In this document: in pieces, positions 1-64,000 of the stretch
Layout of the letters: each line of letters begins with the position of its first letter
Numbering within the stretch: the stretch's first letter is position 1
DNA from: Escherichia phage 121Q
Strand: one strand, 5' to 3'
Sequence record: NC_025447.1
DNA: 64,000 nt
Program-made: the position numbers and the translations under genes
Notes under the pieces: model-generated
The model's input: only the letters and a program-made list of their open reading frames with translations
Told to the model about the DNA's origin: nothing
Database searches by the model: none

Positions 1-3000
1 AGCACTATTAAGTGTTGAGCTACCAGAAATATTAGCACTAGAAGCAGTAATAGTTCCAGAATCAACTTGTATACCACCAGCAACAACCTGAATTCCACCA
101 GCATTAACTGTTAGTTTACCAGCAGTATTCAATGTATTTGAAACTGTTGTTGCACCAGTTAAAGTTGTAGTGCCAGTTACACCTAAGTTACCAGAAATAG
201 ATGGACTACCTGTAATGTTACCAGTAGTTAGTATCAAATCAGTACCTACGGTAGTGGAGCCAGTACTTTCTAGTGTTACACCGACGATGTTTGCAGAACT
301 TAGGTTAATAGTACCATCAACAGTTAAGTTACCTTGAACGGTTGCATCACCTAGAGAAGTTAATGTCTTCACAGACACATCAGTTGTGCTAAGATCAATA
401 ACACCCGCAGTTAGTGTTCCAGATACTGCTAAATTACCAGTAATCGCGGTATTTTTAGTAATGGATACATTTTCTGCCGCTGAAGTAATAGAACCAACAG
501 TAAGTACACCACCAACAGTTGCGTTATTAGTTACATTTAGAGCAGTTCCAACACCAGATAGTGTTGCTGACCCACCAGTAATTGCACCTGAGATTGAAGC
601 TGTTGCTGCTGAAACATCACCAGAAACTACTGCATTTGTTGCATTTAGAGCAGACACTGTAACTTCAGTACTTTGAACTTTAGGTAGAACGTTGATACCT
701 TCTGCACTACTAACTGTAATAATACCAGTACTTGTTAGAGATTTAACAGATACATCAGCACCACTTAAATCAACTGTACCAGAAACAACAAGATCTCCAC
801 CAATATTTGCTCCAGCGGTAGTAGTAATGGATTTTGCACTTACATCAGTTGTGCTCAAATCAATTGCACCTGGTGTTACTGTACCAGAAACTGTTAGGTC
901 ACCAGTAATAGATGTATTATTGGAAATAGATACACCATCAACGTTACTAATTGTTGGGGTTTCTACAGAAACTGCTTTAACTTTACCTGAAGAAGTTACG
1001 TCAGCTACGGTAGATGCACCAGTAACATTCAAATTAGTAATATTTGCAGTTGTTGAACCAAGGGTTGCAATAGTTGCATCAGTACTTTGAAGTTTAGGTA
1101 GAACACTACTAATTGTGGATTCATTACTAACAATTGCACCAGTACTAGTTAAAGATTTGACAGTAACATCAGCCGTAGTAAGATCTACTGTACCATTAAC
1201 AGTTAGGTTACCACCAATAGTTGCACCAGCAGTAGTAGTAATGGATTTAGCATTAACATCAGTTGTTGCTAGATCGATAGAGCCTGGAATAACTGCACCA
1301 GTAACAGTTAGGTCACCAGTTACATTTGTATTATTGGAAATAGTGACACCACTTGCATTTGAAATGGTTGGGGTAACCAACGATGCAGTTGTAGTTTCAC
1401 CAGTTACAGTTAAAGTTGACCCAACTAGAACAGATGAGCTTGAGTAAATTGTACCCAAATTAGCAGATCCGGTAACAGTTATATCATCAGCATTAACAGT
1501 AGTTGCCGTTATGGTAGTACTATTAAGTACTGGAAGTACGTTAGCATTAACAAGATCATTACTTTTAACAATACCAGAAGTAGTTAATGATTTAACATTA
1601 AGGTCGGCTGCTGATAAATCAAAAGAGCCTTGAACTACTAAATCACCACCAATAGTTGCACCAGCAGTAGTAGTGATTGATTTAGCATTAATATCGGTAG
1701 TGCTCAAGTCTAGAGAACCAACAGTTAAGCTACCAGTAATATCAACATTTTCTGTAAAGTTAGTATTACCACTAATAGTTGGTGCAGTCAGAGTTGTTGC
1801 ACTAATATTAGTACCGTTAATTGTTTGCCCACTTACAGTTCCACTCGCAGTGATAGTAGGGGCCGTTACTTCAGTAGATGCACTAATTGTTGGTGCAGAT
1901 ACAGAAGTTGTACCAGTAATAGAACCAGAACTTACTGAACCAGCGGATAATGCACCAGAAAGAGTTGCAGTTGTACCAGCAATATCACCAGTAACAGTTA
2001 GTTTAGCACCCACGGTAGTGTTACCAGTACTTTCAAGTGTTGCACCTTTAATATTTGCTGCCGCGACAACAGAATTAGGTGTTAGATCCTGCCCACTAAC
2101 ATCAACAGTTAGTCCAGTTACTGTTCCAGTAAATTCAACATCATTAAGAATTGCTTTACCACCAACTTGTAGGAATGGTGTACCTGGAGCTTGTGTTTCG
2201 TTACCAGTAATAGTTAGGTAATCTAGTTTGTTTAGACCGTTACCAGTAATACCATAAGTGGAAAGAGAAGCGTTACCGAAAGTTGCTGTTTTAAGAACGT
2301 TCAATGTAGAAGGAGAAACGACTTCTGATTGAACTTCGTTAGGTAGAATAACTGTTGGGCGTTGACCTGGTGCAGTATATCCAAAACCTAGTTTCACTGC
2401 CGCATCTTGACTATTTTGACCTAAGCTGATAGCTTTAAAGGATGCAGTACTGTTATAACCAGTAATATTAGAACCAAGAGTAACACCACCAACTAATGAA
2501 GTTACACCAGTAACGTTCAAAGATACTGCATTAATATCGTCTAGTTGGAACGTTCCACCAAGAAGACCAGAAACATTAATGTTATTAAAATTAGCAGTAC
2601 CAGTACTTTCGATATTTGGAATAGTTGCAGTTCCGGTTACTTCAAAGTCAGCAACTTTAGTTTTTCCTTTTTGAACTTCTAATAGTGGTGTGTCTGGTGA
2701 TTGTGTATTGTTACCAGAAACTGTTAGATAATCTAATTTGTTTAGACCATTACCAGTAATACCATAAGAAGATAATGACGCATTACCAAAAGAAGCAGAG
2801 GTCAATACTGTCAAGTTTGCAGGTGACATTAGCTCGGACTGAATTTCGTTTTGTAGAATAACAGTTGGGCGTTTACCAGGAGCAGTGTAAGGGAAGCTTA
2901 ATCTGAAGGTTTGTGATTCAGAGTTAGAACCAATACGAATGTCTTTAAAAGTAGCAGTACTGTTAATACCAGTTACGTTAGCACCGAAAGTTACTGCACC

Positions 3001-3612
3001 TTGTTGGTTAGATGCACCAGTAACGTTCAATGTTACTGCATTTAAGTCAGATAGATTAAACTCACCACCAAGTGTACCACTAATTGTCACATCGTTAAAT
3101 GTAGCAGTACCAGTACTACTAATATCTGTTGTACTTACATTAGTAATTTCTGCGGTATTAGCAGTAATTTTATCAAATGCAGCAGTAGTCCCAACATCAG
3201 CAGTAATATTACCTTTAAATGCTGTTGTTTCAGCAACTTCTAAGTTTTTAACTTTAGTTGCTTGTAGAGTGGTTGTACCAGCAGTTTGTGTAAAATCAGA
3301 ACCAACTGATACAGTACCGTTAAAGGTAGCGTTTGAATTAATTGTTGCTGTATCAGACCCGACAACTGCACTACCGATTGTAGTATTACCCTCAACACCA
3401 AGACCACCAGAAAGTGTTGCTTTGCCACCTACATCTAAAGTAGATGTAATGTTGGCAGTTGATGATTCAATGGCAGTAAAAGTTGCATTTGCAAAAGTTA
3501 CAGTACCATTTACAGTTAGGTTATTGTTGAAAACAGCATTTCCTTTGACTAAAAGATCCTTACCAACCGTACCAGCACCAGTAATATCTAAGTCAGTTTT
3601 TATTGAGTACAT
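1..3612 (-). CDS. Long tail fiber protein, partial (3' end lies beyond the window start); Gly/Thr/Ser/Asn-rich with internal tandem repeats
   Basis: Minus-strand ATG at 3610-3612 preceded by GGAGG; my translation begins MYSIKTDLDITGAGTVGKDLLVKGNAVFNNNLTVNGTV and stays open as far as I read. Absent from the ORF track, presumably because it has no stop inside the window. The plus-strand ORFs 386-3682 are its antisense frames. Confidence 0.6.
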   Translation of the reverse strand, partial: MYSIKTDLDITGAGTVGKDLLVKGNAVFNNNLTVNGTVTFANATFTAIESSTANITSTLDVGGKATLSGGLGVEGNTTIGSAVVGSDTATINSNATFNGTVSVGSDFTQTAGTTTLQATKVKNLEVAETTAFKGNITADVGTTAAFDKITANTAEITNVSTTDISSTGTATFNDVTISGTLGGEFNLSDLNAVTLNVTGASNQQGAVTFGANVTGINSTATFKDIRIGSNSESQTFRLSFPYTAPGKRPTVILQNEIQSELMSPANLTVLTSASFGNASLSSYGITGNGLNKLDYLTVSGNNTQSPDTPLLEVQKGKTKVADFEVTGTATIPNIESTGTANFNNINVSGLLGGTFQLDDINAVSLNVTGVTSLVGGVTLGSNITGYNSTASFKAISLGQNSQDAAVKLGFGYTAPGQRPTVILPNEVQSEVVSPSTLNVLKTATFGNASLSTYGITGNGLNKLDYLTITGNETQAPGTPFLQVGGKAILNDVEFTGTVTGLTVDVSGQDLTPNSVVAAANIKGATLESTGNTTVGAKLTVTGDIAGTTATLSGALSAGSVSSGSITGTTSVSAPTISASTEVTAPTITASGTVSGQTINGTNISATTLTAPTISGNTNFTENVDITGSLTVGSLDLSTTDINAKSITTTAGATIGGDLVVQGSFDLSAADLNVKSLTTSGIVKSNDLVNANVLPVLNSTTITATTVNADDITVTGSANLGTIYSSSSVLVGSTLTVTGETTTASLVTPTISNASGVTISNNTNVTGDLTVTGAVIPGSIDLATTDVNAKSITTTAGATIGGNLTVNGTVDLTTADVTVKSLTSTGAIVSNESTISSVLPKLQSTDATIATLGSTTANITNLNVTGASTVADVTSSGKVKAVSVETPTISNVDGVSISNNTSITGDLTVSGTVTPGAIDLSTTDVSAKSITTTAGANIGGDLVVSGTVDLSGADVSVKSLTSTGIITVSSAEGINVLPKVQSTEVTVSALNATNAVVSGDVSAATASISGAITGGSATLSGVGTALNVTNNATVGGVLTVGSITSAAENVSITKNTAITGNLAVSGTLTAGVIDLSTTDVSVKTLTSLGDATVQGNLTVDGTINLSSANIVGVTLESTGSTTVGTDLILTTGNITGSPSISGNLGVTGTTTLTGATTVSNTLNTAGKLTVNAGGIQVVAGGIQVDSGTITASSANISGSSTLNSA
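676..1800 (-). repeat. Three tandem copies of a ~400-bp coding repeat inside the long fiber gene
   Basis: Blocks starting near 676, 1088 and 1520 share long near-identical stretches (for example accagcggtagtagtaatggattttgcacttacatcagttgtgctcaaatc versus accagcagtagtagtaatggatttagcattaacatcagttgttgctagatc); boundaries approximate. Confidence 0.5.
2219..3210 (-). repeat. Two tandem copies of a ~480-bp coding repeat inside the long fiber gene
   Basis: Copy 1 about 2219-2700 and copy 2 about 2729-3210, both starting taatcta(g/a)tttgtttagacc...accagtaataccataag; encoded units share ...PGxRPTVILxNExQSExxSP...FGNASLSxYGITGNGLNKLDYLT.... Boundaries approximate. Confidence 0.5.
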
Positions 3613-3706
3613 TTATACCCTCCATTATAACCTTGTTAATATGTATATATTTAGTTTTATTATGCTGTTATCCAACAATTAATATGTTATTTGACAAAAG
3701 CAAATA

Positions 3707-3749
3707 TAATAAAAACCAGACTTATTTAGAACAAGTCTGGTTAATTTTT
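3707..3749. terminator. Bidirectional terminator hairpin between two fiber genes
   Basis: Stem CCAGACTT/AAGTCTGG (3716-3740) flanked by an A-run and a T-run. Confidence 0.55.
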
Positions 3750-4646
3750 TTACTTACCAGAGATGACAATCTTACCACTGAAAGAAATATCAGAAGTGAA
3801 GATTACATCACCAGTACTACTAATTTGTGTATCAGTCACTACCAATTCAAATGGAGATGACGAAACACTCCCAGGTGTTTTATTTGCATAAATTGAAATA
3901 TACAAATTATCTGGTGTTTGATTGTGTTCAGATGCAGGAATAGTGATTGTAAAATCACCATCACTAGAAACCCAATCTGCTTGGTTTACCAATTTACTAT
4001 AAGGTACTGTCATTGTTGTTGCTCCTATAATGTTTACTTTAACACTTGCATAATCTGTGATTTGACCAATCACATCAATTGTTATATCCCCAATACCACT
4101 AACTGTTACTGTGGTTTGGAATACTGATTCCAATGCAACATTACCTGGGTCACCTTGTAGTTGGATCATAATATCAGAACCTCTACCATGAACTGATTCT
4201 GGTAGTGTGTAAGTATAATGATCAGTAGTATCTGGCACTAATGTAAATGCAGAAACAGGAACTATTTCAGTAGTTACATATGAGCTATCAGTCCCAGGTG
4301 AGCTACCTTTAAATGGTTTCCAAATACCAAGATCTTTAATATAAATTTGAAGAACATTAGTACTATCAACCAAAAAGTAAACGTCACCATCTAGACCGAT
4401 CGAATCGGATGGTGCTGTTGTTCCACGTAAGATACCAGAACTACCACCACCACTGTGTGCGTTTAAATATCCCAATGTAACCAAGTGTGTGTTTGCAGTT
4501 GGTTCACCTGCTGAAATTGGAAGAAGTTGTGTTCCTGAGTAGTTTTGAATTTGCACAACACTACCATTTGTGGTAATCTGTGCACCATTCTTCCCAAGAA
4601 TGAAGGACTTCTTCATGGTTCCTTCTAAATTAGAAAAAACTGCCAT
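3750..4646 (-). CDS. Receptor-binding / tail fiber protein with N-terminal module shared with the 4663-6804 gene
   Basis: 298 aa; N-terminus MAVFSNLEGTMKKSFILGKNGAQI nearly identical to the neighbouring gene; GGAG ribosome-binding site upstream; terminator hairpin immediately downstream. Confidence 0.55.
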   Translation of the reverse strand: MAVFSNLEGTMKKSFILGKNGAQITTNGSVVQIQNYSGTQLLPISAGEPTANTHLVTLGYLNAHSGGGSSGILRGTTAPSDSIGLDGDVYFLVDSTNVLQIYIKDLGIWKPFKGSSPGTDSSYVTTEIVPVSAFTLVPDTTDHYTYTLPESVHGRGSDIMIQLQGDPGNVALESVFQTTVTVSGIGDITIDVIGQITDYASVKVNIIGATTMTVPYSKLVNQADWVSSDGDFTITIPASEHNQTPDNLYISIYANKTPGSVSSSPFELVVTDTQISSTGDVIFTSDISFSGKIVISGK

Positions 4647-4662
4647 TTTAATATAATCTCCT

Positions 4663-6804
4663 TTATGGTAGGGTTATGTAAGTTACGGGTTGGGCAGCTT
4701 TTAATGCTGCACCAGCGGCAGTTGCTGTTATGATAGGATCTGCAATATCAATTCTATATACGTTGTTTACAACATACACTGCACGAGTTATATACGTTCT
4801 CAAATCACCACCATTTTCACCAGCACCGGATATAATGATCTCAGTACCAGCAGCTTTTGCATATTGGTTTTCACCCCATGACACACCCAATGCTTCTATG
4901 TATGTTTGTCCTGCTACCGTTTGTCTAATTGTGTCATATTTTCCGAAAAAAGAACCACCAACAGTTACAATATATTTTCCACCCGATTGTTTATGAATAA
5001 TCGTGCCTTCAGAGAAATAGCGTCCCCCAGGAAAAGTATCGTATGGAATATAATATTGCTCAACTACAGGTATCAGTACTGGGCCACGGTGACCTGTACC
5101 ATCGATTGCAGTTGTAACTTTAAAGTTATTAGATGATTGGTCTATTCTGTCTACATACATTTTAGAAAAACTATATTTTGAAACATTACAATCATCTTGA
5201 ACAACACAGTTAGTCCAATTAGTATAAGTATATTTAGAGCGAGTATAGATACCACCACCTTCGCCTTCGGTAGAGAGGTGTTGACCAATTACATCTAATT
5301 CTTTAGTTCTAATATCACTAAATTTAGATGATGATGGCAAACCACGCCAAAGGATTTTAGAACAAGTGATATTGCTCAATTCTGTATTATTTAACCAATT
5401 ATCAGAACCGGAAGTATAAACAAGTATAGAAGACTCTGGAATATAGAGATTAGAAATTTTAAAGTTTCTAGGTGGTCCAGCAAAACGACCAGAAGTTACA
5501 CCCCAGTTTATTGAAACCATTCTATTTGTGATAGAAGGATCATTAAGCAAATGACCAGTCAACCCATCAATAATGAATTCTTTCGAACCATAAGTTATAA
5601 CACCAGCAGTGGTTAATCCAGTACCAACAGAAACTAAAGATGATGGATAAACTTCATTATTAAGTATTTTAAAGTCCATTCCTAATTCAACGTGTATACA
5701 TTGTCTAACATTATATAGTCTGTTATTTTTAATAACAAAGTTTCTGACATATTGTGTATCTGGTGCATCTAAACCATAAGGACCAGAACCAGCAACGCCA
5801 ATACCAATGCCCCAGTTTGAAAGTGGGATTGGAGCGTTAGAACCATCAACGTTTTCAATTACGTTTCCTTCAATCACAAAACCATCAGGATAATGTGAGT
5901 TAATTACGTTTAGTTCAATTGCATCACCATAGATATCATGAATATGGTTATATGAATATCTACCAACCTTCATTTTCTCACCAGTACCTTGTTGAAGAAC
6001 ACCATACTTACATTGGGTCATTTCATTAAAGCAAAAATCTATTGTTCCTGGTTGTGTCATACCTTGCATTAAAAATGCAGCAGTACTTGTGATGTTTATA
6101 AATTTATTAAAATAAAACTTACCATCTCCACCGAAGAATTTTAAATAACATCCAGTAAGTGTTGCAAATTGTATTTGGGAATTAATAACAGATACCATAG
6201 TACCACCGTTACCAGTAATAGTTCCCCCAAACCAAGTTACATCTTCTAGGTATATTGCAGTTTTGATACGGTAATTACCACCAGCCTGAATTTGGATTTT
6301 ATTTTCTTTAGCATAAGCAGCACATAAATTTACAGCAGCAGTGTCATCAGTTTCGCCATCACCTTTAGCACCAAATTCTTCTGGTGTTATATAAAACTGG
6401 GCCTGTTGAACTGTACCTCCAGTAATAAGTCCGATGAAATCACCACCATTTTTACTGGATAGAACTTTTTTATTAATGTATAATGATTTTACCCATGTAC
6501 CATTACTTTTTGCAAAAATATCAACAATACCATCTTCATCAATTTGAAAATACGTATTATTGTTCTTTCCTACATCATCGGTAGGGGGTACAACACCAAA
6601 TAATGCATTAGGGTTATCTTCAAGATATTTTACGTTAACTGCTGAATTAGGGTCAGATGAAGTTCCTACCTTCAGTGGTAGGAACTGTTCTCCTAGATAA
6701 TCTTTTATAGAAACTGAATCATTGATAAAATTTATTGAAGCACCTTTTTTCCCCAATATGAATTTGGGCTGCATAGTTCCTTCAAAATTAGAAAATACTG
6801 CCAT
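4663..6804 (-). CDS. Tailspike-like protein with pectate-lyase-type beta-helix motif (putative polysaccharide depolymerase)
   Basis: 713 aa; shared N-terminus MAVFSNFEGTMQPKFILGKKGASI; GDGETDDTAAV motif (encoded 6340-6363) typical of pectate lyase 3 / tailspike beta-helix domains; GGGAGG ribosome-binding site. Confidence 0.6.
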   Translation of the reverse strand: MAVFSNFEGTMQPKFILGKKGASINFINDSVSIKDYLGEQFLPLKVGTSSDPNSAVNVKYLEDNPNALFGVVPPTDDVGKNNNTYFQIDEDGIVDIFAKSNGTWVKSLYINKKVLSSKNGGDFIGLITGGTVQQAQFYITPEEFGAKGDGETDDTAAVNLCAAYAKENKIQIQAGGNYRIKTAIYLEDVTWFGGTITGNGGTMVSVINSQIQFATLTGCYLKFFGGDGKFYFNKFINITSTAAFLMQGMTQPGTIDFCFNEMTQCKYGVLQQGTGEKMKVGRYSYNHIHDIYGDAIELNVINSHYPDGFVIEGNVIENVDGSNAPIPLSNWGIGIGVAGSGPYGLDAPDTQYVRNFVIKNNRLYNVRQCIHVELGMDFKILNNEVYPSSLVSVGTGLTTAGVITYGSKEFIIDGLTGHLLNDPSITNRMVSINWGVTSGRFAGPPRNFKISNLYIPESSILVYTSGSDNWLNNTELSNITCSKILWRGLPSSSKFSDIRTKELDVIGQHLSTEGEGGGIYTRSKYTYTNWTNCVVQDDCNVSKYSFSKMYVDRIDQSSNNFKVTTAIDGTGHRGPVLIPVVEQYYIPYDTFPGGRYFSEGTIIHKQSGGKYIVTVGGSFFGKYDTIRQTVAGQTYIEALGVSWGENQYAKAAGTEIIISGAGENGGDLRTYITRAVYVVNNVYRIDIADPIITATAAGAALKAAQPVTYITLP

Positions 6805-6818
6805 TATGACATCCTCCC

Positions 6819-7970
6819 TTAAATATTATCTTGAATCGGTTGGATAGGAGCTTGCCATGAAAGAGTACAAATAATTTCCATTTTTCCATAAGGACTGTTG
6901 TTAACAGAATCGTTGAATACACATGAAATAATTTCATCAACATCGGATGCTGCATGATTAGTTTCATTAACAATAAAACGCATCTGACGATTGATATCAA
7001 AGTAGGAAGTTGGTGCAATTACCGTCCCGCCAATATCTTCTTGTGCTTCACCACCAAAACGTACAAACATATCAGTTACTGGAAGAGAATAAGGTTGTAT
7101 AACGTTTACATCAATATTAGAAACTACATATCCAGCAGGACATGTACCAATAACTAATAGTGCGTTAGTCCATGAGCTATCTATGGTATTTCTAATAGAA
7201 ATTGTATCTTTACCTGGTGCACCTGGTTCGCCTTGTATACCTTGAATACCTTGCTGGCCTTCTTTACCACGGAATAGAATACCCTCACTCCACTCTTTTG
7301 AAGGAGGGGTAGTTGTAGTTACTTCATCAACATAATATAGTTTTCCATCAGTGTTGTTATAAAAACAATAATCAACTGGAAGATTTTCAATACTTGGAAA
7401 TTGATCACCACTGCTATCAATATGGAAACGACCACGCGGACCTTGTTCACCACGGAAAGGTATACCATCACTCCAAGTAGCAGTTACACTTTGATAGAAA
7501 TAAAGTTTACCATCTTGAGTATTATAAAATGTATAGTTATTAAAAAGACCAGTTGTTGGGAAAGTAGTTCCAGCACTATCAATGTGGAACGGCTTACCCG
7601 CTTCACCCGTATCACCTTTACCAAACTCAACACTAATCCATGTACTTGTCGGATCTTGTGCATCATTTGATTTAAAGTATAGAGTACTGGTATTGTTAGC
7701 CAAGCTTAAGTAGCACCACCCAAGTGGTTCACCAACTTTAAATTGTTCGGAAGGAATTTCAAAACCAATCTCATTAGGATAAAAGTTTTTACCATTCTCG
7801 CCATTCTGTCCTACAACAAGACCTAAATCTTGAATTGTGTTATCTGCATAGGTTACAATTAAATGCCCAGCACCATTAATAACTAGACTTTTGATGCCGG
7901 AGTTATTACATGAACCATTAAATGAAATTGTCATAATATTTCCCTTGTATGAGTTAATGTCATATACCAA
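6819..7970 (-). CDS. Tail fiber protein with collagen-like Gly-X-Y triplets
   Basis: 383 aa; GEQGPRGR and GKEGQQGIQGIQGEPGAPGKD collagen-like runs, each preceded by a duplicated ~60-aa unit (FHIDSAGTTFP... and FHIDSSGDQFP...). Confidence 0.5.
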   Translation of the reverse strand: MVYDINSYKGNIMTISFNGSCNNSGIKSLVINGAGHLIVTYADNTIQDLGLVVGQNGENGKNFYPNEIGFEIPSEQFKVGEPLGWCYLSLANNTSTLYFKSNDAQDPTSTWISVEFGKGDTGEAGKPFHIDSAGTTFPTTGLFNNYTFYNTQDGKLYFYQSVTATWSDGIPFRGEQGPRGRFHIDSSGDQFPSIENLPVDYCFYNNTDGKLYYVDEVTTTTPPSKEWSEGILFRGKEGQQGIQGIQGEPGAPGKDTISIRNTIDSSWTNALLVIGTCPAGYVVSNIDVNVIQPYSLPVTDMFVRFGGEAQEDIGGTVIAPTSYFDINRQMRFIVNETNHAASDVDEIISCVFNDSVNNSPYGKMEIICTLSWQAPIQPIQDNI

Positions 7971-8044
7971 TATTTATCAGTACAAAATACATTTCGTTAT
8001 CATTAATAAATAAATGAAAGTTCACTACTAAAAGGGCTTAAACA

Positions 8045-8542
8045 ATGGCATTAAGATCAAAAGACTTTCTCTTCAGAAGAAAAACAAAAGATGGTTCATG
8101 GCAAGATTTTCCTGAATCTGATAGCTGGTATCCAGCTAACTTGGATTATCACTGGAATGAACAAACGTTACCACTAGCAAGTGGTGGCTACTATGGCTGT
8201 ACTACAGGTTTACATACGATTTCATTTACACTACGTAATTTTATTGGTAGAATTTATGTGTTAGCTACATTAGCTAGTAATCCTACTGATGATGATTGGT
8301 TTCCAATTAAATTCACTGAAAGTTGTAATTATTATCTTGAATTTACTGATATGGTTATTTTAAATCCAAATGGTGGGGATTTAATTAGACAACAAGGAAC
8401 TACCGGAACATTTGCTGAAACAGTAACTGGTAATTTTACTTACCTTAAAGTTGGTATAGACCGTGATTATATTAGTAAGTATCCATCAGATGTCCAAAAA
8501 AGTTTAGCTGGGAAGTTAGAACAAATTTTAATTAACTACTAA
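8045..8542 (+). CDS. Hypothetical protein (first gene of plus-strand island)
   Basis: 165-aa ORF with AAGGG ribosome-binding site; no recognisable motif. Confidence 0.4.
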   Translation: MALRSKDFLFRRKTKDGSWQDFPESDSWYPANLDYHWNEQTLPLASGGYYGCTTGLHTISFTLRNFIGRIYVLATLASNPTDDDWFPIKFTESCNYYLEFTDMVILNPNGGDLIRQQGTTGTFAETVTGNFTYLKVGIDRDYISKYPSDVQKSLAGKLEQILINY

Positions 8543-8551
8543 GGATTAGAA

Positions 8552-9160
8552 ATGAAATTAGAAACAGAACAACCAAAACTATTTGTTAAAGGTCATGTCC
8601 TAATTACTGACGTTACTGATCCATCAAATCAAAAAATCGTTTTAGATAAATCTAACGCTATTCACCCTGAAAATATGAGTACTGCCATTGCTAATGCGTT
8701 AGCATATAATCAAGACAGTACTGGTATTCCTATTGGTTCTATTAGCGAGATGCGTTTTGGTAATGGTGGTACAGTAGTTTTAAGTACTGGGCGTGTTACT
8801 TATAAAAAACCACGTGTTACATCATTTGGTGGTTTGTATTCACAAACATATTTGAAAAAAATCAACCCAAGAATTACGGCTGGTATCGATTCACAATATA
8901 ATAATATTACGACTGTTCATATACCAGGTCAGTCCTATACTGATATTGTATGTATTTGTACTTTAGGCTTAGGTGAACCATCAGATCAAGGTGTGAGTTC
9001 AGGGACAAGCATGGACGGAACATATGTGTTTGATGAATTGGGATTATACACCGATGGTGATAGTGGTATTCCTTTAACACATATTATTTTCCACCCAGTT
9101 GAAAAAAGTGCAAACCGTGTTTTGCAAATTAAATACACTGTGCGTGTACAACTACAATAA
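8552..9160 (+). CDS. Hypothetical protein
   Basis: 202-aa ORF tightly packed after the previous gene; GGA ribosome-binding site. Confidence 0.4.
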   Translation: MKLETEQPKLFVKGHVLITDVTDPSNQKIVLDKSNAIHPENMSTAIANALAYNQDSTGIPIGSISEMRFGNGGTVVLSTGRVTYKKPRVTSFGGLYSQTYLKKINPRITAGIDSQYNNITTVHIPGQSYTDIVCICTLGLGEPSDQGVSSGTSMDGTYVFDELGLYTDGDSGIPLTHIIFHPVEKSANRVLQIKYTVRVQLQ

Positions 9161-9172
9161 TGGGGTCATATA

Positions 9173-10273
9173 ATGAGTGTTAACTATACAATTTATCGAA
9201 GTAATGGTAGTGTTTATGCTACCATTCCAAATAACGTTATTTTAGGTCCAAATCAGCCAGGTAGTAACCCAGTTCCATTAAATTTAGTTGGTAGAAACAA
9301 AGTAAGTTATGGTCAAGCATGGAATGAAAACTTTTTACATTTAGTTGAAAACTTCAGTTCAGCTTCAGCACCACGTGGTAACGTAAATGGTCAACTTTGG
9401 TATCGAAATACTGGAAGTACTGGTGAGTTATTAATATCATTAGTGGATAATGCTAGACAACCAGCAGATATGGTAAGTGAAGCGGAATGGGCTTCTATTC
9501 CAATGATAACCGTATTCAACACTGTACCAGATGGTGAAAACAGTGTTATGGGTCGTATGGTATTAACCAGCAATGGTGATTCACTTCGTGTTTTGATGAA
9601 AAACAAAGAATGGCGTGAAATTCAAACATCTCGACCAGAAAACAAAGAATATACATCATTATTAGATATTAACTATGATAATGGAAAAAAATACATAGAG
9701 TTTACACAAAGTAACAGTACTAAACCAATTGCGTATTTTAACTTAGGCGGTACTTCACAAGTAGATACAAATAACTGGACAACATTAACTAATGGTACTG
9801 GTGTATTTGAATTTGGTAGCAACTATTTCTATGAATTAAAAATTATGATTAGAGAAGTAAATGATTCTTCTGGTGAGATAGTTTCTCTTCCATATAATTC
9901 AAAAACCTTTTTTATAAAAGGGCAATTCTATGTAGATAATCAAGGAACTTTTGTTCCTGGTTCGGTTGGGGCAAGTCAAATGCCAGACCCACGTAGGATT
10001 ACACAATTAGAATCCATAAAAGATGTTATTACCAGTAGTCGCCCAAACTGGGACGTAAATATTGTTATTAATGGTGTAGATCCATCTATCCCAAATCCTA
10101 ATGGAACATCTAAAGCTGATTATGAAAATTGGGTTATCAATTCTCTAAACTCAAATAAAAATTTAGGTTTTCGAGTTGATGGTAGCATTAGTAATCTAAC
10201 TGCTGGTGAATCCGTTAAACTACAAGCATCCGTGTTGTTAAATATTACAGGTATTCCGATTATTGGAGTATAA
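9173..10273 (+). CDS. Hypothetical protein, possibly fiber or baseplate associated
   Basis: 366-aa ORF, Asn/Ser/Thr/Gly-rich like the neighbouring fiber proteins; followed by a terminator hairpin. Confidence 0.4.
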   Translation: MSVNYTIYRSNGSVYATIPNNVILGPNQPGSNPVPLNLVGRNKVSYGQAWNENFLHLVENFSSASAPRGNVNGQLWYRNTGSTGELLISLVDNARQPADMVSEAEWASIPMITVFNTVPDGENSVMGRMVLTSNGDSLRVLMKNKEWREIQTSRPENKEYTSLLDINYDNGKKYIEFTQSNSTKPIAYFNLGGTSQVDTNNWTTLTNGTGVFEFGSNYFYELKIMIREVNDSSGEIVSLPYNSKTFFIKGQFYVDNQGTFVPGSVGASQMPDPRRITQLESIKDVITSSRPNWDVNIVINGVDPSIPNPNGTSKADYENWVINSLNSNKNLGFRVDGSISNLTAGESVKLQASVLLNITGIPIIGV

Positions 10274-10304
10274 AAAAAGGAGCCATGTGGCTCCTTTTTG
10301 TTTT
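10272..10304. terminator. Bidirectional rho-independent terminator
   Basis: A-run, stem GGAGCC/GGCTCC (10279-10294), T-run; sits between convergent genes. Confidence 0.6.
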
Positions 10305-10767
10305 AATATCTATATGGTAAACTGTTGACAAACTGTGTACCTTCACGTATACTTTCCCATAGTGAGTAAAAATCTTTCATTAAGTTTGTGTTAAGTAAAG
10401 TATTTTTAGCACCAGGGTGTAATGGTTTAGGCCAAGAACCAATTCTAACCCAAGCATAACCAGAGCTTTCATGATTTAAAGTTGGTACAAATTCATTCTC
10501 AACTACAATAACAAATGAATAATATTTAAATTTACCATTTTTTGTACAAAATACATCAAACGGTATAATATCAATAATGTTAGGTATTGAGTTGCCCAAC
10601 TCTTCTTTAATTTCTCGCATCAGACCTTGTAGTGGTGTTTCGTTATGTTCAAGCTTTCCACCAACAAATGCCCAGTTGTTAGAATAGGTACTTCTTTCAG
10701 AACGCAAGTTTAACATCATATGTCCAGTACTTTTTGATAAAAATATAGCACCAACCGCTTCATTCAT
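10303..10767 (-). CDS. Nudix hydrolase
   Basis: 154 aa; perfect Nudix box GGKLEHNETPLQGLMREIKEELG (G-x5-E-x7-REUxEExGU). Confidence 0.8.
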   Translation of the reverse strand: MNEAVGAIFLSKSTGHMMLNLRSERSTYSNNWAFVGGKLEHNETPLQGLMREIKEELGNSIPNIIDIIPFDVFCTKNGKFKYYSFVIVVENEFVPTLNHESSGYAWVRIGSWPKPLHPGAKNTLLNTNLMKDFYSLWESIREGTQFVNSLPYRY

Positions 10768-10780
10768 AACAACACCTCCT

Positions 10781-12124
10781 TTATTTGTCAGTGAAAGTTA
10801 TTTTCCAATATCCCTGACGATACACAGGCATGATACTTTTATGCCATTTAAATTTGTCATTATATCTATAATAACCATTGTCTTCTTTATTATAAATGTA
10901 ATTTCGTACAGTAGATGGATCAATTAATTGTGCACCATCATTTGTAATTTTAAACAAATAATTTGATGGGATTTCGGTTTCTTTATAAATGATGTTATGT
11001 ATACTGTTATTTACATAATATTGTTCAGGTAATGCACTTGAAAGTACTGAATCTTTCTGCACAAACCCATGTATAGTGTAATCAACAGTATAATTGGTAT
11101 TATCAAGCTGTACTATAATTTTGTTGGCATCTTCATTTTCACCATACGACGCTATATGACCTTTTAGTGGGTTGTCTTCTTCAATAGATTGTTGAAATTT
11201 AATCCCTACTTTTTTGTCATCAAAATTTGGTTCTAGATATTTAAGATATTTTTCCCATGAATATATTCCACCGTTGGGAGAAACCGCAGATAGCGATTGG
11301 CTAACCAAGGTAAGTTGGTATGTATCAGGTAAATTATACTTGGAATTAGTAATTTCTTCAACTTTAATGCATAAATTCTTGGGTGTAAAAACATCTGTTA
11401 TTATATCTGAATAATTTCCCATTTCAAAATCAAATTCGTCACGAGCACCTTTAATATTTGTAGTAATCTGTTGGATTAATTTTGGTTTTTCAACAATAGC
11501 TGGTAAAGAAAACCATATTGTCGTTTCAAATGTTAAAACCATTATATCCAAATCTGGGTCAGTTCCTTGTGGAAAACCACGAGTAGAAAACTGACAATCT
11601 ATTAGTTCAACATCACTAAGCGATGTCCAATCTAACGGGTTATCAGATAATTGAAGTTGTATACTAGGTGCAAACAAAGTTGAGATTTGTTCGAATAATT
11701 CCATTTTAGTTTGAGTTTGAGTTACCCAAATATTCAAATCAAACGTAAAAGTCCAAGGTACTGGGTTATGTCTTACAATTTTGTATTGTGTGTCAAGATC
11801 TTTTGTGTACTCATTAATAGCAGGGGACTTGTTAGACCCCATTACTATAGTTTCGTTGGCATTAGAACGAATATTTTTACGATCCAACTTTAGTTGATTA
11901 ACACTTATGGTCATTATAGGTGCTGATGGGAGAACATTTTCACTATTCCCATTTATAATTGCTGCTGCCATTCTTGAAATATCGGCATAGCGACATGGAA
12001 CCTTTTTGTATTTTGGGTTTCCATTAGCATCAATACCATTTTGTACTTGAAATTCACCAAAAACTCTGATAAGATGTTTCAGTACTCTGCGAAATTGACC
12101 GTCATAATAATAATCTATTTTCAT
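10781..12124 (-). CDS. Hypothetical protein, likely structural
   Basis: 447-aa ORF; 4-nt overlap with the upstream gene suggests translational coupling. Confidence 0.4.
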   Translation of the reverse strand: MKIDYYYDGQFRRVLKHLIRVFGEFQVQNGIDANGNPKYKKVPCRYADISRMAAAIINGNSENVLPSAPIMTISVNQLKLDRKNIRSNANETIVMGSNKSPAINEYTKDLDTQYKIVRHNPVPWTFTFDLNIWVTQTQTKMELFEQISTLFAPSIQLQLSDNPLDWTSLSDVELIDCQFSTRGFPQGTDPDLDIMVLTFETTIWFSLPAIVEKPKLIQQITTNIKGARDEFDFEMGNYSDIITDVFTPKNLCIKVEEITNSKYNLPDTYQLTLVSQSLSAVSPNGGIYSWEKYLKYLEPNFDDKKVGIKFQQSIEEDNPLKGHIASYGENEDANKIIVQLDNTNYTVDYTIHGFVQKDSVLSSALPEQYYVNNSIHNIIYKETEIPSNYLFKITNDGAQLIDPSTVRNYIYNKEDNGYYRYNDKFKWHKSIMPVYRQGYWKITFTDK

Positions 12125-13614
12125 TCTGTGTCCTTATGTATGCGATAAACAGTATTAGGTTTAACTGCGTCATGTAATGGAACTTTGTTATCACTATTTA
12201 CAAACTGTGTAAGTGCTAAGTCTGCACCTTCCCACGGTTTTCTTCCACCATAATCAAAAATAACCCATGAATTCTTAGTTGCATTGAATTCCCATAACGT
12301 AACTGGAGTATAATCGGTGCGATAGAAATAGTCACCATCTACTGCATCAGTTGGGAACATATTTCCTTCAGGGACTGTACCTCGTGCTGGTGGAATTTTA
12401 GGACGATAATCTTGTTGCGAATCAATATTACCATATACACAATTGGACGTGAATGGTTCATTGACATAAGTTACCTTTGGTTCCCCCCACTTGTCATCAT
12501 TATACTGATAAATGTGTGGTTCTTTATAAAAAATACAAAAATCTTCCACATCTTCTGGTGGAACATCACTGGTAGTATATTCTACATCACAATTTAACCA
12601 TTTTTTAGCACTTTTATCATATTGATACAACGTATAACCTGTCACATCTGCGTCATTTTCTTTAAAGAAGAAGTCACCATCCATTGGTTTTCTGGGAAAG
12701 ATGGTTCCACGCTTGACTTCCACAGAAATCCATGTATCATTAACAAACTCTTTGAGTACTGGGTATGTTTTTTTCAAAAAATACATTCCATCGGCAGGTT
12801 CTTCTGGAAAATCATAACCGTTAAGCATATATTTTGATAAATCTACTGTATCAGGTCGATCATCATACAAATGTTCATTTGTATAATGAATATAGGGTAC
12901 TTCATCATCAGCTTGCATGATGATACGGTTCATGATATCCATTTCATTGCCATAGTTACTGTTTTCCGACGAACCATCATCGGTATTTCCATTACCATTA
13001 TTAGGGTCATCTGGATTATCAGGATAATTATTGTTACCGAGTAAATCGGAGTACTCAGGTGAGTCGGTTAGCGGTTTAACTCTAAGTTTATAAATGTGAT
13101 GTTGCCACGTAACCGAGTATCCCTCAGATGTACGAAATGCATCTTGGACGACATAGAAGCGGTTTAGACCTGTATCTTTACCCAATACATCAAAATCACG
13201 TAAATTTGGTAGTTCTATCACATCCCCTGGCATGATTTTTCTACCTAAACGCTGCATCATTGTATTATAATGGATTGTGATGTCCATAGTGTTGAAATTA
13301 AAGAACAATCCTGGGATTTTCAAGTCTGGAGTTGCTTCTTGAACTTGATAGACACAACTAAGTGTGATAGCTTCAAGGTTGTAGTTTCTGTTTGGTGTGT
13401 CACCAAAAATTAAATCGCCAATACTTGACACAACTGATCCTGAAGATGTATAATCACCTCCATAGGATAAGTCAGTGTTGTCAGCAACTTGTTTTGGACC
13501 GACATATGCATAAAGCCACATGTCAACTCCACCAATGTTGTATTGTTCAGCAATGGCAGAATCAATGAACTTGTAATCATTGGTTCTACCTTTTTTCCAC
13601 ATTCTATATGTCAT
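12121..13614 (-). CDS. Hypothetical protein with low-complexity Asn/Asp/Gly/Pro segment
   Basis: ORF track starts at a TTG (13626); I prefer the ATG at 13612-13614, which has GGAGA 5 nt upstream. Contains PDNPDDPNNGNGNTDDGSSENSNYGN. Confidence 0.4.
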   Translation of the reverse strand: MTYRMWKKGRTNDYKFIDSAIAEQYNIGGVDMWLYAYVGPKQVADNTDLSYGGDYTSSGSVVSSIGDLIFGDTPNRNYNLEAITLSCVYQVQEATPDLKIPGLFFNFNTMDITIHYNTMMQRLGRKIMPGDVIELPNLRDFDVLGKDTGLNRFYVVQDAFRTSEGYSVTWQHHIYKLRVKPLTDSPEYSDLLGNNNYPDNPDDPNNGNGNTDDGSSENSNYGNEMDIMNRIIMQADDEVPYIHYTNEHLYDDRPDTVDLSKYMLNGYDFPEEPADGMYFLKKTYPVLKEFVNDTWISVEVKRGTIFPRKPMDGDFFFKENDADVTGYTLYQYDKSAKKWLNCDVEYTTSDVPPEDVEDFCIFYKEPHIYQYNDDKWGEPKVTYVNEPFTSNCVYGNIDSQQDYRPKIPPARGTVPEGNMFPTDAVDGDYFYRTDYTPVTLWEFNATKNSWVIFDYGGRKPWEGADLALTQFVNSDNKVPLHDAVKPNTVYRIHKDTE

Positions 13615-13654
13615 GATTGTCTCCAAAATAAATCGGGTATATCTTTATTTACCT

Positions 13655-13684
13655 TGTAGACAAACCGTAAGAATGTGATATAAT
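13655..13684 (+). promoter_or_regulatory. Sigma70-type promoter candidate for the ClpA-like gene
   Basis: TTGTAGAC -35-like element, 17-nt spacer, TGATATAAT with TATAAT at 13679-13684. Confidence 0.4.
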
Positions 13685-13724
13685 GTTTATTAATTAGAGT
13701 GACGTGAATCACATAGGAGAATAC

Positions 13725-16013
13725 ATGAATCTTACTCAATTGTTCAAAAAAAGCGACGAACTGGCAACATCTCTAGGTCATACATTCTTGACTATTGACC
13801 ACGTAAGTGCCACAGTACTGACTATTGATAGCATCAAGAACGTATTTGAAGATATGAACATTGATGCAGACAAACTGCACAACCGCCTGATGAACTATCT
13901 TAAAAATACAACAGTTCCACATGCACCAAAAAGTGTTAAAGATGAAGACGCGAATCGAACTTCACTTCTAGTGAATCGCGTTGTACATGAGCTTTCTAAA
14001 AAATCAGTCATTGAACAACTAAAAAGTGATGATTTTTCGATTGATGCATATTTTGTTCTATTCGAATGTCTGTCTTTCCCTAACACAGCACTAGAAGCTG
14101 CGTTAAAAGAAGAAGGTGTTAGCTGTACTGAAGCTGCACGTGCATTACAGAAACACGTTGAGTCACTTGATAAGGGTATCAACTTACAAAGTATTAATGA
14201 CGAACCGATTGGAGATAAAAAAGTGGCCCAACAGCAGCAATCATCTAAACAAAAAGGTTTGGAAGACTATACAACGAATCTAACTGCTCTTGCAAAAGAA
14301 GGCAAACTAGATCCTATGATTGGTCGCCAGAAAGAATTGTCTGCATTGATTGAGACTCTTGCTCGCAAAACCAAAAAGAATGCTATTCTCACTGGTGAAG
14401 CTGGTGTAGGTAAAACACAAATCATCGACGGGCTTGCACAAGCTATTGCTGATGGTAACGTACCTGAACACCTGAAAGACGTTGAAATTCTTTCACTAAA
14501 TGTTGGTGCATTGACTGCTGGTACTAAGTATCGTGGTGAATTTGAAGAACGCATCGACAATTTGCTAAAAGAACTAAAGAAACGTGAAAATACTATTGTT
14601 TTCATTGATGAAATTCATATTATGGTTGGGGCTGGTTCCGCAAGTAATGGTTCTATGGACATGAGCAATATGCTTAAGCCAGCACTTTCACGTGGTGAGA
14701 TTCGTGTAATTGGTGCAACAACATATGATGAATATCGTAAAAATATCGAGAAAGATAGTGCATTAACTCGTCGTTTTATGAAAATTGACGTAGTTGAGCC
14801 GACAATTGATGAAACTCGTGCAATTGTTAATGGTTTGAAACCAACGTATGAAAAATTCCATAATGTTGAGTTCACATCTGATGCAATGGATGCTGTAATT
14901 TCTCTCAGTGATAAATTCCTGAAGAATAAGCACTTCCCAGATAAAGCAATTGATCTAATGGATGCTGCTGCGGCTAAAGTTCGTTCACGTGACAACAATA
15001 GTAAGCTAATTACTGCCAATTTGATTCAAGAAGTTGTTGCTGGTATTGCCAATTTGGATATCAACGTGGTTGCATGTACTGAAAGTGATCGTATGCGTAA
15101 TCTACCAGATGCACTACGCTCACGTGTATACGGTCAAGAGGAAGCTATTCAAAAATTAGTTGATAACGTGATGGTAGCTCGTGCAGGACTGCGTGACAAA
15201 TCTAGTGTTCAGGGTGCATTTATGTTTGTTGGACCATCTGGTACTGGTAAAACAGAAATTACCAAAGCATTAGCAGACGCAACTGGTGCGGAACTCATTC
15301 GCTTTGATATGTCAGAATTTTCTCAAGAACATACTGTTTCTAAACTAATTGGTTCACCTCCAGGTTATGTTGGTCATGATTCTGGTAACGGTTTACTGTT
15401 GGATAAAATTGAGCAGTTCCCTAATGCAGTACTGTTACTTGATGAAATTGAAAAAGCAGATCGTAAAGTACTACTAACCTTCCTACAGGTTTTGGATGAA
15501 GGTCGTCTGACTGGTTCTCAAGGTAAAACTGTATATTTTAATAACGTAACTGTTATTATGACTACAAACCTTGGTGCGGCTGATTCAACAAAGCGTAGCA
15601 TTGGTATGAGCGGTAGTGACACTGCACAGGACAAGGCAATTAAAGCATTCTTGCCACCAGAGTTTATTAACCGTATTGATAGTATCGTTACGTTTAAAGA
15701 CCTAAGCAGTGAAGCTATTGACAGCATCATTGATAAGTTCATGGGTGGTTTGAATGAACAAGTCAAAGACCGTAATGTTAAAGTTACATTAACAAAAGCT
15801 GCACGTGAATGGCTTGCGAAAAATGGGGTAAAAGTTGGTATGGGTGCACGTCCAATGAAACGTACCATTGAACAAAACATTCGTGTGCCACTAGCTAAAG
15901 AAATGTTGTGTGGTTCACTTGTGAATGGTGGTAACATTACATTTGATGTTATTGATGGTAAAATCGGTATTAAGCCGAAACGTACCAAAGCTGTAGATAA
16001 AGCACTAGTATAA
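13725..16013 (+). CDS. ClpA-like AAA+ unfoldase (two nucleotide-binding domains, ClpP-docking-type IGM loop)
   Basis: Walker [10 protein letters not shown] (domain 1) and GPSGTGKTE (domain 2); Walker B FIDEIH and LLLDEIEKA; segment [10 protein letters not shown]...[20 protein letters not shown] resembles the E. coli ClpA IGL-loop region. Start moved to the ATG at 13725 (AGGAGA 5 nt upstream); the ORF-track start is a GTG. Confidence 0.85.
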
Positions 16014-16049
16014 AAAAAGAAAAGGAGAGCATAATGCTCTCCTTTTTTT
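16012..16049. terminator. Bidirectional rho-independent terminator
   Basis: Stem GGAGAGC/GCTCTCC (16024-16042) flanked by A-run and T-run, between the convergent ClpA-like and giant genes. Confidence 0.65.
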
Positions 16050-16050
16050 A

Positions 16051-19000
16051 TTACTTAACTAATAATATATTTTTAATATCATTACCACTAACTTGTAGAC
16101 TATCAGTGTATACTGAAAGATCTATAGTGTAACTATTTTGTGTGTAACGTTTTAACATATCATAATTACCTAAATTAATTCCATTGAAAGAATATGTAGT
16201 ATTAAGTTTAAAATCATGTTCTGCACTATACATTACACCACGGAGTAAATTATTTGCATTTCTAACTTCAACTTTTTCATATCCAATCGATATAATATCA
16301 TTCATGTTTGCGGCTGAACCGGATAAAACATTATTTCTAATACTATAAGGACTTATTGATTTAGGTTGAGAAACATAGGTTGTATTTTCTTCACTAATGG
16401 TTGTGATGTTAGTAACAGTACCACCAACAACACCGATATACATACCGTCAACCATTGGGAATCCATAAACCCATATCCCTTCATTATTTCTAAACGGTTG
16501 AATAACACTTGAATCATATTCGATAACGTTGATTTCTAAACTATCAGTCATTTTAGTTCTTGCCAATTCACTAAGAACTCCCGCACCCGTAATTGGTAAG
16601 TTATAACCGTTATCGATAGTAATTCCATCAACATCAAATATTTCATTAGAGATTATCCAAACGTCAACGTCATCTGGTGTTATTCCGTCATTGTACTTAC
16701 CACCATTTAAAGTAGTATCGTAGAAAACATCATAATTAATTACATCAATGGTGTAATTTCTATTTTGTTCATACAATTTAATACCATTCTTGACAAATTC
16801 AGGGTCAGCAAATGTTCTAACACGAACAATGTTCAATGCTAGAGGCTGTACTGGCTCATTTTGTTGTGCAAGAGTGATGTTATCATAACGGAGAACTGCA
16901 CCAGTACTCTCATCAATCAATTCAATCGTTTCCTTACCTGTATTTCTTACAGTGAATAGGATCGGAGTTGTATTGTTTTTGATGTTAGATACACGCAAGA
17001 TTGTTTCCCATGTGTGATTTTGATATCTCACAAAATCTTCACCATCAGGAGTGAAAATCATCACCTTATCACCATCAGATAGGTCATTGTCAACTATTTC
17101 TGCTTCAGTTAAGCTATTAATAGATCTCACACGATAGAAATATTTTTCATCAAACTTCGATGTTGTTTTATTAATATCATTTTCAATCTTAGCATATGAA
17201 GGAATACTTACAATTGCTTCTGTATGTTTATATGGATTGATAATTGCCATACCTTCAGTTTGATATCTGCTGTTATCACGTAATTGTACAAGAGATACAT
17301 TGTCAAACCCATATCCATCAACTGTAAATCTAATTTGACCTACATCACGCCCAGAAGGGTTTATGTCAGATATATCCACAATATAAGGATCAACTTCATC
17401 ATCTTTAACTTCCCATTTTATTGAAGAAGTTTGAGATTCCAATGCTAGGTTATCAAATGCATTCATATCATTGAAGTACTTAGCTTCAGTAATACTATCA
17501 AGTATATATTGATAATCAGAATACATTGGATTATTTTGATCTAGTGGTAAATCATCAAGATTTATTTCAGCTAGTTCAACCATTTCACCATTTGTGATAA
17601 AATAATCTTCCATGAAATCATCAATACTTTGTTCATCAGGTATACTTTGATATACACCGTTAACATTTAAGTAAACATATTTTCGTGGAATCATTGTAAT
17701 TGCATAGATATCAATTGGGGTCTTACTAAGAATCTCTTCAGCTTTTTCGTACTTATCAGTAGCGTCTTTGTCGAATAACCCTCTCATACCTGCTAATACG
17801 TGAATAGCATCAGTATAGAAACGGGTATCACCACCTACTTCATCATAACGATAAACATATACACCATACTCAACTTCAAGTTTAACTTTTACTTCATAGT
17901 CTGATGCGTCAGGATTTTTATCTTTAATTAATGAAATGTATTTTTGATACAATTCACTGCTTATTTCAAAATATCCATAGTTATAATCATTACTAGAAGA
18001 AAAGCCTAATGGAAGTCTAGTACTAGGATTGTCATTATAAGTAAGTCCACTAAATCCACATCCAACTTCATCGTGAATTTTCTCATCACTTATATCTTTA
18101 TAAAGTTTCAAACGGTTTGCCAATGTGTTATACTGAACATATTGTCTAAGGTCAGTAAACATATCGTTATGCGTTGATTCTTTATAAACACGTTCCAATG
18201 TAGCAGTGAATTCATCAGTTGCTTCTAAATCTTCCGCATGGTCTTTATACCACTGGTTAACGCCATATGCTGTTCCTAGTGTTACATCCAATTCTGGATA
18301 GTAGATTTGCATTTGATAAGCAATAAGAAGATCGAAAGTTTCTTCACTATATTCTGGGAAAGAATATATATAACGTTGTAATTCATAGTTACTAACAGCA
18401 TCCTTTTCATTGGATTGATATTTGTTATTAACACTTACTAATTCATTTATGCTTGCCAAATCTTCATTTGGTTTACACTGAATATTATCATAATGCATAA
18501 TAATATCAATTTCTTGGAATCTTCTATTTGGTGTAACGAAATCACTTGGTAGTGAACCTACCTGTTCCCATTTTTGGGTAATTTCATTAAATTGAGCGTA
18601 CTCATAATCCCAAATATCTTTTTCAGTTTTGATCCAAGAACCGTCAACGAAAATATATCCATTAGGATCTAAATCATTACATAGACCTTTTATTAAATCA
18701 TCATCAGATGTCTTTTGCTCTATTTGTGAACGAATTTTAGTTCTATAAGGTTTAACTTCTTCAAAATATTCAACAATTTGATTAATCAAATTATCGTTTG
18801 AATAGTTTTGAACTAATGATTGTTCCAAACCAACAATATAGATATATGATGTTTTAAATACCCAATCCACAACACTTTGTTCAACATGTACATATTTGAC
18901 CATATCAAAAACAATTTCGCTTTGATGTAAATCGAAAGAATTTTTGAGTAAAGCTAGTGCTTTACGAACGTTGATTTCACGATTGCTTAGTGATCCATTA

Positions 19001-22000
19001 TCATTATGAACACTATAATCTGCGTAAAGCATATCATTGAGTTCAACTGTACTGTTTTCACGACCAATCGCTTTCCAATAAATTGAATCGCGTGATTGTG
19101 ATTTAATATACAATGTCCAAATGTTTTCACTATCGGTAACTCTGATAATATCGCCAACTTGGTAGTTTTTAGTATTAGCATCTTCTAAGCTTGACTCTTG
19201 TGTATAAGTCGTGTTACTATCATACCCAACATCATACCAATCAGCATATGACCAGTACTGAGTCATGTCCAATGAAGTTCCCAGTGATTCAACATAATCA
19301 GATTGTTTAATCATTTTATGTTGACCCTCACCTTTGTTCTCTAACGTTATAGTAACAACACTACCCGCGTTTGCTGGACTATTCATTAACTGAATATATC
19401 CATTTTCGTCGAAGTGAATAAAATAAACAGCACTAGAAGTTAATGGATTTGGTAGATATCCACTAGTACTTAAAATAACAGCGTCATTTTCTTTAAATTT
19501 ATCACTTTCAACTGCAATAACTAATTCATTATTGTAAGACAATACACGGAAAGAAACTTCATTCGGATTAACTTCAGTGGTTTTAACATTAAACACATCT
19601 TCCATAACAACACTATTAGTGGTTATGTTTTGTGACCTATAATAATTATTAGCACTTTCTACAAAGTTTCTACGAGCTTCTATAACATTTTGGAACCAAG
19701 TTTTGTTTGAACCTAAACCGTTATCAACATCTGGATATAATAAATTAATCACAGAACCTGATTCAGTTGTTTCTTGACCAATTAGTGAGTTCCACATTGA
19801 ATCCCAAATTAGTGGGTTAAAGTTATAGCTGTCACCTTCTTTACATAGTTGATACTGGTCATGTTTAACAACTTCAGTACTATCCATGTAATAAGAAACA
19901 GTTAAAATACTGGTATCATCATTCACTTTAAATTGCATATTACTAAGAATAAACGAGTTTTCATTGATTGGAGCGAACCAAGGAATGTTTAGCTGTGTTG
20001 GATCTTTAATAATACGAGCAATGTCAGTACATGATTTTGTTCTGGTATGTAGTGGTGGTACATAAATTGTATCACGTACCCAGAAATAGTATTTTGTCAC
20101 ATAACTATCAGTTGAACTATCATATTCCAAAAATGTACTATAATTATCTTCAAGTGCAGTTCCACTTGGTAGATACATAGTATTATTTTTGTTTTTCTTA
20201 GCAACATCTTTACAGTATTTGTCCCAGTTATATGGCTCAACTGGTGAACAAACCCACTCTAACACATCAATTGTACTATGTGGTAATAAACGACCCCAGT
20301 TGTAACGTTTGTATTCATTGGTTGCATCAATATCAACATTACCGTCTGCGTCATAAATTGCACGAGTATAATCCAAATAAAATGCAGTGCTAGTGTTCCA
20401 CCATACTTGACCAACTTTATCAGCACCCCAAGCCTGGATTAACTCTCCATTACTATTATACTGTGCAGGATCAACTGGTGAAGTATATGTTACGTTTTGC
20501 ATAGCCGCACCTGGAATAACACCATTAATTGGGTCATAAACGTTTAGATATAGCTCAGTAATGTTAGTACGTTCATCATATGTCGTTGGACGATCAAATA
20601 AAGTACTTTGTGGTGCTTTAAAACTATATTTCTTGTCAATGTAAGCTTGACGTTCATCAGTACTGGCAAAACGTGATACATAACGATACAAACGTGGACG
20701 TGTATCTGGATCAGTAAATTCAATATCAATAGAAGTGTCAAATGGAACTACCATAACTTTAGGATCAGAACCAGCAGTATAATATTGACTTTCTACTGTT
20801 AAAGTATCTGGCATAAAGTTAGTTTCATCAACAAAATAATAATAATCACCATCTTCAAGTGGTACATTATCAGTTAAAGTTACTTTACAAAATTGTTCAG
20901 CATACACATCGGTATTTTCAATAGGTGTTATAGAAACCATTTGCACATTAGTATCAACCAATTCAAAAATGTTCCACAAACCATTACCGTCTTTAAACAT
21001 CCACACAGATTCAGGATTTTCACCTTTACCATTAGTATAAGTTATGCGGTCATTATATGCAGTACTGAAATCTTTTGTTGTGTACGATACTTCATCCAAT
21101 GTTACTGGACCAATATCTGGAAGTTGGATGTTTTCACTTCTTCCACTACGCATTGGGAATGAGAACTTACCATTTGGACGTGTAATCCAACGAGGATCTT
21201 TACCCTGCTCACCGAAGTATACAATATGATTACCATTACCATTTGAAGTTGCATTTACATCAAAAGAAACCATTTGAGGTTGTTGTTTAAATTGGTCATT
21301 GATTAGTTTAAATTGAAGGTTTTTCTTACCATCAATATTACCATATGTACCAATTTTAAATGCCCATTCTTGTAATGCTTTATATTCATCAGTGTCATAT
21401 GATTTAGAAACACGAAGTACACGTTCTAAAACTTGGTTAGTACCTTTATCGTGAATGAATCCTTTATAGAAATCAACACGACTAACATCACTGCTAATCA
21501 TACGCTGTAGATAATCACGAGATTGATAACCAATCAAATGGTTTGACAACTCTTGTAATTGTACATCACTTACTGGAGTTTCACTATCATAATAATGTTG
21601 GAAATCCGACACTAATTTTTCAAATGATGGTAGTGTTCCAGCTTCCAAGATAATAAATCCAGGAGCTTGTAGGCGACCAGTCCATGAACCAGTAATATAT
21701 CCATACATTTTAATTAGTTCTTGAATAGAACCATATGTTGGCTGATAAATGTAATCACCAAAAATAGTTTTATCATCAAAAATAACAGCATGTTCATATG
21801 AACACAAACTTAAACGAATCAATGCAATGCGTTTATTAGATTCTAAAGTTCTAACAGTGAAGATATTTCCAATACGAGAAGTTTCAATTTCATATTGGCG
21901 AATACCTTGGTTATTATCATCAAGTAATGACCATACACCACCATTATTTTGCGTAATAGATTGTACTGAACCAAAGTCTGCCCCAAATTTAGCGTTTGCA

Positions 22001-25000
22001 GCACTTGGGGTACAAGAAATAAATTCACCAGTTACTAGAGAATTCTGACTCCAGATCACGAAATCTTTAGCAATAGTGTTCCAATCTTGTTGAGCACCAC
22101 TATCATTTACATCTTCAAAAATCCAACCATGTTCTTTAAGATATTCACCATATCCACAAATAAAAGTATAAACTTCTTGGTAACTATTGAAAACTTTACC
22201 ATATTCAATTGAAGCTTCAGACTTCCATTCATTATAATGAACAACATTACGGTTTTCCAATTTAAGAGTTACTTTTCTACCATTTTTTACGGGAAGTTTA
22301 TATTTAAATTTAGCACCAACTAGATCATATCCATCAATCTGATATGCACTACCATTCCAAGTAATTTTGATCGCACTCATTTGCTCATCACGGATATTAT
22401 TAGAACGAACAAGACCAATGGTTTGGTTTTCTTGTGAAATAAGACCGAAAGATTTAGCATTGAATGTTAGCTGATCTGCTTTAGTAAATCCTCCAATTTT
22501 ATGACCAACATTTATATAAGAAGAACGAACTACATCCCCATACTTGGTGGTAATATTTTTATTTTGATACATCAAATGGTCACTTACAAACATTTGATAA
22601 CCAATTGTTCTTGTGCTATTTTCACCATGAACTACTGTATTTTTATCAAAATTAATACGCTTACGTGTATCACCATAAAGGAATTGTGAACCATCAGTGA
22701 ATACTTCTTTTAAGTTATCATTGCGGGTATCCCAGAAATAGTTAGCAAATTGTGCTGGTTTAGCTTTATACAAAAGCATCATTTGGTCATATGCAAACAA
22801 TGTAGTGTTCATGTATGTAAATTCCATGTCACCCATATCACCATATGTCCAAGGTTCTGCTCTATGATTTAAAGATCCAGACACTAAACCTAAAATTTCA
22901 GGTGCAATATATTCAACCACACAAATATCAATACCAGAAGATGTTTTATTTCCAGTTTTTGTAATTTTGAATGGCTGTACACCAAATCTTTTATATTTGT
23001 CATATTGACCACGACGATCACCAAATAAAATAGTTCCAGTACTGCTATCGCCAATAGTTCCGTCAATATCCCAAAGACCACTAGGAACTAAATCACCTTG
23101 CTCATTCATAACAAGTGCTTCATATACATATACAACATCACTATCACGTTCACCAACTTGAACAGCCGTTGGTTCGTATTCTTGGTTCCACCAAGTTGGA
23201 CGTTGTGTAAAGCCAAACATTTCCCACGGATGGGTAGCTGGGCGATATGTACCATATTGGTCAGTGTAAATGGCACGCCATGAACCACGTGCAGGAATTT
23301 CAGTACTTTGACCATTAACTACATAATAAGTGCCAGTATAGTTCCAAGTTCTCCAATTGTTAGGATCATAATCATGTGTACTATTACTGATACCATTAGT
23401 TGCGGTGAAGTTAATGTATCCACGTAGTAATAATGTTTGTTTCTCTTCAGCACTATATTCAGTTTTAGTGAAATATGGTGTAGGGAAAAGGTCATCACTA
23501 TTCAATACTGGTACGTAATCAACATCTTTGAATTTATTATCAATACTATTAAAAATTCTATTTTCTAATTCATATACAACATCATCCATTTTATCAACAC
23601 CATTGATAACACGGTATGCTTTGGAAATAATACCAGTATGACTGATGTTATAACAGCTTGGTTTACTACCAGCAGTGAGGAATGTCGCTTTTTCTGGTAC
23701 ATATGCTTGAAGAATACCTAAGAACTGTGGTGTTGGTGGTATAAATGCACGAATGAATCCAGAAGTACTTCCAACATTATCATAATAGAATGGGAATGAA
23801 CTATCACGTCCCATATTAATAGTAGTTAAAATTGCATCAACAATGTTTGCAGCACTATTTTGTAAAAAGTCTGATGGATTTTCATCATACATACGAAGCA
23901 TTTGTGTATTAAATTTATTAATGAATCTAAAATATTCAGATTGCATAAACATAGTTGCTTCAAATAAATCAATATCTTCATTTGCAGTATGTGCCATCAA
24001 TGGAAGCATAGATGCTTCATTTTGGATAATTTTAGTACCTACGCCATTATTAACCAATCCTTTAGCCAAACGTTCTTCATAGTCATTGAAATCATCAGAA
24101 GAACCACGTGTAATGTTCTTTTGAATAATATCCTGAAAATGTAAAGTGTAGTCACCTTGGTTAATGTATATAATATTGGAATTGTATGGGTTATTTTGTA
24201 AGTTAATTGGAACTTCATATGCACCTAATTCTTTATTAGGAGTTACAGTACTGCTATAAGTTCTAATTTGAATAACTGAATCTTCATCCAAATCTACAGT
24301 GCTATCTAAGGTGATACTTTGAACTTGACCTTTTGATACATTTTTGGTATATTTTGATACATCAACACCATCAACAACAACTTCAATTATGTCAGAATCA
24401 TTATCTAAAACTTTTTGTGCTAATTCGAATGTGTGGTCATATTTTACAATCTGAACACCATCACCAGTGATTGGATGCCAGTCTAGATAAGTTTCGCGGT
24501 CTGCTTTATAGTACTGATAGGTTCTATCAACTTCAATAACATATGCATACATACCATCAACTGGTTCTTTAAAAACTTCCATATCATAAACAGTACTGAA
24601 TACACGATACATATCAGTACGTTTGACTTGTGGAGTTTGTTTTACAAATTGTTTAGAGTACTCTTCTGAACGAACCCAATCGGTTTGAAGATTCATTTCA
24701 TTATTTTCATCAATAATGTTATAATAGTATAAACCATCAATTTCAACTTCTTTTCCAAGATGGTCATAGGTATAACGTTGGGATTGTAAAAAGTTTTCAT
24801 AAATGTAATAATTATAATCACCAAGTTCAATGTTATATCCATATACACTATCAGTTGCATAGTTGTAATTTATTTTAAAACCAAACAACTCTGAACCTTT
24901 AAAGTTACTGGATGGATATGTAGTACTGTTGTCAAGTTTGATACCATTACGATCATAAAGTTGGAATTTAGGGAATATGTTAACACTAGTTTTTGATTGT

Positions 25001-26052
25001 GCACGAACCCACAAAGAACCATTCCAGTACATAGAACTGTTACCATACTCATTACCTTTGGTGATTAGAACAACATCACCATCTTGAGGTTCACCACTTG
25101 GGCGTGATTCGGTTTCTTCTTCTGGATCTAATGCCAAACCATAAACACGAGTACCATCCTGCATTTTTTTGACATATACATTATAAATTCTATTATTTTC
25201 ACCATTGTTACCAATACTGGTGAATAGAATACGCATACCATCTTGTGGAATAATACCATCAATACGGATGCCACTATTAATATCTTTTTGTACGATATCT
25301 TCAGGTTTGATTATATCTGAGAATAGATCGACAGTTCCACGGAATTTTGTACCGTAGTTAATTAGTTCAATATTTTTATTATATTCGATAATTGGAGCAC
25401 GGGCACGAATAAAGCGAGAATCTTGCATTAATTCTTCAGTTAAAATTGAACCATCTTCTAAAGTTTCACCTAAAGTATACCAAAAGTTTTGTAGTGACCA
25501 TGTATTACCATTAAGTGCACCACGTTCCATTACAATGTAATCAGGTGAAGTAATATTATAAGAGTTTTTAGTATCCCAAAGATATGAGCTAAAATTGTTC
25601 ATTTTATTTGGGTTAATAGCTGGAGTCCATGCATAAAACTTACCGTTGAACAAACGGCTTTCATTATCGGTTAGTGCTCCATAATGATTCATGTATCCAA
25701 CTAGATCATCATAAAATTGAATTGAACGAATTGTCGAATCATCATTTTTTGAGACGTAAGCAGTGGACAACTGATAAAGTTGACGTGCTACAGTACTTTC
25801 ATGTAAGAAGATATTACCAGCAGCGGCAGGAGAACCCATATCACCAATATAGCCGTCAACTAATTCGTTTTCAGCCGGATTAAACCATTGTTGAATAACA
25901 TCATCACTGACTTTTTGAATATCTTCTAAGCCTTGCATCCACTCAGGCAATCTTTTAATAAAAAGCTTCTTCTGTACTGCTTCAGCCATCTGTGTAGGTT
26001 GAAACTTAAAATTATTAGTCATTTTTGGACTCCATATAATTCGTTCATTCAT
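16051..26052 (-). CDS. Giant virion structural protein (3333 aa), probably baseplate or fiber associated
   Basis: Uninterrupted 10-kb ORF directly downstream of the gpJ/gp6-like gene in the same operon; no enzymatic motif recognised. Start is ambiguous: ATG at 26052 has no Shine-Dalgarno, the in-frame ATG at 26022 has GGAG upstream. Confidence 0.6.
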   Translation of the reverse strand: MNERIIWSPKMTNNFKFQPTQMAEAVQKKLFIKRLPEWMQGLEDIQKVSDDVIQQWFNPAENELVDGYIGDMGSPAAAGNIFLHESTVARQLYQLSTAYVSKNDDSTIRSIQFYDDLVGYMNHYGALTDNESRLFNGKFYAWTPAINPNKMNNFSSYLWDTKNSYNITSPDYIVMERGALNGNTWSLQNFWYTLGETLEDGSILTEELMQDSRFIRARAPIIEYNKNIELINYGTKFRGTVDLFSDIIKPEDIVQKDINSGIRIDGIIPQDGMRILFTSIGNNGENNRIYNVYVKKMQDGTRVYGLALDPEEETESRPSGEPQDGDVVLITKGNEYGNSSMYWNGSLWVRAQSKTSVNIFPKFQLYDRNGIKLDNSTTYPSSNFKGSELFGFKINYNYATDSVYGYNIELGDYNYYIYENFLQSQRYTYDHLGKEVEIDGLYYYNIIDENNEMNLQTDWVRSEEYSKQFVKQTPQVKRTDMYRVFSTVYDMEVFKEPVDGMYAYVIEVDRTYQYYKADRETYLDWHPITGDGVQIVKYDHTFELAQKVLDNDSDIIEVVVDGVDVSKYTKNVSKGQVQSITLDSTVDLDEDSVIQIRTYSSTVTPNKELGAYEVPINLQNNPYNSNIIYINQGDYTLHFQDIIQKNITRGSSDDFNDYEERLAKGLVNNGVGTKIIQNEASMLPLMAHTANEDIDLFEATMFMQSEYFRFINKFNTQMLRMYDENPSDFLQNSAANIVDAILTTINMGRDSSFPFYYDNVGSTSGFIRAFIPPTPQFLGILQAYVPEKATFLTAGSKPSCYNISHTGIISKAYRVINGVDKMDDVVYELENRIFNSIDNKFKDVDYVPVLNSDDLFPTPYFTKTEYSAEEKQTLLLRGYINFTATNGISNSTHDYDPNNWRTWNYTGTYYVVNGQSTEIPARGSWRAIYTDQYGTYRPATHPWEMFGFTQRPTWWNQEYEPTAVQVGERDSDVVYVYEALVMNEQGDLVPSGLWDIDGTIGDSSTGTILFGDRRGQYDKYKRFGVQPFKITKTGNKTSSGIDICVVEYIAPEILGLVSGSLNHRAEPWTYGDMGDMEFTYMNTTLFAYDQMMLLYKAKPAQFANYFWDTRNDNLKEVFTDGSQFLYGDTRKRINFDKNTVVHGENSTRTIGYQMFVSDHLMYQNKNITTKYGDVVRSSYINVGHKIGGFTKADQLTFNAKSFGLISQENQTIGLVRSNNIRDEQMSAIKITWNGSAYQIDGYDLVGAKFKYKLPVKNGRKVTLKLENRNVVHYNEWKSEASIEYGKVFNSYQEVYTFICGYGEYLKEHGWIFEDVNDSGAQQDWNTIAKDFVIWSQNSLVTGEFISCTPSAANAKFGADFGSVQSITQNNGGVWSLLDDNNQGIRQYEIETSRIGNIFTVRTLESNKRIALIRLSLCSYEHAVIFDDKTIFGDYIYQPTYGSIQELIKMYGYITGSWTGRLQAPGFIILEAGTLPSFEKLVSDFQHYYDSETPVSDVQLQELSNHLIGYQSRDYLQRMISSDVSRVDFYKGFIHDKGTNQVLERVLRVSKSYDTDEYKALQEWAFKIGTYGNIDGKKNLQFKLINDQFKQQPQMVSFDVNATSNGNGNHIVYFGEQGKDPRWITRPNGKFSFPMRSGRSENIQLPDIGPVTLDEVSYTTKDFSTAYNDRITYTNGKGENPESVWMFKDGNGLWNIFELVDTNVQMVSITPIENTDVYAEQFCKVTLTDNVPLEDGDYYYFVDETNFMPDTLTVESQYYTAGSDPKVMVVPFDTSIDIEFTDPDTRPRLYRYVSRFASTDERQAYIDKKYSFKAPQSTLFDRPTTYDERTNITELYLNVYDPINGVIPGAAMQNVTYTSPVDPAQYNSNGELIQAWGADKVGQVWWNTSTAFYLDYTRAIYDADGNVDIDATNEYKRYNWGRLLPHSTIDVLEWVCSPVEPYNWDKYCKDVAKKNKNNTMYLPSGTALEDNYSTFLEYDSSTDSYVTKYYFWVRDTIYVPPLHTRTKSCTDIARIIKDPTQLNIPWFAPINENSFILSNMQFKVNDDTSILTVSYYMDSTEVVKHDQYQLCKEGDSYNFNPLIWDSMWNSLIGQETTESGSVINLLYPDVDNGLGSNKTWFQNVIEARRNFVESANNYYRSQNITTNSVVMEDVFNVKTTEVNPNEVSFRVLSYNNELVIAVESDKFKENDAVILSTSGYLPNPLTSSAVYFIHFDENGYIQLMNSPANAGSVVTITLENKGEGQHKMIKQSDYVESLGTSLDMTQYWSYADWYDVGYDSNTTYTQESSLEDANTKNYQVGDIIRVTDSENIWTLYIKSQSRDSIYWKAIGRENSTVELNDMLYADYSVHNDNGSLSNREINVRKALALLKNSFDLHQSEIVFDMVKYVHVEQSVVDWVFKTSYIYIVGLEQSLVQNYSNDNLINQIVEYFEEVKPYRTKIRSQIEQKTSDDDLIKGLCNDLDPNGYIFVDGSWIKTEKDIWDYEYAQFNEITQKWEQVGSLPSDFVTPNRRFQEIDIIMHYDNIQCKPNEDLASINELVSVNNKYQSNEKDAVSNYELQRYIYSFPEYSEETFDLLIAYQMQIYYPELDVTLGTAYGVNQWYKDHAEDLEATDEFTATLERVYKESTHNDMFTDLRQYVQYNTLANRLKLYKDISDEKIHDEVGCGFSGLTYNDNPSTRLPLGFSSSNDYNYGYFEISSELYQKYISLIKDKNPDASDYEVKVKLEVEYGVYVYRYDEVGGDTRFYTDAIHVLAGMRGLFDKDATDKYEKAEEILSKTPIDIYAITMIPRKYVYLNVNGVYQSIPDEQSIDDFMEDYFITNGEMVELAEINLDDLPLDQNNPMYSDYQYILDSITEAKYFNDMNAFDNLALESQTSSIKWEVKDDEVDPYIVDISDINPSGRDVGQIRFTVDGYGFDNVSLVQLRDNSRYQTEGMAIINPYKHTEAIVSIPSYAKIENDINKTTSKFDEKYFYRVRSINSLTEAEIVDNDLSDGDKVMIFTPDGEDFVRYQNHTWETILRVSNIKNNTTPILFTVRNTGKETIELIDESTGAVLRYDNITLAQQNEPVQPLALNIVRVRTFADPEFVKNGIKLYEQNRNYTIDVINYDVFYDTTLNGGKYNDGITPDDVDVWIISNEIFDVDGITIDNGYNLPITGAGVLSELARTKMTDSLEINVIEYDSSVIQPFRNNEGIWVYGFPMVDGMYIGVVGGTVTNITTISEENTTYVSQPKSISPYSIRNNVLSGSAANMNDIISIGYEKVEVRNANNLLRGVMYSAEHDFKLNTTYSFNGINLGNYDMLKRYTQNSYTIDLSVYTDSLQVSGNDIKNILLVK

Positions 26053-26070
26053 TTGATTTATTTATGATAT

Positions 26071-26094
26071 AAAAAAGGCGTTCCGAAGAACGCC
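26071..26094 (-). terminator. Intra-operon terminator or attenuator hairpin
   Basis: Minus strand reads GGCGTTC-TTCG-GAACGCC followed by TTTTTT, between the stop of the 1153-aa gene and the giant gene start. Confidence 0.5.
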
Positions 26095-26101
26095 CGTTAT
26101 A

Positions 26102-29100
26102 TTAAGAACCGATATTAATATTACTTTTAGCTAGTGAGTTAACAATTTGAACATTTTCAACAGATGCAGTACTCAAAAATATTTGGTCTGAACGTGAAGG
26201 GATTTCAAATAGAGAACCAAATTTTGAATTTGGATTTTGTGCAACTATAACAATAGTACTAATATGTCTACCTAACTGTGAGTGTATGTAAGTACACAAA
26301 TCAGTATAATAGAAACTTTCACCGAAATCCCAGTTATCAACATTGAAGTATTCATTAGTTAATGCTATGACATTTTGACGAATTTCATCATCACTCATTG
26401 TGCTGTTTGGTAATTTCACTACTTTAAAATCAGCTTTGTAATCTTCAGCAGCACTGTTTCCAAATAAAGGTAAGTACTCAGCACTATGCCAAATGATACT
26501 ATCACTAATGACTATTTTTTGTTCAACATCTTTGAACATATCTTTTAATTCAACCGATGTTGGTGGTTTAGGAATACTACCAACAGCATTATTTTTCAAC
26601 CAAACGTCAACTTCAGTTTTATATGAATTGGTTAATACATACATATCAATTAAGTTTGTTCTACTAGGATCAATGCGATTGTCGTCAGGTGCATAGTGTT
26701 TCCAATGGAAGTCTATACTAGTACGTGCATTAGTTTTAACAGTGTACTGTGAAGTAACATCTTTGTATCCATAATAATCTAGCTTCTGATTCTCGTCAGC
26801 ATTAGTTCCCATGTTATTAATTGCACGATAAAAAGCCAATTCAGGACTAACAGTGCCAGTATCATCGGAATAAGTTAAATTACTAATTAGTTGTCCCAAA
26901 CGATCATTGTTATTGCCAACTGTTTGTTCAATAAAATAATATTTACCATCATAGTTAAAACCAACTAAAAATCCAGAACCTTTACTATATAATCCACTCA
27001 ATGTGGTTGAACGAATTGCGTTATTTCTAACAAATTCAGTTCTTTTATATGCATTCGGCTCTGCCAAAGCTTGTTCCATTGTATAAGACCACGATGAATC
27101 AAGAAGTGTGAAGGTATCATTTGGTAACGACAGTACTGATATAGTGAAATCACTATTTTCCTGAAATACCAAAATACCACCATATTTTAATGCATCGGTT
27201 CCAGTCCAAGTAGGAACAATTTCTTTAAATTGGTTTGGTTCCAATGGTATACCATTACTATCTACTTTCCTAGATGTAACAATAACACGAGAACCATCTA
27301 GATAGCCATTCTCTTGTTGAATTGTGTCATAAATTTGAAAATCTATATTACTTGTCAATCCTGAATTACTACTACTAGTAGTGTTAGATGATAAAATTTC
27401 AATCTTATCACTTTGAACTGTACCAGTACTTATATCAGTAATTTTTTTAGATGATACAAAGTAAAATCTTACTTTTTCTCCACCCACAAAAATATATTCA
27501 ATACCGTTAGCATCAAATTCCCAAGTTTCTGCTGTATATTTTACATTTATTATAATTAAAACTTCATTACCATTATACACAATAGTATCGTCATTAGTAC
27601 TTGCTTCGATTGGAACCCATGAAGTTGTTTCTTTATCATGTACAATTACAAAATCGGTTTTTTTATCCAACATAGCAGAAATAGACTGAACTTCAACTGT
27701 GTTAAATCTAGTTCTATATGGTAATATGTACTCTATTGCTTGCATTCCACTAGGAACAGATGTGCTTAGTACATAAAAACCATTATCTAACACACTTACA
27801 ACACTTGCCCATATCGTAGTACCAGAATTAGAAAATTTAATAAGAGTACCTACCTGATACGAACCATACACTGTTCCAGACGAACCCAAAATTCTGCCAT
27901 ATGTATTGGTTGTGTAATTTGAATTGTACACTGGAGTCCATGCTTGTTGTATTTCAATACCAATTGTATTGGATGGATACGCTTGGTAACGTTGTATTAC
28001 TGCATTTTCCCCAATCAATGGTTGAATATTGTCAATAACAATACTAGCATTTGTTTTTGTAGTTGGGAGCAATAACGATCTATTAAATTGCGTGTTTTCT
28101 TGATATAATGCACCATCATCACTAAAAACGTCGGTATTCTGATACTTACCAGTAGGATCATTGATATCAATGAACCTTGATTGACCACTATAAATTCTAT
28201 TAATAGCTTTAGATTTAAGTACTGTATTTCCTAAACTAAGTGGTGCTATATTATAATCTTCACCATTGACAAAACGGTTTTGGGTATAGTACATTTGTGG
28301 TGCACGTGCTTTAATCTGCTCAATAGTTTCAGCACTTTGTGCACGGTCGGATTCATATTGTAATGAAAAACGTATATCCAATGTACTAGATTCATAACTT
28401 GACTGTGTTTTTGTACGATATGTATATTTTACGCTTTTGTTTTGAATTTCAGAAGTTTTAATGTTATATGTTTTACCATTACTAACACGATACCATACAC
28501 GGAACGTCCCACGGGGAACAACACCACTTCTTGAGTCTGGGTACTTAATTGTTATTTGGTCTTTATCACGAGTAGTAACAGCAAAAATTGTTTTTAATTG
28601 ACGATTAACAGTGTTATATGCAATACTTTCCATTGATGGAACTTTTGTCCATTTGGTACGAACAATACCATCTTCATTTATTTCTTGAACCCATACATCA
28701 GTTTCGTTGATATTATCAACGTTAATATCTTGTATACGGTTCTCTTCACGGATAGCATATTGATAATCTTGATATGTTAATGTACCTTGTACGAAATATA
28801 CAAAAAACCCAGTATTTGGTGAGCTAAATCCATTACCATCATTTTGATAAACAATATATTTTTGCTCTTGTGGTTCTGGATGTCGTTCTTCAACACCAAC
28901 AGACGTAATATCAGGATTCACTACTTCAAATGTCATAGATTCACCATTGACAGTTGCAATAAATGGAATACTGGGTGCTGTCATTGGGATGGTGTTCATT
29001 CGATATAGTTGACGGGAGACACCATTAACATCAATACGCTTGACTGGATTACCAAATTGGTTAGTACTGACAAATGAACTGTTCATTACTAGAATAAAGT

Positions 29101-29563
29101 TTTCATACCAGTTAGCATCCATCGGGTCATTCCAACGAATAATTTTATCTTTTAATGATTCATTAAAACTATTACGAACATCTTGGTTTGTTTTAATTTC
29201 GGTTAATTTAGCAACTGCACGACCTGGATATGAGCGGCGTGGTGAGTAAGAAATCATTTTAGCTAGTTTTAGTACTGACGCACGACGAGTTGCAGTATCT
29301 AAAAAGTTTTCACGCGTGTTCAAATCCATACGAAATGCCAAGTTTTGTCCTAGCATAGAAATCGTATCTAAAATAAAAATAAACTGGTCGTTTTCGATCC
29401 AGTCGTTAAATGAATCTGGGTAAGTTGCACGTAGATAATCAATCATACTCTGACGGATAGTGTCGAAGTCATAAGCTGTTAGATTGATTTTATAAAAACT
29501 TTCATATACTTGAGTCCAATCCTCACCACTATATAAATTAGACTGTCTTTTTTGTTGTGACAT
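26102..29563 (-). CDS. Baseplate wedge protein, gpJ/gp6-like N-terminus
   Basis: 1153 aa; N-terminal region (DFDTIRQSMIDYLRATYPDSF...ATRRASVLKLAKMISYSPRRSYPGRA) resembles the baseplate J family as I recall it; position after the gp25-like gene matches the usual spike-W-J order. Confidence 0.5.
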   Translation of the reverse strand: MSQQKRQSNLYSGEDWTQVYESFYKINLTAYDFDTIRQSMIDYLRATYPDSFNDWIENDQFIFILDTISMLGQNLAFRMDLNTRENFLDTATRRASVLKLAKMISYSPRRSYPGRAVAKLTEIKTNQDVRNSFNESLKDKIIRWNDPMDANWYENFILVMNSSFVSTNQFGNPVKRIDVNGVSRQLYRMNTIPMTAPSIPFIATVNGESMTFEVVNPDITSVGVEERHPEPQEQKYIVYQNDGNGFSSPNTGFFVYFVQGTLTYQDYQYAIREENRIQDINVDNINETDVWVQEINEDGIVRTKWTKVPSMESIAYNTVNRQLKTIFAVTTRDKDQITIKYPDSRSGVVPRGTFRVWYRVSNGKTYNIKTSEIQNKSVKYTYRTKTQSSYESSTLDIRFSLQYESDRAQSAETIEQIKARAPQMYYTQNRFVNGEDYNIAPLSLGNTVLKSKAINRIYSGQSRFIDINDPTGKYQNTDVFSDDGALYQENTQFNRSLLLPTTKTNASIVIDNIQPLIGENAVIQRYQAYPSNTIGIEIQQAWTPVYNSNYTTNTYGRILGSSGTVYGSYQVGTLIKFSNSGTTIWASVVSVLDNGFYVLSTSVPSGMQAIEYILPYRTRFNTVEVQSISAMLDKKTDFVIVHDKETTSWVPIEASTNDDTIVYNGNEVLIIINVKYTAETWEFDANGIEYIFVGGEKVRFYFVSSKKITDISTGTVQSDKIEILSSNTTSSSNSGLTSNIDFQIYDTIQQENGYLDGSRVIVTSRKVDSNGIPLEPNQFKEIVPTWTGTDALKYGGILVFQENSDFTISVLSLPNDTFTLLDSSWSYTMEQALAEPNAYKRTEFVRNNAIRSTTLSGLYSKGSGFLVGFNYDGKYYFIEQTVGNNNDRLGQLISNLTYSDDTGTVSPELAFYRAINNMGTNADENQKLDYYGYKDVTSQYTVKTNARTSIDFHWKHYAPDDNRIDPSRTNLIDMYVLTNSYKTEVDVWLKNNAVGSIPKPPTSVELKDMFKDVEQKIVISDSIIWHSAEYLPLFGNSAAEDYKADFKVVKLPNSTMSDDEIRQNVIALTNEYFNVDNWDFGESFYYTDLCTYIHSQLGRHISTIVIVAQNPNSKFGSLFEIPSRSDQIFLSTASVENVQIVNSLAKSNINIGS

Positions 29564-29567
29564 TATT

Positions 29568-30332
29568 TTAATCCTTTAATAATATGTTAAAATTATCATA
29601 AAAGTACTTTTTTAGTACCGAAATATAGTCTTCATTATACTTCAATCGAAGTAAATTTATTCCATTCTCGGTGCAGTACGTGTTTTTAATTTTATCATTG
29701 TGTTGAGTTTGTTTTAGTGATTTTGTTCCACCCCAATGCTCTGAACATTGAAAATGTTGTTCACCATCATATTCGATACACAAGTTTAAATCTTCAATAT
29801 AAAAATCAAATGGCAATGTTAAAATATTCTTACAATTATCAAATCTCTTTTCTCTAACATATTTAAATGAAGATAATATATTTTCTATATCTGATACTGC
29901 CTTGGATTGAGTACTATCTCTCATACATTTTTCACACCCGTATCTACTATTCAAGTGATTATCAGGTCGCTGGTAGAATATACCATGTATTGGACAAATT
30001 ATTGATATATGTGTTTTATTATTAACATAATTAGCCATACTATAATCAAATTTATTTTTAAATTTAAAATTGGCTTTTTTCTTGAAATTTAAAAAATTAT
30101 GTGGACTTTTTTGCCTATTTGTATTATATTCAATAGAACATTTCATGCATCCTTTGCCACATGTATGGTCATTTGGTGTTTGTAGAAAAAATCCATGTTT
30201 TGCACAGCCAATCCATACTTTTGTTTTAGCATTATGATATTTAACCATACTATAGTCATATCGTATACCATGAACTTTTATCGCATTGGTTACAAATTTA
30301 TATTTTGTCGATCTAGTGGTTGCATATTTCAT
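29568..30332 (-). CDS. Homing-endonuclease-like protein: two zinc-ribbon repeats plus C-terminal PD-(D/E)XK-like motif
   Basis: 254 aa; repeats KVWIGCAKHGFFLQTPNDHTCGKGCMKC and HISIICPIHGIFYQRPDNHLNSRYGCEKC; C-terminal FDFYIEDLNLCIEYDGEQH. Inserted between baseplate genes. Confidence 0.5.
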   Translation of the reverse strand: MKYATTRSTKYKFVTNAIKVHGIRYDYSMVKYHNAKTKVWIGCAKHGFFLQTPNDHTCGKGCMKCSIEYNTNRQKSPHNFLNFKKKANFKFKNKFDYSMANYVNNKTHISIICPIHGIFYQRPDNHLNSRYGCEKCMRDSTQSKAVSDIENILSSFKYVREKRFDNCKNILTLPFDFYIEDLNLCIEYDGEQHFQCSEHWGGTKSLKQTQHNDKIKNTYCTENGINLLRLKYNEDYISVLKKYFYDNFNILLKD

Positions 30333-30367
30333 ACATCACTCCATGATTTATATAGAAATATTTATTC

Positions 30368-30394
30368 AAAAAGAAAAGCACTCCGAAGAGTGCT
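30368..30394 (-). terminator. Rho-independent terminator
   Basis: Stem AGCACTC/GAGTGCT (30377-30394) followed on the minus strand by a T-run. Confidence 0.5.
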
Positions 30395-30401
30395 TTTGTA
30401 A

Positions 30402-30797
30402 TTATAAAGACGATACTGAATATGTTGCCATTCTGTTATTACTTCTTGCATCGAATACAATAGTAAGTTCTTCTAATGTATCCAATACTACGTACTGTAA
30501 TACAATATTCATTTGGTATCCATATTCTATTCTTGAAATTTGTAATTTTTTAAGATTTAAACGTGGGTCTAAGCTAATTATTCTACGGGCATCTGCTTCT
30601 AAAAGGTTGATAGTATTATAACCTTCCAATTCAAATAGCAAATCCCATGCAATAAACCCATAGTCAGCATCAAATGCTCGTTCACCTTTTTTTGTATTGA
30701 AATGATTCATTAAATCTTGGCGAACCAATTCACTATCATACAATGTTTCAGTTCTACCAACTACAGGGGTAGAAAACCCTTTAAAAACAACTGCCAT
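30402..30797 (-). CDS. Baseplate wedge protein, gp25/gpW-like
   Basis: 131 aa; TKKGERAFDADYGFIAWDLLFE matches my recollection of T4 gp25 TRKGSRPFDPEFGCDLSDQLFE. Confidence 0.6.
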   Translation of the reverse strand: MAVVFKGFSTPVVGRTETLYDSELVRQDLMNHFNTKKGERAFDADYGFIAWDLLFELEGYNTINLLEADARRIISLDPRLNLKKLQISRIEYGYQMNIVLQYVVLDTLEELTIVFDARSNNRMATYSVSSL

Positions 30798-30812
30798 TGT
30801 CTATTTCCTTTA

Positions 30813-31301
30813 TTATACGGATTCAACGATACGTGCCATCTTTTCCGCTCGTGAAGTGGTTTGTTTATACCATGTACTATCACGCAATTCTTTACCAGCA
30901 GTTTTGTAATCAGCTTTACCTAATGCGGTCATTGCTTTTTTAAATTTCAAAACTTTGGTTTTTCCCATTTGGAATACCATTAACCATAATACACGTTGTA
31001 CCTGTACTGGTGCGGTCATACCGAATTGTTCATAAATTGATTTTGCATCATTGTACGCAGTTTGAGCATCTTTGAGAAGAAGTTGGTCAGCTTGAGCTTC
31101 GGTCAAACCATTCTTGAAATTTTCACCAGGAAGAACTAGATGACCATAACCAATAGTATCAAGACCTAAACTGTCTTTATATACCCAAAACTTATCATTT
31201 TTAAAATAACCAAGTTTTTTCTGATAAGCAATAGTTCCTTCAAATTCTTTAATTTCCTTAAAAAATTGCTCATCTGTATTTTTAATTTCCCATTTACTCA
31301 T
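30813..31301 (-). CDS. Endolysin, T4-lysozyme-like (GH24)
   Basis: 162 aa; FEGTIAY...LDTIGYGHL and VLWLMVFQMGKTKVLKFKKAM...WYKQTTSRAEKMARIV parallel T4 lysozyme (MVFQMG, WYNQTPNRAKRV). Confidence 0.85.
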   Translation of the reverse strand: MSKWEIKNTDEQFFKEIKEFEGTIAYQKKLGYFKNDKFWVYKDSLGLDTIGYGHLVLPGENFKNGLTEAQADQLLLKDAQTAYNDAKSIYEQFGMTAPVQVQRVLWLMVFQMGKTKVLKFKKAMTALGKADYKTAGKELRDSTWYKQTTSRAEKMARIVESV

Positions 31302-31337
31302 AAAGATATCCTCGTTTTATTTATAGTGCTAAAATAT

Positions 31338-34001
31338 TTATTGACATGCCTCCAAACGACGAGCCATTAACTCCGCACGGCGTGTGGTTTGGCGATACCA
31401 AGCAGAATTGCGGATTTGTGCCGCTGCTTGTTTATAATTACCTTTTGCCATTTCTGATAACATAGTTTTAAATTTCAATACACCACCTTTACCCATCTGA
31501 AATACCATTTGGCATAGTACTTGTTGAGCAAGATAAGGAGTTTTCATGTTATATGAAGCATAAATTGATTTGGCATCATAAATTGCTTTACTACTATCAC
31601 GAACTAACATATCATTTGCTTGTTGTTCAGTTATTCCATCAGAGAAGTTTTCACCGCTAACAATTAAGTGACCGTAACCAATAGTTGGATATCCACGACT
31701 ATCTAAATAACGCCAGAACTTACCATTACGATAATATCCCTTTGCTTGTTGATATTGTAATGTACCCTCATATTCTTTTAATTCAGAAATAAACTGAGCA
31801 TCACCTGGAACAACTTTCCAATCTATGGCTGTTTTATCAACATTACCTATATTATAAGTTGGTTGCTCAACTGGCGTAGTTGAAACACCACTTCTTTGTG
31901 TTCTTCTTCGACGAGGAACATGTCGTGAACCACGTTGTGAATAACCTGTACCAATTGTTTTAATTTTTGTAGTAACTACTAATTCATCACTATCAACAGA
32001 AGGTTGCACTACTGCTTGAGGTGCAGATTGATTGGTTGCTTTTCCTGCAATTAATGTTTTATTGGCTGCGTCAGAACCAGTACCAGTTTGAGATGCATAA
32101 AATAGACCCGGATCAACTGAACCGCTAAAACCAAGCACGTTAGCTGATGTAACACGTATTTCAAACTGTATAACACCATTTGCTTTACCAACAACTTGGC
32201 CTTTTTGAACAACATCTTTGTTTAATAAATCAGATTGAATATTATAAAATACAGATTTATATCCTGACTTATGTTGTATTAACAGTGCACCATTAGTAAT
32301 TACTATTACACCACCATCGGGTGCAACTATGTCACCTTTACATTGTATTTCCCATCCAGAACGATCTGACTTCCCACCACTTTGTGTTGGAACACCTTTC
32401 CCCCAATAACCATATTGGCGAATAGTACCACTACATGGCATGAACATATGTAAACCTTCATATGTAATACTATATCCAGTCATCCCAGGGTCAGATGTCA
32501 TTAAATCTTGAGATTGCACTTGTTCAGTTTCTGATGTATAGTTAACAAACTGAACAGCTTCAGTGTCTTGTGCTACGGGTAATTCTGGTGATACATCATT
32601 TGCTGGTTGTGGTTGTACTGGTGATTCACTAGAACCACTTCCACCACCTTGTCTTGGTGGTTCAACATAACTACCATGATTTTCAGCGTTAACCCATGCA
32701 GCAATATCATGAATGTGTTCATTAAGACCAGCAGATGGTGTTCTAAAGTTTGGTGCAGTAAATTCAGCAGTACCGCTATTACCACCACTATTAACTGTTA
32801 ATGTTTGTCCACCACCACTAATAATTGCTGATGATGATCCAATTAGGTTTGCAGATGTTGCGGCAGAAATAGAAGCATTTGAACCAGCCGTAATATCAGT
32901 ACTGCTACCACTTTGCATACGTAATGATGCAGCAGTAACTAAACGAAGGTCTGCCCCAGAATTAACAACAACTTGTCCACCAACTTTTGCATCAAGAGCA
33001 CCAATTAGATCTAATTTAGTATTTGCACCAACTCGTGCATTGAAATCTTGTCCGGTTTCAATATTATATGAACGTCCAGCAGTAATATTAATATCTTGAC
33101 CAGCACGAATATTAATATTCTTATCACAGTGCATGTCAATATCACCTTCACCAGTGAATTTTATACGTGCAGTGCCATCACGGTTAATTAAAAGAACATC
33201 ACCAGTAGCTTCTGATAAAAGAAGTTGTGCACCACTACGTGTTTTTATTACGACACCTTCATTTTTACGAGAACCAACACGTGTATCGTTTACTGGGTTA
33301 TTAAATTGTGTATCTTGATATCCATCTGGGTCTTGATCCCACGTTGGTGCTGTTAATTCCTCTTCAGTATATCCATCATCAATAATAAAACTATTACCAC
33401 GTGGCGAAGACATACCATATACAGTACTGGTGGTTTGTCGAGTACTACTACGATTCGCCAACCCAGCTTCTTCGTCATATAAAAGGTTTTGCTTTTTAAG
33501 ACCTGCGATAATTGGAACGTTAGCATATTTGTCTTGCATATCGGTAGTGATAGTGTTACGATCATAGTCAGTAACAGGAAGTGGCATATCAGTTCCACCA
33601 TAATTACTTACTTCAGTTGCCATGCCTGGAACCATAGTATTCATACGCTGGTCATATACACAACCAATCCAATATGCTTGGAATGTACGGGCTTGTGCAA
33701 AAATTACAACAACTGTACACCCTACATCTGGTGGTACTGCCCAAAAACCGTATCCTTTTGGATATTGACCATATGCATCAGCACTTGGAATACCTGGTGT
33801 TTTACCAGCAAAAGGAGACATGTAAGATGCTTCTATCCATGATTCTTTTGAGTTTTTATCACTTTGAGAACCTTGTATCCAAACTTTCAGTTTTCCTGAT
33901 TTAGTTGGATCTCTGTTATCCATAACAGTTGCTAACTGCGGATAAGATGGGTCAAAACGACCCAACTGCTGTTGTGCATACTTTTTACTTGTATCTGCCA
34001 T
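31338..34001 (-). CDS. Baseplate central spike: gp5-like N-terminus, beta-helical repeats, degenerate M23/LytM-like domain, C-terminal T4-lysozyme-like domain
   Basis: 887 aa; repeat region INIRAGQDINITAGRSYNIETGQDFNARVGANTKLDLIG...; M23-like GDIVAPDGGVIVITNGALLIQHKSGYKSVFYNI...VQKGQVVGKANGVIQFEIRV with the HxH motif replaced by QFE; C-terminal EYEGTLQY...PTIGYGHL...MVFQMGKGGVLKF lysozyme domain (about 31338-31829). Confidence 0.7.
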   Translation of the reverse strand: MADTSKKYAQQQLGRFDPSYPQLATVMDNRDPTKSGKLKVWIQGSQSDKNSKESWIEASYMSPFAGKTPGIPSADAYGQYPKGYGFWAVPPDVGCTVVVIFAQARTFQAYWIGCVYDQRMNTMVPGMATEVSNYGGTDMPLPVTDYDRNTITTDMQDKYANVPIIAGLKKQNLLYDEEAGLANRSSTRQTTSTVYGMSSPRGNSFIIDDGYTEEELTAPTWDQDPDGYQDTQFNNPVNDTRVGSRKNEGVVIKTRSGAQLLLSEATGDVLLINRDGTARIKFTGEGDIDMHCDKNINIRAGQDINITAGRSYNIETGQDFNARVGANTKLDLIGALDAKVGGQVVVNSGADLRLVTAASLRMQSGSSTDITAGSNASISAATSANLIGSSSAIISGGGQTLTVNSGGNSGTAEFTAPNFRTPSAGLNEHIHDIAAWVNAENHGSYVEPPRQGGGSGSSESPVQPQPANDVSPELPVAQDTEAVQFVNYTSETEQVQSQDLMTSDPGMTGYSITYEGLHMFMPCSGTIRQYGYWGKGVPTQSGGKSDRSGWEIQCKGDIVAPDGGVIVITNGALLIQHKSGYKSVFYNIQSDLLNKDVVQKGQVVGKANGVIQFEIRVTSANVLGFSGSVDPGLFYASQTGTGSDAANKTLIAGKATNQSAPQAVVQPSVDSDELVVTTKIKTIGTGYSQRGSRHVPRRRRTQRSGVSTTPVEQPTYNIGNVDKTAIDWKVVPGDAQFISELKEYEGTLQYQQAKGYYRNGKFWRYLDSRGYPTIGYGHLIVSGENFSDGITEQQANDMLVRDSSKAIYDAKSIYASYNMKTPYLAQQVLCQMVFQMGKGGVLKFKTMLSEMAKGNYKQAAAQIRNSAWYRQTTRRAELMARRLEACQ

Positions 34002-34014
34002 AATATTTTATTCC

Positions 34015-36264
34015 TTAATCAACTATACTATCGTGACGTTTGAGTGCACGAATTACAATTGCAGCTTGAATTTGTTGTGTAAAAGAACCACCTGCACCAA
34101 AATCATGAACAATTTTATTAACACGATAAATTGTTTGGTTAAATGTGGTTGGTGTATTAATATCCAAAACACCAGTGTTATCATTTATTGATATTACTGG
34201 TTGTAATTTTAGTAATAGATACGCTTCAGATGTTATATAATTTGCTACATGATAATCATCTGGGTTAATTTCCATATCTTCACCATTAATTACTTGTTCT
34301 AGATATTGTAAGTAAGAGTAATCACTCCACCCTAACCAGTACGGGTCGCCTACTACACGCATATCGAGTTTACACAAAAAAGGTCTATTGTAATAGTTGT
34401 CACGTATTTTACGTCTATCCATTTCATATGTGCTGCTGTTATCGTTTAACGAAGCGGATAAAGTTGTTTCATTGTTAGTTGCTTCGGTTGGCATTGTGAA
34501 CACTTCACCATAACGGTGACCAACACCATCAGTACCGCCATCGTTTTCTTCATAAGTGGTTACATAATCTTCAATATATTGAGGTAAAACATTGACTTGA
34601 TAGTTATTATAACGGTCTTGTTCTTCTGCGTTACCAACCTGCATTTGATTTTTTGCTAAAGTTTCAACTTCAGTTAACAATTGTTGTTGGGCTTGTGTTA
34701 ACATCCCTCCTAAATCACGAGTTACACGTAAATCACTTGTTTTTGCCCATGCGTCTGGTATACTATTGTATTGTACACCTTGAATATTGAGTTCTTGGGA
34801 TGTATGTGTACCTGCATGGTTCGCTACATCTTGTATCGGACCAGGGTTACGTGTAGTGGCTACGAAAAATTGCTGATCAAATTTCAAATCCAAATCAAGT
34901 ATCTCACTATTAAGCCCACTAAATTGATAATTATAAGTTTTCATGTTTATTTTTGGTTTTTGATCATTAGGATCTACGTATTTTTCTGCGTTCTCAAAAA
35001 AGTACTCAAATGTGAAATTTTCAGGTTGTAAATCCGATTCATGAACAATATCACCTATTTTAAATCTAACAATATAAAAAATTACTTTATAAACAGAAGT
35101 ATTACGATAATTATCAAAACCAACGTATTGTTTAACTGGTATAATGTTTACAAATTGACGCACACTAGTACTATCATCGGCTTGTACAGTACATGTATCA
35201 ATAACGTCATCAATAATTCGAGATATAGGAGTACTTGGGTTCCATGAAAAGTTTTTAGAACCTTGTGCACCACTTTTAGTTGTTCCGGCCTCTGCCATTT
35301 GTTTAGAATCATAGTTTATAAACAAATCTTGCAAATCAGGTGCTACTTTAAATTCGAAAAATTTACCTTCGGATAATTCACCAAATTTATATCTAAGATA
35401 ACCATATTGTTGGTCAGCCATCTGATTTAATTTATCTTCTAAATCAAAGCAGAAGTCACCAAAGTTTTCAGCAGTACAATTGAATGGTTCTTTTAAGGTC
35501 CATTCAATGTTATCAACTAAAGCTGCTCTATTATGAACTAAGTTCATAGTATACATCATAGTACTACCACTTTGTGAAGCACTTGCAGTAACACTATTAA
35601 TTTTAACTGACCAGCGTCTTGTTGTTTCTGGGATAATTTCAGGTATTCCATTTTTATTAAAGCCAATAAACTTTAATTCCAAGATCAATGGCAAGTCCAT
35701 AAATTTATGATATCTAAGTTTGTTACTTAACGAAATTAATTCATCATATAGACTCATACTATTATTTTCAGACATATTAAGTACTGCTGTATTAAAACAA
35801 TAGTTTGTTGTCATTCCTGGTGTTGAAGGTCCAGCTTGTGTCATTTGTACACTAGTGATATTATATTTGCCAGTAACACCACTTTCTGATATCACATGTC
35901 GTTGCACTTCTGCATCTGGGTAAAGCCAAAAGTTTTTAAAATCATCTTTATCTAAGGCAAATAAACAAAAGTGCCAAGTTGGGTTATCATATTTCAATAA
36001 TTTATTGTCATACGGTATTACAAACTGACTTAAATCGAGATCTTCATAAACTTGATCAACACTAGCACTTTGTTTTGGTAATGATACTACATTACTTACA
36101 TTTGCTTTGTAATTATTTTTTGTAATAGTTTTTACATCATTTTGTAATGTATTTGCTGTAGCTTTCAAACTATCAAGTGCATTAGATGTGGTGGTTTTAG
36201 CCTTACCAGTAATACTTGTAATATCATTTTGAAAATTATCAACTGTACTTCGTAAATCTGCCAT
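34015..36264 (-). CDS. Hypothetical baseplate or tail protein (749 aa)
   Basis: ORF immediately upstream of the spike gene in the same operon; coiled-coil-like N-terminus; function not determinable from sequence. Confidence 0.4.
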   Translation of the reverse strand: MADLRSTVDNFQNDITSITGKAKTTTSNALDSLKATANTLQNDVKTITKNNYKANVSNVVSLPKQSASVDQVYEDLDLSQFVIPYDNKLLKYDNPTWHFCLFALDKDDFKNFWLYPDAEVQRHVISESGVTGKYNITSVQMTQAGPSTPGMTTNYCFNTAVLNMSENNSMSLYDELISLSNKLRYHKFMDLPLILELKFIGFNKNGIPEIIPETTRRWSVKINSVTASASQSGSTMMYTMNLVHNRAALVDNIEWTLKEPFNCTAENFGDFCFDLEDKLNQMADQQYGYLRYKFGELSEGKFFEFKVAPDLQDLFINYDSKQMAEAGTTKSGAQGSKNFSWNPSTPISRIIDDVIDTCTVQADDSTSVRQFVNIIPVKQYVGFDNYRNTSVYKVIFYIVRFKIGDIVHESDLQPENFTFEYFFENAEKYVDPNDQKPKINMKTYNYQFSGLNSEILDLDLKFDQQFFVATTRNPGPIQDVANHAGTHTSQELNIQGVQYNSIPDAWAKTSDLRVTRDLGGMLTQAQQQLLTEVETLAKNQMQVGNAEEQDRYNNYQVNVLPQYIEDYVTTYEENDGGTDGVGHRYGEVFTMPTEATNNETTLSASLNDNSSTYEMDRRKIRDNYYNRPFLCKLDMRVVGDPYWLGWSDYSYLQYLEQVINGEDMEINPDDYHVANYITSEAYLLLKLQPVISINDNTGVLDINTPTTFNQTIYRVNKIVHDFGAGGSFTQQIQAAIVIRALKRHDSIVD

Positions 36265-36275
36265 ACGTTACTCCA

Positions 36276-36590
36276 TTAGCCTATGTTTCGAGTACCATTA
36301 AGATAATTCTGTACTCTTTGATTTGCTGGTATTCTAATTGTTACTCCACTTTTAAAATTATATATAGGATCTTCTCCTAGTATGTCTGGATTTAACAATG
36401 CGAAAATATAATATAAGCGTTCATTACCATACATTTCGTATGCTAAACGCCAAGGTTGATATTCATATTTCAATGGGATCTCATAAAAATCATCAGTATC
36501 AGCCGGAACAATATCACGTGGTAAATTATACCCAAGATACCATGTTTGTTTCACCTTAGCGTAAGGTGAGTATTGACTATAGTTGGACAT
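36276..36590 (-). CDS. Small tail protein with possible LysM-like segment
   Basis: 104 aa; LYYIFALLNPDILGEDPIYNFKSGVTIRIP loosely resembles a LysM motif; 1-nt overlap with the upstream gene. Confidence 0.35.
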   Translation of the reverse strand: MSNYSQYSPYAKVKQTWYLGYNLPRDIVPADTDDFYEIPLKYEYQPWRLAYEMYGNERLYYIFALLNPDILGEDPIYNFKSGVTIRIPANQRVQNYLNGTRNIG

Positions 36591-37321
36591 TAAATGAATC
36601 CTCCTTTACGTAATAGTTCACCACGTTTGAATGCATTGAGGTTGAACGTTTTAGTCATATAATCCGATGTTGGTTGTTCTTCAAGTTGTAACATAACTGA
36701 GATTTTTTGTGGAACCCAAACTTCATCTTGTGGGTTCATATATCCAGTACTTCTAAGTTGTTCGAAGAATTTTCTACTATCCATGTCGGATAAATTAAAA
36801 GTACTATCGCTACTATTCAACGGAACTTGAATATAAGAAACATCATTTGGGTAAGTAAAATTATAAGATTTTAAAATAACAGGAATATCATTATATGTAT
36901 AACGACCATATCCACTTAGAAGTAAGATTGGTGGTGGTGCACCTGCAATTGCGAGTTCGGGGTTATTAGCCGAAGCAGCTTGTCTACCAAAATCCATCAA
37001 TGAAACAGAACGTATAAAATGAACACATGCCAACGCATACATAGCTTCTGCTGCTGTATTTGCATAAAATTCACCCTGAATAGTGAAAACTGTATTAGTA
37101 GTGTTCTTATAGTTGTTATAGTTACTGTTGGTATGTATAGGAGACTGTGTTTCATACTGAATTGACCTTTGTTCAGTAATTGTTGGTGTTACAGTCCAAA
37201 CCAACCCATTAGTTGGACGCAGAAACGAAAGTAGTGTTGGTTCGGAGCTATCCCCGAAATCACCATATACATAGTTAGCACCTGCGGCTTTAGGTCGTAA
37301 TCGAATTCTACGATCAATCAT
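36590..37321 (-). CDS. Hypothetical tail or baseplate protein
   Basis: Start moved to the ATG at 37319-37321 (GGAGAA 8 nt upstream, downstream of a TATAAATA late promoter); the ORF-track start at 37411 has no ribosome-binding site. Confidence 0.4.
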   Translation of the reverse strand: MIDRRIRLRPKAAGANYVYGDFGDSSEPTLLSFLRPTNGLVWTVTPTITEQRSIQYETQSPIHTNSNYNNYKNTTNTVFTIQGEFYANTAAEAMYALACVHFIRSVSLMDFGRQAASANNPELAIAGAPPPILLLSGYGRYTYNDIPVILKSYNFTYPNDVSYIQVPLNSSDSTFNLSDMDSRKFFEQLRSTGYMNPQDEVWVPQKISVMLQLEEQPTSDYMTKTFNLNAFKRGELLRKGGFI

Positions 37322-37356
37322 CTTTTTGATTCTCCATAATAAGGGAACATTTGATG

Positions 37357-37364
37357 TATTTATA
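37357..37364 (-). promoter_or_regulatory. T4-type late promoter TATAAATA
   Basis: Minus strand reads TATAAATA about 36 nt upstream of the ATG at 37321. Confidence 0.45.
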
Positions 37365-37366
37365 CG

Positions 37367-37395
37367 TGGGACAAAATGCTTTTTGGTGCTATAAT
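37367..37395 (+). promoter_or_regulatory. Sigma70-type promoter (TGGGAC-N17-TATAAT) for the sigma-like gene
   Basis: TGGGAC 37367-37372, 17-nt spacer, GGTGCTATAAT with TATAAT at 37390-37395; same motif as at 42068 and 63957. Confidence 0.5.
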
Positions 37396-37452
37396 AACAT
37401 TGATGGTACAAGGATTGTACCTATTGGATTTAAACATGGAGAGTAAAATACA

Positions 37453-38292
37453 ATGACAAATAGACCAAAGCGTAAAAAGTATCTCAATAATGCTGATTTA
37501 CTTCGTGAAATACAAAAAAGTAAGATTTCATACTGCTGGTTATTAGACAAATCATATAGTATGTATGATTATATTGTTTTTCATGAGTCAGAAATTACTG
37601 CTGAGTTACTTGAAAAAGCCAAAGCAGCACGAATCAAACGACTAAACAATGAAATGCTTGATAGTATTCGTGAAAAGGAAAGTATGAGTGCTAAAAAAGC
37701 TAAAGAATATGCAGATGAAAATAATTTAGTTATCACTGATGTTCCAATCGATGAAGTTGTTATTCGTGTTATCACTGATGAACATATTCCACCCGACACT
37801 AGAGTTAACTTTGAACCATTCAAGCATTACATTGTAGATAATGAAGGAATTCTCTATGAAGTATGTCGTTCTCATTGGAAAGGAGATCTTGAAACTGGTG
37901 AATTCAGTACTGTTCATGGTAAAATTACAAATGAACTAGGGAAGATGTTCATTAAACTTGCTGAGGAAATCTCTCATAAATCTAATTACAGAAACTATAC
38001 ATACTTAGATGAAATGATGGGTGATGCAAGAATACAATTAGTTAAAAACGCACTTCTCTTTAAAGAGAGCATTCTTTATAAAAAAGATAAACCAGCAGTT
38101 CAGCTAAATCCTTTCTCTTACTATACATCATTCGTAAACAATAGTTTTCGTTCTATATTGAATAGTGAGAAAAATGTTCGAAATATACGTGATGATTTAC
38201 TTGAAATGCATGGCTTTACGCCATCACATACACGTCAAATTGAAATTGAATTGAACATGATTGAAAGGAAAAATGAAGATGGCTCTGTTTGA
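37453..38292 (+). CDS. Putative late-transcription sigma factor, gp55-like
   Basis: N-terminus PKRKKYLNNADLLREIQKSK resembles my recollection of T4 gp55 (PKYNYVNNKELLQAII); adjacent to the gp47/gp46 homologs as in T4; TATAAATA motifs occur upstream of structural genes. Longer than T4 gp55, so tentative. Confidence 0.45.
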   Translation: MTNRPKRKKYLNNADLLREIQKSKISYCWLLDKSYSMYDYIVFHESEITAELLEKAKAARIKRLNNEMLDSIREKESMSAKKAKEYADENNLVITDVPIDEVVIRVITDEHIPPDTRVNFEPFKHYIVDNEGILYEVCRSHWKGDLETGEFSTVHGKITNELGKMFIKLAEEISHKSNYRNYTYLDEMMGDARIQLVKNALLFKESILYKKDKPAVQLNPFSYYTSFVNNSFRSILNSEKNVRNIRDDLLEMHGFTPSHTRQIEIELNMIERKNEDGSV

Positions 38293-39310
38293 TAAAGCAA
38301 TTACATTCACTGATATTCACTTAGGTTTAAAGAATAACAGCAAGCAACACAATGAAGATTGTTTAAACTTCATTAAATTCATGATTGATGTAGCTAAAAA
38401 AAATAATATCAAAGTTTGTGTTTTTATGGGAGATTATTTTCATAATAGAAGTAATATCAATATTCAAACACTAAACTATGGTTTACAAATTCTTCAATTA
38501 TTAAATGATAATTTTGAAAAAGTATATTTTTTAGTAGGCAACCATGATATGTATCATAAAAACAAACGTGATATAACAAGTATCAATATGGCTCAAGTTT
38601 ATGAAAATATAGAATTCATTAATGAAATTACAACCTTTGATGATTGTACTTTCATTCCATTTATGATTGAAGATGAATATAAGTTGTTACCTCAACTAAA
38701 AAGTAAGTATGTTTTTGGTCACTTAGAGTTACCAGGTTACTTGCTTAACAAGATGGTAGAAATGCCTGATCATGGAAAAGAAACAGAAGGTTCTTTTGGT
38801 GGATGTGAGTATGTTTTTAGTGGACATTTTCATAAACGACAGTCAAAAACAACTTCAAAAGGAACTCGTGTAGTTTATACTGGTAATTGTTTTCCACATA
38901 ATTTTTCCGATACATGGGATGATGCAAGAGGTGTGATGATTCTTGAACATGGCAAAGAACCTATTTTCAAGTCATGGGATAATGCACCAAAATATAGAAC
39001 ATTCACACTTTCTGAATTGTTGACTGATCCAAGCTATTATCTACAAGATAACACAATATCAAAAGTTCAAGTTGATATATCAATAACAACTGATGAGATT
39101 AGTTTTATTCGTGATACATTTACTAAACTTTATAACATTAGGGAGTTTAATGTTGTAACTAGCAAGCAAAGTATTTCAGAATTAATCGAAGATGGTGTTA
39201 GTTTTGAAAGTACTGAATCAGTTGATGAGATAGTTTTACAGCAAATTATGGAAATTGATTCACCAATGTTTGATAAAAATCTTCTAATCCAAATTTACAG
39301 ATCGTTATAA
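38279..39310 (+). CDS. Mre11/SbcD-like recombination nuclease (T4 gp47-like)
   Basis: Calcineurin-like phosphoesterase motifs TDIHLG, GDYFH, GNHD, GHLE and GHFH. Start set to the ATG at 38279 (AAAGGA 9 nt upstream); the ORF-track start is a TTG. Confidence 0.8.
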   Translation: MALFDKAITFTDIHLGLKNNSKQHNEDCLNFIKFMIDVAKKNNIKVCVFMGDYFHNRSNINIQTLNYGLQILQLLNDNFEKVYFLVGNHDMYHKNKRDITSINMAQVYENIEFINEITTFDDCTFIPFMIEDEYKLLPQLKSKYVFGHLELPGYLLNKMVEMPDHGKETEGSFGGCEYVFSGHFHKRQSKTTSKGTRVVYTGNCFPHNFSDTWDDARGVMILEHGKEPIFKSWDNAPKYRTFTLSELLTDPSYYLQDNTISKVQVDISITTDEISFIRDTFTKLYNIREFNVVTSKQSISELIEDGVSFESTESVDEIVLQQIMEIDSPMFDKNLLIQIYRSL

Positions 39311-39318
39311 GGGACTAT

Positions 39319-41466
39319 ATGCTAAACATTACACGTATATCTATGAGGAACTTCTTTTCATTTGGTAATGCACCACAATCAATTGATTTGAATGGTTCCG
39401 ACATTTCATTAGTACTGGGTCAAAATAATGATGCAGTTATTGAAGGTGGTGACAGTACCGGACGTCGAAATGGTGTAGGGAAAAGTGCTATTATTCAAGG
39501 ATTAGTTTTTGGATTATTTGGTAAAAGTATTGGTAATGATATTAAAATTCCGAACCTAGTCAATAAAACTAATGGCAAAAATTGTGAAGTAGTTGTAGAG
39601 TTTGAAAAAGATGGTGTACAATATCTGGTTGAACGTGGGAGAAGTCCCACGTATTTCAATTTTGTTACTTTAGGGAAAGATAATAAAATTGAAGATGAAT
39701 CAAGGGGAGAAAAGAAAGACACACAAGAAGATTTGAATGAAATTCTTGGTATATCTCAATTATTATTTGAACATATTGTAGTACTGAATGCTAACGTTGA
39801 ACCTTTCTTAGCTTTATCCACACAAAAACAACGTGATATGATAGAAGAACTTCTTGGAATAACACAGTTGACGGAAAAAGCTGAAATGCTAAAGGAGATG
39901 TATAAGGATACTAAACGTTTAGCCGAACAAGAAAAGTTCAAAAATGAAACTGTAGCTGCAAGTAATGAACGTATTCAAAAAAGTATTGAGGCACTACAAG
40001 AACAGGCAAACCAGTTTGAAATTGATAAAAATAATAGAGTATCTAAGTTAAATGAAGAGTTGAATATATATAAAACTTTAGACTTTAATGACCTCTATGA
40101 AGCTGCTGACATAAAAGAGAAAGCTCTTATTCATAACGCAAAGCGTGGTGAAATCGAACGCCGTGTACAAGAGTTGGCTTTAAAATTTGATGCATATGAC
40201 CGTGAACTTGAAAGATCTAAAAGAGCATTAAATCTAAGCATTGATAAGCTAAAAACTATTGATATTAGTGCAGAATTGGAAAATCATAATGAGTTGGAGA
40301 TATGGAAACAGTTAGAGGGTATTCTAAAAGAGAATAATAACCAAAAACGTTTCAAAGAACAAAAACTAAACTCACTAAAAATAGCTTTAAAAGGATATGA
40401 ATGTTCAATTAATGCTGAAATTGACAAATTATCAACAGTTGAAAACAGCAAATGTCCACTTTGTATGTCTGAATTGGAACATAACGAACATACTTCTTCA
40501 ATTAAAGACAAAATCCAAAGTACTATTAATGATCTTCGAGCTAAAATTGATAGTTCTTCTTCTGAAATTGAAACATTACTTCAAGAAATTGATAGTATTG
40601 AGATTTTTGATATGCCACCTAAACCTGTGACATATTATAATACACTTTCGGAAGCACAAATGCATGAACATAAGCTTCAAGAATTGGTCAGAAAGAGTGA
40701 AGAAGAACCAATAAACATCTATGCAAATGAACTTATGTCATCATATGATGAACTTAACTCATATGAACTAATGGAAGTTCCAGATACATTAAACAAATAT
40801 GAAGTTAAAGAGTTAGAAATGACTGTAAATTCATTATCACAGCAATTAGATCGTGAATTGAAGACTACTAACACATTTATTAGCCAAATTAATACTCTGA
40901 AGACTGATTCTTTAGTACCAATCGATTATAGCGACTATAATAATCTTGATAAAATGTCAAATCACCAAGATTTCTTGGTTAAATTACTTTTAAACAAGGA
41001 TTCTTATGTCCGTAAACGTATTATTGAGCAAAATATCTCATATTTGAATACACGTCTCCAGTACTATATCGATATGTGCGGTTCTGAGCATAATGTTGTG
41101 TTTTTGAATGATTTGAGTGTTGAAATTGAGAAGAGTGGACAGTACTTTGACTATAAACAGCTTAGTAGAGGTGAGCGTACAAGGGTAAACATCGCATTAT
41201 CTTGTGCTTTCCGTGATACATATGAGTCATTATACCAAAGTATTAATATTCTTATCATTGATGAGATGATTGACCAAGGTCTTGACTCAAGTGGTGTTCT
41301 ACGTGTGTGGTCTATCTTCCAAGATATGGCTGCTGTACGTGGTAAGAACGTTTATGCTATTTCCCACAGAGAAGAGTTACTATCTAAGACTGAAAAAATC
41401 CTCAAAGTTGTTAAAGAGGACGGTTTCAGTACTGTTGAATATGCAACCCTTGACGATGTTTTCTAA
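39319..41466 (+). CDS. Rad50/SbcC-like ATPase (T4 gp46-like)
   Basis: 715 aa; P-loop GRRNGVGKSA, long coiled-coil middle with CxxC zinc hook (NSKCPLC), signature LSRGERTRVNIALSCA, Walker B ILIIDE. Confidence 0.8.
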   Translation: MLNITRISMRNFFSFGNAPQSIDLNGSDISLVLGQNNDAVIEGGDSTGRRNGVGKSAIIQGLVFGLFGKSIGNDIKIPNLVNKTNGKNCEVVVEFEKDGVQYLVERGRSPTYFNFVTLGKDNKIEDESRGEKKDTQEDLNEILGISQLLFEHIVVLNANVEPFLALSTQKQRDMIEELLGITQLTEKAEMLKEMYKDTKRLAEQEKFKNETVAASNERIQKSIEALQEQANQFEIDKNNRVSKLNEELNIYKTLDFNDLYEAADIKEKALIHNAKRGEIERRVQELALKFDAYDRELERSKRALNLSIDKLKTIDISAELENHNELEIWKQLEGILKENNNQKRFKEQKLNSLKIALKGYECSINAEIDKLSTVENSKCPLCMSELEHNEHTSSIKDKIQSTINDLRAKIDSSSSEIETLLQEIDSIEIFDMPPKPVTYYNTLSEAQMHEHKLQELVRKSEEEPINIYANELMSSYDELNSYELMEVPDTLNKYEVKELEMTVNSLSQQLDRELKTTNTFISQINTLKTDSLVPIDYSDYNNLDKMSNHQDFLVKLLLNKDSYVRKRIIEQNISYLNTRLQYYIDMCGSEHNVVFLNDLSVEIEKSGQYFDYKQLSRGERTRVNIALSCAFRDTYESLYQSINILIIDEMIDQGLDSSGVLRVWSIFQDMAAVRGKNVYAISHREELLSKTEKILKVVKEDGFSTVEYATLDDVF

Positions 41467-41477
41467 TTAAAGATAAA

Positions 41478-41500
41478 GGGAGCCTTAGCTCCCTTTTTTT
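41478..41500 (+). terminator. Rho-independent terminator (between convergent genes)
   Basis: Stem GGGAGC/GCTCCC with CTTA loop (41478-41493) then a T-run; overlaps the stop of the minus-strand gene. Confidence 0.6.
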
Positions 41501-41976
41501 ATATCAACCATATTTAATTTACCGTCCTTAATCAGCTTTCTAGCTTGCTTTACACGAGCAGTAGTGTTACTACCAGGGACAACTCCTAACCCTTCCAGAA
41601 TCGCGTTTTGCTGTGTTGCTGGAAGCCTTTTAAACTTATTAACATCCACAGTTAGTGCAGTGTGATGTATAACTTGTTCATCGTCAGGAATGCTGTTATT
41701 ACGCTCTAAGTAATCAGCAAGATTTCTGAGTACCTCATATAATGGTTTATCAGTTAAGTGCTTCATATATCGATTGAAGCTGTTTTGTACCTTTCCTTCC
41801 CAAGCATTGACTTCATTTTGAAGAACTTGTCTACAATGTTGGTTTCCATAGTGGTAGTGATCCAGTACTGGTTTAGTTATTGGTTCTTTAATTATAGGAT
41901 CTATTCCATTTTGTTTCTTTAGTAATTCGTTTCGATAGTTTGCAGCATCCTTACTATCTTTTAATCTTTTTTTCAT
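41485..41976 (-). CDS. Endonuclease VII-like protein (junction resolvase or homing-endonuclease-like)
   Basis: 163 aa; VLDHYHYGNQHCRQVLQNEVNAWEGKVQNSFNRY resembles the T4 endonuclease VII core (HLDHDHELNG...AAEGQMKHKFNR) as I recall it; minus-strand TATAAATA at 42007-42014 upstream. Confidence 0.5.
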   Translation of the reverse strand: MKKRLKDSKDAANYRNELLKKQNGIDPIIKEPITKPVLDHYHYGNQHCRQVLQNEVNAWEGKVQNSFNRYMKHLTDKPLYEVLRNLADYLERNNSIPDDEQVIHHTALTVDVNKFKRLPATQQNAILEGLGVVPGSNTTARVKQARKLIKDGKLNMVDIKKGS

Positions 41977-42006
41977 AATTCCTCACCAAACTATTTGTTA
42001 TCAAAA

Positions 42007-42014
42007 TATTTATA
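42007..42014 (-). promoter_or_regulatory. T4-type late promoter TATAAATA
   Basis: Minus strand reads TATAAATA about 30 nt upstream of the ATG at 41976. Confidence 0.45.
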
Positions 42015-42067
42015 GATTAGTTATTTGCAATATTTTAAGTACTTAATGAATATTTTTATAAAAATAG

Positions 42068-42096
42068 TGAGACAACTTTAAAGTTTGTGCTATAAT
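42068..42096 (+). promoter_or_regulatory. Sigma70-type promoter (TGAGAC-N17-TATAAT) with no downstream ORF
   Basis: TGAGAC 42068-42073, 17-nt spacer, TGTGCTATAAT with TATAAT at 42091-42096. Confidence 0.5.
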
Positions 42097-42102
42097 GTTT
42101 GT

Positions 42103-42557
42103 TGTAGTAATGACAATCCTGTTGAATGCAGAAATGCATATAAATTAGAACCTGATCCTATCGAAAATGTAGATGGCAGATGAGCAGTTCAACAGTGCGA
42201 TGAGCAAAAGAAACCCGTTAGATGTGGGCATAGTTTGAACCCCTCACGGCAATGCGGCTCAATAAAGAACTCCGATAAGCATACAGAGAGTTCCTCGATA
42301 GACATATAAGGATCGCACCTTACCAGATTTGCTAAGGGAGTTTATTAAGTGATTTTAATAAACAGCCTGAAGTTTGATTGTATAGACTTTCAGGTGAGTG
42401 TCAGGATGATTAAGACTGACGACCGTTGCACATGACTGCGATAGAGAGAAACAGAGCAACCCGCTTTCGTTCTTAATATATTTTTAAGAAATTCGCAATA
42501 CAATAAATGCTGAAACCATCAGCGTCAAGAAATAGAGACTTCATTGTCTCTTTTTTA
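42103..42557 (+). ncRNA. Candidate structured non-coding RNA (~450 nt), function unknown
   Basis: Bracketed by the promoter at 42068-42096 and the terminator at 42534-42557; no ORF of 60 aa or more on either strand; visibly more GC-rich than its surroundings; several local hairpins (CCTGAA/TTCAGG, GTCAG/CTGAC, GTTGC/GCAAC, CCTTA/TAAGG). No tRNA T-loop signature found. Confidence 0.4.
42534..42557 (+). terminator. Rho-independent terminator
   Basis: AGAGAC-TTCATT-GTCTCT followed by TTTTTT. Confidence 0.6.
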
Positions 42558-42773
42558 TTGTCTTCATTCCCCTGCGGGGGGATGAAAATGTCCTCAACAA
42601 ATCCCGTCAAGTATTAAATCTTTTAAAGTTCTTTATAATTAATTTAATTAAATGAATATGAGTTACGTAGTAACGAATATTCTTCAGCTAACGAATGAAA
42701 TGAGTTAGATGAATCCAATAATATTAAAATTAATCCTTTCATAATTCAATTCAAATAATTCTGTAGTTTAAAA

Positions 42774-42801
42774 CCAAAAAAAACCAGCAACAATGTGCTG
42801 G
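42774..42801 (-). terminator. Rho-independent terminator of the minus-strand operon ending at 42813
   Basis: Stem CCAGCA/TGCTGG (42784-42801); the plus-strand A-run 42774-42783 is a T-run on the minus strand. Confidence 0.55.
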
Positions 42802-42812
42802 CTATATGAAAA

Positions 42813-43022
42813 TTAGTGCTTCTCGTTTTGTTTTTTAATTTTTTTATTAAAAGACTTAACTAATAAGTCTCTATCTATTAATGGCATATTAAGGAGTGTT
42901 CCATAGTCAATGTTATCCATATATACAGAACATTCCATTAGTGCATTTTTGATTTCTGACTTATTCAGTTCTATCTCCTTCAGTACTTCTTGTATTTCTT
43001 CAGGAGATGACTGGAGAAGCAT
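42813..43022 (-). CDS. Hypothetical small protein
   Basis: 69-aa ORF with 1-nt overlap to the upstream gene; charged, coiled-coil-like. Confidence 0.35.
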   Translation of the reverse strand: MLLQSSPEEIQEVLKEIELNKSEIKNALMECSVYMDNIDYGTLLNMPLIDRDLLVKSFNKKIKKQNEKH

Positions 43023-43858
43023 TACTCGAAAAAATGACTAGGATCATATTTTAGTCCATCAATTTCCCATTGATGATTACATCCATCACATTCTACTTCC
43101 ATACTATGTGATACTCCAATTTCAAGTACTTCATCCATTTTTTCACGAATTAGTTTAAGTACTCCCTTCGATTGTTGTCCAAGCCATTCATTAATAAATT
43201 CTTTTTCAACTACTTCATCACCATCTGGTGTTATAATTTTTGCAATAACTCCACCGATCATGTCGAAGTTAAGTTGAGCCATGTTTTCAAATACTTCAGA
43301 AAATATTTTTACTTTTTCATCTTTATCAATATCAGCAGTTTCAAGAAACTTAGTCTTCTGTTGCTCACTGAACATGCGTTCAGCAAACGATGAATATTCT
43401 TTCCATGTCAGTGGTCTAAATTCTAAACGGAGTCCATTATCTAAATCAATTGATGGGATTTCTTCAAATGCTTGTGCAGTTTCAAGAAGATATGATAGAT
43501 TACGCTCAAATCGACCTTCTTTTTCACATTCAGGACATACAACGTTAATATCATATGTTTCTTCTTTAGAAGCAACTTTAATAGCAATAAGAAGCATTTC
43601 AACGTCATTTACATACAACTCATCAGCGTCAATTACATTAGGAACACAGTTTTCAATAACACGGGATACTGCATCTCCGTTTAGTAACATATCGGGGGTA
43701 TTAAGTGTCATTTCATCACGTGCACTACGTGCACAAACTCCACATTTGACACCTTTTGGACCTAGAACTCCTTCTTTATAAGGAATAACGCCGTTTGTAA
43801 CTAACTTAGTACTGATCTCTTCAATTTTAGTGTACTTAGCAAGTGGATTCATAGCCAT
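43022..43858 (-). CDS. Hypothetical Cys-rich, probably zinc-binding protein
   Basis: 278 aa with three CxxC pairs (CGVC, CPEC, CDGC); function not assigned. Confidence 0.45.
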   Translation of the reverse strand: MAMNPLAKYTKIEEISTKLVTNGVIPYKEGVLGPKGVKCGVCARSARDEMTLNTPDMLLNGDAVSRVIENCVPNVIDADELYVNDVEMLLIAIKVASKEETYDINVVCPECEKEGRFERNLSYLLETAQAFEEIPSIDLDNGLRLEFRPLTWKEYSSFAERMFSEQQKTKFLETADIDKDEKVKIFSEVFENMAQLNFDMIGGVIAKIITPDGDEVVEKEFINEWLGQQSKGVLKLIREKMDEVLEIGVSHSMEVECDGCNHQWEIDGLKYDPSHFFE

Positions 43859-43988
43859 TTTATTAAATCTCCATGTAATAAATGTGTTTTAGTATTTATA
43901 AGACCAAAAAAGATTAAATTAAACTAATTTTTATATTCTCTATAGTTTCATAAATATTTCTATAATACATCTATTAAAAGGGAATGTT

Positions 43989-46193
43989 ATGGCTGGAAAT
44001 ACAAGTGATTACCTACTCCAGCAGTTGGTTAATCAAACTAAAGATAACAACGATAGTTTGAGTGCTATACGTGAGTTATTGGCTGAAAATATAAAAAATG
44101 ATAGAAAGAAATCCGGTTCTAAAAGTGGAAAACGTAATGGAAGTAATTCATCAAGTACTGGAAACCGTGGCTCTCGAACAAATAACAAAGCTGATGATGG
44201 TAAAGAATTTGGAAAAATATTTAAATCATTATCATCTGAAGTATCGAATGTCGGCAAAACTATGATGAGTACGTCTGCAAACGTTAGCAATGTTGTAAAC
44301 TCACTAGGAATGAGTGCATCTTCATTTGCTGGTTCATTAGCAATGATCCCAGGTCCAGTTGGTGCAGCAGCATCTGCCTTCAAATTGGTTGCTGACGCTG
44401 GTTTAGCAGTTTATAATGTGTTAAATGCACAGCTTGAAGTTTATAATAGAATAAACAGTGCTGGTGTCGCTCTATCTGAAGGTTACGGCTCCATATTAAA
44501 AGGTGCTGGTGCATCAATGATGAGTATTGATGCATTTGGTGAAGCATTACAAACTCATAGTGCCGTTGTTGCACAATTAGATGGTGCATATGGTGATGGT
44601 GTTTCTACATTTGGTAAATTATTGGGTACTGTGCAACAAGCACAAAATCAATTAGGTTTATATGGTGTTTCTCAAAAAACATTAACTGATTTAACTGCAC
44701 GTAATATTAAATTCCAAAAGCAATTTGGTGGAAGAGAAATGTTACGTAGTATGGATCAAGCAAAAAGTACTGAACAGTTTATCATGAGCATGACTAAGTT
44801 CAGTAAAAGCATGGGTGAGTCAGTTGATGCACTATTAAATAAAACACAAAACTTAGATAAATCATTAGACACACGTTCAATGCAAATCGCATTACAAAAC
44901 TATTCTGGATTATCTAGTAAAGCAGCAGTTGCAACATCAAAAGCATTTAACGAAGCGGCTGCCAGTATGGGTGATGCTGGTGCAGATTTTCTACGTTTAA
45001 TTTCACATCGTTTAACTATTGGTGGAGTACCAGATGATTTATTGACTCCAGTACTGAACCAATTTGCTGATTTAGGTGAGAACTTGGTACGTAGTGGTGT
45101 TACTGATTCACAAGAAATTCGCCGTCAACAATTGGAATTTGTTAAAAAGAACAAAGAACTAATAAAGCAAGATTTATTAAATCAGATACAATTAGGAAAC
45201 ACTACGGCAGCAACCTTCAACCAACAACTACTTGATATGGAAGCTGCGATTAATGATCCTAAGAGTCAACCAGCAGATAAACTAACACAATTCACTGATA
45301 GATTCAATAGATGGATTAGTAAAGAATTTACTGAACCATTTAATAAAATGTATGCAGATACACAAAATTCTATTGCGGATTACCTTACTGATATTGCAGA
45401 CCGTACTGATGGTGCATGGGAATTTATCGGAGAGTTAGCACTTGATGGTTTTGGTTTGGTTCCTATTGCGAAAGATGCAGTTGCGTATTTGGATAGGATT
45501 GGTGGTGAGTTTGAGCAGTGGTTAGAAGGGTTAGGTACTGAAATTTTTGGTAGTGGATATAATAAAGTTTCAGAAGCATTTGATAGCTTTATGAATAACC
45601 TAATGGATCTTCCTGGTAAACTTTGGGATTCTGTTAAAGGTTGGTTTGGTGGTTCAGACGACAAAGTAAAAGTAGAAAACAATTCTGTTACCGATGGTGC
45701 AGAAAAAGTTAATAATTATTTTGAAGAAAAAATGAATTCATTTGGTGATTATATTTCTAGTTCATTTGATGGTTTTTTAAAATGGAATTCAAGTAGAAAC
45801 TTTAAACAACCAAAACCCCTTGATGAATCAGTTGCTGAAAAACTTATTAGTAGTGGTCTTGAAAATAAGCCAAGAGCAACTGCGAGAATCGAAAAATCTG
45901 AACATGTTGCACCATATGTTACCATAACTCCAAAAACTTTTGATAAATCAGCATGGGGTCCAAATGAACCACCAATTCAAGCTGAACCGGACGATTATGA
46001 GGCCATGAAAGCGATGATAAATAGTGGTAGTAGTATGGCAAATGCTAATAATAATGCCACAATATCAGAAGACATGAAAGAGTTACTTAAAAAACTTGCT
46101 GATGTTAATGAGCAATCTCTATCTGCTGTGCAACAGACAAATAACTATCTAAGAACTATCTCTGAAAACACTCAAGGTGAGAGAAACAGTTAA
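43989..46193 (+). CDS. Hypothetical virion protein with Gly/Ala/Ser-rich hydrophobic segments
   Basis: 734 aa; basic Ser/Gly-rich N-terminal region, hydrophobic stretch LAMIPGPVGAAASAFKLVADAGLAVYNVL; sits directly upstream of the portal gene. Confidence 0.4.
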   Translation: MAGNTSDYLLQQLVNQTKDNNDSLSAIRELLAENIKNDRKKSGSKSGKRNGSNSSSTGNRGSRTNNKADDGKEFGKIFKSLSSEVSNVGKTMMSTSANVSNVVNSLGMSASSFAGSLAMIPGPVGAAASAFKLVADAGLAVYNVLNAQLEVYNRINSAGVALSEGYGSILKGAGASMMSIDAFGEALQTHSAVVAQLDGAYGDGVSTFGKLLGTVQQAQNQLGLYGVSQKTLTDLTARNIKFQKQFGGREMLRSMDQAKSTEQFIMSMTKFSKSMGESVDALLNKTQNLDKSLDTRSMQIALQNYSGLSSKAAVATSKAFNEAAASMGDAGADFLRLISHRLTIGGVPDDLLTPVLNQFADLGENLVRSGVTDSQEIRRQQLEFVKKNKELIKQDLLNQIQLGNTTAATFNQQLLDMEAAINDPKSQPADKLTQFTDRFNRWISKEFTEPFNKMYADTQNSIADYLTDIADRTDGAWEFIGELALDGFGLVPIAKDAVAYLDRIGGEFEQWLEGLGTEIFGSGYNKVSEAFDSFMNNLMDLPGKLWDSVKGWFGGSDDKVKVENNSVTDGAEKVNNYFEEKMNSFGDYISSSFDGFLKWNSSRNFKQPKPLDESVAEKLISSGLENKPRATARIEKSEHVAPYVTITPKTFDKSAWGPNEPPIQAEPDDYEAMKAMINSGSSMANANNNATISEDMKELLKKLADVNEQSLSAVQQTNNYLRTISENTQGERNS

Positions 46194-46204
46194 GGACGAA
46201 AATA

Positions 46205-47944
46205 ATGAGTTGGAAACGACATATGACAGTGGGAAGGTCTAAACTATCGACCATCCCAAATCAGTCCAGTAATAGCAATAAATCAACAGGAACGAAAACA
46301 AATTTCGCTTCCTATCTTCCTGTTGTATATAATGGATTGGCAAACCGTACTGAGCGTTATAGTCAGTATGAGCAAATGGACCAAGATCCTGAAATTAGAA
46401 CTGCATTGAATATAATTGCTGACTTTTGTACCCAAAGTACTGAAGATTTTGGTTTACCATATAAAATCAAATATAAAGATGATATTGGTGATACTGAAGT
46501 AACGACTATTGAAGATCGTTTAGATGCATGGACTGAACAAAATGATTTTAAAACACGAATGTATGAAATTATGCGTGGTCTTCTGAAATATGGTGATCAA
46601 TTTTTCATTCGAGATCCAGAAACATTCGATTGGTATTGGGTAAGTCCCAAAAATGTTGAGCAAGTATTTGTTAACGAAGCCACTGGTAAAACACCAGTAA
46701 TTTATTATATACGTGACGTATCATTAAATTTGAAAGATAAAGTTTTTAGTAACCTTCAAGTAGGATTTGATAAAACCGCTTATCCAGGAGCTATTCCGAC
46801 AACAATGGGTGGTGGTGGTTCAGTAGCTGCGGGTGGTGCATCTGGTTTTACAAGTCAAGGAAATACTGCTGATCCATTCAGTACTAACGGTCAATTAGAC
46901 GTTATTCCTGTTGGTGCAGAACACGTAATTCATCTAACGCTAAATACAGGACAAGATGGGGTATGGCCTTTTGGTACTAGTATACTTGAGGACGTATTTA
47001 AAGTCTATAAGCAAAAAGAACTTCTGGAAGATAGTATCATAATTTATCGTGTACAACGTGCACCTGAGCGTCGTGTATTTAAAATTGATGTTGGTGATAT
47101 GCAAGCACACCAAGCAATGGCTTATGTTGAAAGATTTAAAAATGAAATCCACCAGCGTAGAATACCTTCAAACAAAGGTGGAAGTACTTCATTAATGGAT
47201 GCAGCATATAATCCATTAAGCATTTTAGAAGACTACTTTTTCCCACAAACTTCTGAAGGTCGTGGTTCAGATGTTCAAACATTACCAGGCGGTGATAACT
47301 TAGGACAAATTGATGACTTACGTTATTTCAATAATAAATTGATTCGTGGTCTTCAAATACCAGCTTCTTATCTACCACAAGGTCCAGATGATGGTGGTGT
47401 TTCATTATTTGGTGATGGTGCTACACAAGCTATGGCAAGTGAATTGCGATTCAATAATCAATGTATGCGTTATCAACGTTTAGTTGCAAAACATTTTGAT
47501 GCTGAATTCAAAAGATTTATGGTTAAAAATGGATATAACATTAGTACTTCATCTTTTGAAGTTATTATGAATCCACCTATTAACTTAGCTTCTTATCGTA
47601 AAGCTGAACTAGATGCTAAACTAATTAATACATATCTTCCTCTTAATGACTTGCCTTATATGGCGAAACAAACAATTCTTGAAAAAATGGGCTTTTCTAA
47701 AGCTGATATTGTTAAGAATGAACAAATGTGGTTACAAGAGAATCCACAAGATGGTTCCCAACCTTCTGGTGGTGAAGAAGATTCCGCAGGATTACAGTCT
47801 GTTGGTATTGATGCTCCAAATGATCCTGGAATGGATCTTGGTATTGATGGAGAAGGTAATTTGGAAAGTGCTGATGCCGAATACCAAGAGCAACAGAGTG
47901 GAAGTGGTGGTTTCAACCCTAATAATTTAGGCAATTCTTTTTAA
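46205..47944 (+). CDS. Portal protein (T4 gp20-like)
   Basis: LEDSIIIYRVQRAPERRVFKIDVGDM...TLPGGDNLGQIDDLRYFNNKLIRGLQIP aligns with T4 gp20 [26 protein letters not shown]...[28 protein letters not shown] as recalled. Confidence 0.85.
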   Translation: MSWKRHMTVGRSKLSTIPNQSSNSNKSTGTKTNFASYLPVVYNGLANRTERYSQYEQMDQDPEIRTALNIIADFCTQSTEDFGLPYKIKYKDDIGDTEVTTIEDRLDAWTEQNDFKTRMYEIMRGLLKYGDQFFIRDPETFDWYWVSPKNVEQVFVNEATGKTPVIYYIRDVSLNLKDKVFSNLQVGFDKTAYPGAIPTTMGGGGSVAAGGASGFTSQGNTADPFSTNGQLDVIPVGAEHVIHLTLNTGQDGVWPFGTSILEDVFKVYKQKELLEDSIIIYRVQRAPERRVFKIDVGDMQAHQAMAYVERFKNEIHQRRIPSNKGGSTSLMDAAYNPLSILEDYFFPQTSEGRGSDVQTLPGGDNLGQIDDLRYFNNKLIRGLQIPASYLPQGPDDGGVSLFGDGATQAMASELRFNNQCMRYQRLVAKHFDAEFKRFMVKNGYNISTSSFEVIMNPPINLASYRKAELDAKLINTYLPLNDLPYMAKQTILEKMGFSKADIVKNEQMWLQENPQDGSQPSGGEEDSAGLQSVGIDAPNDPGMDLGIDGEGNLESADAEYQEQQSGSGGFNPNNLGNSF

Positions 47945-47965
47945 ACATAAATAACAGTGTATAAG

Positions 47966-47991
47966 AATGAGGGTTTATTTTTACCCTCATT
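47966..47991 (+). other. Perfect 9-bp stem-loop after the portal gene
   Basis: AATGAGGGT-TTATTTTT-ACCCTCATT, followed by TATAAT. Confidence 0.4.
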
Positions 47992-48017
47992 TATAATGCA
48001 TATTTCAAGGAGATCAA

Positions 48018-48245
48018 ATGTTAAAGGACATCTTTGAATCTAGCAGTGATTCAATGTACGACCCTGAAGATGATCAGAACGTATATAAAATTACTGATTC
48101 CAGAAAACCGAAACTAACATTACAAGTATTAAACAACTTAAGAAAGTACCGTGAATTTAAAGCACATGAAGAACAACGCCGCAAAAATGTGGTTGCAGTT
48201 GTTTATGCCGCTGCACCAACTGGTGACGGTTCTGGGTTAATGTAA
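48018..48245 (+). CDS. Small head-module protein (hypothetical)
   Basis: 75-aa ORF with AAGGAG ribosome-binding site between portal and core genes. Confidence 0.35.
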   Translation: MLKDIFESSSDSMYDPEDDQNVYKITDSRKPKLTLQVLNNLRKYREFKAHEEQRRKNVVAVVYAAAPTGDGSGLM

Positions 48246-48334
48246 ATCAAAAATCGCACTTTTTAAAGCTTTTAAAAAAGGCGATTTTATTCAGTACTAA
48301 ATAATATCATACTTTATACGAATGTAATATATCT

Positions 48335-49195
48335 ATGGAGGATATAATGGCGAATTTAAAACTACTACAAGAAGCAATTGCGGCGTTTGCAAATGGCGAA
48401 CAAGATATTGCTGATAAAAAAATGCGTAAGTATTTCGTTGAGCAAGCTCAAGAAATTAACAAACAACTAGAAGAAAGCATGGAAGATGAAGACGACGATG
48501 AAGATTGTGAAGTCGAAGTTAAAGTCAAAGATGAAGAAAAGCTTGACGAAGATTTTGATGTACAACCAGACGAAGGTCTAAATGCTGAAATCGAATACAC
48601 CCTTGGTGAAGAAGATGAAAGTGCAGAAGAAGAAGTTGAATTCTCTGCTGATGCAGATGGTGACGGTGAAGACGATGTTGACGTTGAAGTGAAAGCTGAT
48701 GCTGATGTTCCTTCCGAAGACCAATGGGAATCAATCCAAGATGCTTTCCGTGGCCTACAACAAATGTTTGATGAAATCGGTGACGGTGAAGTTGATCTAG
48801 ATTCTGAAGAAGAAGTAGAAGATAGCGAAGAAGAAGTTGGCGTTGACGGTGACGACGAATTTGCTGATGTTGAATTCGGTGATGAAAAATTCGGTGAATC
48901 CTTCAAACTAGAAAAAGTTGCTCCAGTTGATAAGAAAGAAAAAGCTGGCACTCATTCCAAATCTCCAGTAGCACCAGAAGCTAAATCTCCAGTAGCAGGA
49001 GCAGAGCCAGTTAAATTCGCTAAGAAAACTGACCAAGCACCACTACTAGACCTAGATGATAAATCTGTTCTACCAAAAGATAGTCTAGATCTTGGTAAAA
49101 ATGCTCGCGGTGAAATGAAAGATGTTAAAGCACCAAAAACTACTGCATCTAATTCTAAATCACCACTAAGCAAAGCACAACCTAAACTAAAATAA
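48335..49195 (+). CDS. Highly acidic prohead core or scaffold-like protein
   Basis: 286 aa with long Asp/Glu-rich runs (EDEDDDEDCEVEVKVKDEEKLDEDFD...); GGAGGA ribosome-binding site; located between portal and protease genes. Confidence 0.5.
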   Translation: MEDIMANLKLLQEAIAAFANGEQDIADKKMRKYFVEQAQEINKQLEESMEDEDDDEDCEVEVKVKDEEKLDEDFDVQPDEGLNAEIEYTLGEEDESAEEEVEFSADADGDGEDDVDVEVKADADVPSEDQWESIQDAFRGLQQMFDEIGDGEVDLDSEEEVEDSEEEVGVDGDDEFADVEFGDEKFGESFKLEKVAPVDKKEKAGTHSKSPVAPEAKSPVAGAEPVKFAKKTDQAPLLDLDDKSVLPKDSLDLGKNARGEMKDVKAPKTTASNSKSPLSKAQPKLK

Positions 49196-49215
49196 ATATC
49201 TGAAAGGAGATCATT

Positions 49216-49839
49216 ATGAGTAGTATGATTCGTGAATGGTCTTCATTCAATGATTCTAAAGTTGTTTTGGAACATCGTGATAATGGATTTGGTGGGCGTG
49301 ACTGCTATCTTCGTGGTATTGCTATTCAAGCCGACCAACGAAATTTGAACGAGAGAATTTACCCTTTATCTGAAATTACAAGGGCAGTAAATAACATGAA
49401 CCAGCGTTTAGCTAAAGGTGAAAGCATTCTTGTTGAATGTGACCATCCAGAAACACTAACTATTAACCTAGACCGAGTAGCAGCAATGATTACTAAGGTT
49501 TGGATGGAAGGTGCTAATGGTATGGCAGAAATCAAACTACTTGATACTGCACATGGTCAAAATATCCGTAAAATGCTAGAGGCTGGTGTAAAACTTGGTG
49601 TAAGTTCTCGCGGTTCCGGTAACGTTGATTATAATGGAATAGTTTCTGATTTTGAAATTATCACTATTGATATTGTTGCTCAACCTAGTGCTCCAGAAGC
49701 ATACCCAACAGCGGTATTTGAATCTCTGATGAGTAAGTACGGATCACCTTGTAATAGTTCTAAAAAAATCACTGAATCTAAAAAAGTAAATAATTTAGAT
49801 TCTGAAATATACGATTTTTTCAAGAAATTAAAAGGTTAA
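49216..49839 (+). CDS. Prohead protease (T4 gp21-like)
   Basis: 207 aa; VECDHPE and GVSSRGSGNV segments consistent with the prohead serine protease family; position upstream of the scaffold and major capsid genes. Confidence 0.7.
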   Translation: MSSMIREWSSFNDSKVVLEHRDNGFGGRDCYLRGIAIQADQRNLNERIYPLSEITRAVNNMNQRLAKGESILVECDHPETLTINLDRVAAMITKVWMEGANGMAEIKLLDTAHGQNIRKMLEAGVKLGVSSRGSGNVDYNGIVSDFEIITIDIVAQPSAPEAYPTAVFESLMSKYGSPCNSSKKITESKKVNNLDSEIYDFFKKLKG

Positions 49840-49850
49840 CATTTTAAAAA

Positions 49851-49858
49851 TATAAATA
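49851..49858 (+). promoter_or_regulatory. T4-type late promoter TATAAATA upstream of the scaffold gene
   Basis: TATAAATA at 49851-49858, about 48 nt upstream of the ATG at 49906; overlapped by an inverted repeat at 49856-49881. Confidence 0.45.
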
Positions 49859-49905
49859 TCTGTATGTTGAAGTACAGATATTTCAGTACTTAAAGGAGAG
49901 AACGA

Positions 49906-51021
49906 ATGTCTAAATTAGAAAAGCTTCTAAAAGAATCATCTCTTTCTGATGAGGCAAAACAGCTAATTCAGGAAGCATGGAATGAAGAAAAGAATACACT
50001 AGCCGCAGAGATGCGTGAAGAAATGAAAGGCCGTTATCAGCAAGATTTGGCTGAACTAACCGAAGGTTTGAACACTATGGTTACTCAAGTCATTGCTGAA
50101 GAAATGGGTGCTGTATATGAAGAGAAAAAACGTCTCGTTGAAGATCGTGTAACTCTACGTAAAACACTAAGCAATTTCTCTGCGTTTTCAAACTCTGTTT
50201 TGGCTGAAGAAGTTAAACAAATGCGTAAAGAACGTAAGCATCTTCATGAATGCATGGGTAAATTCGTTAATTTTTCTAACGGTATCCTAGCAGAAGAGCT
50301 AAAAGAATTCCACACTGAAAAACGCCAACTAGTAGAAACTCGCGTTAAACTACTTGCTGAAGGTTCACGTCAAATTGCTGAAGCTCGTAATAACTTCATC
50401 AAACGTACATCTGAAAGTGCTGCTAAATATATTGCAGAAACCACTCAGAAGAATCTATATGCGTTGAAACAAGATCTAGTGGAAGCAAAACAAAATATGT
50501 TTGGTCGTAAAATCTTTGAAGCATTTGCTCAAGAGTTTAATGTCAAACAATTTAATGAAAACTCATTGCTACGTTCCCTAACTGAATCAATTAAATCTAA
50601 AGAAGATGAAATTGCTCAAGTTAAGCAAGAACTACATGAAACTGCTAATGCCGTTAAAGCTGCTAAAACCAAACTACGTATTATGGAAGATGCACAAGCA
50701 CGTAATGCGATTATGTCTGAACTAGTAAAACCACTAACTGCACAGCAAAAACAAATTATGGAATCCCTTCTAGCTACTTCACCTACTGAAAAGCTTAAAG
50801 AAGATTTCAGCAAGTACCATAAGTCAGTACTTAACGGTACTAAAGTAAATGAATCTGCTACCACTCGTCAAGCAGTTCAGTCTTCCGCTAAGAAAACTCT
50901 TGCAGAAGGTAAAGTAATCACTGGCAACCGTCAGGCTATTGTTGAAAGCGAAGAAATGACCGCTGACGATATGGCATTCCTAAAAGAACTAGATGTTCTT
51001 TCAGGTATCAATAAAAAATAA
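49906..51021 (+). CDS. Prohead scaffold protein (T4 gp22-like)
   Basis: 371 aa, Glu/Lys/Ala/Leu-rich and predicted alpha-helical; sits between the protease and major capsid genes. Confidence 0.6.
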   Translation: MSKLEKLLKESSLSDEAKQLIQEAWNEEKNTLAAEMREEMKGRYQQDLAELTEGLNTMVTQVIAEEMGAVYEEKKRLVEDRVTLRKTLSNFSAFSNSVLAEEVKQMRKERKHLHECMGKFVNFSNGILAEELKEFHTEKRQLVETRVKLLAEGSRQIAEARNNFIKRTSESAAKYIAETTQKNLYALKQDLVEAKQNMFGRKIFEAFAQEFNVKQFNENSLLRSLTESIKSKEDEIAQVKQELHETANAVKAAKTKLRIMEDAQARNAIMSELVKPLTAQQKQIMESLLATSPTEKLKEDFSKYHKSVLNGTKVNESATTRQAVQSSAKKTLAEGKVITGNRQAIVESEEMTADDMAFLKELDVLSGINKK

Positions 51022-51059
51022 ACATTTTAAAGCATTTTAATAATCAAATTTTTCAGTTC

Positions 51060-51067
51060 TATAAATA
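51060..51067 (+). promoter_or_regulatory. T4-type late promoter TATAAATA upstream of the major capsid gene
   Basis: TATAAATA at 51060-51067, 45 nt upstream of the ATG at 51113; the extended motif TAAATAATATCATACT recurs upstream of 48335. Confidence 0.5.
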
Positions 51068-51112
51068 ATATCATACTGAAAAACGAATATAACATCTTTA
51101 AGGAGATATATA

Positions 51113-52288
51113 ATGTCACAACTACTAAATGAATCCAAATGGGTAGCAGTAAAAGAGAAACTAGTTGAAGGTCTACAGGGTACTCGTAAGTCTGTAATGG
51201 AAACTGTTCTTGATAACCATCGTAAAGTTATGCTAACTGAATCCGCAACTTCTGGTGCAACTACCGCTGGTAACATCGCTACTCTAAACAAAGTGATTCT
51301 ACCAATTATGCGTCGTGTAATGCCAACCGTTATTGCTAACGAAATCATCGGTGTTCAACCTATGACTGGTCCAGTTGGTCAGATCCACACCCTACGTGTA
51401 CAATATGCTGATAACGCACCTGGTGTAATCGCTGGTGAAGAAATGCTTTCTCCATACAAAATCGCTAAATCTTACTCTGGTGATCTAAATGCGGATAATA
51501 GCAACCCACAAGCTGCTCCTACTAGCCAACTAGAAGGTACTATGGGTCGTCGCGTTAACATCCGTATTCTACGTGAAACTGTTGAAGCGAAATCTCGTCG
51601 TCTATCTGCACGTTGGACTGTTGAATCTGCACAAGATGCTCAATCCCAACATGGTGTTGACGTTGAAGCAGAACTAATGGCTGCAATCGCTCAAGAAGTT
51701 ACTGTAGAAATCGACCAAGAGCTACTAAGCCGTCTACGTGCACTACCTGGTGCTGCTGCTGTAACTTATGACCAATCTAAAGTTACTGGTGTTGCAACCT
51801 TCGTTGGTGATGAGCACGCTGCTCTAGCTACTCTAATTAACCGTCAAGCAAACGAAGTTGCTCGTCGTACTAAGCGTGGTGCTGCAAACTGGGCTGTTGT
51901 TTCCCCAACTGCACTAACCATTCTACAATCTGCTACTACTTCTAGCTTTGCACGTACCACTGAAGGTACTTTTGAAGCACCAACTAACGTTAAGTTTGTA
52001 GGTACTCTAAACAGCACTATGCGTATTTTCGTTGATACCTATGCTAGTGATGCAGAAGATATTCTAATTGGTTATAAAGGAAATGCGGAAACTGATGCTG
52101 GTGTATTCTATTGCCCATACATCCCACTAATGGCTTCCGGTACTGTAATGGACCCTAACACTGGGGAACTCGTTACAACTTTCTTAACCAGATACGGGTA
52201 TGTTCAGTTGACCGATAGCACCAGTTCACTAGGTAACGCTGCGGACTACTACAGCAAAATCGCTATCAAAAACGTTACTTTCATGTAA
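51113..52288 (+). CDS. Major capsid protein (T4 gp23-like)
   Basis: RVMPTVIANEIIGVQPMTGPVGQIHTLRVQY and RILRETVEAKSRRLSARWTVESAQDAQSQHGVDVEAEL align with T4 gp23 (RRAIPNLIAFDICGVQPMNSPTGQVFALRAVY; RIDKQVIEAKSRQLKAAYSIELAQDLRAVHGMDADAEL) as recalled. Confidence 0.9.
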   Translation: MSQLLNESKWVAVKEKLVEGLQGTRKSVMETVLDNHRKVMLTESATSGATTAGNIATLNKVILPIMRRVMPTVIANEIIGVQPMTGPVGQIHTLRVQYADNAPGVIAGEEMLSPYKIAKSYSGDLNADNSNPQAAPTSQLEGTMGRRVNIRILRETVEAKSRRLSARWTVESAQDAQSQHGVDVEAELMAAIAQEVTVEIDQELLSRLRALPGAAAVTYDQSKVTGVATFVGDEHAALATLINRQANEVARRTKRGAANWAVVSPTALTILQSATTSSFARTTEGTFEAPTNVKFVGTLNSTMRIFVDTYASDAEDILIGYKGNAETDAGVFYCPYIPLMASGTVMDPNTGELVTTFLTRYGYVQLTDSTSSLGNAADYYSKIAIKNVTFM

Positions 52289-52333
52289 TTGTAATAGATT
52301 TAAAAGATTTAATCAAAAAAAATAAAAACAAAA

Positions 52334-52360
52334 GGGACTCTTCGGAGTCCCTTTTCTTTT
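52334..52360 (+). terminator. Rho-independent terminator after the major capsid gene
   Basis: GGGACTC-TTCG-GAGTCCC followed by a T-run. Confidence 0.7.
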
Positions 52361-52434
52361 TATTAAAAAACCCTTTACACAATGTTCTGGAATGTATATA
52401 ATACGCACATACACGAAAATAAAGAGACAAAATT

Positions 52435-53532
52435 ATGCCAAACGTAAGTATCAACAAAGAAGAGTTTATCAGCAAAATGACTGCTAAGTATGGTGAATTT
52501 GATTTCAGTACTTTAGTATTCAAAGCAAGTAAAACAACTGTGAAATGTAACAAGTGTGGAAAAGAAAACATAAAATCTGCACTTCGTCACATTGCATGTA
52601 CATGTGCATCATGTTATTCAAACATGTCGCAACGTTCAAACAACGACACATTCATCAGCACGGTAGAAAATAAATTTGGTAAAGATAAATTCAAATTTGA
52701 TAAACTAAATTACACTAACGCTATAACAAAAGTAACACTCTTTTGCACTGATGAAGAGCACAACGATTACTTTGAAATAACACCAAACAAATTTCTTTCT
52801 GGTAAGGGATGTCCTGTGTGTAATAAAAATGAAGCATACAGTACTGAATCATTCACTGCAAAAGTAAAAGAAAACTATGGTGATGCATTGGATTTGACAA
52901 ATACTGTTTATGTCAATCAGAAAACTAAAGTAACGGTTCATTGCACAAAAGGACATCACGACTGGACAGTAGATCCAAAAACTTTAATCGTCGGTAAAAC
53001 TGGCTGTGGTACATGCTCTGGTAAAGGTGGACGAAGTACTGAGCGTTTCATTGAACTAGTATCACCAATTCATAACCATAAGTATGATTATAGCTTGGTG
53101 GATTATACAACAAGTGAGAAGTATGTGGATATTGTGTGTCCGACGCATGGTGTTTTTTCCCAACAACCAAAAGCACATATGGCGGGTAAAGGATGTCCAT
53201 CATGTGGTGAATATGGATATCAACCATCAAAACCTGGATATTTCTATGTTCAAAAACTAACTAACAATGACAAGACGGTGTACAAATATGGAATCACTGG
53301 TGATATGAAACGCCGTGTAAACGAACAAAGTCGTAATTCTGGGTTCGAACATGAAGTACTAGTAGAACGCTACTTTGAAGATGGAAATCAACCATTACTG
53401 TTGGAAAAGTTCATAAAGAAATACATTGAAAGTGGAGTAGTAAGTACTGAAGAGTTGCCGTCAGGATTTACTGAAACGTTTGATGAAAAGTATCTAAAAT
53501 CTGTACTGGAAATTGTAAATAACTTTAAGTAA
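52435..53532 (+). CDS. Homing-endonuclease-like protein: three zinc-ribbon repeats plus C-terminal GIY-YIG/T5orf172-like domain
   Basis: 365 aa; repeats ...CTDEEHNDYFEITPNKFLSGKGCPVC, ...CTKGHHDWTVDPKTLIVGKTGCGTC, ...CPTHGVFSQQPKAHMAGKGCPSC; C-terminal GYFYVQKLTNNDKTVYKYGITGDMKRRVNEQ. Confidence 0.5.
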   Translation: MPNVSINKEEFISKMTAKYGEFDFSTLVFKASKTTVKCNKCGKENIKSALRHIACTCASCYSNMSQRSNNDTFISTVENKFGKDKFKFDKLNYTNAITKVTLFCTDEEHNDYFEITPNKFLSGKGCPVCNKNEAYSTESFTAKVKENYGDALDLTNTVYVNQKTKVTVHCTKGHHDWTVDPKTLIVGKTGCGTCSGKGGRSTERFIELVSPIHNHKYDYSLVDYTTSEKYVDIVCPTHGVFSQQPKAHMAGKGCPSCGEYGYQPSKPGYFYVQKLTNNDKTVYKYGITGDMKRRVNEQSRNSGFEHEVLVERYFEDGNQPLLLEKFIKKYIESGVVSTEELPSGFTETFDEKYLKSVLEIVNNFK

Positions 53533-53546
53533 ACAATCTAAAGGAG

Positions 53547-53906
53547 TTGACACGGATGTTAACTGTATACAAATTTAATAGAGAAGAGTACTTAAAGAGT
53601 CAGTACTCAAACATAGAAATAAATGTTCCTTATGGGACATTAGTTGGTTATGATGAATCCACCGAAACTTTATATTATAATGATGATAGATTGGATTATA
53701 GTTTAGATTCTTTTATAGAAGATATACTAAACACACATACTGAAGATATGTTATATGAAGAATACATAGATCATTATAGGGAACGTATGTCACAATTACA
53801 CTCGGACGCTCCAGTACTAAACATTACACAAGAACCTTCTGAATTTCAGCCCCATAATCCTTTTCAACGTTTAATAGATATTGGTTTGAAATTCACTATT
53901 AGTTGA
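53547..53906 (+). CDS. Hypothetical protein
   Basis: 119-aa ORF with GGAG ribosome-binding site inside the endonuclease island. Confidence 0.35.
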   Translation: MTRMLTVYKFNREEYLKSQYSNIEINVPYGTLVGYDESTETLYYNDDRLDYSLDSFIEDILNTHTEDMLYEEYIDHYRERMSQLHSDAPVLNITQEPSEFQPHNPFQRLIDIGLKFTIS

Positions 53907-53927
53907 TAGATAAATATCTCCATATTA

Positions 53928-54254
53928 ATGATGGAGATTGAATCTATGTCACAGATATGTTATGTTATAATAAATTCTGCATGGCCTGAGTATGTTAAAA
54001 TTGGTTTTACTTCAAAATCAGAAATGACAGAACGTCTAAGAACGTATCAGACTGCTACACCATTTCGTGACTTTGAAGTATATCATGAAGTTCATTTTGA
54101 TGACGCACGTTTAGCTGAAAAAGAGATACATAAAAGGCTTAAACAAATGAATGCAACTAGACAACCAAACACGGAGTGGTTTAAAATGTCTAAAAAGATA
54201 GCAGCAAACATCATTGATTCTGTGTGGGATGATATGGATAACGACTTGCTATAG
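53928..54254 (+). CDS. GIY-YIG/T5orf172-like domain protein
   Basis: 108 aa; CYVIINSAWPEYVKIGFTSKSEMTERLRTYQT fits the pattern of a hydrophobic strand, then KIG-T, then a conserved Arg. Confidence 0.45.
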   Translation: MMEIESMSQICYVIINSAWPEYVKIGFTSKSEMTERLRTYQTATPFRDFEVYHEVHFDDARLAEKEIHKRLKQMNATRQPNTEWFKMSKKIAANIIDSVWDDMDNDLL

Positions 54255-54294
54255 GAATAAATATAGTATATATTAATCATAAAGGGATTTATAC

Positions 54295-55905
54295 ATGAGC
54301 ATAAGTTTTAATAACCCATTGGATACAATGACCAGTACTGGTGCTAATGGATCTTTAGAACTAATAGTGCTTGGTGGTACACCAACTAACCCAAGACCTA
54401 TTCGTTTTAATTCGTCATCAGTTATTATACCAGTACAAACGTTACCTACTGGTGAACAAGGTGCAATGGTTTTTGATCGAAACGAATTAGTTTTGAAGTA
54501 TCATAACGGTACAAGTTGGATTGCAGTATACGATACTGATACTATTTTGGAACCAATTAGAATTTCATTAGATGAAGTAAACAGAAAATTAAATTTAAAA
54601 GTAGAAAGTGTAACATACAGTAGTAGTACTGTTCCTAGTGCAAGTATTAGTGGAACAAACTTAAACATTGTATTCCCTACTGCTTCTAGTGGTGGTTCTG
54701 GTCCAACTGGTCTTTACACTTCACTTAAACCAGGTGCTATTACACAATATTCATTGACTTCTGGTCAATCTGTTGCTAGTATACGTGAACAAATGTCAGG
54801 ACAATCGAATGGACAAAGTGGGAGAAACGGTTCACAAGGTGCTCCGTGGAAAACGTCTGACGGTTGGTGTTTTGCTGATGGTATGTGGTGGCAATGGGAG
54901 GGGGAAAATGGTACAATTACCAAACAAGTACCAAACCTTAACCAAAACGCGTACTTAAAAGGGATATCCACATCAGGTGTAACTAAAACTGATAGTGTTA
55001 TTGGTAGTAGCGGTAATATTAGCGGCACAGTATTAAGTGTTGCCCAATTACCATCACACTCATTTAGTTTTAGTGGGACCACAGGGGCTGCTGGTCGTCA
55101 TGGTCATAGTCAAGCACTAAAAGGTATGGACCGTAGTGGTCTAAATGCGTTAACTTCAAGTAATGATAACGGTATACCAACTGTAATCAATAACATTAAC
55201 GAAGCACCAGACCACATTCACTCATTTAGTGGAAACACTAACACACTTGGTGGAAACCAACCACACTATCATGGTATTAGTAACATTGATGTGGAACACT
55301 TTAACGTTGCATATCTATATAACATTGCTGAATCTAACGTCGCATTGAGTGAAAAAGTTGCAAACACTCGTTATGTACTAAAAACTGGTGATACAATGAC
55401 TGGTTCATTGACTATTGCAAACAGTGCGTCAATTAAGTCAAATGATACATCATTAGTTCTATATTTCCGTAACGCAAGCGGTGGTGAGCGTGCGGCAGTG
55501 TATCATAACTCTTCAAATAATACATTGAGATTACGTTCCGGTGGAGCAGAAGTTACTGTAAACTCTTCTGGTACTTTAGCTGCTCCATCATTAACTGTTT
55601 CTAACAACTCAGCTACTGTTGGTGGTAAAAATATTGTTCGTTCAATTAACGGTACTGCTGCTGATGCTAGTGGCAACGTTACTTTGCAAATTAGTACTAA
55701 TAACGTACAAAGTATTCGTTTGAGTGCACGTATTGAAACAAGTAAAATACCTGATTCTTCATGGACATATACACCAGAAGGTGCATTTATGGATGGCGTA
55801 TGGATTTCTGTTAATGGTAGTTCAGGCACTCACTTAGAACGAATTAGTTATCGCTATGTTCAAATGCAAATAAATGGTAACTGGGAAACAGTACGTCAAC
55901 AATAA
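54295..55905 (+). CDS. Tail-fiber-like protein with His-rich (HxH) motifs
   Basis: 536 aa, Ser/Thr/Gly/Asn-rich; SHSFSFSGTTGAAGRHGHS and DHIHSFSGNTNTLGGNQPHYHGIS resemble metal-binding HxH motifs of T4 fiber tips. Confidence 0.45.
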   Translation: MSISFNNPLDTMTSTGANGSLELIVLGGTPTNPRPIRFNSSSVIIPVQTLPTGEQGAMVFDRNELVLKYHNGTSWIAVYDTDTILEPIRISLDEVNRKLNLKVESVTYSSSTVPSASISGTNLNIVFPTASSGGSGPTGLYTSLKPGAITQYSLTSGQSVASIREQMSGQSNGQSGRNGSQGAPWKTSDGWCFADGMWWQWEGENGTITKQVPNLNQNAYLKGISTSGVTKTDSVIGSSGNISGTVLSVAQLPSHSFSFSGTTGAAGRHGHSQALKGMDRSGLNALTSSNDNGIPTVINNINEAPDHIHSFSGNTNTLGGNQPHYHGISNIDVEHFNVAYLYNIAESNVALSEKVANTRYVLKTGDTMTGSLTIANSASIKSNDTSLVLYFRNASGGERAAVYHNSSNNTLRLRSGGAEVTVNSSGTLAAPSLTVSNNSATVGGKNIVRSINGTAADASGNVTLQISTNNVQSIRLSARIETSKIPDSSWTYTPEGAFMDGVWISVNGSSGTHLERISYRYVQMQINGNWETVRQQ

Positions 55906-55915
55906 GGAATGTGTA

Positions 55916-56431
55916 ATGCAACTAACAAATTTTAAGATGTATGAAAAAGAAGGTGGTAATCCTAATTCTTTGTATATGATGTCCGATGAAGGTATGGATT
56001 GGTATGAATCTCGTGAATTGTTTGACATTAATAAAGCAAAATTTATGTATGATACTAATGGTTTAATTGTTTCAGCATCATATAACATTTATGATCTAGT
56101 ACCTTTAGGTTTTAGTGTTTCTGAAATTGAATATGATGGTGATATTAACAAACTTTATGGTATGGTTTACGATGGAAATACTATTCATGACTATATTGAA
56201 ACTAAAGAAGAAAAAATTGAACGCCTAAAAAATGAATTATCTAATTTGAAATACATTGCAATTCAAGAACTTGGACACTTAAAAACTGCTATGGATCTTG
56301 AGTTAGCAACTGATGAAGAAGCTGTATTGTTTGTAAAATTGAAAGATTATGTAACGCAATTGAATTCAATCAAACCAGCAGACATGATCAAGAAAACATT
56401 TTCATTTCCAGTTAAACCGGAAAAAAAATGA
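55916..56431 (+). CDS. Putative tail fiber assembly chaperone
   Basis: Immediately downstream of the fiber-like gene; start set to the ATG at 55916 (AAGGA 7 nt upstream). Assignment is by position and size only. Confidence 0.35.
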   Translation: MQLTNFKMYEKEGGNPNSLYMMSDEGMDWYESRELFDINKAKFMYDTNGLIVSASYNIYDLVPLGFSVSEIEYDGDINKLYGMVYDGNTIHDYIETKEEKIERLKNELSNLKYIAIQELGHLKTAMDLELATDEEAVLFVKLKDYVTQLNSIKPADMIKKTFSFPVKPEKK

Positions 56432-56464
56432 GACAACACGTAAAGACGTGATACAATTAAGTCA

Positions 56465-56497
56465 TCTCACCGATTGTGGTGAGGTGGCATTTTTTTT
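56465..56497 (+). terminator. Rho-independent terminator candidate
   Basis: CTCACC-GATTGT-GGTGAG hairpin followed within a few bases by an 8-nt T-run. Confidence 0.45.
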
Positions 56498-56522
56498 GAA
56501 AACACACATGGAGAAATACAAA

Positions 56523-56825
56523 ATGGCTAAATCTAAAAAAGAAGTTAAAGTTGAAATTCGTGATCTAAACGATGAACAACGTAAACGTCTCGGTGATGCA
56601 CTGAACAACATTGTCGTACAACTAACTTTCATTGATGATACCAAAGCATCCTTATCTGATTTTGTTTCTAGTGTTTCTGATGAACTTGGTATCGATGCAT
56701 CTGATATCAAGCAAGCTGCACAACGTATGTACAAAGGTGATTACTTTGACAAACAAAATAAACTCGATAATATCGAAACTATTCTTAGTGTTACTAATAA
56801 TCTTCCACAAGCAGATGATTACTAA
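56523..56825 (+). CDS. Hypothetical protein
   Basis: Start set to the ATG at 56523 (GGAGAA 7 nt upstream); the ORF-track start runs through the terminator hairpin. Confidence 0.4.
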   Translation: MAKSKKEVKVEIRDLNDEQRKRLGDALNNIVVQLTFIDDTKASLSDFVSSVSDELGIDASDIKQAAQRMYKGDYFDKQNKLDNIETILSVTNNLPQADDY

Positions 56826-56847
56826 TTAGTACTAAAATATATTAAAT

Positions 56848-56876
56848 AGCCTCCAATGACGGAGGCTTTCTTTTTA
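56848..56876 (+). terminator. Rho-independent terminator
   Basis: AGCCTCC-AATGAC-GGAGGCT followed by a T-rich run. Confidence 0.6.
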
Positions 56877-56904
56877 ACTTAATAAACGTAAGGGAATACA
56901 AACG

Positions 56905-59900
56905 ATGTATATCGATGCTTATATGGAACGTAAACGTACTGGTGATATTCTTCATGTAGTTGAACGTAAGAATGGTAAACGTATTCTACGCGAATTAGAT
57001 CCAGTATATGAATATTATGTTGAATCCCCACAAGGAACACATAAAACTGTTTATGGTACAATGGCTAAACATTTTGAGTTTCAAACTCAAGCTCAAATGA
57101 ATAAAAGTGTAGAGCAACACAAAAGTGAAGGTCTACGTATTTTTGAAAGTGATTGTAACATTACATTTAAAACATTAGCTAAAGAATATATGGGAAAAGG
57201 TTCACCCGATTTGAACATCGTGTTCTTCGATATCGAGACTGATTTCCATAAGAAATTTGGTTATGCTCCACCATCAGACCCGTTTAACCGAGTAACCGCT
57301 ATTTCTCTATATCAATCATGGACTGGAAAGGATTATGTACTTACTTTACCACCTGCTGATATGGAAATTTATGAAGCACAAGATATTGTTCGCCAACTAA
57401 ATGAAGAAACAAACGATCCTAACAGTACTGTAATTTTATATACAGACGAAAAGGAAATGTTTATGGAATTCTTTAGTTTAATTGATGATTCTGATGTTAT
57501 TTCAGGATGGAATAGTGAATTCTTTGATATTCCATATATGATCAATCGAACTAAAAAAATCTTCAATGAAGCAACAACTGCTCGTTGGTGTTTATGGAAT
57601 AAAAAACCAAATTCACGTGAAGCAGACAACTTTGGTAAAACTGTTCAAACATATGATCTGGTAGGTCGCGTCCATCTTGATTATTTGGCTTTGTATAAGA
57701 AACATGCTGGTCAAGTTGAACAATCTTATAAACTAGATTATATTGCTGAAAAAGTAACTAAAGAAAATAAAGTATCATATGAAGGTTCATTGGATAAACT
57801 TTACAGAGAGGATTACATTACTTTCTTGCGTTATTCTAAACAGGATAGTATTCTTCTTAAAAAGATTGATGCTAAATGTGACTATATCAACCTACACAAT
57901 CGACTTGCACACAAAGAATGTGTACTTATCAGTACAACAATGGGTTCAGTAGCACTAATCGACACTGCTATTATCAACTTAGCACATACTCGTGGTGAAG
58001 TTGTTTTCAACAAAGCACCGAAAGATGATCTTGAGTTTGATCCAGAAATGGAATATTATGGTGAAGATGGTGAAGATGAAGATGAGAAAATTAGTGCAAA
58101 AGCAGCAGGTGCATGGGTACAAGATCCAGTACTAGGACTTGTAAGTGACCTTGGGTGTACTGACTTTAACTCTCTTTACCCTACTGTTCTACGTACTTTG
58201 GGTATGAGTACTGAATGTATTCTTGGTCAATTACGTCAAGATTACACCGATGCGTATCTTGCAGCTAAAATCCAAGAACAGAAGAACAAATCTAAATCTA
58301 AATCATTTGAACCAGATTGGACTGCGGCATGGCATGGTTTATTTGCTGCTGTTGAATTTACAATGGTTCATGAAAAGTCAGAAGAAACATTGATTGTTGA
58401 TTTAGAAGATGGGAGTTCTTTTAAAGCAACGGGCAAAGAGCTATATGATATTATTTTTGCAGAAGATAGTACTATTGTACTTAGTGCAAACGGAACACTT
58501 TTTGATAAGTCTAAGTCTGGTGTAATTCCTGACATTCTAACTCAATGGTATTCTGAACGTAAAGCACAGCAAAAAATGGTCATTGACTACAAACATATGT
58601 ATACTGATGGTTGGGAGTTTAATGGCTATGAAAAAGTCGAACCACTACTATCAAACTATACCCCTGGTACAATGTTTAGAACTAATATTCATGATAATGA
58701 TCCTGTATACTTACTTCGTAAAGAAATTGGTAAAGGACAGTGGGATGAAGTTGCTAAGTTGATTGTAGAAAACGGATTAGTACTAAAAGATGGTCGTATT
58801 TTCTGTCCTAAAGAAGAAAAAGATTACTTCAAACAACGTAGTGCTTTCTGGAAACAGAACCAACAGATTCGTAAGATTCTTCTAAACAGTCTATATGGTG
58901 CACTATTGAACAAAGGTTCTCGTTTTTTTGACAAACGTTTAGGTCAATCCGTAACATTAACTGGACGTTCTATGACCAAACATATGGCAAGTCGTATCAA
59001 TGAAATTACTACTGGTGTATATAACCACCAAGGTGGTTCAGTAATTTATGGTGATACTGACTCAGTTTACTTTAGTGTAACTCATTATCTGAAAGAACAA
59101 GGTATTCCATATAATCTATCTAAAGAAGAGATTGTTGATATGTATATTAAAATTGGTGAAGAAGTTGGTGAATCTTTCCCATCATTTATGCATGAGATGT
59201 TCAACACTGGTATTGAAAAAGGTAAGATTGTTGGTGCAGACCTTGAGATGGTTGGTTCGCGTGGCCTATTCTTGAAGAAAAAACGTTATGCAATTCTGAA
59301 GTACTGGGAAGATGGGTTCCGTAAAGATATTGATGGTAAACCAGGTGAAATCAAAGCGATGGGTCTTGAAATTAAACGCTCAGACACGCCAAAATACATC
59401 CAGAACTTCCTAGAAGAGACTCTAATCGCATTACTGGTAGGTGAGAGTGAACAACAGCTAAAACAGCGTGTACGTGAGTTTAAGGACGTATTTAAGGATA
59501 TGCCTGTACATGAAAAAGGTTCACCAAAAACTGTAAAAAACTACACTAATTTAGAGGCTGAATATCAGCTAACTGGTAAGTGTAAAGTTGGTCACGTTCT
59601 TGCTGGTATCCAATGGAACCGTCTACGTGAAGTTTATGATGATAAATCTGTTCCAGAAGTAACAGATGGAACAAAAGTAATTGTCTGTAACTTAAAAGAT
59701 AATCCTATGGGAATTAAAGCAGTTGGTTATCCAATTGACTGTGTTGAGTATCTTCCAGAATGGTTCTTGGAACTACCATTTGATACTGAAAAAATGGAAG
59801 AGATTGTTCTAACTAAAAAATTAGAGAATATTTTTGGTATTTTGGATATGGATATTGGTATTCATGAAAAAAGTACTGCGTCAGTAAACAATGGATTCTT

Positions 59901-59910
59901 CACTTGGTAA
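56905..59910 (+). CDS. Family B DNA polymerase (T4 gp43-like)
   Basis: 1001 aa; exonuclease motif VFFDIETDF; polymerase motif A DFNSLYPTVL; motif C YGDTDSVYF. Confidence 0.9.
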   Translation: MYIDAYMERKRTGDILHVVERKNGKRILRELDPVYEYYVESPQGTHKTVYGTMAKHFEFQTQAQMNKSVEQHKSEGLRIFESDCNITFKTLAKEYMGKGSPDLNIVFFDIETDFHKKFGYAPPSDPFNRVTAISLYQSWTGKDYVLTLPPADMEIYEAQDIVRQLNEETNDPNSTVILYTDEKEMFMEFFSLIDDSDVISGWNSEFFDIPYMINRTKKIFNEATTARWCLWNKKPNSREADNFGKTVQTYDLVGRVHLDYLALYKKHAGQVEQSYKLDYIAEKVTKENKVSYEGSLDKLYREDYITFLRYSKQDSILLKKIDAKCDYINLHNRLAHKECVLISTTMGSVALIDTAIINLAHTRGEVVFNKAPKDDLEFDPEMEYYGEDGEDEDEKISAKAAGAWVQDPVLGLVSDLGCTDFNSLYPTVLRTLGMSTECILGQLRQDYTDAYLAAKIQEQKNKSKSKSFEPDWTAAWHGLFAAVEFTMVHEKSEETLIVDLEDGSSFKATGKELYDIIFAEDSTIVLSANGTLFDKSKSGVIPDILTQWYSERKAQQKMVIDYKHMYTDGWEFNGYEKVEPLLSNYTPGTMFRTNIHDNDPVYLLRKEIGKGQWDEVAKLIVENGLVLKDGRIFCPKEEKDYFKQRSAFWKQNQQIRKILLNSLYGALLNKGSRFFDKRLGQSVTLTGRSMTKHMASRINEITTGVYNHQGGSVIYGDTDSVYFSVTHYLKEQGIPYNLSKEEIVDMYIKIGEEVGESFPSFMHEMFNTGIEKGKIVGADLEMVGSRGLFLKKKRYAILKYWEDGFRKDIDGKPGEIKAMGLEIKRSDTPKYIQNFLEETLIALLVGESEQQLKQRVREFKDVFKDMPVHEKGSPKTVKNYTNLEAEYQLTGKCKVGHVLAGIQWNRLREVYDDKSVPEVTDGTKVIVCNLKDNPMGIKAVGYPIDCVEYLPEWFLELPFDTEKMEEIVLTKKLENIFGILDMDIGIHEKSTASVNNGFFTW

Positions 59911-59921
59911 GGAGTAATAAT

Positions 59922-60071
59922 ATGGTTATTGTAAATGAAATTGAACTAAACTATGACGAAGTAAACGATACTTTCACTAATGAGATGTTGAATCTTACTG
60001 AAGAAAGTGTAAATGAGGCATGGGAAAAATATGTAGAATGGACTTCATTACAAGGTAAAAATGATGAGTAA
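59922..60071 (+). CDS. Small ORF (49 aa) translationally coupled to the next gene
   Basis: ATG at 59922 preceded by AAGGAG; my translation is MVIVNEIELNYDEVNDTFTNEMLNLTEESVNEAWEKYVEWTSLQGKNDE; its end overlaps the start of the 60061 gene. Below the 60-aa cutoff of the ORF track. Confidence 0.35.
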   Translation: MVIVNEIELNYDEVNDTFTNEMLNLTEESVNEAWEKYVEWTSLQGKNDE

Positions 60072-60360
60072 TATATATAAGCGTATTGGTGAAGTATTAG
60101 AAGGTAATGGTATCATTAATTCTGTACTAGCGTATGATAATGATGAAGAAGTAGTTCTAATTGGTGCGGGTTTTACTCGCACTGGTTCCGTGGAAGTTGA
60201 CGGAGAGATTGCTGATGTTTACACTCTTGTGAAAAAGCGTAAAGTTGTTTTTGTCGATGATGTACATACATTAAAAGACTTGAAAAAATTACGCGATAAA
60301 ATTGGCATGAGTTCTACAATTGATAAGCCTTATCTTCAACGTTGGAATACAAAATACTGA
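60061..60360 (+). CDS. Hypothetical protein
   Basis: 99-aa ORF. Confidence 0.4.
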   Translation: MMSNIYKRIGEVLEGNGIINSVLAYDNDEEVVLIGAGFTRTGSVEVDGEIADVYTLVKKRKVVFVDDVHTLKDLKKLRDKIGMSSTIDKPYLQRWNTKY

Positions 60361-60462
60361 TAAAAAATTGAGACAAGCATCATTTTTGAGATATAATGGT
60401 GCTTGTAGTAATCTTACATAAAAAAACATTTTTGATTAACAAATAAAACGGAGAATTATATA

Positions 60463-61194
60463 ATGGATCTACGCAACGTACTACGTGACCTCGTAAACAC
60501 AACCAGCGGTATTGACTTCTCTTGTATTGCAGTAAGCAGTGAAGACCGTGGTGAAGGACAACGTGTATATCTAGAAGCGTACACGGATGACCGAACTCTT
60601 GTAATGCGAGCATATACTAAAGAAGATGTTCCTGAAGTTCAGGGTCGTTTTGGTTTAGGTAATCTAGGTCTTCTTCAGGGTCTAATGTCTCTAAAAACAT
60701 ACAGTACTGAAGGAACCACAATCACATCAAATGTTAAAGATGGTTCAGTTAAAAGTCTGGCATTTAAATCTGAAGATGCAAGCACTACATTTATGGTACA
60801 AGCTGAAAAACTTATTCCAGTTCAACCACGTTTCCATGAACAACCATATGACGTACAGGTTATTCCTAGTGCAGCAAAAGTTCAGGAACTAAAGAGTTTT
60901 TCTGGCGTATTTAAATCTTTTAGTTCTCTTGTAACTCCATATACTGAAGGTGACACCCTATACTTTCACGTTGGTGAGAAAAACAAAAGCAACCACGTTG
61001 GTTCTCTAGCTTTTTCTAAAACTGAAGGTGAATTAGGTCTTGGTTTTGGTTATAATATTGATCGCGTACTTCAAGCATTATCTCGCGTATCCAATGCCGA
61101 ATCAGTATCACTTGGTATTACTAAAACTGGTATGCTAAATGTAACACTAGATACTGGAATTGCAGTATACAAATTTTACGTAACAGGCTGCTAA
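60463..61194 (+). CDS. Putative sliding clamp (T4 gp45-like)
   Basis: 243 aa (T4 gp45 is 228 aa); LRDLVNTTSGIDF and GLGNLGLLQGLMSL loosely match recalled gp45 segments (LKNFATINSGIML; YDLNGFLGILSLV); downstream of the polymerase. Confidence 0.4.
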   Translation: MDLRNVLRDLVNTTSGIDFSCIAVSSEDRGEGQRVYLEAYTDDRTLVMRAYTKEDVPEVQGRFGLGNLGLLQGLMSLKTYSTEGTTITSNVKDGSVKSLAFKSEDASTTFMVQAEKLIPVQPRFHEQPYDVQVIPSAAKVQELKSFSGVFKSFSSLVTPYTEGDTLYFHVGEKNKSNHVGSLAFSKTEGELGLGFGYNIDRVLQALSRVSNAESVSLGITKTGMLNVTLDTGIAVYKFYVTGC

Positions 61195-61258
61195 TATAAA
61201 TAACGGGGAACATAGTGTTCCCCAAATTGGTTTGATTTAAAAAGTAAAGGAATACAAA

Positions 61259-61465
61259 ATGCCATTATATACATATCGTTGTGAAAAAGAAGAATGCAAA
61301 CATAGCATGGAAAAAATTGTTAAAATTGCAAACCGTGATGAACCTCATGATTGTCCTAAATGTAATGGTGAAAAAACTATGAAGTTGGAAGTATTCACTC
61401 CAGGTGATAAGGGTGCTAATCTTTATTTCCGTGGAAAATGGTTTGCAAATACTGGAGGTTACTAA
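61259..61465 (+). CDS. Zinc-ribbon protein (FmdB-like)
   Basis: 68 aa; MPLYTYRCEKEEC ... CPKCNG gives two CxxC pairs. Confidence 0.5.
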   Translation: MPLYTYRCEKEECKHSMEKIVKIANRDEPHDCPKCNGEKTMKLEVFTPGDKGANLYFRGKWFANTGGY

Positions 61466-61466
61466 T

Positions 61467-61766
61467 ATGAAAATTAAAATGATTAATGATTACGTTCTTG
61501 TTCGACAAATTGAAGCACAGAATAAAAGTACTGGTGGTATTATTCTAGGTAATGTTGAACCACCATGTATTGGGATGGTAATTTCCGTTGGTCCAGGTAA
61601 AATTCTTCCGAACGGACAACTTGCAGAACATAATATTAAAGAAGGTGATATGGTTGTGTTTGGTCGTTCATCTTTGAACACACCTCTGACTGAAGATCTT
61701 GGTGGTGGTGAAGATACATATTATGTAATGAAAATCGAAGAGATTTTTGGTAAGAAAAATGGCTAA
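61467..61766 (+). CDS. GroES-like co-chaperonin (Cpn10)
   Basis: MKIKMINDYVLVRQIEAQNKSTGGIILGN...GMVISVGPGKILPNGQ...IKEGDMVVF parallels E. coli GroES ([25 protein letters not shown]...GEVLAVGNGRILENGE...VKVGDIVIF). Start set to the ATG at 61467 (GGAGG upstream). Confidence 0.75.
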   Translation: MKIKMINDYVLVRQIEAQNKSTGGIILGNVEPPCIGMVISVGPGKILPNGQLAEHNIKEGDMVVFGRSSLNTPLTEDLGGGEDTYYVMKIEEIFGKKNG

Positions 61767-62484
61767 AAAGAAATTTATTCCATTTTGGATGGTCCCTGCT
61801 CACTGGGGACTTTCTGGAAAGGCAAAAGAGATAGCTAAAGCATACTACTACAATGATGATTATGAAGCTGATATGAAAGTTGCTGAATTGACATATCTAA
61901 CTCCATATGAAGTTGAACTGGCCCAATTGGATATTAAAAAGAAATATAGCGTAATTGGAGATTTGGAATATCTAATTACAGTACTTGATGTTGAACTAAA
62001 ATATTCTAAAATTACTCGTGAACAGTATAATGTTAAAGTTCTTGATGCAAAACTAAGTACTGGTTCTATTACTGAAAAAGAATATGATATGGAAATCATT
62101 GAGTTAATGCCAGACGGTGATGAAAAAAGGCTTAAGGCTATAGAATTTGCATATCGTTATGAAGAAATCACTCAAAGTGAATATTCAAAGGAGATATATA
62201 CACTTCGAAAAGAGCCTTGGATTGATTTGGATGTGGTTCTTGATCCTGAAACAAATGAAGTTGAGTTTGTTTTTGACTATAACGAATATTTCTGGAAAAA
62301 GTTGAAAGCCGAAGGTCATCCAGGTAATGATGAAGAAGAAATCATAGATAACTTTGTTAGAGACTTGGGGCGTAAACTTGCTACGGATGATTTCAGTGAT
62401 GATTACGACACAAAGCTAGTGAGTGCGAACGAAGGATTAGACAAGCTACCTGGTTTACCTGAAGGATTTCGTTCATATAGATAA
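61747..62484 (+). CDS. Hypothetical protein
   Basis: 245-aa ORF overlapping the end of the GroES-like gene; Glu/Lys/Tyr-rich. Confidence 0.4.
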   Translation: MVRKMAKKKFIPFWMVPAHWGLSGKAKEIAKAYYYNDDYEADMKVAELTYLTPYEVELAQLDIKKKYSVIGDLEYLITVLDVELKYSKITREQYNVKVLDAKLSTGSITEKEYDMEIIELMPDGDEKRLKAIEFAYRYEEITQSEYSKEIYTLRKEPWIDLDVVLDPETNEVEFVFDYNEYFWKKLKAEGHPGNDEEEIIDNFVRDLGRKLATDDFSDDYDTKLVSANEGLDKLPGLPEGFRSYR

Positions 62485-62494
62485 AAATAAAAAA

Positions 62495-62520
62495 GGAGAG
62501 CATTTGCTCTCCTTTTCTTT
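62495..62520. terminator. Bidirectional rho-independent terminator
   Basis: Stem GGAGAGC/GCTCTCC with ATTT loop, flanked by A-run and T-run; the stem is nearly identical to the one at 16024-16042. Confidence 0.65.
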
Positions 62521-62529
62521 TGTAAAATA

Positions 62530-63219
62530 TTAAACCAATGCTGGGATGTATTGGAAAAGTTTAACACCGAAATCCCCTGCTGCATCAGCAGACTGGGAAC
62601 GTAGATAAACTTCAGTAACACCATCTTTAGCAAGTAGCGGAACACCAGTTAGATCATCAATTAGTAGACGGCCTTCTTCGGATTCAGTACTTGGTACACC
62701 TTGTGGTGATTTAAGATCTTTGTTAAAGACACCAGCACGTTCAACTAGGAAGGTTACAACGGAAGCATCAGCAATACTAACTGAACCTGCACTCAATACA
62801 CCATCAGGTGCGTTGGTGAAACCAGTAACTGGAAATACTTCAAGACCATTACCTGCGATGTTAGAGGTAGCGATGATAACCGCACGTTGTTGAACAACAT
62901 CGACAATACGTTTAACGTTAGTTTGTGCTGCATAAGATGCATTGTAATCAGCTTCTAGTGTGCCAAGAACAAATGCAGTTCCATCAATACGTTTGATACC
63001 TTTATCATTTAGATATGCTAGAATTTCTTCTGGAATATCAGTGTTTAGAAAACGTTGTAGACCAGCATAAGAAGAAACTGCACCAGTAACTAGAACGTTT
63101 ACGTTTCCTAGCTTACTGATAGCAATGGATGCTAGGGCGTTAGTGCCACAAAAGTAACCTAGAATACGTTCAAAGGAATAACCATTGATACGTTCAAAAG
63201 AAGTATTAGTATATGACAT
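62530..63219 (-). CDS. Hypothetical protein, paralog of the 63234-63833 gene
   Basis: 229 aa; shares a central block (QQRAV..., FL/FICER..VFNKD/Q) with the neighbouring gene. Confidence 0.45.
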   Translation of the reverse strand: MSYTNTSFERINGYSFERILGYFCGTNALASIAISKLGNVNVLVTGAVSSYAGLQRFLNTDIPEEILAYLNDKGIKRIDGTAFVLGTLEADYNASYAAQTNVKRIVDVVQQRAVIIATSNIAGNGLEVFPVTGFTNAPDGVLSAGSVSIADASVVTFLVERAGVFNKDLKSPQGVPSTESEEGRLLIDDLTGVPLLAKDGVTEVYLRSQSADAAGDFGVKLFQYIPALV

Positions 63220-63233
63220 AATCTATCCTCCTA

Positions 63234-63833
63234 TTATAGTTGAACAGGAAGAGCAGCACGTACTTTAATTGCTACAGCAGTAGATGCACCTGCATCACCA
63301 ACACCATCAGTACCTTGACTTACGAAAGTTTTGGTACGGAAAACTTTAGCTTGAGCGATAGACTTAGCTAGGTCAACAGTTGGATCAACTGGAGCAGGAC
63401 ATGCTGAACCAGGACGAACTTCTTGCTTGTTAAATACGTCTTGACGTTCACAGATGAAAGTCAATGCAACAGAATTAGCACCACCTGCTACATCAGCACC
63501 ACTAGTACCGAACGCAACTACGTTTGGATTAGCATTTTTGAAATCAGCAGGAATAACAACTTCTGAATCAAGAGCTAGTAGAGAGGTAGTAACTAGAACT
63601 GCACGTTGTTGTAGTAGTTGGGTAACCATGAATAGGTTATATTGAGCATTACTTAGAGCAGTTTGATACGCTTCAGCTTGAACATCAGAACCGTCAGAAG
63701 TAACTTTGGTAGTACCTAGTTCAACATCAGTTGGTAGATCGATTACGATGGTAACGAAACCGTTATTACCACCCCACCATTCGCGAGCAACGCTAGACAT
63801 ACCATAGTTACGGTTAAAAGAATTAAGACTCAT
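63234..63833 (-). CDS. Hypothetical protein, paralog of the 62530-63219 gene
   Basis: 199 aa; shared QQRAVLVTTS...TFICERQDVFNKQ block; Ala/Val/Gly-rich. Confidence 0.45.
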   Translation of the reverse strand: MSLNSFNRNYGMSSVAREWWGGNNGFVTIVIDLPTDVELGTTKVTSDGSDVQAEAYQTALSNAQYNLFMVTQLLQQRAVLVTTSLLALDSEVVIPADFKNANPNVVAFGTSGADVAGGANSVALTFICERQDVFNKQEVRPGSACPAPVDPTVDLAKSIAQAKVFRTKTFVSQGTDGVGDAGASTAVAIKVRAALPVQL

Positions 63834-63956
63834 GAAAATCTCCTTGTCAAATTTTGTGCAGGTATATCCTGCTTAAAGTTATTTATCAAAAAATATCACT
63901 AGCATTTAAATTTACTGAGATATTTAATGAATTTCTATGATATTATTTATCAAATC

Positions 63957-63985
63957 TGGGAAAGTGATTCAAGATGTGCTATAAT
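63957..63985 (+). promoter_or_regulatory. Sigma70-type promoter (TGGGAA-N17-TATAAT) reading out of the window
   Basis: TGGGAA 63957-63962, 17-nt spacer, TGTGCTATAAT with TATAAT at 63980-63985. Confidence 0.45.
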
Positions 63986-64000
63986 TATCAATGAAAATCA

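What the first reader, a model, noticed from the sequence alone, without database searches (positions are those of the whole stretch)
8045..10273. Plus-strand three-gene island embedded between minus-strand fiber operons
Three tightly packed genes with their own terminator interrupt the minus-strand receptor-binding locus. No motifs were recognised. Opposite-strand islands inside tail fiber regions often carry fiber accessory or host-interaction functions.
Basis: seen in the sequence. Interest (0 to 1): 0.4.

Follow-up and report, generated by a model that had tools for sequence, protein, structure and literature searches.

The report
Inverted baseplate/fibre-anchor genes of jumbo phage
The three plus-strand genes are conserved, late-expressed particle proteins of a 121Q/PBECO4-type jumbo coliphage, most likely outer baseplate and fibre-anchoring parts, and they sit on the "wrong" strand because of one ancient inversion rather than being an accessory island.

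Summary
The window is an Asteriusvirus (121Q/PBECO4/phAPEC6-like jumbo myovirus, about 96% identical). The three ORFs are real: A 8045-8542 (165 aa), B 8552-9160 (202 aa), C 9173-10273 (366 aa). They are 9-12 nt apart, preceded by a T4-late-type ATAAATA motif and followed by a bidirectional hairpin terminator. Published proteomics finds their orthologues in virions: A and C in RaK2, B and C in phAPEC6 and CBB, B in PA5oct.

They are core genes, not variable cargo. B is 73-79% identical across genera, more than the gp15-like tail protein. In nine more distant jumbo-phage lineages, B lies directly downstream of the giant wedge-position protein on the same strand. In eight of them it is followed by one to three fibre-like proteins sharing C's N-terminal domain, one of which also carries the T4 gp10 C-terminal domain.

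One inversion of the block B..ClpA (8552-16013) converts that ancestral order into this window's order and places B-C behind A's promoter.

Best reading: B is a wedge-bound adaptor, C a short, probably trimeric, baseplate fibre or pin, and A a small beta-sandwich partner. None has Pfam, PDB-sequence or T4 sequence homology. This is ordinary biology that is poorly annotated; interest is modest.

The parts
7971..8044 (.). Divergent promoter region holding two back-to-back T4-late-type ATAAATA motifs. One is on the - strand (7971-7977), 43 nt upstream of the collagen-like gene's ATG at 7934. The other is on the + strand (8006-8012), 39 nt upstream of A.
   Evidence: the motif and the following AAAGTTCA are conserved in RaK2, GAP32 and XaC1. 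16 of the 20 ATAAATA copies in the window are intergenic, although only 8.4% of the window is intergenic. The CBB paper predicts the same pair of late promoters, Porf_228 and Porf_229. Promoter function is inferred, not shown.
8045..8542 (+). Gene A, 165 aa. A small all-beta sandwich virion protein, orthologous to RaK2 gp063, CBB_229 and PBECO4 gp545. It is found only in the Rak2-like clade and its nearest outgroups.
8552..9160 (+). Gene B, 202 aa. A highly conserved virion protein, orthologous to RaK2 ORF064, CBB_230, phAPEC6 gp251c and PA5oct gp357. Proposed wedge-bound adaptor for fibres that carry the C-type N-terminal domain.
   Evidence: PHROG 11259 at 3e-113. 73-79% identity across genera and 49-54% to the nearest outgroups examined; 33-41% to the distant relatives PA5oct, Atu_ph07, RsoM2USA and SCTP-2. 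575 clusters in the deep profile search. MS detection in phAPEC6, CBB and PA5oct. It lies immediately downstream of the giant wedge-position protein in 9 outgroup lineages. It also occurs as an N-terminal module in front of Pro/Thr-rich linkers and variable C-terminal domains. AF2 pLDDT is about 90: a long hairpin, one helix and nine strands.
9173..10273 (+). Gene C, 366 aa. A virion protein, orthologous to RaK2 gp065, CBB_231, phAPEC6 gp250c and PBECO4 gp543. It has a conserved N-terminal fibre-anchor domain (about residues 1-90), a middle beta region and a confidently folded C-terminal beta-sandwich (160-366).
10274..10299 (.). Bidirectional intrinsic terminator hairpin (AAAAAGGAGCC-ATGT-GGCTCCTTTTT), shared by gene C (+) and the convergent NUDIX gene (-).
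   Evidence: The G17 record annotates the same hairpin as a terminator.
8552..16013 (.). Inferred inverted block: B, C, NUDIX, gp15-like, the 501-aa virion protein and ClpA-like. Its breakpoints are A|B (8543-8551) and ClpA|giant (16014-16050).
   Evidence: The gene order was compared with metagenomic loci L013 and L015 and with Vibrio phage 2.275.O (L014). These have giant-B-C co-oriented, then NUDIX/gp15/~475-aa on the opposite strand (~351 aa in L014), then ClpA, then A. Orthology was checked by phmmer/hmmsearch.

Best explanation
The locus is a late transcription unit (A-B-C) of a 121Q/PBECO4-type jumbo myovirus. It encodes three conserved virion proteins of the outer baseplate / fibre-attachment apparatus.

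Shown:
- The genes are real, tightly packed and preceded by a T4-late-type ATAAATA motif.
- They are followed by a bidirectional terminator.
- Their orthologues are in purified virions.
- They are as conserved as, or more conserved than, neighbouring core tail genes.
- Outside the Rak2-like clade, B is always encoded immediately after the giant protein that follows the gp6-like wedge gene (the gp7 position). In eight of nine such lineages it is followed by one to three fibre-like proteins that share C's N-terminal domain but differ at their C-termini. One of these is a bona fide T4 gp10 C-terminal-domain protein.

Inferred:
- B is a constant adaptor or 'socket' subunit bound to the giant wedge protein.
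- The C-type N-terminal domain is the plug by which trimeric fibres or pins are fixed there.
- C itself, conserved across phages of different host genera, is a short structural fibre, pin or connector rather than the host-range determinant.
- A, a small beta-sandwich resembling glycan-binding or C2 modules, is a clade-specific partner or decoration.

The opposite-strand 'island' arose when one inversion of the block B..ClpA (window 8552-16013), in the ancestor of the Rak2-like clade, moved B-C from behind the giant gene to behind A. A was already a lone divergent gene with its own late promoter.
For: Identity of the window: (96% to Asteriusvirus genomes).

Gene reality and packing.

Virion presence:
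- phAPEC6 gp250c/gp251c.
- CBB_230/231.
- RaK2 gp063/gp065.
- PA5oct gp357-360, flagged ESI-MS/MS.

Late promoter motif: and the published prediction. Terminator.

Conservation.

The giant -> B -> C-type-N-domain gene order is seen in PA5oct, Atu_ph07, SCTP-2, Phosso, L013, L014, L015 and L016, with the profile checks. RsoM2USA has giant-position protein -> B but no detectable C-type neighbour.

PA5oct gp358 combines the C-type N-domain (hmmsearch 2.3e-12) with Pfam Gp10_C (9.8e-24) and a direct phmmer match to T4 gp10 (1.4e-12).

The C-type N-domain also occurs on fibres with Peptidase_S74, Peptidase_G2 or Collar domains.

B occurs as an N-terminal module in front of PT-rich linkers and variable domains.

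The neighbouring baseplate genes are gp25-like, gp6-like and the giant protein. The single-inversion model rests.
Against: - No physical location in the virion is known for any of the three proteins, and no solved structure of any relative exists.
- There is no sequence-profile similarity to T4 gp6-gp15, gp53, wac or gp19.
- The A+B model was a fused construct, so its PDB and BFVD neighbours cannot be assigned to A or B.
- AF2 gave no confident A-B docking (pTM 0.52).
- The giant protein's equivalence to T4 gp7 rests only on gene position and size.
- A B-C contact is inferred from gene adjacency alone.
- B shows few peptides in MS (2 in both phAPEC6 and CBB). This would also fit a minor or loosely bound component.
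Confidence: 0.65

Rival explanations
1. Accessory or host-interaction island: a mobile or variable opposite-strand cassette that modulates fibre function or host range.
For: It lies on the opposite strand, has its own promoter-like motif and a terminator, sits next to tailspike genes, and has no recognised domains.
Against: It is present with identical synteny in Asteriusvirus, Alcyoneusvirus, Mimasvirus and XaC1. B and C are more conserved than the gp15-like tail protein, whereas the adjacent tailspike keeps only its N-terminal 15%. Composition is native. The proteins are virion components. The orientation is explained by an inversion.
Confidence: 0.07
2. B is a tail-fibre assembly chaperone that partly stays on the particle, and C is the true secondary receptor-binding fibre.
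For: B is about 200 aa and always encoded next to fibre genes. It has low peptide counts in virions. C has a fibre-type N-terminus and a distal beta-sandwich.
Against: B is encoded upstream of the fibres, not downstream. B stays highly conserved while the C-termini of the adjacent fibres vary completely, so it tracks the conserved N-terminal domain rather than the tips a chaperone would fold. B was found in virions of three phages. B is also found fused as an N-terminal module to exposed variable domains. C is 57-67% identical among phages infecting Escherichia, Klebsiella, Cronobacter and Xanthomonas, which is atypical of a host-specific binder.
Confidence: 0.13
3. The three proteins build the neck/collar decoration or the 'hairy' sheath whiskers seen in phAPEC6 and CBB, not the baseplate.
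For: In Rak2-like phages, and in the outgroups L013-L015, C lies next to the gp15-like tail-sheath stabiliser block. The whisker and collar-decoration proteins of phAPEC6 and CBB are unassigned. The neighbouring collagen-like protein and C have high MS coverage.
Against: B and the C-type N-domain proteins keep their adjacency to the giant wedge-position gene in lineages that lack the gp15/NUDIX neighbourhood: PA5oct, SCTP-2, Atu_ph07, Phosso and L016. The same N-domain is joined to T4 gp10's C-terminal baseplate domain and to a Collar domain. The CBB authors expected whisker genes to be absent from GAP32, yet GAP32 has all three genes.
Confidence: 0.12

Closest known systems
T4 gp10 (baseplate wedge subunit / tail pin; Pfam Gp10_C PF21939)
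   Same: C's N-terminal domain is the one found in PA5oct gp358, whose C-terminus is a true Gp10_C domain that matches T4 gp10 directly. The gene position, after the gp7-position gene, is the same. It is probably a trimeric peripheral baseplate protein that anchors other fibres.
   Different: C itself has no Gp10_C domain and no profile similarity to T4 gp10 (hhalign probability 0.1%). Its C-terminus is a different beta-sandwich.
T4 gp9 (baseplate wedge tail-fibre connector)
T4 gp8 (baseplate wedge subunit)
   Same: B occupies the gene slot immediately after the gp7-position giant protein, as gp8 does after gp7 in T4 (for T4's order).
Anchor-and-branch tailspike systems (CBA120 TSP2/TSP4, RaK2 gp528, K64-1)
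   Same: They share the logic of a conserved N-terminal anchor domain carrying variable distal modules, with several fibres attached to one baseplate.
   Different: A, B and C are not among the ten RaK2 adsorption-complex proteins studied (gp098, gp526-534), and that paper does not mention gp063-065. No gp10-like XD domains were detected in C.
Galactose-binding-domain-like / CBM32 jelly rolls and C2-like YomS/XepA sandwiches
   Different: Only 6-14% identity. No sequence-family hit. The assignment to A rather than B was not resolved. No ligand site was examined.

Membership tests
PHROG 13657 / 11259 / 14394 (Rak2-like virion proteins) | Full-length match to the family profile | tested here: met
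   E-values 9e-96, 3e-113 and 8e-222. A and C match their profiles end to end. B covers positions 3-208 of a 383-position profile.
Virion structural protein | Detected in purified particles by mass spectrometry | not testable with these tools
   Taken from papers on orthologues. A: RaK2 gp063. B: phAPEC6 gp251c, CBB_230, PA5oct gp357. C: phAPEC6 gp250c, CBB_231, RaK2 gp065. The phage in this window was not itself analysed.
T4 gp10 family | Gp10_C domain (PF21939) at the C-terminus | tested here: not met
   C has no Pfam hit at E<0.1. The domain is present in PA5oct gp358 (85 bits) and in a 410-aa protein of L013.
T4 gp10 family | N-terminal wedge-attachment domain homologous to that of T4 gp10/gp9 | tested here: not met
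   hhalign of the C family against T4 gp9 and gp10 gives probability 0.3% or less. Functional equivalence is inferred only from the domain combination in PA5oct gp358.
T4 gp8 / gp11 / gp12 / wac / gp53 / gp6 / gp7 | Detectable sequence-profile homology | tested here: not met
   All hhalign probabilities are below 4% for the A, B and C families. phmmer of the T4 proteins finds nothing in the window.
Trimeric tail-fibre proteins sharing the C-type N-terminal anchor | N-terminal ~90-aa domain (ILGPN...NL.GRNKVSYGQ..NENFL.L.ENF...GQLWY) shared with proteins that carry fibre or chaperone domains | tested here: met
   hmmsearch with the N-terminal profile gives 1e-9 to 1e-18 for the proteins next to B in 8 of 9 outgroup lineages. 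Remote hits carry Peptidase_S74 or Peptidase_G2. Trimer formation itself was not tested.
Phage moron / accessory cassette | Patchy distribution among close relatives and atypical composition | tested here: not met
   The genes are present and syntenic in all Rak2-like genera examined. GC content is like the flanks.
Intrinsic (rho-independent) terminator | G+C-rich hairpin followed by a U-tract | tested here: met
   11-bp stem with 5 G-C pairs and U-tracts on both strands; z -4.0 and -5.4 against shuffles.
T4-type late promoter | TATAAATA-like element at about -10 upstream of late genes | tested here: inconclusive
   AATAAATA at 8005-8012, 39 nt before the ATG and conserved in four genera. The motif is strongly concentrated in intergenic DNA upstream of genes. 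The transcription start was not determined.

The most novel reading that the evidence does not exclude
B together with the C-type N-terminal domain would be a previously unrecognised, widely distributed plug-and-socket system. B has 575 clusters at 50% identity and occurs in jumbo myoviruses of Enterobacteria, Pseudomonas, Vibrio, Agrobacterium, Sinorhizobium, Ralstonia and Salicola. Through this system, interchangeable fibres would be mounted on the giant wedge protein. That would make it a new baseplate building principle without a T4 sequence counterpart, and a handle for swapping receptor-binding modules in jumbo phages.
Probability: 0.3. Interest if true: 0.5.

Novelty: new member of a known kind. 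Interest (0 to 1): 0.3.

Why it matters
Rak2-like jumbo phages (121Q, PBECO4, RaK2, K64-1, CBB) are candidates for therapy and have some of the most elaborate adsorption organelles known. How their fibres are fixed to the baseplate is not known. Showing that these three 'hypothetical' genes are core virion parts gives structural biologists concrete candidates for the fibre-docking layer. So does showing that B plus a shared fibre N-terminal domain form a conserved gene module behind the giant wedge-position protein. The work also corrects a tempting misreading: an opposite-strand island does not have to be accessory cargo. The result itself is annotation-level, not a new kind of system.

Tried and rejected
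- Pfam, NCBIfam and PDB-sequence searches found nothing significant, whether run with single sequences or family profiles.
- hhalign of the three family alignments against T4 gp53, gp6-gp15, wac and gp19 gave nothing above 4% probability. A, B and C are also unrelated to one another.
- There are no paralogues of A, B or C elsewhere in the window.
- The genomic contexts of three long proteins carrying B as an N-terminal domain were mostly uninformative. One lies next to Phage_Tail_Tip and tail-assembly-chaperone genes.
- The sigma-70 promoter scan was at chance level (18 found against 16.9 expected) and was not used.
Full report
**What the window is.** The region 7900-10400 is 96% identical over its full length to published Asteriusvirus genomes (PBECO4, G17, phAPEC6, Sharanji, UB and others). 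It is 60-90% identical to further Escherichia, Klebsiella and Salmonella jumbo phages. The records annotate the same three CDS: PBECO4 gp545/544/543 and G17_00348/347/346. So the window comes from a 121Q/PBECO4-type, Rak2-like jumbo myovirus.

**Checking the observation.**
- The spacers are 9 and 12 nt, and each start codon is preceded by a purine/G-rich Shine-Dalgarno-like stretch.
- Directly after C's stop codon lies an 11-bp hairpin, 10274-10299. It has a U-tract on both strands and folds far better than shuffles in both orientations (-17.2 and -16.2 kcal/mol, z -4.0 and -5.4). It is therefore a bidirectional terminator shared with the convergent NUDIX gene, not the island's private one.
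- The left flank is indeed a fibre locus on the - strand: a collagen-like 'tail protein' at 6819-7970 and a colanic-acid-type pectate-lyase tailspike at 4663-6804.
- The right flank is not a fibre operon. It holds NUDIX (10303-10767), a T4 gp15-like tail sheath stabiliser (10781-12124) and a 501-aa virion protein.
- GC content does not differ from the flanks. Only the GC skew changes sign, with the coding strand.

**The proteins are in the virion.** Published proteomics on orthologues covers all three.
- phAPEC6 gp250c (=C): 9 peptides, 40% coverage. phAPEC6 gp251c (=B): 2 peptides, 13%.
- CBB_231 (=C): 12 peptides, 53%. CBB_230 (=B): 2 peptides, 12.7%.
- RaK2 gp063 (=A): 2 peptides, 10.3%. 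RaK2 gp065 (=C): 5 peptides.
- PA5oct gp357 (=B) and the three proteins after it are flagged ESI-MS/MS in the record.
- A could not have been found in phAPEC6. That record annotates a wrong-frame 57-aa ORF over the intact 165-aa gene.

**Expression signals.** The 74-nt gap between the divergent collagen-like gene and A holds two back-to-back ATAAATA motifs. One is on the - strand (7971-7977), 43 nt before the ATG at 7934. The other is on the + strand (8006-8012), 39 nt before A.
- The + strand motif and the following AAAGTTCA are conserved in RaK2, GAP32 and XaC1.
- In the whole window ATAAATA occurs 20 times. Sixteen copies are intergenic, although only 8.4% of the window is intergenic, and most lie 13-54 nt upstream of a same-strand start.
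- The CBB paper found the same motif by MEME upstream of structural genes and likened it to the T4 late promoter TATAAATA. It lists Porf_228 and Porf_229 at the homologous positions.
- No such motif precedes B or C, so A-B-C is most simply one late operon. This is inferred; no transcript data were available.

**Conservation.** These are core genes, not variable cargo. The table gives identity of each protein in the window to its orthologue in three other phages.

| Protein | RaK2 | GAP32 | XaC1 |
|---|---|---|---|
| B | 78% | 79% | 73% |
| A | 73% | 71% | 58% |
| C | 67% | 62% | 57% |
| gp15-like tail protein | 57% | 62% | 51% |

- The adjacent tailspike aligns only over its N-terminal 14-15%.
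- The three genes and their neighbours keep the same order in Asteriusvirus, Alcyoneusvirus (RaK2), Mimasvirus (GAP32, CBB) and Xanthomonas phage XaC1.
- B has 352 homologues in the word-indexed search and 575 clusters at 50% identity in the exhaustive profile search. It is found in 90 phage records, including Pseudomonas, Agrobacterium, Sinorhizobium, Ralstonia, Salicola and Stenotrophomonas jumbo phages.

**Gene context outside the clade.** This is the key evidence. In nine lineages, B lies immediately downstream of, and co-oriented with, a very large protein (970 aa in RsoM2USA, 3,500-4,600 aa in the other eight). The lineages are PA5oct, Atu_ph07, RsoM2USA, SCTP-2, Phosso, Vibrio phage 2.275.O and three metagenomic jumbo-phage contigs.
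- In this window the giant protein follows the gp25-like and gp6-like wedge genes, which is the gp7 position in T4's order.
- In eight of the nine lineages, B is followed by one to three proteins whose first ~80-100 residues match a profile of C's N-terminal domain (E 1e-9 to 1e-45). Their remaining parts differ.
- PA5oct gp358 joins this N-domain to a Pfam Gp10_C domain (9.8e-24) that T4 gp10 matches directly (1.4e-12).
- In L016 the first such protein carries a Collar domain.
- Remote hits of C carry Peptidase_S74 or Peptidase_G2 intramolecular-chaperone domains, which are hallmarks of trimeric fibres.
- Full-length C orthologues exist only in the Rak2-like clade and its nearest outgroups.
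- A is restricted to the same set. In Vibrio phage 2.275.O the A domain is split by a ~157-aa insertion.

**Why the genes are on the other strand.** The three nearest outgroups (L013, L015 and, less completely, L014) have the following order. The 475-aa protein is the counterpart of the window's 501-aa protein; its L014 counterpart is a 351-aa protein that aligns over only 62% of it.

[giant+][B+][C+][NUDIX-][gp15-][475 aa-][ClpA+][A-][fibres]

The window, flipped for comparison, reads:

[giant+][ClpA-][501 aa+][gp15+][NUDIX+][C-][B-][A-][collagen-like+][tailspike+]

Orthology of every member was checked. A single inversion of the block B..ClpA (window 8552-16013) converts one order into the other. 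Its breakpoints are giant|B and ClpA|A. Because giant->B adjacency is shared by all distant lineages, the Rak2-like order is the derived one. A was already a lone opposite-strand gene beside the fibre genes, and the inversion placed B-C behind it. This accounts for the 'island' without invoking mobility or accessory function.

**Structures.**
- C was modelled from 30 homologues (pLDDT 80). Residues 160-366 form a confident beta-sandwich (above 90). The most conserved part, residues 1-70, is below 50 in a monomer, as expected for a domain that folds in an oligomer or on a partner.
- A and B were modelled as one fused chain with a 25-residue linker from a block alignment. Both halves reach about 90 pLDDT, but their mutual position is not confident (pTM 0.52).
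- A is an all-beta sandwich. B is a long hairpin, one helix and nine strands.
- The query was fused, so these hits cannot be assigned to A or B. According to its paper, the HFTV1 hub itself ends in a galactose-binding domain.
- BFVD gives one clear B homologue and then many 150-190-aa uncharacterised proteins of tailed and archaeal viruses.
- I therefore claim only that A probably has a glycan-binding-like/C2-like sandwich fold, and that B has no clear solved counterpart.

**Further hint on B.** In the exhaustive search most members are stand-alone ~200-aa proteins. About fifteen of the best 150 carry B as an N-terminal domain. It is followed by Pro/Thr/Ala-rich linkers and unrelated C-terminal domains, for example P0324 (679 aa), P0349 (597 aa, weak SPRY) and P0397 (1,157 aa). 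One of these lies next to tail-tip and tail-chaperone genes. That is how an anchoring module behaves.

**Most likely mechanism.**
- B binds the giant wedge protein as a constant adaptor.
- Fibres and pins are mounted there through the shared C-type N-terminal domain.
- C is conserved across phages of different host genera, so it is a structural short fibre, pin or connector (gp9/gp10-like in role) rather than the host-range determinant.
- A is a small clade-specific sandwich that may bind glycans or cap the assembly.

The steps shown are gene reality, virion presence (in orthologues), conservation, the gene-order pattern, domain sharing and the inversion geometry. The steps inferred are every physical contact, the trimeric state, the gp7 equivalence of the giant protein, promoter function and the polarity of the inversion.

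**Comparison with what is known.** None of the three is a sequence member of T4 gp8, gp9, gp10, gp11, gp12 or wac. They work, on present evidence, like T4's peripheral wedge proteins. The RaK2 adsorption-complex study covers gp098 and gp526-534 and does not mention gp063-065. No relative has a solved structure.

**Verdict.** This is an ordinary but under-annotated piece of jumbo-phage baseplate genetics. Novelty is limited to assigning these families to the fibre-docking layer and explaining their orientation. Interest is 0.3.

Noticed in passing
window, whole; e.g. 7971-7977 (-), 8006-8012 (+), 26059-26065 (-), 31318-31324 (-), 43950-43956 (+), 51061-51067 (+): ATAAATA (T4-late-like) occurs 20 times, and 16 copies are in the 8.4% of the window that is intergenic. 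Most lie 13-54 nt upstream of a same-strand start codon. This gives a usable map of late promoters for the whole structural region.
   Followed up: partly
window 29568-30332 (-): A 254-aa HNH/homing-endonuclease-like ORF (PHROG 559, 1.6e-57) sits between the gp25-like wedge gene (30402-30797) and the gp6-like wedge gene (26102-29563).
   Followed up: no
window 30813-31301 (-) and 31338-34001 (-): A 162-aa lysozyme ORF matches only positions 727-885 of the 887-position gp5-like hub-lysozyme PHROG 13211. An 887-aa ORF lies immediately upstream, and phAPEC6 has a gp241 lysozyme-family protein at that position, but I did not scan this ORF. This may be a duplicated or split lysozyme domain.
   Followed up: no
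L003 (phAPEC6 MK817115) 5128-5625: The record annotates a wrong-frame 57-aa ORF (gp252c, 5174-5347) over the intact 165-aa orthologue of gene A. A was therefore missing from the database used for that phage's virion proteome.
   Followed up: yes
L006 (Agrobacterium phage Atu_ph07) 6154-7588: A GIY-YIG/NUMOD3 homing endonuclease (AUZ94960) lies between a 42-aa ORF that duplicates B's N-terminus (AUZ94961) and the full-length B gene (AUZ94959). This looks like the footprint of a homing-endonuclease insertion at the giant|B junction.
   Followed up: partly
L014 (Vibrio phage 2.275.O) 19254-20174 (-): The A domain is split by a ~157-aa insertion in a 306-aa protein. The same long form corresponds to PHROG 14467 and to a 323-aa 'structural protein' of Serratia phage BF.
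   Followed up: partly
window 13704-16013 (+): A ClpA/ClpB-like double-AAA+ ATPase is embedded in the tail/baseplate module and travels with the inverted block. It is conserved at this place from Vibrio phage 2.275.O to RaK2. Its role in a structural module is unexplained.
   Followed up: no

Follow-up and report, generated by a model that had tools for sequence, protein, structure and literature searches.

The 154-residue protein encoded at positions 10303–10767 of the window (the whole 64,000-nucleotide stretch of DNA analysed here) is, judged by its sequence, a genuine Nudix hydrolase; its gene closes a three-gene operon whose other members specify a virion protein and a gp15-like protein. 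A sequence-only reading had already recognised the hydrolase, an assignment that we confirm (Pfam NUDIX PF00293: 57 bits, E=2.6e-15, above the gathering score of 21.1; PHROG 1198 ‘MutT/NUDIX hydrolase’: E=4.6e-45). The same reading took the gene to be inter-operon accessory cargo, and this we would correct: by its gene order and conservation it is a core gene rather than loose cargo, and across a widespread clade of jumbo phages few members of the tail-completion module are better conserved.

As an object, the gene is of a known kind and already carries annotations. Its region shares 98% identity with the PBECO4/121Q/phAPEC6/G17 group of Escherichia jumbo phages (Asteriusvirus), and several GenBank records contain identical (100%) proteins already named ‘MutT/NUDIX hydrolase’; the 121Q record has ‘MutT-like protein’, with ‘nudG CTP pyrophosphohydrolase’, ‘hypothetical protein’ and ‘8-oxo-dGTPase’ (96.8% identical, Turkey3) also in use for the same or near-identical proteins. 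The significance of the gene lies in what it represents: an uncharacterised, phage-only subfamily that recurs in injected polyvalent proteins, beside ADP-ribosyltransferases.

The Nudix domain and its conserved residues

Three features define the protein at the level of its primary structure:

10303–10767, minus strand: Nudix hydrolase coding sequence, 154 aa (ATG at 10767, TAA at 10303–10305)
10591–10659, minus strand: Nudix box, G37 to N59 (GX5EX7REUXEEXG, plus N for the final U)
10411–10530, minus strand: subfamily hallmark region, residues 80–119, invariant or nearly so in an alignment of 40 homologues

Reading along the box (G37-KLEHN-E43-TPLQGLM-R51-E52-I-K-E55-E56-L-G58-N59), we see that all of the catalytic and metal-binding positions of the consensus GX5EX7REUXEEXGU are kept. 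The sole deviation is Asn59, found where the consensus has Ile, Leu or Val; the box, previously described as ‘perfect’, is therefore better called near-perfect, the position itself being variable (N/D/T/S/E) among homologues. A pattern search of the six frames of the window returned no second Nudix box, and there were 0 matches in 200 shuffled six-frame sets.

The catalytic glutamates hold up on proper alignment: across 40 homologues (41–96% identity) E43, E52, E55 and E56 are invariant, as are R51, G36, G37 and G58. Beyond the box, the same alignment reveals a second set of invariant residues—F80, Y82, E92, F93, P95, N98, E100, G103, W106, L116, H117 and G119—which together make up the hallmark pattern F80-x-Y82, E92-F93-x-P95-x-L97-N98-x-E100, G103, W106, W-P-x-P-L116-H117-x-G119; E100 aligns with a conserved Glu of a MutT homologue (5x1x). 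The predicted fold is a confident alpha/beta/alpha Nudix fold with its catalytic helix. On these residues the catalytic apparatus reads as intact and strongly constrained, and we regard it as near certain that the product is a catalytically competent, stand-alone Nudix pyrophosphohydrolase, in which E52, E55 and E56 of the Nudix helix would mediate metal-dependent hydrolysis of a nucleoside-diphosphate-X bond, probably assisted by E100.

The C-terminal tail (residues 145–154; 10306–10335, minus strand) is modelled with low confidence, the block mean pLDDT being 81 for residues 141–150 and 44 thereafter. A motif within it, F-x-N-S-L-P-[YF], is kept across Rak2-like and Vibrio-phage members and is missing from shorter environmental homologues; the tail may be a short docking peptide.

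Operon structure and conservation of the locus

Around the Nudix gene, the following elements can be placed:

9173–10273, plus strand: convergent virion structural protein gene, 366 aa (PHROG 14394, E=8e-222), ending at the shared terminator
10274–10299, serving both strands: bidirectional intrinsic terminator common to two convergent operons (terminator scan and folding)
10775–10780, minus strand: Shine-Dalgarno sequence AGGAGG, 7 nt upstream of the Nudix ATG and inside the 13-nt gap that follows the gp15-like stop
10781–12124, minus strand: gp15-like tail sheath stabiliser / tail completion protein, 447 aa (PF16724 T4-gp15_tss, E=2.3e-20)
12121–13626, minus strand: first gene of the operon, virion structural protein (PHROG 11591, E=5.6e-272)
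13646–13652, minus strand: GTAAATA, one mismatch to the late-promoter-like motif ATAAATA (motif search; ~31 nt upstream of the ATG at 13614)

The bidirectional terminator reported beside the gene is indeed present: its hairpin, GGAGCC-ATGT-GGCTCC, is flanked by an A-run and a T-run, folds with energies of -16.7 kcal/mol (plus strand) and -16.2 kcal/mol (minus strand), and has a T-run after the stem on both strands; the phage G17 record annotates a terminator at the equivalent of 10274–10299. The description of the gene as lying ‘between structural operons’ holds only loosely: it converges with a plus-strand structural operon (8045–10273) but is itself the last cistron of a minus-strand one. 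The gp15-like gene is immediately upstream in the same operon, with the Nudix ATG just 13 nt past its stop, and the terminator scan found no terminator-like site between the two. Further upstream, the ATG of the gp15-like gene overlaps the stop of the virion protein gene (ATGA), an arrangement that suggests translational coupling along the operon; the virion protein itself may start at TTG 13626 (501 aa) or, as annotated in G17, at ATG 13614 (497 aa).

For the promoter, we infer that GTAAATA at 13646–13652 drives the operon. In CBB, a related phage, ATAAATA has been proposed as the late promoter for structural genes (PMC5259590). In the window, an exact copy stands ahead of the plus-strand structural operon; upstream of both operons, it is only this looser ATAAATA/GTAAATA motif that is present. 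The T4-type late promoter was also considered and rejected, its consensus TATAAATA occurring 7 times in the window against 11 expected, and so not being enriched. Co-transcription of Nudix with gp15, and late timing, would follow from this layout: the enzyme would probably be translated off the operon mRNA through its own AGGAGG, with transcription stopping at the shared bidirectional terminator.

Several other features of the neighbourhood are recorded here in their own right. Two exact copies of ATAAATA face outward (7977, minus; 8006, plus) from a divergent intergenic region (7971–8012) upstream of structural genes, a pair that agrees with the motif put forward as late-promoter-like in CBB and GAP32. 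The gene at 10781–12124 is labelled ‘tail sheath’ (PHROG 11196) in several GenBank and Pharokka records, which looks like a misnomer given that Pfam identifies a T4 gp15-type stabiliser/terminator with a C-terminal extension of ~200 aa. A ClpA-like AAA+ ATPase gene (13704–16013, plus strand) sits divergently beside the operon, an arrangement found also in G17, CBB and a Vibrio phage. Beyond it, 16051–26052 (minus strand) is a single ORF of 3333 aa, a virion structural protein in relatives; it corresponds to phAPEC6 gp245 (381.88 kDa), which was detected in virions.

To ask how firmly the gene is tied to its neighbours, we turned to IMG/VR, where 572 stretches encode relatives of the Nudix protein, and analysed the best 80 loci (41–100% identity). 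Since these are the closest of the 572, the figures that follow describe the closest clade and not the whole subfamily. A gp15-like gene lies directly upstream, on the same strand, in 79 of the best 80, the lone exception having just 509 nt of contig upstream; the intervening gap has a median of 11 nt and is no longer than 100 nt in 74 of the 79. Upstream of gp15, a homologue of the virion protein is found in 70 of the 80. Within this same set of loci the Nudix protein is more conserved than gp15 (78/79) and than the upstream virion protein (69/70); its dN/dS is ~0.10–0.15 where dS is unsaturated, and the GC content of the gene (32.5%) is close to that of the window (34.6%).

These observations bear directly on the cargo interpretation. 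The gene is small and adjoins a terminator at an operon boundary, as might be expected of a recently acquired accessory gene (‘moron’) parked between operons; we give that origin next to no credence, since synteny is kept down to 41% identity, conservation exceeds that of the neighbours, composition matches the phage and the gene is translationally linked to gp15, across a 13-nt gap that holds an AGGAGG and no terminator.

The order gp15-then-Nudix is also seen in RaK2, CBB, the marine Vibrio phage 2.275.O and the Pseudomonas phage PA5oct (55% identity). In the more distant jumbo phages Atu_ph07, Phosso and RsoM2USA there is no Nudix gene of this family at that site, so the gp15–Nudix linkage marks a large clade and not all myoviruses. 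In Atu_ph07 (3552–8837) and Phosso (3543–8708), phages of ~470–490 kb, a lysozyme gene lies between the virion-protein homologue and the gp15-like gene; both have an annotated NAD synthetase 2–3 kb downstream of gp15, and Phosso also a nicotinate phosphoribosyltransferase. The deposited PA5oct protein (gp161, MK797984.1) has 105 aa and starts at locus position 5103 (region 5001–5420); this start is probably too far downstream, as homology to the family extends a further 102 nt in the upstream direction, to 5001 (query residue 4).

A phage-restricted subfamily, its fusions and the virion

Comparison across the wider family places the protein in a phage-restricted subfamily that, by motifs and score, is distinct from T4 NudE, MutT, NudI, NudG and RppH. 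In a word-based search the phage-type relatives (E<=1e-26) stand apart from the cellular MutT-like proteins, all of which have E>=3e-8. With a family profile, the window Nudix scores 247 bits and standalone hits, among the matches listed, 140–207; scores then descend through phiRSL1 ORF109 (95), the best solved structure (a MutT homologue, 46.6) and E. coli MutT (35.6). Kinship with T4 NudE was examined and rejected, the identity being 24% over 103 residues (pairwise E=7e-4) and the profile score 17.8 bits, below that of MutT. An exhaustive profile search gave 108 representatives at E<=1e-30.

Of the best 150 profile matches, 70 are multidomain proteins of 200–1700 aa in which the domain scores 118–135 bits, and in all 70 the hallmark residues of the subfamily are conserved; the largest are classic polyvalent proteins. 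Their partners include ART-PolyVal (7/70), ADPrib_exo_Tox (2/70), a lysozyme or other cell-wall (peptidoglycan) hydrolase (9/70) and ParB_N (2/70). Every one matches PHROG 1198, and 31 match the portal-Nudix PHROG 15528; the window protein shares the motifs of this ‘polyvalent-type’ set (PHROG 1198/6216/15528) and has a high profile score.

One metagenomic myovirus contig encodes a Nudix–lysozyme fusion beside a gp13-like neck gene, a 2H/Acb1-like phosphoesterase and a CCA-adding enzyme. On this contig (L089, 7074–11623) the fusion is followed, on the same strand, by one gene of 225 aa and then by the 2H phosphoesterase (with a faint Acb1 match) and the CCA-adding enzyme; beside the neck gene, this looks like an RNA-repair or anti-signalling cluster. 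Elsewhere, in phiRSL1, there are NadM-like and pncB genes close to the relative, and a 28%-identical relative from Motura (QDH83582.1) has been given by Iyer et al. as an example, predicted computationally, of an ADPr-processing Nudix in jumbo phages (PMC7824862).

The company kept by the subfamily raises the question of whether the protein is itself a low-copy component, associated with the neck or the lumen of the tail, that leaves the particle together with the DNA and acts at the very start of infection. This is a matter of location and timing, independent of the substrate. The gene is co-encoded with gp15 and the virion protein in related loci; members of the subfamily have portal, ART-PolyVal and lysozyme modules as fusion partners; and Iyer et al. 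(2022) make the case that phages package, and inject, the Nudix proteins of their late clusters (PMC9503650). Set against this are the published proteomes of three phages, in which mass spectrometry of virions detected the flanking products and not the Nudix orthologues (phAPEC6 gp249, CBB_232 and PA5oct gp161). In phAPEC6, the 98% identical phage, gp248, gp250c, gp251c and gp253 were detected and gp249 is not listed; in CBB, CBB_231, 233 and 234 were detected and CBB_232 is not listed; in PA5oct, gp162 and gp163 were detected and gp161 is not flagged. The detected proteins include the gp15-like product in all three (phAPEC6 gp248, CBB_233, PA5oct gp162) and the 366-aa product of the convergent gene in two (phAPEC6 gp250c, CBB_231). 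A protein of low copy number could escape such analyses; saying this, the Nudix sequence offers several good tryptic peptides and was still undetected, for which reason we consider virion association improbable. Nor is there a gp15–Nudix fusion among the 70 multidomain relatives, PF16724 being absent from the Pfam families listed for them. The enzyme is, then, probably not in the particle.

Candidate substrates and known systems

Curated families do not yield a substrate, as every NCBIfam equivalog scores far under its cut-off: MutT (NF008044, 36.8 against 148; TIGR00586, 35.2 against 97.9), NudG (NF007834, 32.1 against 156), NudI (NF012016, 31.8 against 95) and RppH (NF001936-8, best 27.9 against 118). 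The name ‘nudG’ in GenBank is accordingly unsupported. The NadM type (NMN adenylyltransferase fusion, NF003791) also falls away, at 19 against 409, the 154-aa protein being single-domain. Neither a substrate test for the subfamily nor an experiment on phage Nudix action against Thoeris, CBASS or ADPr systems was found in the literature searched.

Our tentative preference, held with less than even confidence, is for a substrate derived from NAD or ADP-ribose. It comes from the motifs of the specificity region, which are common to the domains found in ART-containing injected effectors; counting against it, ART fusions are a minority (9/70). Classic markers exist downstream of the Nudix box, a Pro 15–16 residues on denoting ADPRase and SQPWPFPxS denoting NudC; neither is evident in the protein sequence. 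Under this proposal the enzyme would hydrolyse the pyrophosphate bond of an NDP-X substrate in the infected cytoplasm, candidates being free ADPr or an ADPr-derived immune signal, NAD-capped RNA and ADP-ribosyl adducts. Its purpose would be host takeover or counter-defence, the protein being made with the late structural proteins and not carried in the particle. The role in host nucleotide signalling previously floated for the gene is compatible with the domain fusions of its close relatives and remains speculative.

The main rival to the NAD/ADP-ribose proposal is a (d)NTP pyrophosphatase of the MutT, NudI or NudG kind. Such an enzyme would clean or shape the nucleotide pool by hydrolysing damaged or unwanted (d)NTPs: converting dCTP to dCMP, for example, to feed dCMP deaminase and thymidylate synthase, or destroying defence-made nucleotide analogues. 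The best solved-structure matches are, if weakly, to NudI, MutT and NudG, and the best NCBIfam matches are to MutT, NudG and NudI; the layout is MutT-like, with a W-x-F-x-GGK lead-in and E100 in register with the conserved Glu of 5x1x. In phiRSL1, BcepSauron and Motura, a dCMP deaminase is encoded within a few genes of the distant relative, and a phage of low GC (34.6% over the window; E. coli has ~51%) would fit such a role. The three dCMP-deaminase contexts may, however, be non-independent, the equivalog scores are far under their cut-offs, and a pool-shaping role leaves unexplained both the joining of the domain to ART, lysozyme and portal modules in injected polyvalent proteins and its tie to a tail-completion operon rather than to replication genes. 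We place it on the unlikely side of possible; were it correct, this would be an ordinary gene.

A further candidate substrate is the RNA 5′ end. A pyrophosphohydrolase or decapping enzyme of the RppH, Dcp2 or poxvirus D10 kind would act late in infection, turning pppRNA or capped RNA into pRNA and so hastening the RNase E-dependent turnover of host or early phage mRNA. The best single-sequence PDB match is to Bdellovibrio RppH (3ees, E=4e-7), Dcp2 Nudix domains align over residues 25–137, E. coli RppH appears among the Foldseek matches, relatives give weak Nudt16-like Pfam matches, and eukaryotic large DNA viruses do encode decapping Nudix enzymes (PMC9503650). The similarity is generic, at 17–21% identity in structural alignments, and the RppH equivalogs score no better than 27.9 against 118 and lower; we judge this assignment quite unlikely.

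Returning to NAD- and ADP-ribose-derived substrates, a stronger form of the proposal would make the gp15-linked Nudix a dedicated counter-defence enzyme of a very large clade of myoviruses, erasing an immune signal derived from ADP-ribose or nucleotides, or fixing ADP-ribosyl marks. Its targets might be Thoeris-type cADPR isomers, His-ADPR or defence-made NTP analogues; alternatively, it might convert ADP-ribosyl marks into irremovable phosphoribosyl marks. Delivery would be as a low-copy neck/tail passenger ejected with the DNA, or through co-expression with defence-triggering late proteins. We see this as a long shot. Should the enzyme prove to act on an immune signal or on ADP-ribosyl adducts, it would represent a new class of phage counter-defence enzyme and, if the counter-defence reading is true, the first Nudix-type immune-signal eraser in phages.

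Amongst known systems, the only characterised phage Nudix in the literature searched is T4 NudE.1, a member of a different clade. Like the window protein, T4 NudE / NudE.1 is a small stand-alone phage Nudix; T4 nudE, by contrast, adjoins the lysozyme gene e and not gene 15. This T4 enzyme cleaves ADPr, Ap3A, FAD and NAD; it also removes the NAD cap from RNA in vitro (bioRxiv 10.1101/2024.04.04.588121). RppH, BdRppH, Dcp2 and the viral decapping Nudix enzymes act on RNA 5′ ends and show (Dcp2, BdRppH) weak similarity over the full domain, with the window protein below all of the RppH family thresholds. E. coli MutT, NudI and NudG share the canonical Nudix fold and box with it, but are only 19–28% identical; by eye, we take the invariant His117 to be the presumed counterpart of MutT Asn119, which functions in base recognition.

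Closer at hand are the Nudix domains fused to polyvalent, portal and lysozyme modules, which belong to the same subfamily (38–39% identical to the query, 118–135 bits) and retain TGRxLLxxRS, FxY, EFxPxLNxE, W and WPxPLHxG as the window protein does; unlike them, it stands alone at 154 aa, is fused to neither an effector nor a virion module, and was not detected in virions. Closest of all are the Rak2-like/Asteriusvirus orthologues (PBECO4, 121Q, phAPEC6, CBB, GAP32 and PA5oct; PHROG 1198), 55–100% identical, located at the same site after the gp15-like gene and differing from the window protein in nothing of substance; of these, phAPEC6, PA5oct and CBB provide culturable model phages with an orthologue.

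Follow-up and report, generated by a model that had tools for sequence, protein, structure and literature searches.

The Escherichia coli unfoldase ClpA acts alone as a chaperone on P1 RepA. Host ClpP, with which ClpA forms the ClpAP complex, is abundant at the moment of infection. To our knowledge, the homologous ClpB has no ClpP-docking loop. For E. coli ClpX, docking to ClpP is severely impaired by the I268L and F270L substitutions, by changes in the loop length, and by the R192K substitution in ClpP, whose R192 is needed for ClpX binding (PMC7112951). Among phages, ClpA has been described as conserved in the RaK2-like group (PMC6102473), and Iyer et al. suggested a virion assembly or translocation role for the ClpA and ClpX proteins of jumbo phages (PMC7824862). 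Full-length ClpA proteins are also found in the PA5oct-like Wroclawvirus phages and in Agrobacterium phage Atu_ph07, whose genomes encode ClpP. These proteins are 38–41% identical to the one described here but carry the canonical IGF tripeptide in a loop of E. coli length, and the accompanying ClpPs are 46–64% identical to E. coli ClpP, as against 35.6% for the RaK2-like ClpP.

The window analyzed here, a 64-kb stretch of the Escherichia phage 121Q genome (64,000 nt, NC_025447.1), shares 98.5–99% nucleotide identity with the Asteriusvirus jumbo phages JP4, phAPEC6, SP27, and PBECO4. The original prediction had set its ClpA-type gene against the canonical gene set of T4. This yardstick is misplaced, because the window belongs to an Asteriusvirus (a RaK2-like jumbo coliphage of the PBECO4/phAPEC6 type), where the gene is annotated. 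The encoded protein is 100% identical to PBECO4 gp539 and phAPEC6 gp246c, both deposited as ClpA. The gene is thus already known as an annotated core gene of RaK2-like jumbo phages.

Conservation of the gene among RaK2-like phages

Across the RaK2-like group, orthologues are present at identities of 53% or more. PBECO4 gp539, phAPEC6 gp246c, RaK2 ORF069, and the counterparts in GAP32, CBB, and XaC1 represent the same gene in the same position and orientation, with identities of 75% for RaK2 and 53.5% for XaC1. From PBECO4 through RaK2 to XaC1, the gene lies between those encoding virion proteins of approximately 500 and 3300 residues. In this comparison, the orthologues depart materially from the present protein only in the tripeptide of the docking loop, which is IGM here, IGV in RaK2, and VGF in XaC1. 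Further RaK2-like lineages carry LGL (a lineage with 85% identity), MNM (the SE_PL/7t3 cluster), and MSM (a lineage with 68% identity, likely of the Hallingskeid type). In total, 114 protein clusters are at least 54% identical to the query, followed by a gap down to 45% for the nearest relative outside the phage clade. From this gap we conclude that the gene is not a recent capture from a host. The published genome description of the Asteriusvirus phage fEgEco12 makes no mention of Clp, and no experimental work on the phage ClpA, ClpP, or ClpS-like proteins was found in the searchable literature.

Gene structure and expression signals

The open reading frame extends from the ATG at 13725 to the TAA at 16011–16013 on the + strand (13725–16013) and encodes a 762-residue protein, identified as a ClpA-type AAA+ unfoldase by Pfam, NCBIfam, and phmmer matches. 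The GenBank records of the gene contain an identical 2289-nt CDS. A putative sigma70-like promoter at 13657–13684 (+ strand), predicted from its match to the consensus, comprises TAGACA, a 16-nt spacer, and a TG-extended TATAAT; 11 of the 12 hexamer positions match, and the TG immediately precedes the −10 element. The element falls in the 98 bp that separate the gene from its upstream neighbor, at a distance of 40 nt from the ATG, and sigma70-like hexamers also precede the orthologous genes in RaK2 and XaC1. From promoters of this kind, expression would be expected in the early or middle phase of infection. A Shine-Dalgarno sequence, AGGAG (13714–13718, + strand), is located 6 nt before the ATG; the in-frame GTG upstream at 13704 has no comparable Shine-Dalgarno sequence. 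Downstream, a GC-rich palindromic hairpin at 16020–16046, with a 12-bp stem between runs of A and T, has the sequence AAAAGGAGAGCA-TAA-TGCTCTCCTTTTTTT and is a predicted bidirectional intrinsic terminator, which clpA shares with the convergent gene for a 3333-residue virion protein. As read from the sequence, clpA is a monocistronic unit with its own predicted promoter, Shine-Dalgarno sequence, and terminator, and it is oriented on the strand opposite to the flanking late structural genes. Our literature search found no transcriptome data for Asteriusvirus.

Domain architecture of the phage ClpA

The best match of the protein is E. coli ClpA (phmmer against PDB 1ksf/6w1z, E = 2e-180), in one collinear alignment of residues 17–741 with residues 20–734 of E. 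coli ClpA. The overall identity is 41.6%, the lengths are similar (762 versus 758 residues), and both proteins share the domain order N, D1, D2, and D2-small without a middle domain. Their Walker, pore-loop, and catalytic residues are the same in both rings, and the docking loop occupies the same place. Conversely, the phage protein differs from E. coli ClpA in its tripeptide (IGM versus IGL), which is not conserved even within its own clade, and in a loop two residues shorter, an N domain with 19% identity, and a score below the equivalog cutoff. TIGR02639 (ClpA) is the top-scoring NCBIfam family (754.7 bits, E = 1e-226, with the alignment beginning at residue 3), yet the protein is not an equivalog by NCBI's rule, as it falls short of the curated ClpA cutoffs of both TIGR02639 (754.7 versus 993.15 bits) and NF008263 (654.6 versus 1350 bits).

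The N-terminal Clp_N-type domain (residues 1–150; 13725–14174, + strand) is divergent and was assigned by Pfam Clp_N and an AF2 model. The first Clp_N repeat is matched at residues 11–59 above the cutoff (E = 3e-5), and the second repeat has no Pfam match. The AF2 model shows an all-helical N domain with pLDDT values mostly of 84–97, followed by a disordered linker at residues 160–173. The D1 AAA+ module (14259–15044, + strand; Pfam AAA and AAA_lid_9) is 51.5% identical to that of E. coli ClpA and contains the Walker A motif GEAGVGKT (residues 224–231; 14394–14417), the pore loop KYRG (residues 268–271; 14526–14537), and the Walker B motif IVFIDEIH (residues 291–298; 14595–14618). In a 150-sequence alignment, Lys230 and Thr231 are at least 90% conserved, while Asp295, Glu296, Arg270, Gly271, Arg349, and Arg350 are invariant. 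The D2 AAA+ module (15045–15959, + strand; Pfam AAA_2 and ClpB_D2-small) has 46.1% identity to its E. coli counterpart and comprises the Walker A motif GPSGTGKT (residues 503–510; 15231–15254), the pore loop GYVG (residues 547–550; 15363–15374), the Walker B motif (residues 569–578; 15429–15458), and the D2-small domain (15702–15941). Its invariant residues in the same alignment are Gly503, Gly506, Gly508, Lys509, Asp573, Glu574, Asn615, Arg650, and Arg709.

The AF2 model has a mean pLDDT of 89.1 and superposes on the ClpA protomers of ClpAP complexes (7uiv_E, TM-score 0.90 normalized by target length, rmsd 3.3 Å, 48% identity). Each AAA+ module has Walker A and B motifs, an arginine finger, and an aromatic pore loop, all invariant or nearly so in the 150-sequence alignment. 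No middle coiled coil separates D1 from D2 in the alignments, and the model shows no extra coiled coil. The protein thereby differs from ClpB/Hsp104 and ClpC, which have homologous D1 and D2 modules (E = 1e-145 to 1e-152) of similar fold but also a middle coiled coil that splits the match into two stretches. ClpB is, in addition, approximately 100 residues longer, while the phage protein possesses the loop homologous to the IGL loop. The family and motif similarities are far beyond chance, and, judged by these motifs, the protein is almost certainly an active unfoldase of the ClpA type. The original prediction of a full-length ClpA-type unfoldase is thereby borne out: the N domain, D1, and D2 are present without a middle domain, both Walker A motifs are present as described, and Pfam recognizes AAA, AAA_lid_9, AAA_2, and ClpB_D2-small together with the first repeat of Clp_N.

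The scores below the curated NCBIfam equivalog cutoffs and the 19% identity of the N domain could also be taken as signs that a clpA gene captured from a host is decaying or has lost its function. Such a relic is exceedingly improbable. Dozens of phages, with identities as low as 53%, retain an intact reading frame of full length, none of the catalytic or pore-loop residues varies, the AF2 model is of high confidence, and a predicted promoter, a Shine-Dalgarno sequence, and a predicted terminator belong to the gene. Furthermore, outside the phage clade, identity reaches no more than 45%, which indicates long retention under selection.

The docking loop and its tripeptide

The helix-loop-helix homologous to the IGL loop of ClpA spans residues 619–642 (15579–15650, + strand), as defined by the alignment with ClpA and the AF2 model. 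The IGM tripeptide corresponds to residues 626–628 (15600–15608), and its segment aligns column for column with 'rkSIGLihqd' of E. coli ClpA in the phmmer alignment. In the model, a helix at residues 619–622 and another at residues 634–642 enclose a coil at residues 623–633, and the confidence dips locally to a mean pLDDT of 71 (residues 621–630), as against 92–93 before and 88–94 after. The proposal that IGM is positioned like IGL therefore stands: the two occupy homologous columns, and the predicted structure places IGM in a coil flanked by two short helices. The loop is, however, two residues shorter than in the ClpA proteins of E. coli, the PA5oct-like phages, and Atu_ph07, and IGM falls outside the strict docking consensus [LIV]-G-[FL].

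The variability of the tripeptide was assessed as entropy per position in 69 phage-clade sequences less than 95% identical to one another, with percentiles relative to the D1-D2 core. The three positions have entropies of 2.01, 0.97, and 2.39 bits, corresponding to the 88th, 58th, and 93rd percentiles (core mean 0.88 bits), and the tripeptide ranks with the most variable parts of the core. For 136 more distant relatives, presumably cellular, the corresponding entropies are 1.78, 0.13, and 0.93 bits (50th, 8th, and 26th percentiles; core mean 1.81 bits). The tripeptide of these relatives is nearly always [ILV]-G-F (IGF in 75, LGF in 15, and VGF in 10), and IGM occurs in a single one of the 136. 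The phage clade instead displays IGM, MGM, IGV, IGA, IGG, MNM, MSM, and others. Position 1 is Ile, Leu, Met, or Val in 66 of the 69 sequences and position 3 is mostly hydrophobic, while 13 have Ser, Asn, or Ala in place of the glycine. In approximately one third of the phage-clade clusters, the tripeptide departs from the hydrophobic-Gly-hydrophobic pattern (IGA, IGG, MNM, MSM, IAG, TAI), yet ClpP is retained. In these clusters, the relaxed tripeptide could mean that docking was lost instead of re-tuned.

These observations bear on the mechanism originally suggested, in which the phage ClpA hexamer would dock via its IGM loops on E. coli ClpP and redirect host proteolysis. Several features agree with it: IGM occupies the exact IGL position, methionine is large and hydrophobic and in our assessment close in size to the leucine of E. 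coli ClpA, the loop is predicted, like that of ClpA, to be a flexible coil flanked by two helices, and host ClpP is plentiful when infection begins. However, the tripeptide varies widely among the phages even though the ClpP pockets of their hosts are near-invariant, and such poor conservation would be unexpected if the loop had to fit the host pocket. Relatives outside the phage clade, in contrast, keep [ILV]-G-F almost without exception. In E. coli, moreover, even conservative substitutions in the tripeptide, or an altered loop length, severely impair the docking of ClpX to ClpP (PMC7112951), and the phage loop is two residues shorter. The host as docking partner appears still more questionable in light of the phage's own ClpP.

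Phage-encoded ClpP and ClpS-like proteins

The original prediction had noted the absence of a ClpP gene from the window, and tblastn detected neither ClpP nor ClpS within the 64 kb (best E > 2), in agreement with this statement. Both partners are encoded elsewhere in the genome. PBECO4 gp105 is a full-length ClpP (Pfam CLP_protease, E = 4e-41) with 35.6% identity to E. coli ClpP, and its catalytic triad, Ser113, His139, and Asp188 in gp105 numbering, is invariant in all 67 phage-clade ClpPs. PBECO4 gp457, also outside the window, is a ClpS-like protein (Pfam ClpS, E = 2e-5, 24.7 bits versus a cutoff of 23), and the profile of its family matches ten ClpS sequences in the PDB (best E = 4e-8). 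Relative to E. coli ClpS, gp457 carries Asp at N34, Pro at D36, Asn at H66, and Ala at M40, positions that bind the N-degron in E. coli ClpS. The three genes co-occur in the same nine host genera, with 69 records for the ClpA region, 70 for the ClpS-like protein, and approximately 70 for ClpP. They are dispersed and form no operon, with ClpA and ClpP about 83–87 kb apart. The phage ClpA very probably belongs to a conserved phage set of ClpA, ClpP, and a ClpS-like protein. Since the genome encodes its own ClpP and ClpS-like adaptor, a host partner is unnecessary.

The phage ClpP also differs on its side of the interface, as seen with the list of pocket residues from Lopez et al. (bioRxiv 10.1101/820209). 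Phe82 is replaced by Asn or Ser in 55 of the 67 sequences, Leu114 by Gly in 63, and Tyr60 by Thr in 58, while the positions of Tyr62, Ile90, Met92, and Phe112 remain hydrophobic. Every phage-clade ClpP carries a conserved C-terminal extension of 17 residues, and the equivalent of R192 is Arg in approximately 60% of them, according to a motif-anchored reading of the C-terminus. In 11 ClpA-ClpP pairs, the tripeptide and the pocket showed no clear residue-by-residue covariation or simple rule, and the pocket variability of the phage ClpPs was not clearly above that of a small cellular comparison set. Given the phage's own intact ClpP, the variable tripeptide, and this altered pocket, docking on host ClpP is weakened as an explanation; it is not the best-supported reading, and we regard it as unlikely.

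Other candidates for Clp-related roles were considered and rejected. In a search for a ClpX partner encoded by the phage, the only signal was the weak AAA+ similarity shown by ClpA itself. Despite its label 'AAA family ATPase', gp484 is a DnaB-like helicase, gp010, considered as a ClpX/HslU partner, is a weak MoxR-type AAA protein, and the HslV-like gp096 matches a PHROG family only. In RefSeq, gp105 is called 'head maturation protease', a label taken over from how PHROG family 94 is named. A prohead-protease role for ClpP was ruled out, as these phages separately encode a 'prohead core scaffold and protease' of the T4 gp21 type (phAPEC6 gp227c, PBECO4 gp520).

Discussion

Two further readings of the gene's function are compared here. 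In one, the protein would be a ClpP-independent unfoldase or chaperone that helps, for example, to fold or assemble the adjoining very large tail and baseplate proteins. The tripeptide looks relaxed, with one third of the clade lacking hydrophobic-Gly-hydrophobic and the glycine replaced in 13 of 69 sequences; the position between the genes for the ~500- and ~3300-residue virion proteins is conserved from PBECO4 to XaC1; E. coli ClpA acting alone on P1 RepA provides an established precedent. The assembly or translocation role suggested by Iyer et al. (PMC7824862) points in the same direction. Against this stand the strict co-occurrence of ClpA with an intact ClpP and a ClpS-like adaptor, and the retention of Ile, Leu, Met, or Val at position 1 in 66 of 69 sequences together with a mostly hydrophobic position 3. 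The orientation of clpA opposite to the structural genes, with a predicted sigma70-like promoter outside the late operons, likewise speaks against such a role. In addition, ClpA was undetected in phAPEC6 virions: gp246c is absent among the 62 virion proteins identified by mass spectrometry, in which its neighbors gp244, gp245, and gp248 are listed. We therefore consider a purely ClpP-independent role rather doubtful.

The reading that we favor, with a probability of roughly 0.5, is that the open reading frame supplies the unfoldase for a Clp system that the phage itself encodes, with the phage ClpP as its probable partner. That the phage ClpP is the physical partner of the phage ClpA has, from the comparisons above, a little less than an even chance. 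In this phage-encoded Clp system, ClpA hexamers would form within the infected cell, and their divergent N domains would recognize substrates, possibly aided by the ClpS-like protein. The substrates would then be unfolded and threaded through the D1 and D2 pores, and most likely handed to the phage's own ClpP. Docking would occur through the IGM loop, at an interface that may have diverged on both sides from the cellular pair of [ILV]-G-[FL] and the ClpP pocket. The system would likely serve to degrade host or phage proteins in a regulated manner, or to maintain proteome quality, over the long infection by a jumbo phage.

A more specific version can be put forward only tentatively: RaK2-like jumbo phages may carry an orthogonal ClpA-ClpP pair whose docking interface has co-diverged on both sides. 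On the ClpA side, this would involve the shortened loop with a variable tip, usually hydrophobic-Gly-Met. On the ClpP side, it would involve the replacements of Phe82 by Asn or Ser and of Leu114 by Gly, and the clade-specific 17-residue C-terminal extension beside the pocket.

The gene by itself adds nothing new, as identical annotated genes have been deposited and Clp genes of jumbo phages have been noted in comparative papers. If the orthogonal pair is real, the phage protease would be insulated from host ClpA, ClpX, and ClpP, and the phage could degrade proteins by a private route served by its own ClpS-like adaptor. The pair would then be a naturally occurring case of insulated AAA+ protease partners and offer a handle on how jumbo phages reshape the proteome of the host or their own. 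These considerations raise the question of why all RaK2-like jumbo phages keep a private trio of ClpA, ClpP, and a ClpS-like protein.

A ClpA-type unfoldase of RaK2-like jumbo phages

The ORF at window positions 13725–16013 (+ strand, 762 codons) is preceded by a Shine-Dalgarno sequence (AGGAG, 6 nt 5' of the ATG), and its product contains both Walker A motifs, both Walker B motifs, and the pore loops KYRG and GYVG. Pfam detected the AAA, AAA_lid_9, AAA_2, and ClpB_D2-small domains, as well as one Clp_N repeat when the N-terminus was run alone. The top NCBIfam model is ClpA (TIGR02639); its score of 754.7 bits does not reach the curated equivalog threshold of 993. The closest solved structure, E. 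coli ClpA, matches in a single collinear alignment (E = 2e-180), whereas the matches to ClpB, ClpC, and Hsp104 are split into two pieces because of their middle domain. Overall, the protein and E. coli ClpA are 41.6% identical; by domain, the values are 19% (N domain), 51.5% (D1 ring), and 46.1% (D2 ring). In an alignment of 150 sequences, every residue required to bind and hydrolyze ATP and to grip the substrate is invariant or almost so. It is very unlikely that the gene is a dead relic. SIGM of the phage protein aligned onto SIGL of E. coli ClpA, the IGM codons lying at 15600–15608 (+) within a 10-residue segment named by the original prediction. The two Walker A motifs, a Clp-type N-terminal region with one detected repeat, and the IGM at the IGL position were thus confirmed. 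The original interpretation is right in part: family and loop homology hold, but it overlooks that the phage has ClpP and ClpS-like genes of its own and that the tripeptide varies throughout the clade.

The window is 98.5–99% nucleotide-identical to Escherichia phages JP4, phAPEC6, SP27, SHEFM2K, and PBECO4, which are RaK2-like jumbo phages of the genus Asteriusvirus (~350 kb). A resemblance to a ClpA-like protein is already recorded for RaK2. Of two papers that mention the gene, one treats ClpA as conserved in the RaK2-like group (PMC6102473), and Iyer et al. listed ClpA, ClpX, ClpP, and ClpS among the accessories of jumbo phages (PMC7824862). The T4 gene set, against which the gene had been judged unusual, is therefore not a relevant yardstick, and the gene is not new, being known already at the annotation level. 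A word-indexed search yielded 114 protein clusters at 54–100% identity, many from contigs of about 350 kb, followed by a gap to 45%. The phage ClpA group is an old phage-specific clade, not a recent capture from a host.

Variability of the docking tripeptide

The AlphaFold2 model (mean pLDDT 89.1) superposes on the ClpA protomers of ClpAP complexes with a TM-score of 0.90 (target-length normalised) and an rmsd of 3.3 Å. It comprises a confident, helical N domain (aa 1–150) and a disordered linker (aa 160–173). The IGM (aa 626–628) lies in a coil (623–633) flanked by short helices (619–622 and 634–642), the same helix-coil-helix architecture as the E. coli IGL loop (bioRxiv 10.1101/820209), and confidence dips locally (mean pLDDT 71 over aa 621–630). 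Judged by secondary structure and local confidence, the case named beforehand as refuting the proposal, an IGM buried and outside a loop, is therefore not what the model shows.

Among the phage-clade clusters, the IGL-aligned triplet is IGM (16), MGM (16), IGV (11), LGM (9), IGA (9), LGL (8), MSM (8), VGF (6), IGG (5), or MNM (5), with further occurrences of IGF, MGF, TGM, IAG, TAI, and LGH; about one third lack the hydrophobic-Gly-hydrophobic pattern. The tripeptide entropies in this clade (n = 69, sequences <95% identical) are 2.01, 0.97, and 2.39 bits, corresponding to the 88th, 58th, and 93rd percentiles of the D1–D2 core (mean 0.88). In contrast, distant cluster representatives (n = 136, <50% identical to the query) show 1.78, 0.13, and 0.93 bits (50th, 8th, and 26th percentiles; core mean 1.81), with IGF in 75, LGF in 15, and VGF in 10. 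It is thus precisely the docking tip that is far more varied in the phage clade, although that clade is less diverged overall. The loop of E. coli ClpA is two residues longer than that of the phage protein, and a longer loop is also present in PA5oct-like phages and Atu_ph07, whose ClpA proteins retain IGF.

The pockets of host ClpPs are strongly conserved. Binding of E. coli ClpX to ClpP is severely impaired by I268L, by F270L, and by altered loop length (Fei et al., PMC7112951). If docking on host ClpP were obligatory, the tripeptide should therefore be fixed, which it is not. Docking on host ClpP was originally suggested from the loop; docking there only is unlikely.

Phage-encoded ClpP and ClpS-like proteins

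Neither ClpP nor ClpS was found within the 64-kb window, in agreement with the earlier remark on ClpP. The full PBECO4 genome encodes both; the window is equivalent to its 284.7–346.8 kb region, and the two genes therefore lie outside it. The ClpP, gp105 (231 aa; NC_027364.1, 72185–72880, − strand), is full-length (Pfam E = 4e-41), is 35.6% identical to E. coli ClpP, and retains the catalytic triad (Ser113, His139, and Asp188), which is invariant in 67/67 phage-clade members. Among the residues listed for the IGL-loop pocket (bioRxiv 10.1101/820209), positions Y62, I90, M92, and F112 are still hydrophobic in the phage-clade ClpPs (n = 67). F82 is replaced by Asn or Ser in 55/67, L114 by Gly in 63/67, and Y60 by Thr in 58/67, with Ser, Gly, and Thr, respectively, in gp105; the R192-equivalent is Arg in ~60%. 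All phage-clade ClpPs share a conserved 17-residue C-terminal extension (ExG[KQ][YL]xV[KL]RRxGxx[ED]W[VI] across the RaK2-like clade), which starts directly after the pocket-forming C-terminal strand. RefSeq names gp105 a "head maturation protease", although RaK2-like phages encode a T4 gp21-type prohead protease besides it.

The ClpS-fold adaptor homologue, gp457 (181 aa; PBECO4 249684–250229, − strand), has a ClpS core above the Pfam cutoff, around which N- and C-terminal extensions are conserved. A profile of its family matched ten PDB sequences of ClpS, at best with E = 4e-8. At the positions of the N-degron pocket, its residues are not those of E. coli ClpS (N34 to D, D36 to P, H66 to N, and M40 to A), and these changes are kept within the gp457 clade. 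RefSeq labels it simply "ATP-dependent protease". Records of the phage collection that contain the ClpA region number ~70, as do those with ClpP and those with the ClpS-like gene, and all three sets come from the same nine host genera.

The reading best supported by these sequences is a Clp system encoded by the phage itself, in which the protein would serve as the unfoldase. Among candidate peptidase partners, the phage ClpP is the most probable, through a docking interface that would have drifted on both sides, to which we assign a probability of roughly 45%; chaperone activity independent of ClpP is less likely. Loop-pocket residue covariation was nothing convincing in the few ClpA-ClpP pairs available, and an orthogonal pair is therefore put forward as a hypothesis.

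Two further putative peptidases are encoded 4–5 kb from ClpP in PBECO4: the HslV-like gp096 (67372–67965, −; PHROG 1040; weak tblastn match to E. coli HslV, E = 0.018; no Pfam hit) and gp097 (68293–68901, −), whose N-terminus resembles a signal peptide and which matches CLP_protease weakly (E = 0.004). HslU was looked for and not found. In Escherichia phage CMSTMSU (MH494197.1), ClpA is in five pieces and ClpP in two, reflecting either sequencing error or true decay of both genes in one lineage.

Gene organization and other putative proteostasis genes

A sigma70-like promoter matching the consensus (TAGACA, 16 nt, TG-n-TATAAT; 13657–13684, +) and a predicted bidirectional hairpin terminator (16020–16046) flank the ClpA gene, which would thus be a separate unit. 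Its orientation opposes that of the flanking late structural genes, as in RaK2 and XaC1, where sigma70-like hexamers also precede the orthologues. The identical phAPEC6 protein, gp246c, is not among 62 virion proteins detected by mass spectrometry, which include its neighbors gp244, gp245, and gp248. We infer that the product is intracellular and non-structural, made by host RNA polymerase ahead of late transcription; no transcriptome data that could check pre-late expression were found. A 3333-aa ORF (16051–26052, −) converges on the ClpA gene, shares its terminator, and adjoins ClpA in RaK2 and XaC1 also; its phAPEC6 orthologue, gp245 (382 kDa), is one of the virion proteins detected by mass spectrometry.

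Elsewhere in the window, a 254-aa DUF723 ORF (29568–30332, −) has a weak DUF2726 nuclease-like match, and a 365-aa ORF (52435–53532, +) combines DUF723 with a treble-clef zinc finger and matches T5orf172 (GIY-YIG-like) weakly. PBECO4 lacks the stretches holding them (29580–30345 and 52362–53555), and both look like free-standing homing-endonuclease-type insertions, one between the baseplate-wedge and gp25-like genes and the other directly after the major head protein gene. A 209-bp stretch (42144–42349) is a dispersed repeat, with a second copy, 84.7% identical, at PBECO4 93929–94133, far from the syntenic region.

A GroES-type co-chaperonin, so labeled only in RefSeq, lies at ~61430–61760 (+), as placed from PBECO4 gp507 (286924–287259), and gp015, elsewhere in the genome, is annotated as "Hsp70 heat shock protein" with no Pfam hit. 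Together with the Clp genes, these annotations suggest that the phage carries several proteostasis factors.

What the first reader, a model, noticed from the sequence alone, without database searches (positions are those of the whole stretch)
16051..26052. Giant 3333-aa ORF in the baseplate operon
A single uninterrupted 10-kb ORF follows the gpJ/gp6-like gene, separated from it by a hairpin plus T-run that could act as an attenuator. Its size far exceeds typical T4 baseplate or fiber proteins and I recognised no catalytic motif. It could be a fusion of wedge and fiber functions or carry unrecognised domains. The start codon is ambiguous (26052 without Shine-Dalgarno, 26022 with GGAG).
Basis: seen in the sequence. 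Interest (0 to 1): 0.65.

Follow-up and report, generated by a model that had tools for sequence, protein, structure and literature searches.

The report
Giant baseplate protein of jumbo phage
The 10-kb ORF is a real gene: it is the largest gene of PBECO4/121Q/RaK2-type jumbo phages, its product is found in purified virions, and it most likely works as an oversized baseplate wedge and scaffold subunit, although its 2,400-residue conserved core matches no solved protein fold.

Summary
The ORF at 16051..26052 (-) is intact, under purifying selection along its whole length, and 99% identical to PBECO4 gp538 and phAPEC6 gp245.

- **Already in the literature.** The product is a known "virion structural protein" of unassigned function. 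Mass spectrometry detected it in virions of phAPEC6, CBB and PA5oct.
- **Start codon.** The true start is ATG 26022, giving 3323 aa. The GGAG box, the alignment of homologues and the spacing of a T4-type late-promoter motif all agree on this.
- **Upstream hairpin.** It is a conserved terminator-like element, immediately followed by that promoter. It is therefore not simply an attenuator.
- **Family.** The protein belongs to a very large family: at least 1000 clusters at 50% identity, most of 3000-6000 aa, from jumbo-phage contigs. Residues 1 to about 2450 form the conserved core and the C-terminal part is specific to the lineage.
- **Synteny.** In 71 of 80 related loci the gene directly abuts a gp6-like wedge gene. 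That is the position held by T4 gp7, P2 gpI and TssG.
- **No detectable gp7 homology.** Profile and fold searches found no relation to gp7 or to any enzyme. The only matches were weak ones to small beta-sandwich docking domains.

Best reading (confidence 0.55): it is the positional and functional counterpart of gp7, expanded into a single-chain peripheral baseplate scaffold. Interest is moderate to low.

The parts
16051..26022 (-). Coding sequence of the giant virion protein: 3323 aa from ATG 26022, stop at 16051-16053. It equals PBECO4 gp538 and phAPEC6 gp245.
   Evidence: start codon; dN/dS
26023..26052 (-). In-frame 10-codon upstream extension (MNERIIWSPK), probably not translated.
   Evidence: It is not conserved. 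In RaK2 and XaC1 the ATGs upstream of the annotated start run into stop codons. With the promoter motif only 6 nt upstream there is no room for a ribosome-binding site.
26030..26033 (-). Shine-Dalgarno GGAG, 7 nt before ATG 26022.
26059..26065 (-). T4-type late-promoter-like motif ATAAATA (CATAAATA, 7 of 8 matches to TATAAATA), 43 nt before ATG 26022.
   Evidence: The motif occurs 20 times in the window on both strands. 15 of 42 genes carry it within 70 nt upstream, against 0.46 expected, and most copies lie at -37 to -43. The same motif is present in RaK2 and XaC1. A gp55-like late sigma factor is annotated in PBECO4.
26070..26095 (-). Intrinsic-terminator-like hairpin (GGGCGUUC-UUCG-GAACGCCU) with U-run, lying between the gp6-like gene and the giant gene.
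   Evidence: -15.2 kcal/mol, z -5.6. Its position is conserved in RaK2 and XaC1 with different stem sequences.
16020..16046 (-). Terminator-like hairpin with U-run immediately after the stop codon.
   Evidence: -16.9 kcal/mol, z -5.2; conserved in RaK2 and XaC1
25882..25998 (-). N-terminal helical segment (residues 9-47) carrying the family motif LPxxxQ-TxxxxKFFxxTxDxLFQP. It is the candidate for the helix that joins the wedge core bundle.
   Evidence: AF2 helices with pLDDT 58-81; motif conservation; lowest dN of the gene, 0.031 in codons 1-250. The bundle role is inferred.
18673..26022 (-). Conserved core of the family, residues 1 to about 2450. The blocks are 1-150, 160-460, 576-1595, 1806-2140 and 2238-2460, joined by variable linkers.
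   Evidence: AF2 models: residues 1-1200 with pLDDT 86 and pTM 0.82; residues 1201-2400 with pLDDT 74.7.
16054..18672 (-). Lineage-specific C-terminal region, residues 2451-3323. It evolves about twice as fast as the core.
   Evidence: It is found only in enterobacterial and Xanthomonas Rak2-like phages, and always as the C-terminus of this gene. dN is 0.125-0.17 here against 0.03-0.10 in the core. It is absent from distant relatives.
26102..29563 (-). gp6-like baseplate wedge gene (1153 aa), the presumed partner.
   Evidence: PHROG 10646 and PHROG 219; PBECO4 gp537 'baseplate wedge subunit'; directly upstream of the giant gene in 71 of 80 related loci
30402..30797 (-). gp25-like wedge / sheath-initiator gene, part of the same module.
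   Evidence: Pfam GPW_gp25, E 1.2e-8

Best explanation
The gene encodes a low-copy structural protein of the baseplate of an Asteriusvirus (PBECO4/121Q-like jumbo coliphage). I read it as the counterpart of the third wedge subunit: T4 gp7, P2 gpI, TssG, phiKZ gp128.

**Proposed mechanism (inferred).**
- Its conserved N-terminal helices would join the N-terminal helices of two copies of the neighbouring gp6-like protein in the three-helix core bundle. Six such wedges would surround the hub.
- The remaining roughly 2400 conserved residues would form, in one chain, the peripheral baseplate scaffold that T4 and phiKZ build from many separate proteins.
- The fast-evolving C-terminal ~870 residues would adapt that scaffold to lineage-specific fibres or to the host surface.

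**Expression (inferred from motifs).** The gene would be transcribed late from its own T4-type promoter, which sits just after a terminator-like hairpin that ends the gp6-like transcript.

**Shown:** the gene is real and constrained, the product is in virions, the synteny with the gp6-like gene holds, the family is very large, the fold is compact, mixed alpha/beta and multidomain, and there is no enzyme domain.

**Inferred:** the baseplate location, the wedge role, the copy number and the scaffold function.
For: - **Module context.** The order is gp5-like hub, lysozyme, gp25-like, gp6-like, giant gene.
- **Synteny.** In 71 of 80 diverse related loci the giant ORF abuts or overlaps the gp6-like gene; the median distance between frames is -10 nt. 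The same order is seen in RaK2, XaC1, PA5oct and Atu_ph07.
- **Precedent.** In solved baseplates the wedge is a heterotrimer of two gp6-type subunits and one further subunit, joined by an N-terminal helical bundle. Examples are A-1(L) (gp31)2-gp32 (PMC10966104) and phiKZ (gp87)2-gp128 (PMC13250141).
- **No other candidate.** No T4 gp7 homologue is listed among the T4-type core proteins of CBB (PMC5259590). No other ORF of the module matches a gp7-type family.
- **Virion presence at modest coverage.** phAPEC6 gp245 gave 17 peptides and 7.6% coverage, against 24% for the gp6-like gp244 (PMC7247149). CBB_236 gave 21 peptides and 7.7%. The PA5oct homologue EST35_0128 is flagged ESI-MS/MS in its record.
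- **N-terminus.** Residues 9-47 are helical, highly conserved and predicted with lower confidence than the rest. That is what one expects of a segment that orders only within a complex.
- **Not a fibre or tape measure.** The model of residues 1-1200 is compact (pTM 0.82) with mixed alpha and beta structure, and the protein has no internal repeats.
- **No enzyme signal.** Neither sequence nor fold searches found an enzyme domain.
Against: - There is no sequence or profile similarity to the T4 gp7 family; hhalign probability is below 1%.
- No N-terminal match to Pfam, NCBIfam or gp7-type PHROGs was found.
- No solved gp7-type chain appears among the fold-search hits.
- One sub-clade (L032, L033, L038, L047, L086) carries the giant gene with no gp6-like gene within 10 kb. 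Adjacency is therefore not obligatory.
- An uncharacterised 749-aa virion protein in the same module (34015..36264) could be the true gp7 equivalent.
- Baseplate location has not been shown experimentally for this protein in any phage.
Confidence: 0.55

Rival explanations
1. It is a peripheral baseplate or tail-tip scaffold that attaches to the wedges but is not the third wedge subunit. Another protein, for example the 749-aa virion protein at 34015..36264, would complete the (gp6)2-X heterotrimer.
For: - No homology to gp7-type proteins was found by sequence or fold.
- Some relatives lack an adjacent gp6-like gene.
- phiKZ shows that large peripheral platforms can be built from proteins distinct from the wedge (PMC13250141).
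- Uncharacterised virion proteins exist in the same module.
Against: - The near-universal direct abutment to the gp6-like gene (71 of 80 loci) matches the gp6-gp7, J-I and TssF-TssG order.
- The N-terminus is helical and is among the most constrained parts of the protein.
- No alternative candidate shows any gp7-type signal either.
Confidence: 0.3
2. It is a fusion of recognisable T4-type wedge proteins (gp7, gp8, gp10, gp11) with a tail fibre or receptor-binding protein.
For: - The C-terminal third is lineage-specific and evolves faster, as receptor-binding regions often do.
- Some metagenomic relatives carry FG-GAP propeller and chitin-binding type 3 insertions.
Against: - There is no detectable homology to T4 gp7 and no Pfam family for any wedge or fibre protein.
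- There are no internal repeats, and none of the fold hits covers more than a single small domain.
- The C-terminal region is never found as part of a separate fibre gene.
- PA5oct keeps a separate gp10-like gene downstream of its giant gene.
Confidence: 0.1
3. It is a tape-measure or internal tail protein, or a non-structural giant protein that merely co-purifies with virions.
For: Very large phage proteins are often tape measures. The mass-spectrometry coverage is low (7.6%).
Against: - The predicted structure is mixed alpha/beta, globular and multidomain, not a long helical rod.
- The gene sits between wedge genes, not next to the tube or tail-chaperone genes.
- It was detected in virions of three independent phages.
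- 3323 residues would measure a tail far longer than the ~110-130 nm tails reported for these phages (PMC3622015; PMC13070987). The residues-to-length conversion rests on my own knowledge.
Confidence: 0.03

Closest known systems
PHROG 10938 / 'virion structural protein' of Rak2-like jumbo phages (PBECO4 gp538, phAPEC6 gp245, RaK2 ORF070, CBB_236, GAP32, XaC1_312)
   Same: It is the same protein family over its full length: PHROG score 5795 bits over residues 11-3330 and 40-100% identity. Members hold the same genomic position and have been detected in virions by mass spectrometry.
   Different: Nothing is different. The window gene is a member of this family. None of the papers I read assigns the family a function.
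T4 gp7 and the third wedge subunit of contractile baseplates (P2 gpI, TssG, A-1(L) gp32, phiKZ gp128)
   Same: The gene lies directly after the gp6/J-type gene in a gp25-gp6-X module. It encodes a low-abundance virion protein with a conserved helical N-terminus.
   Different: It is 3 to 10 times larger. It shows no sequence, profile or fold similarity. The wedge interaction is untested.
Peripheral baseplate platform of phiKZ and Goslar (gp139, gp27, gp26, gp130, gp157 and homologues)
   Same: Both belong to jumbo myoviruses with an enlarged baseplate that needs an extended platform for fibre attachment (PMC13250141; Goslar preprint).
Giant homologues in PA5oct (EST35_0128, 3857 aa), Atu_ph07 (4449 aa) and SCTP-2 (3807 aa)
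   Same: They share the conserved core blocks at 27-31% identity. In PA5oct and Atu_ph07 the gene follows a gp6-like gene in the same way. The PA5oct protein is in the virion.
   Different: They have different C-terminal regions and insertions. There is no hairpin-promoter junction, because the genes abut or overlap.

Membership tests
PHROG 10938 (Rak2-like giant virion structural protein) | Full-length match to the family profile | tested here: met
   E = 0, 5795 bits, residues 11-3330 against profile positions 1-3324; 99.9% amino-acid identity to PBECO4
PHROG 10938 (Rak2-like giant virion structural protein) | Presence in purified virions | not testable with these tools
   Taken from the literature for near-identical or related phages: phAPEC6 gp245 (PMC7247149), CBB_236 (PMC5259590), and the PA5oct record note 'ESI-MS/MS'
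gp7 / gpI / TssG-type third wedge subunit | Gene immediately downstream of the gp6/J/TssF-type gene in the baseplate module | tested here: met
   Window gene order; 71 of 80 related loci show direct abutment; five loci of one sub-clade are exceptions
gp7 / gpI / TssG-type third wedge subunit | Sequence or profile similarity to a known member (T4 gp7 family; Pfam, NCBIfam or PHROG models of gp7/gpI type) | tested here: not met
   hhalign of A3 and A4 against a T4 gp7 family profile gave probability below 1%. Pfam and NCBIfam gave no hits for five N-termini. The only hit to a gp7-linked PHROG (2885) lies in an inserted domain of one relative.
gp7 / gpI / TssG-type third wedge subunit | Fold similarity to a solved third wedge subunit | tested here: not met
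gp7 / gpI / TssG-type third wedge subunit | N-terminal helix forming a three-helix core bundle with two gp6-type chains | not testable with these tools
   Only monomer prediction was available. The monomer model has conserved N-terminal helices at residues 9-47 with reduced pLDDT, which is compatible but not diagnostic.
Tail fibre / tailspike | Repetitive trimeric fibre or beta-helix architecture, or homology to fibre families | tested here: not met
Tape measure protein | Predominantly long alpha-helical protein encoded next to tube or chaperone genes | tested here: not met
   The predicted secondary structure is mixed alpha/beta and multidomain. The neighbours are wedge genes.
Intrinsic (rho-independent) terminator | G+C-rich stem-loop followed by a U-run, downstream of a gene | tested here: met
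   26095..26076: 8 pairs, UUCG loop, U6 tail; -15.2 kcal/mol, z -5.6. The position is conserved in RaK2 and XaC1 with different stem sequences. Termination activity was not tested.
T4-type late promoter (TATAAATA, gp55-type sigma factor) | TATAAATA-like motif at a fixed short distance upstream of late genes, in a phage that encodes a gp55-like sigma factor | tested here: met
   CATAAATA at 26066..26059. ATAAATA lies within 70 nt upstream of 15 of 42 genes against 0.46 expected, mostly at -37 to -43. A late sigma factor is annotated in PBECO4. The transcription start was not measured.

The most novel reading that the evidence does not exclude
The protein founds a structurally new class, an "all-in-one" baseplate. 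A single chain of 3000-6000 residues would supply both the third wedge subunit and the whole peripheral platform. Its roughly 2400-residue core would consist of folds absent from the PDB, and it would be conserved as a hallmark gene across a very large, mostly uncultivated clade of jumbo phages (at least 1000 clusters at 50% identity). Lineage-specific C-termini and insertions (FG-GAP propellers, chitin-binding modules) would tune host recognition.
Probability: 0.25. Interest if true: 0.6.

Novelty: new variant of a known kind. Interest (0 to 1): 0.35.

Why it matters
- **Structural gap.** Contractile-tail baseplates are thought to share a universal (gp6)2-gp7 wedge. No baseplate structure from the Rak2-like clade turned up in the literature and PDB searches run here, although the clade includes several therapeutic candidates against E. 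coli, Klebsiella and Pseudomonas.
- **If the reading is right.** If this protein is the gp7 counterpart, the minimal wedge subunit can expand more than tenfold and absorb the functions of a whole peripheral baseplate.
- **Marker gene.** The protein would be a convenient marker for a large clade of environmental jumbo phages.
- **Annotation.** The work fixes the start codon and the promoter-terminator layout, and it flags a confidently predicted 1200-residue region with no solved structural relative.

Tried and rejected
- **Family scans of the whole protein and five N-termini.** Pfam, NCBIfam and PHROG scans found nothing except the protein's own PHROG.
- **PDB sequence and profile searches.** Nothing matched the window protein. 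The FG-GAP and chitin-binding hits lie in insertions carried by relatives.
- **hhalign against T4 gp7.** Both the single sequence and an 18-member family profile gave no signal. A 17-residue alignment (DKMDDVVYELENRIF against gp7 718-734) looked suggestive but had probability 0.08%.
- **PHROG 2885 link.** This is a 4179-position 'baseplate wedge subunit' profile that T4 gp7 weakly hits. One relative matched it, but only through an inserted domain, so I rejected it as a bridge.
- **The search for homologous proteins with the N-terminal profile.** It returned only fragments of the same family, with no Pfam domains.
- **Structure prediction.** Full-length protein ids made the alignments too large. 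I solved this by using trimmed DNA references from IMG/VR loci.
- **Resemblance recalled from memory.** The N-terminal "LP..Q....KFF" motif resembles the N-termini of gpI/Afp12-type proteins. This was not confirmed by any model scan and is kept only as a lead.
Full report
**Observation.** The window holds an uninterrupted ORF of 3333 codons at 16051..26052 on the minus strand. At about 33% G+C, roughly 7% of random codons are stops, so an open frame of this length cannot arise by chance (my arithmetic gives about e^-250). The frame is coding throughout. Against Escherichia phage BF17 (82% nucleotide identity, identical length), dN/dS is 0.03-0.14 in every 250-codon window.

**Source and identity.** The window is 99.2% identical over the ORF to Asteriusvirus genomes: phAPEC6, SP27, G17, PBECO4 and others. 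Of 54 phage records with a match, 33 cover at least 80% of the query. The ORF corresponds to PBECO4 gp538, annotated "virion structural protein", and to phAPEC6 gp245. It matches PHROG 10938 end to end. Full-length homologues at 53-67% identity occur in RaK2, K64-1, GAP32, CBB, Serratia BF, Erwinia, Yersinia and Xanthomonas jumbo phages. Partial homologues at about 28% identity occur in PA5oct (3857 aa), Atu_ph07 (4449 aa) and SCTP-2 (3807 aa).

- phAPEC6 gp245 (381.9 kDa) was found in purified virions, with 17 unique peptides and 7.6% coverage (PMC7247149).
- CBB_236 was found with 21 peptides and 7.7% coverage (PMC5259590).
- The PA5oct homologue is flagged ESI-MS/MS in its record.
- The frame is intact in most independent assemblies. 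It is broken only in a few Salmonella phage SD-* records and in CMSTMSU.

**Start codon and flanking signals.** Five lines of evidence favour ATG 26022, which gives 3323 aa.
- GGAG lies at 26033..26030.
- phAPEC6 and BF17 are annotated from that ATG.
- In RaK2 and XaC1 the ATGs upstream of the annotated start run into stop codons.
- All relatives and the PHROG profile align from Met11.
- The motif ATAAATA, a 7-of-8 match to the T4 late promoter TATAAATA, lies at 26065..26059. That is 43 nt before ATG 26022 but only 6 nt before ATG 26052.

The motif behaves like a real promoter element. It occurs 20 times in the 64-kb window on both strands. Fifteen of 42 genes carry it within 70 nt upstream, against 0.46 expected, and most copies lie at -37 to -43. 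PBECO4 encodes a late sigma factor.

Its position is kept in RaK2 and XaC1 with different stem sequences, and in each case the ATAAATA motif follows. A similar conserved hairpin follows the stop codon at 16046..16020. The junction is best read as a terminator followed by a late promoter. I did not measure either activity.

**Family and architecture.** All residue numbers below count from Met 26022.
Nearly all are 3000-6281 aa long.
- Coverage analysis and BLAST define a conserved core at residues 1 to about 2450. Its blocks are 1-150, 160-460, 576-1595, 1806-2140 and 2238-2460, separated by variable linkers.
- The last ~870 residues occur only in the enterobacterial and Xanthomonas Rak2-like phages. 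They are always the C-terminus of this same gene, and they evolve about twice as fast as the core.
- There are no internal repeats, no Pfam family reaches its cut-off, and there is no sequence relative in the PDB.
- Many metagenomic relatives carry FG-GAP propeller and chitin-binding type 3 insertions that the window protein lacks.

**Synteny.** In the window the order is gp5-like hub with lysozyme, a small lysozyme, gp25-like, an inserted HNH endonuclease gene, the gp6-like gene (PHROG 219, N-terminal match, E 1e-20), then the giant gene.
- Among 80 diverse IMG/VR loci, 71 have a gp6-like gene of about 1150 aa directly abutting or overlapping the giant gene; the median frame distance is -10 nt.
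- Three loci have a gap of 0.8-1.3 kb, and in one the gp6-like gene is divergently oriented.
- Five loci of one sub-clade have no gp6-like gene within 10 kb. Four of them carry shorter versions of 2219-2458 aa.
- Splitting is rare. L067 carries block 2255-2454 in a separate ORF, and L036 is broken into two ORFs.

**Structure.**
- AlphaFold2 on trimmed alignments gave a confident, compact model of residues 1-1200: mean pLDDT 86 and pTM 0.82. N-terminal helices at residues 9-47 have lower confidence. They are followed by mixed alpha and beta domains, a disordered linker at 479-522, a small beta-sandwich at 523-590 and a helical domain at 600-735.
- The model of residues 1201-2400 is looser: pLDDT 74.7 and pTM 0.45.
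- Foldseek against the PDB found nothing significant; the best E is 0.31.
- No enzyme fold appeared. hhalign against a T4 gp7 family profile gave probabilities below 1%.

**Interpretation.** Solved contractile baseplates share a wedge made of two gp6-type chains and one further chain, joined through an N-terminal helical bundle. Examples are A-1(L) (gp31)2-gp32 (PMC10966104) and phiKZ (gp87)2-gp128 (PMC13250141). The genes for these subunits are classically adjacent, as in T4 gp6-gp7.

The giant gene holds that position. Its product is a virion protein of modest coverage. Its N-terminus is helical, highly conserved and under strong constraint (dN 0.031 in codons 1-250). No other gp7-like candidate is recognisable in the module.

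I therefore favour, at confidence 0.55, the reading that it is the counterpart of gp7, expanded into a single-chain peripheral scaffold. The weak similarity to fibre-docking domains and the lineage-specific C-terminus fit a role as a platform for fibre attachment.

Membership of the gp7 family in the homology sense was tested and not met. The claim is about position and probable function, not about demonstrated homology.

The main rival, at 0.3, is that the protein is a peripheral scaffold attached to a wedge that another protein completes. A literal fusion of T4 wedge and fibre proteins, a tape measure, and an artefact are all unlikely.

**Novelty and interest.** The gene itself is already catalogued and known to be in virions. 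The papers I read call it only a structural or hypothetical protein, or the largest gene. This analysis adds:
- the resolved start codon and the promoter-terminator layout;
- the size of the family;
- the map of the conserved core;
- the strong synteny with the gp6-like gene;
- a confident model with no solved structural relative.

That makes it a new variant of a known kind, a baseplate wedge or scaffold protein, and of moderate-to-low interest unless structural work shows an all-in-one baseplate.

Noticed in passing
window 29568..30332 (-): A 254-aa HNH / homing-endonuclease-like ORF is inserted between the gp25-like and gp6-like genes (PHROG 559, E 1.6e-57; Pfam DUF723). PBECO4, phAPEC6 and most relatives lack this 737-bp insertion. 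Only JP4 (97.9%) and JNE01 (83%) carry it, among 22 records that match the flanks. It is probably a mobile homing-endonuclease gene.
   Followed up: partly
window-wide, e.g. 31318..31325, 37357..37364, 26059..26065: The motif ATAAATA (the core of the T4 late promoter) occurs only 20 times on both strands. It lies within 70 nt upstream of 15 of 42 genes against 0.46 expected, mostly 37-43 nt before the start codon. This looks like a phage-wide late-promoter signal.
   Followed up: partly
window 13704..16013 (+): A ClpA/ClpB-like double-AAA+ ATPase gene (769 aa) converges on the 3' end of the giant gene. The neighbourhood is conserved in PBECO4, phAPEC6, BF17, RaK2 and XaC1. Whether it acts as a chaperone or unfoldase in assembling the giant protein is pure speculation.
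   Followed up: no
window 30374..30397 (-) and 16020..16046 (-): Further terminator-like hairpins with U-runs lie after the gp25-like gene and after the giant gene. Late genes here appear to be bracketed individually by a hairpin followed by a promoter motif. The phage G17 record annotates a 'terminator' at the gp25-gp6 junction.
   Followed up: partly
alignment A4, profile positions 723-916 and 259-304 (relatives L015-L089): Many metagenomic homologues carry an FG-GAP / integrin-alpha-like beta-propeller (E 2.7e-6 against integrin alpha-4) and chitin-binding type 3 modules. These are inserted between the conserved blocks and are absent from the window protein.
   Followed up: no
loci L032, L033, L038, L047 (2219-2458 aa) and L086 (3563 aa): One sub-clade has homologues with no gp6-like gene within 10 kb. 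Instead a 207-219-aa ORF lies on the opposite strand upstream. Four of the five homologues are shorter and end near core residue 2145.
   Followed up: partly
L007 (Salicola phage SCTP-2), gene 141, locus 1-7236 (cut): The gene upstream of the SCTP-2 giant homologue is itself about 3096 aa long (9291 bp in the record). It sits where other phages have the gp6-like gene of about 1150 aa. I did not check whether it is an expanded gp6-like protein.
   Followed up: no
L067 9968..17485 and 21066..23660; L036 4911..8963 and 8917..13950: These are rare cases where the giant gene is split. In L067 the conserved block 2255-2454 lies in a separate ORF about 3.5 kb downstream. L036 is broken into ORFs of 1351 and 1678 aa, which may be a frameshift or an assembly error.
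   Followed up: no
T4 gp7 (L009 5061..8156), residues 646-760: T4 gp7 weakly matches PHROG 2885, a 4179-position 'baseplate wedge subunit' profile, and PHROGs 17744 and 26741, all through residues 646-760. This suggests that other phages have very large gp7-type proteins, a possible precedent for giant wedge subunits.
   Followed up: partly
window 34015..36264 (-): An uncharacterised 749-aa virion structural protein (PHROG 11190) lies between the gp53-like and gp5-like genes. It could be a hub (gp27-type) protein or an alternative wedge component.
   Followed up: no
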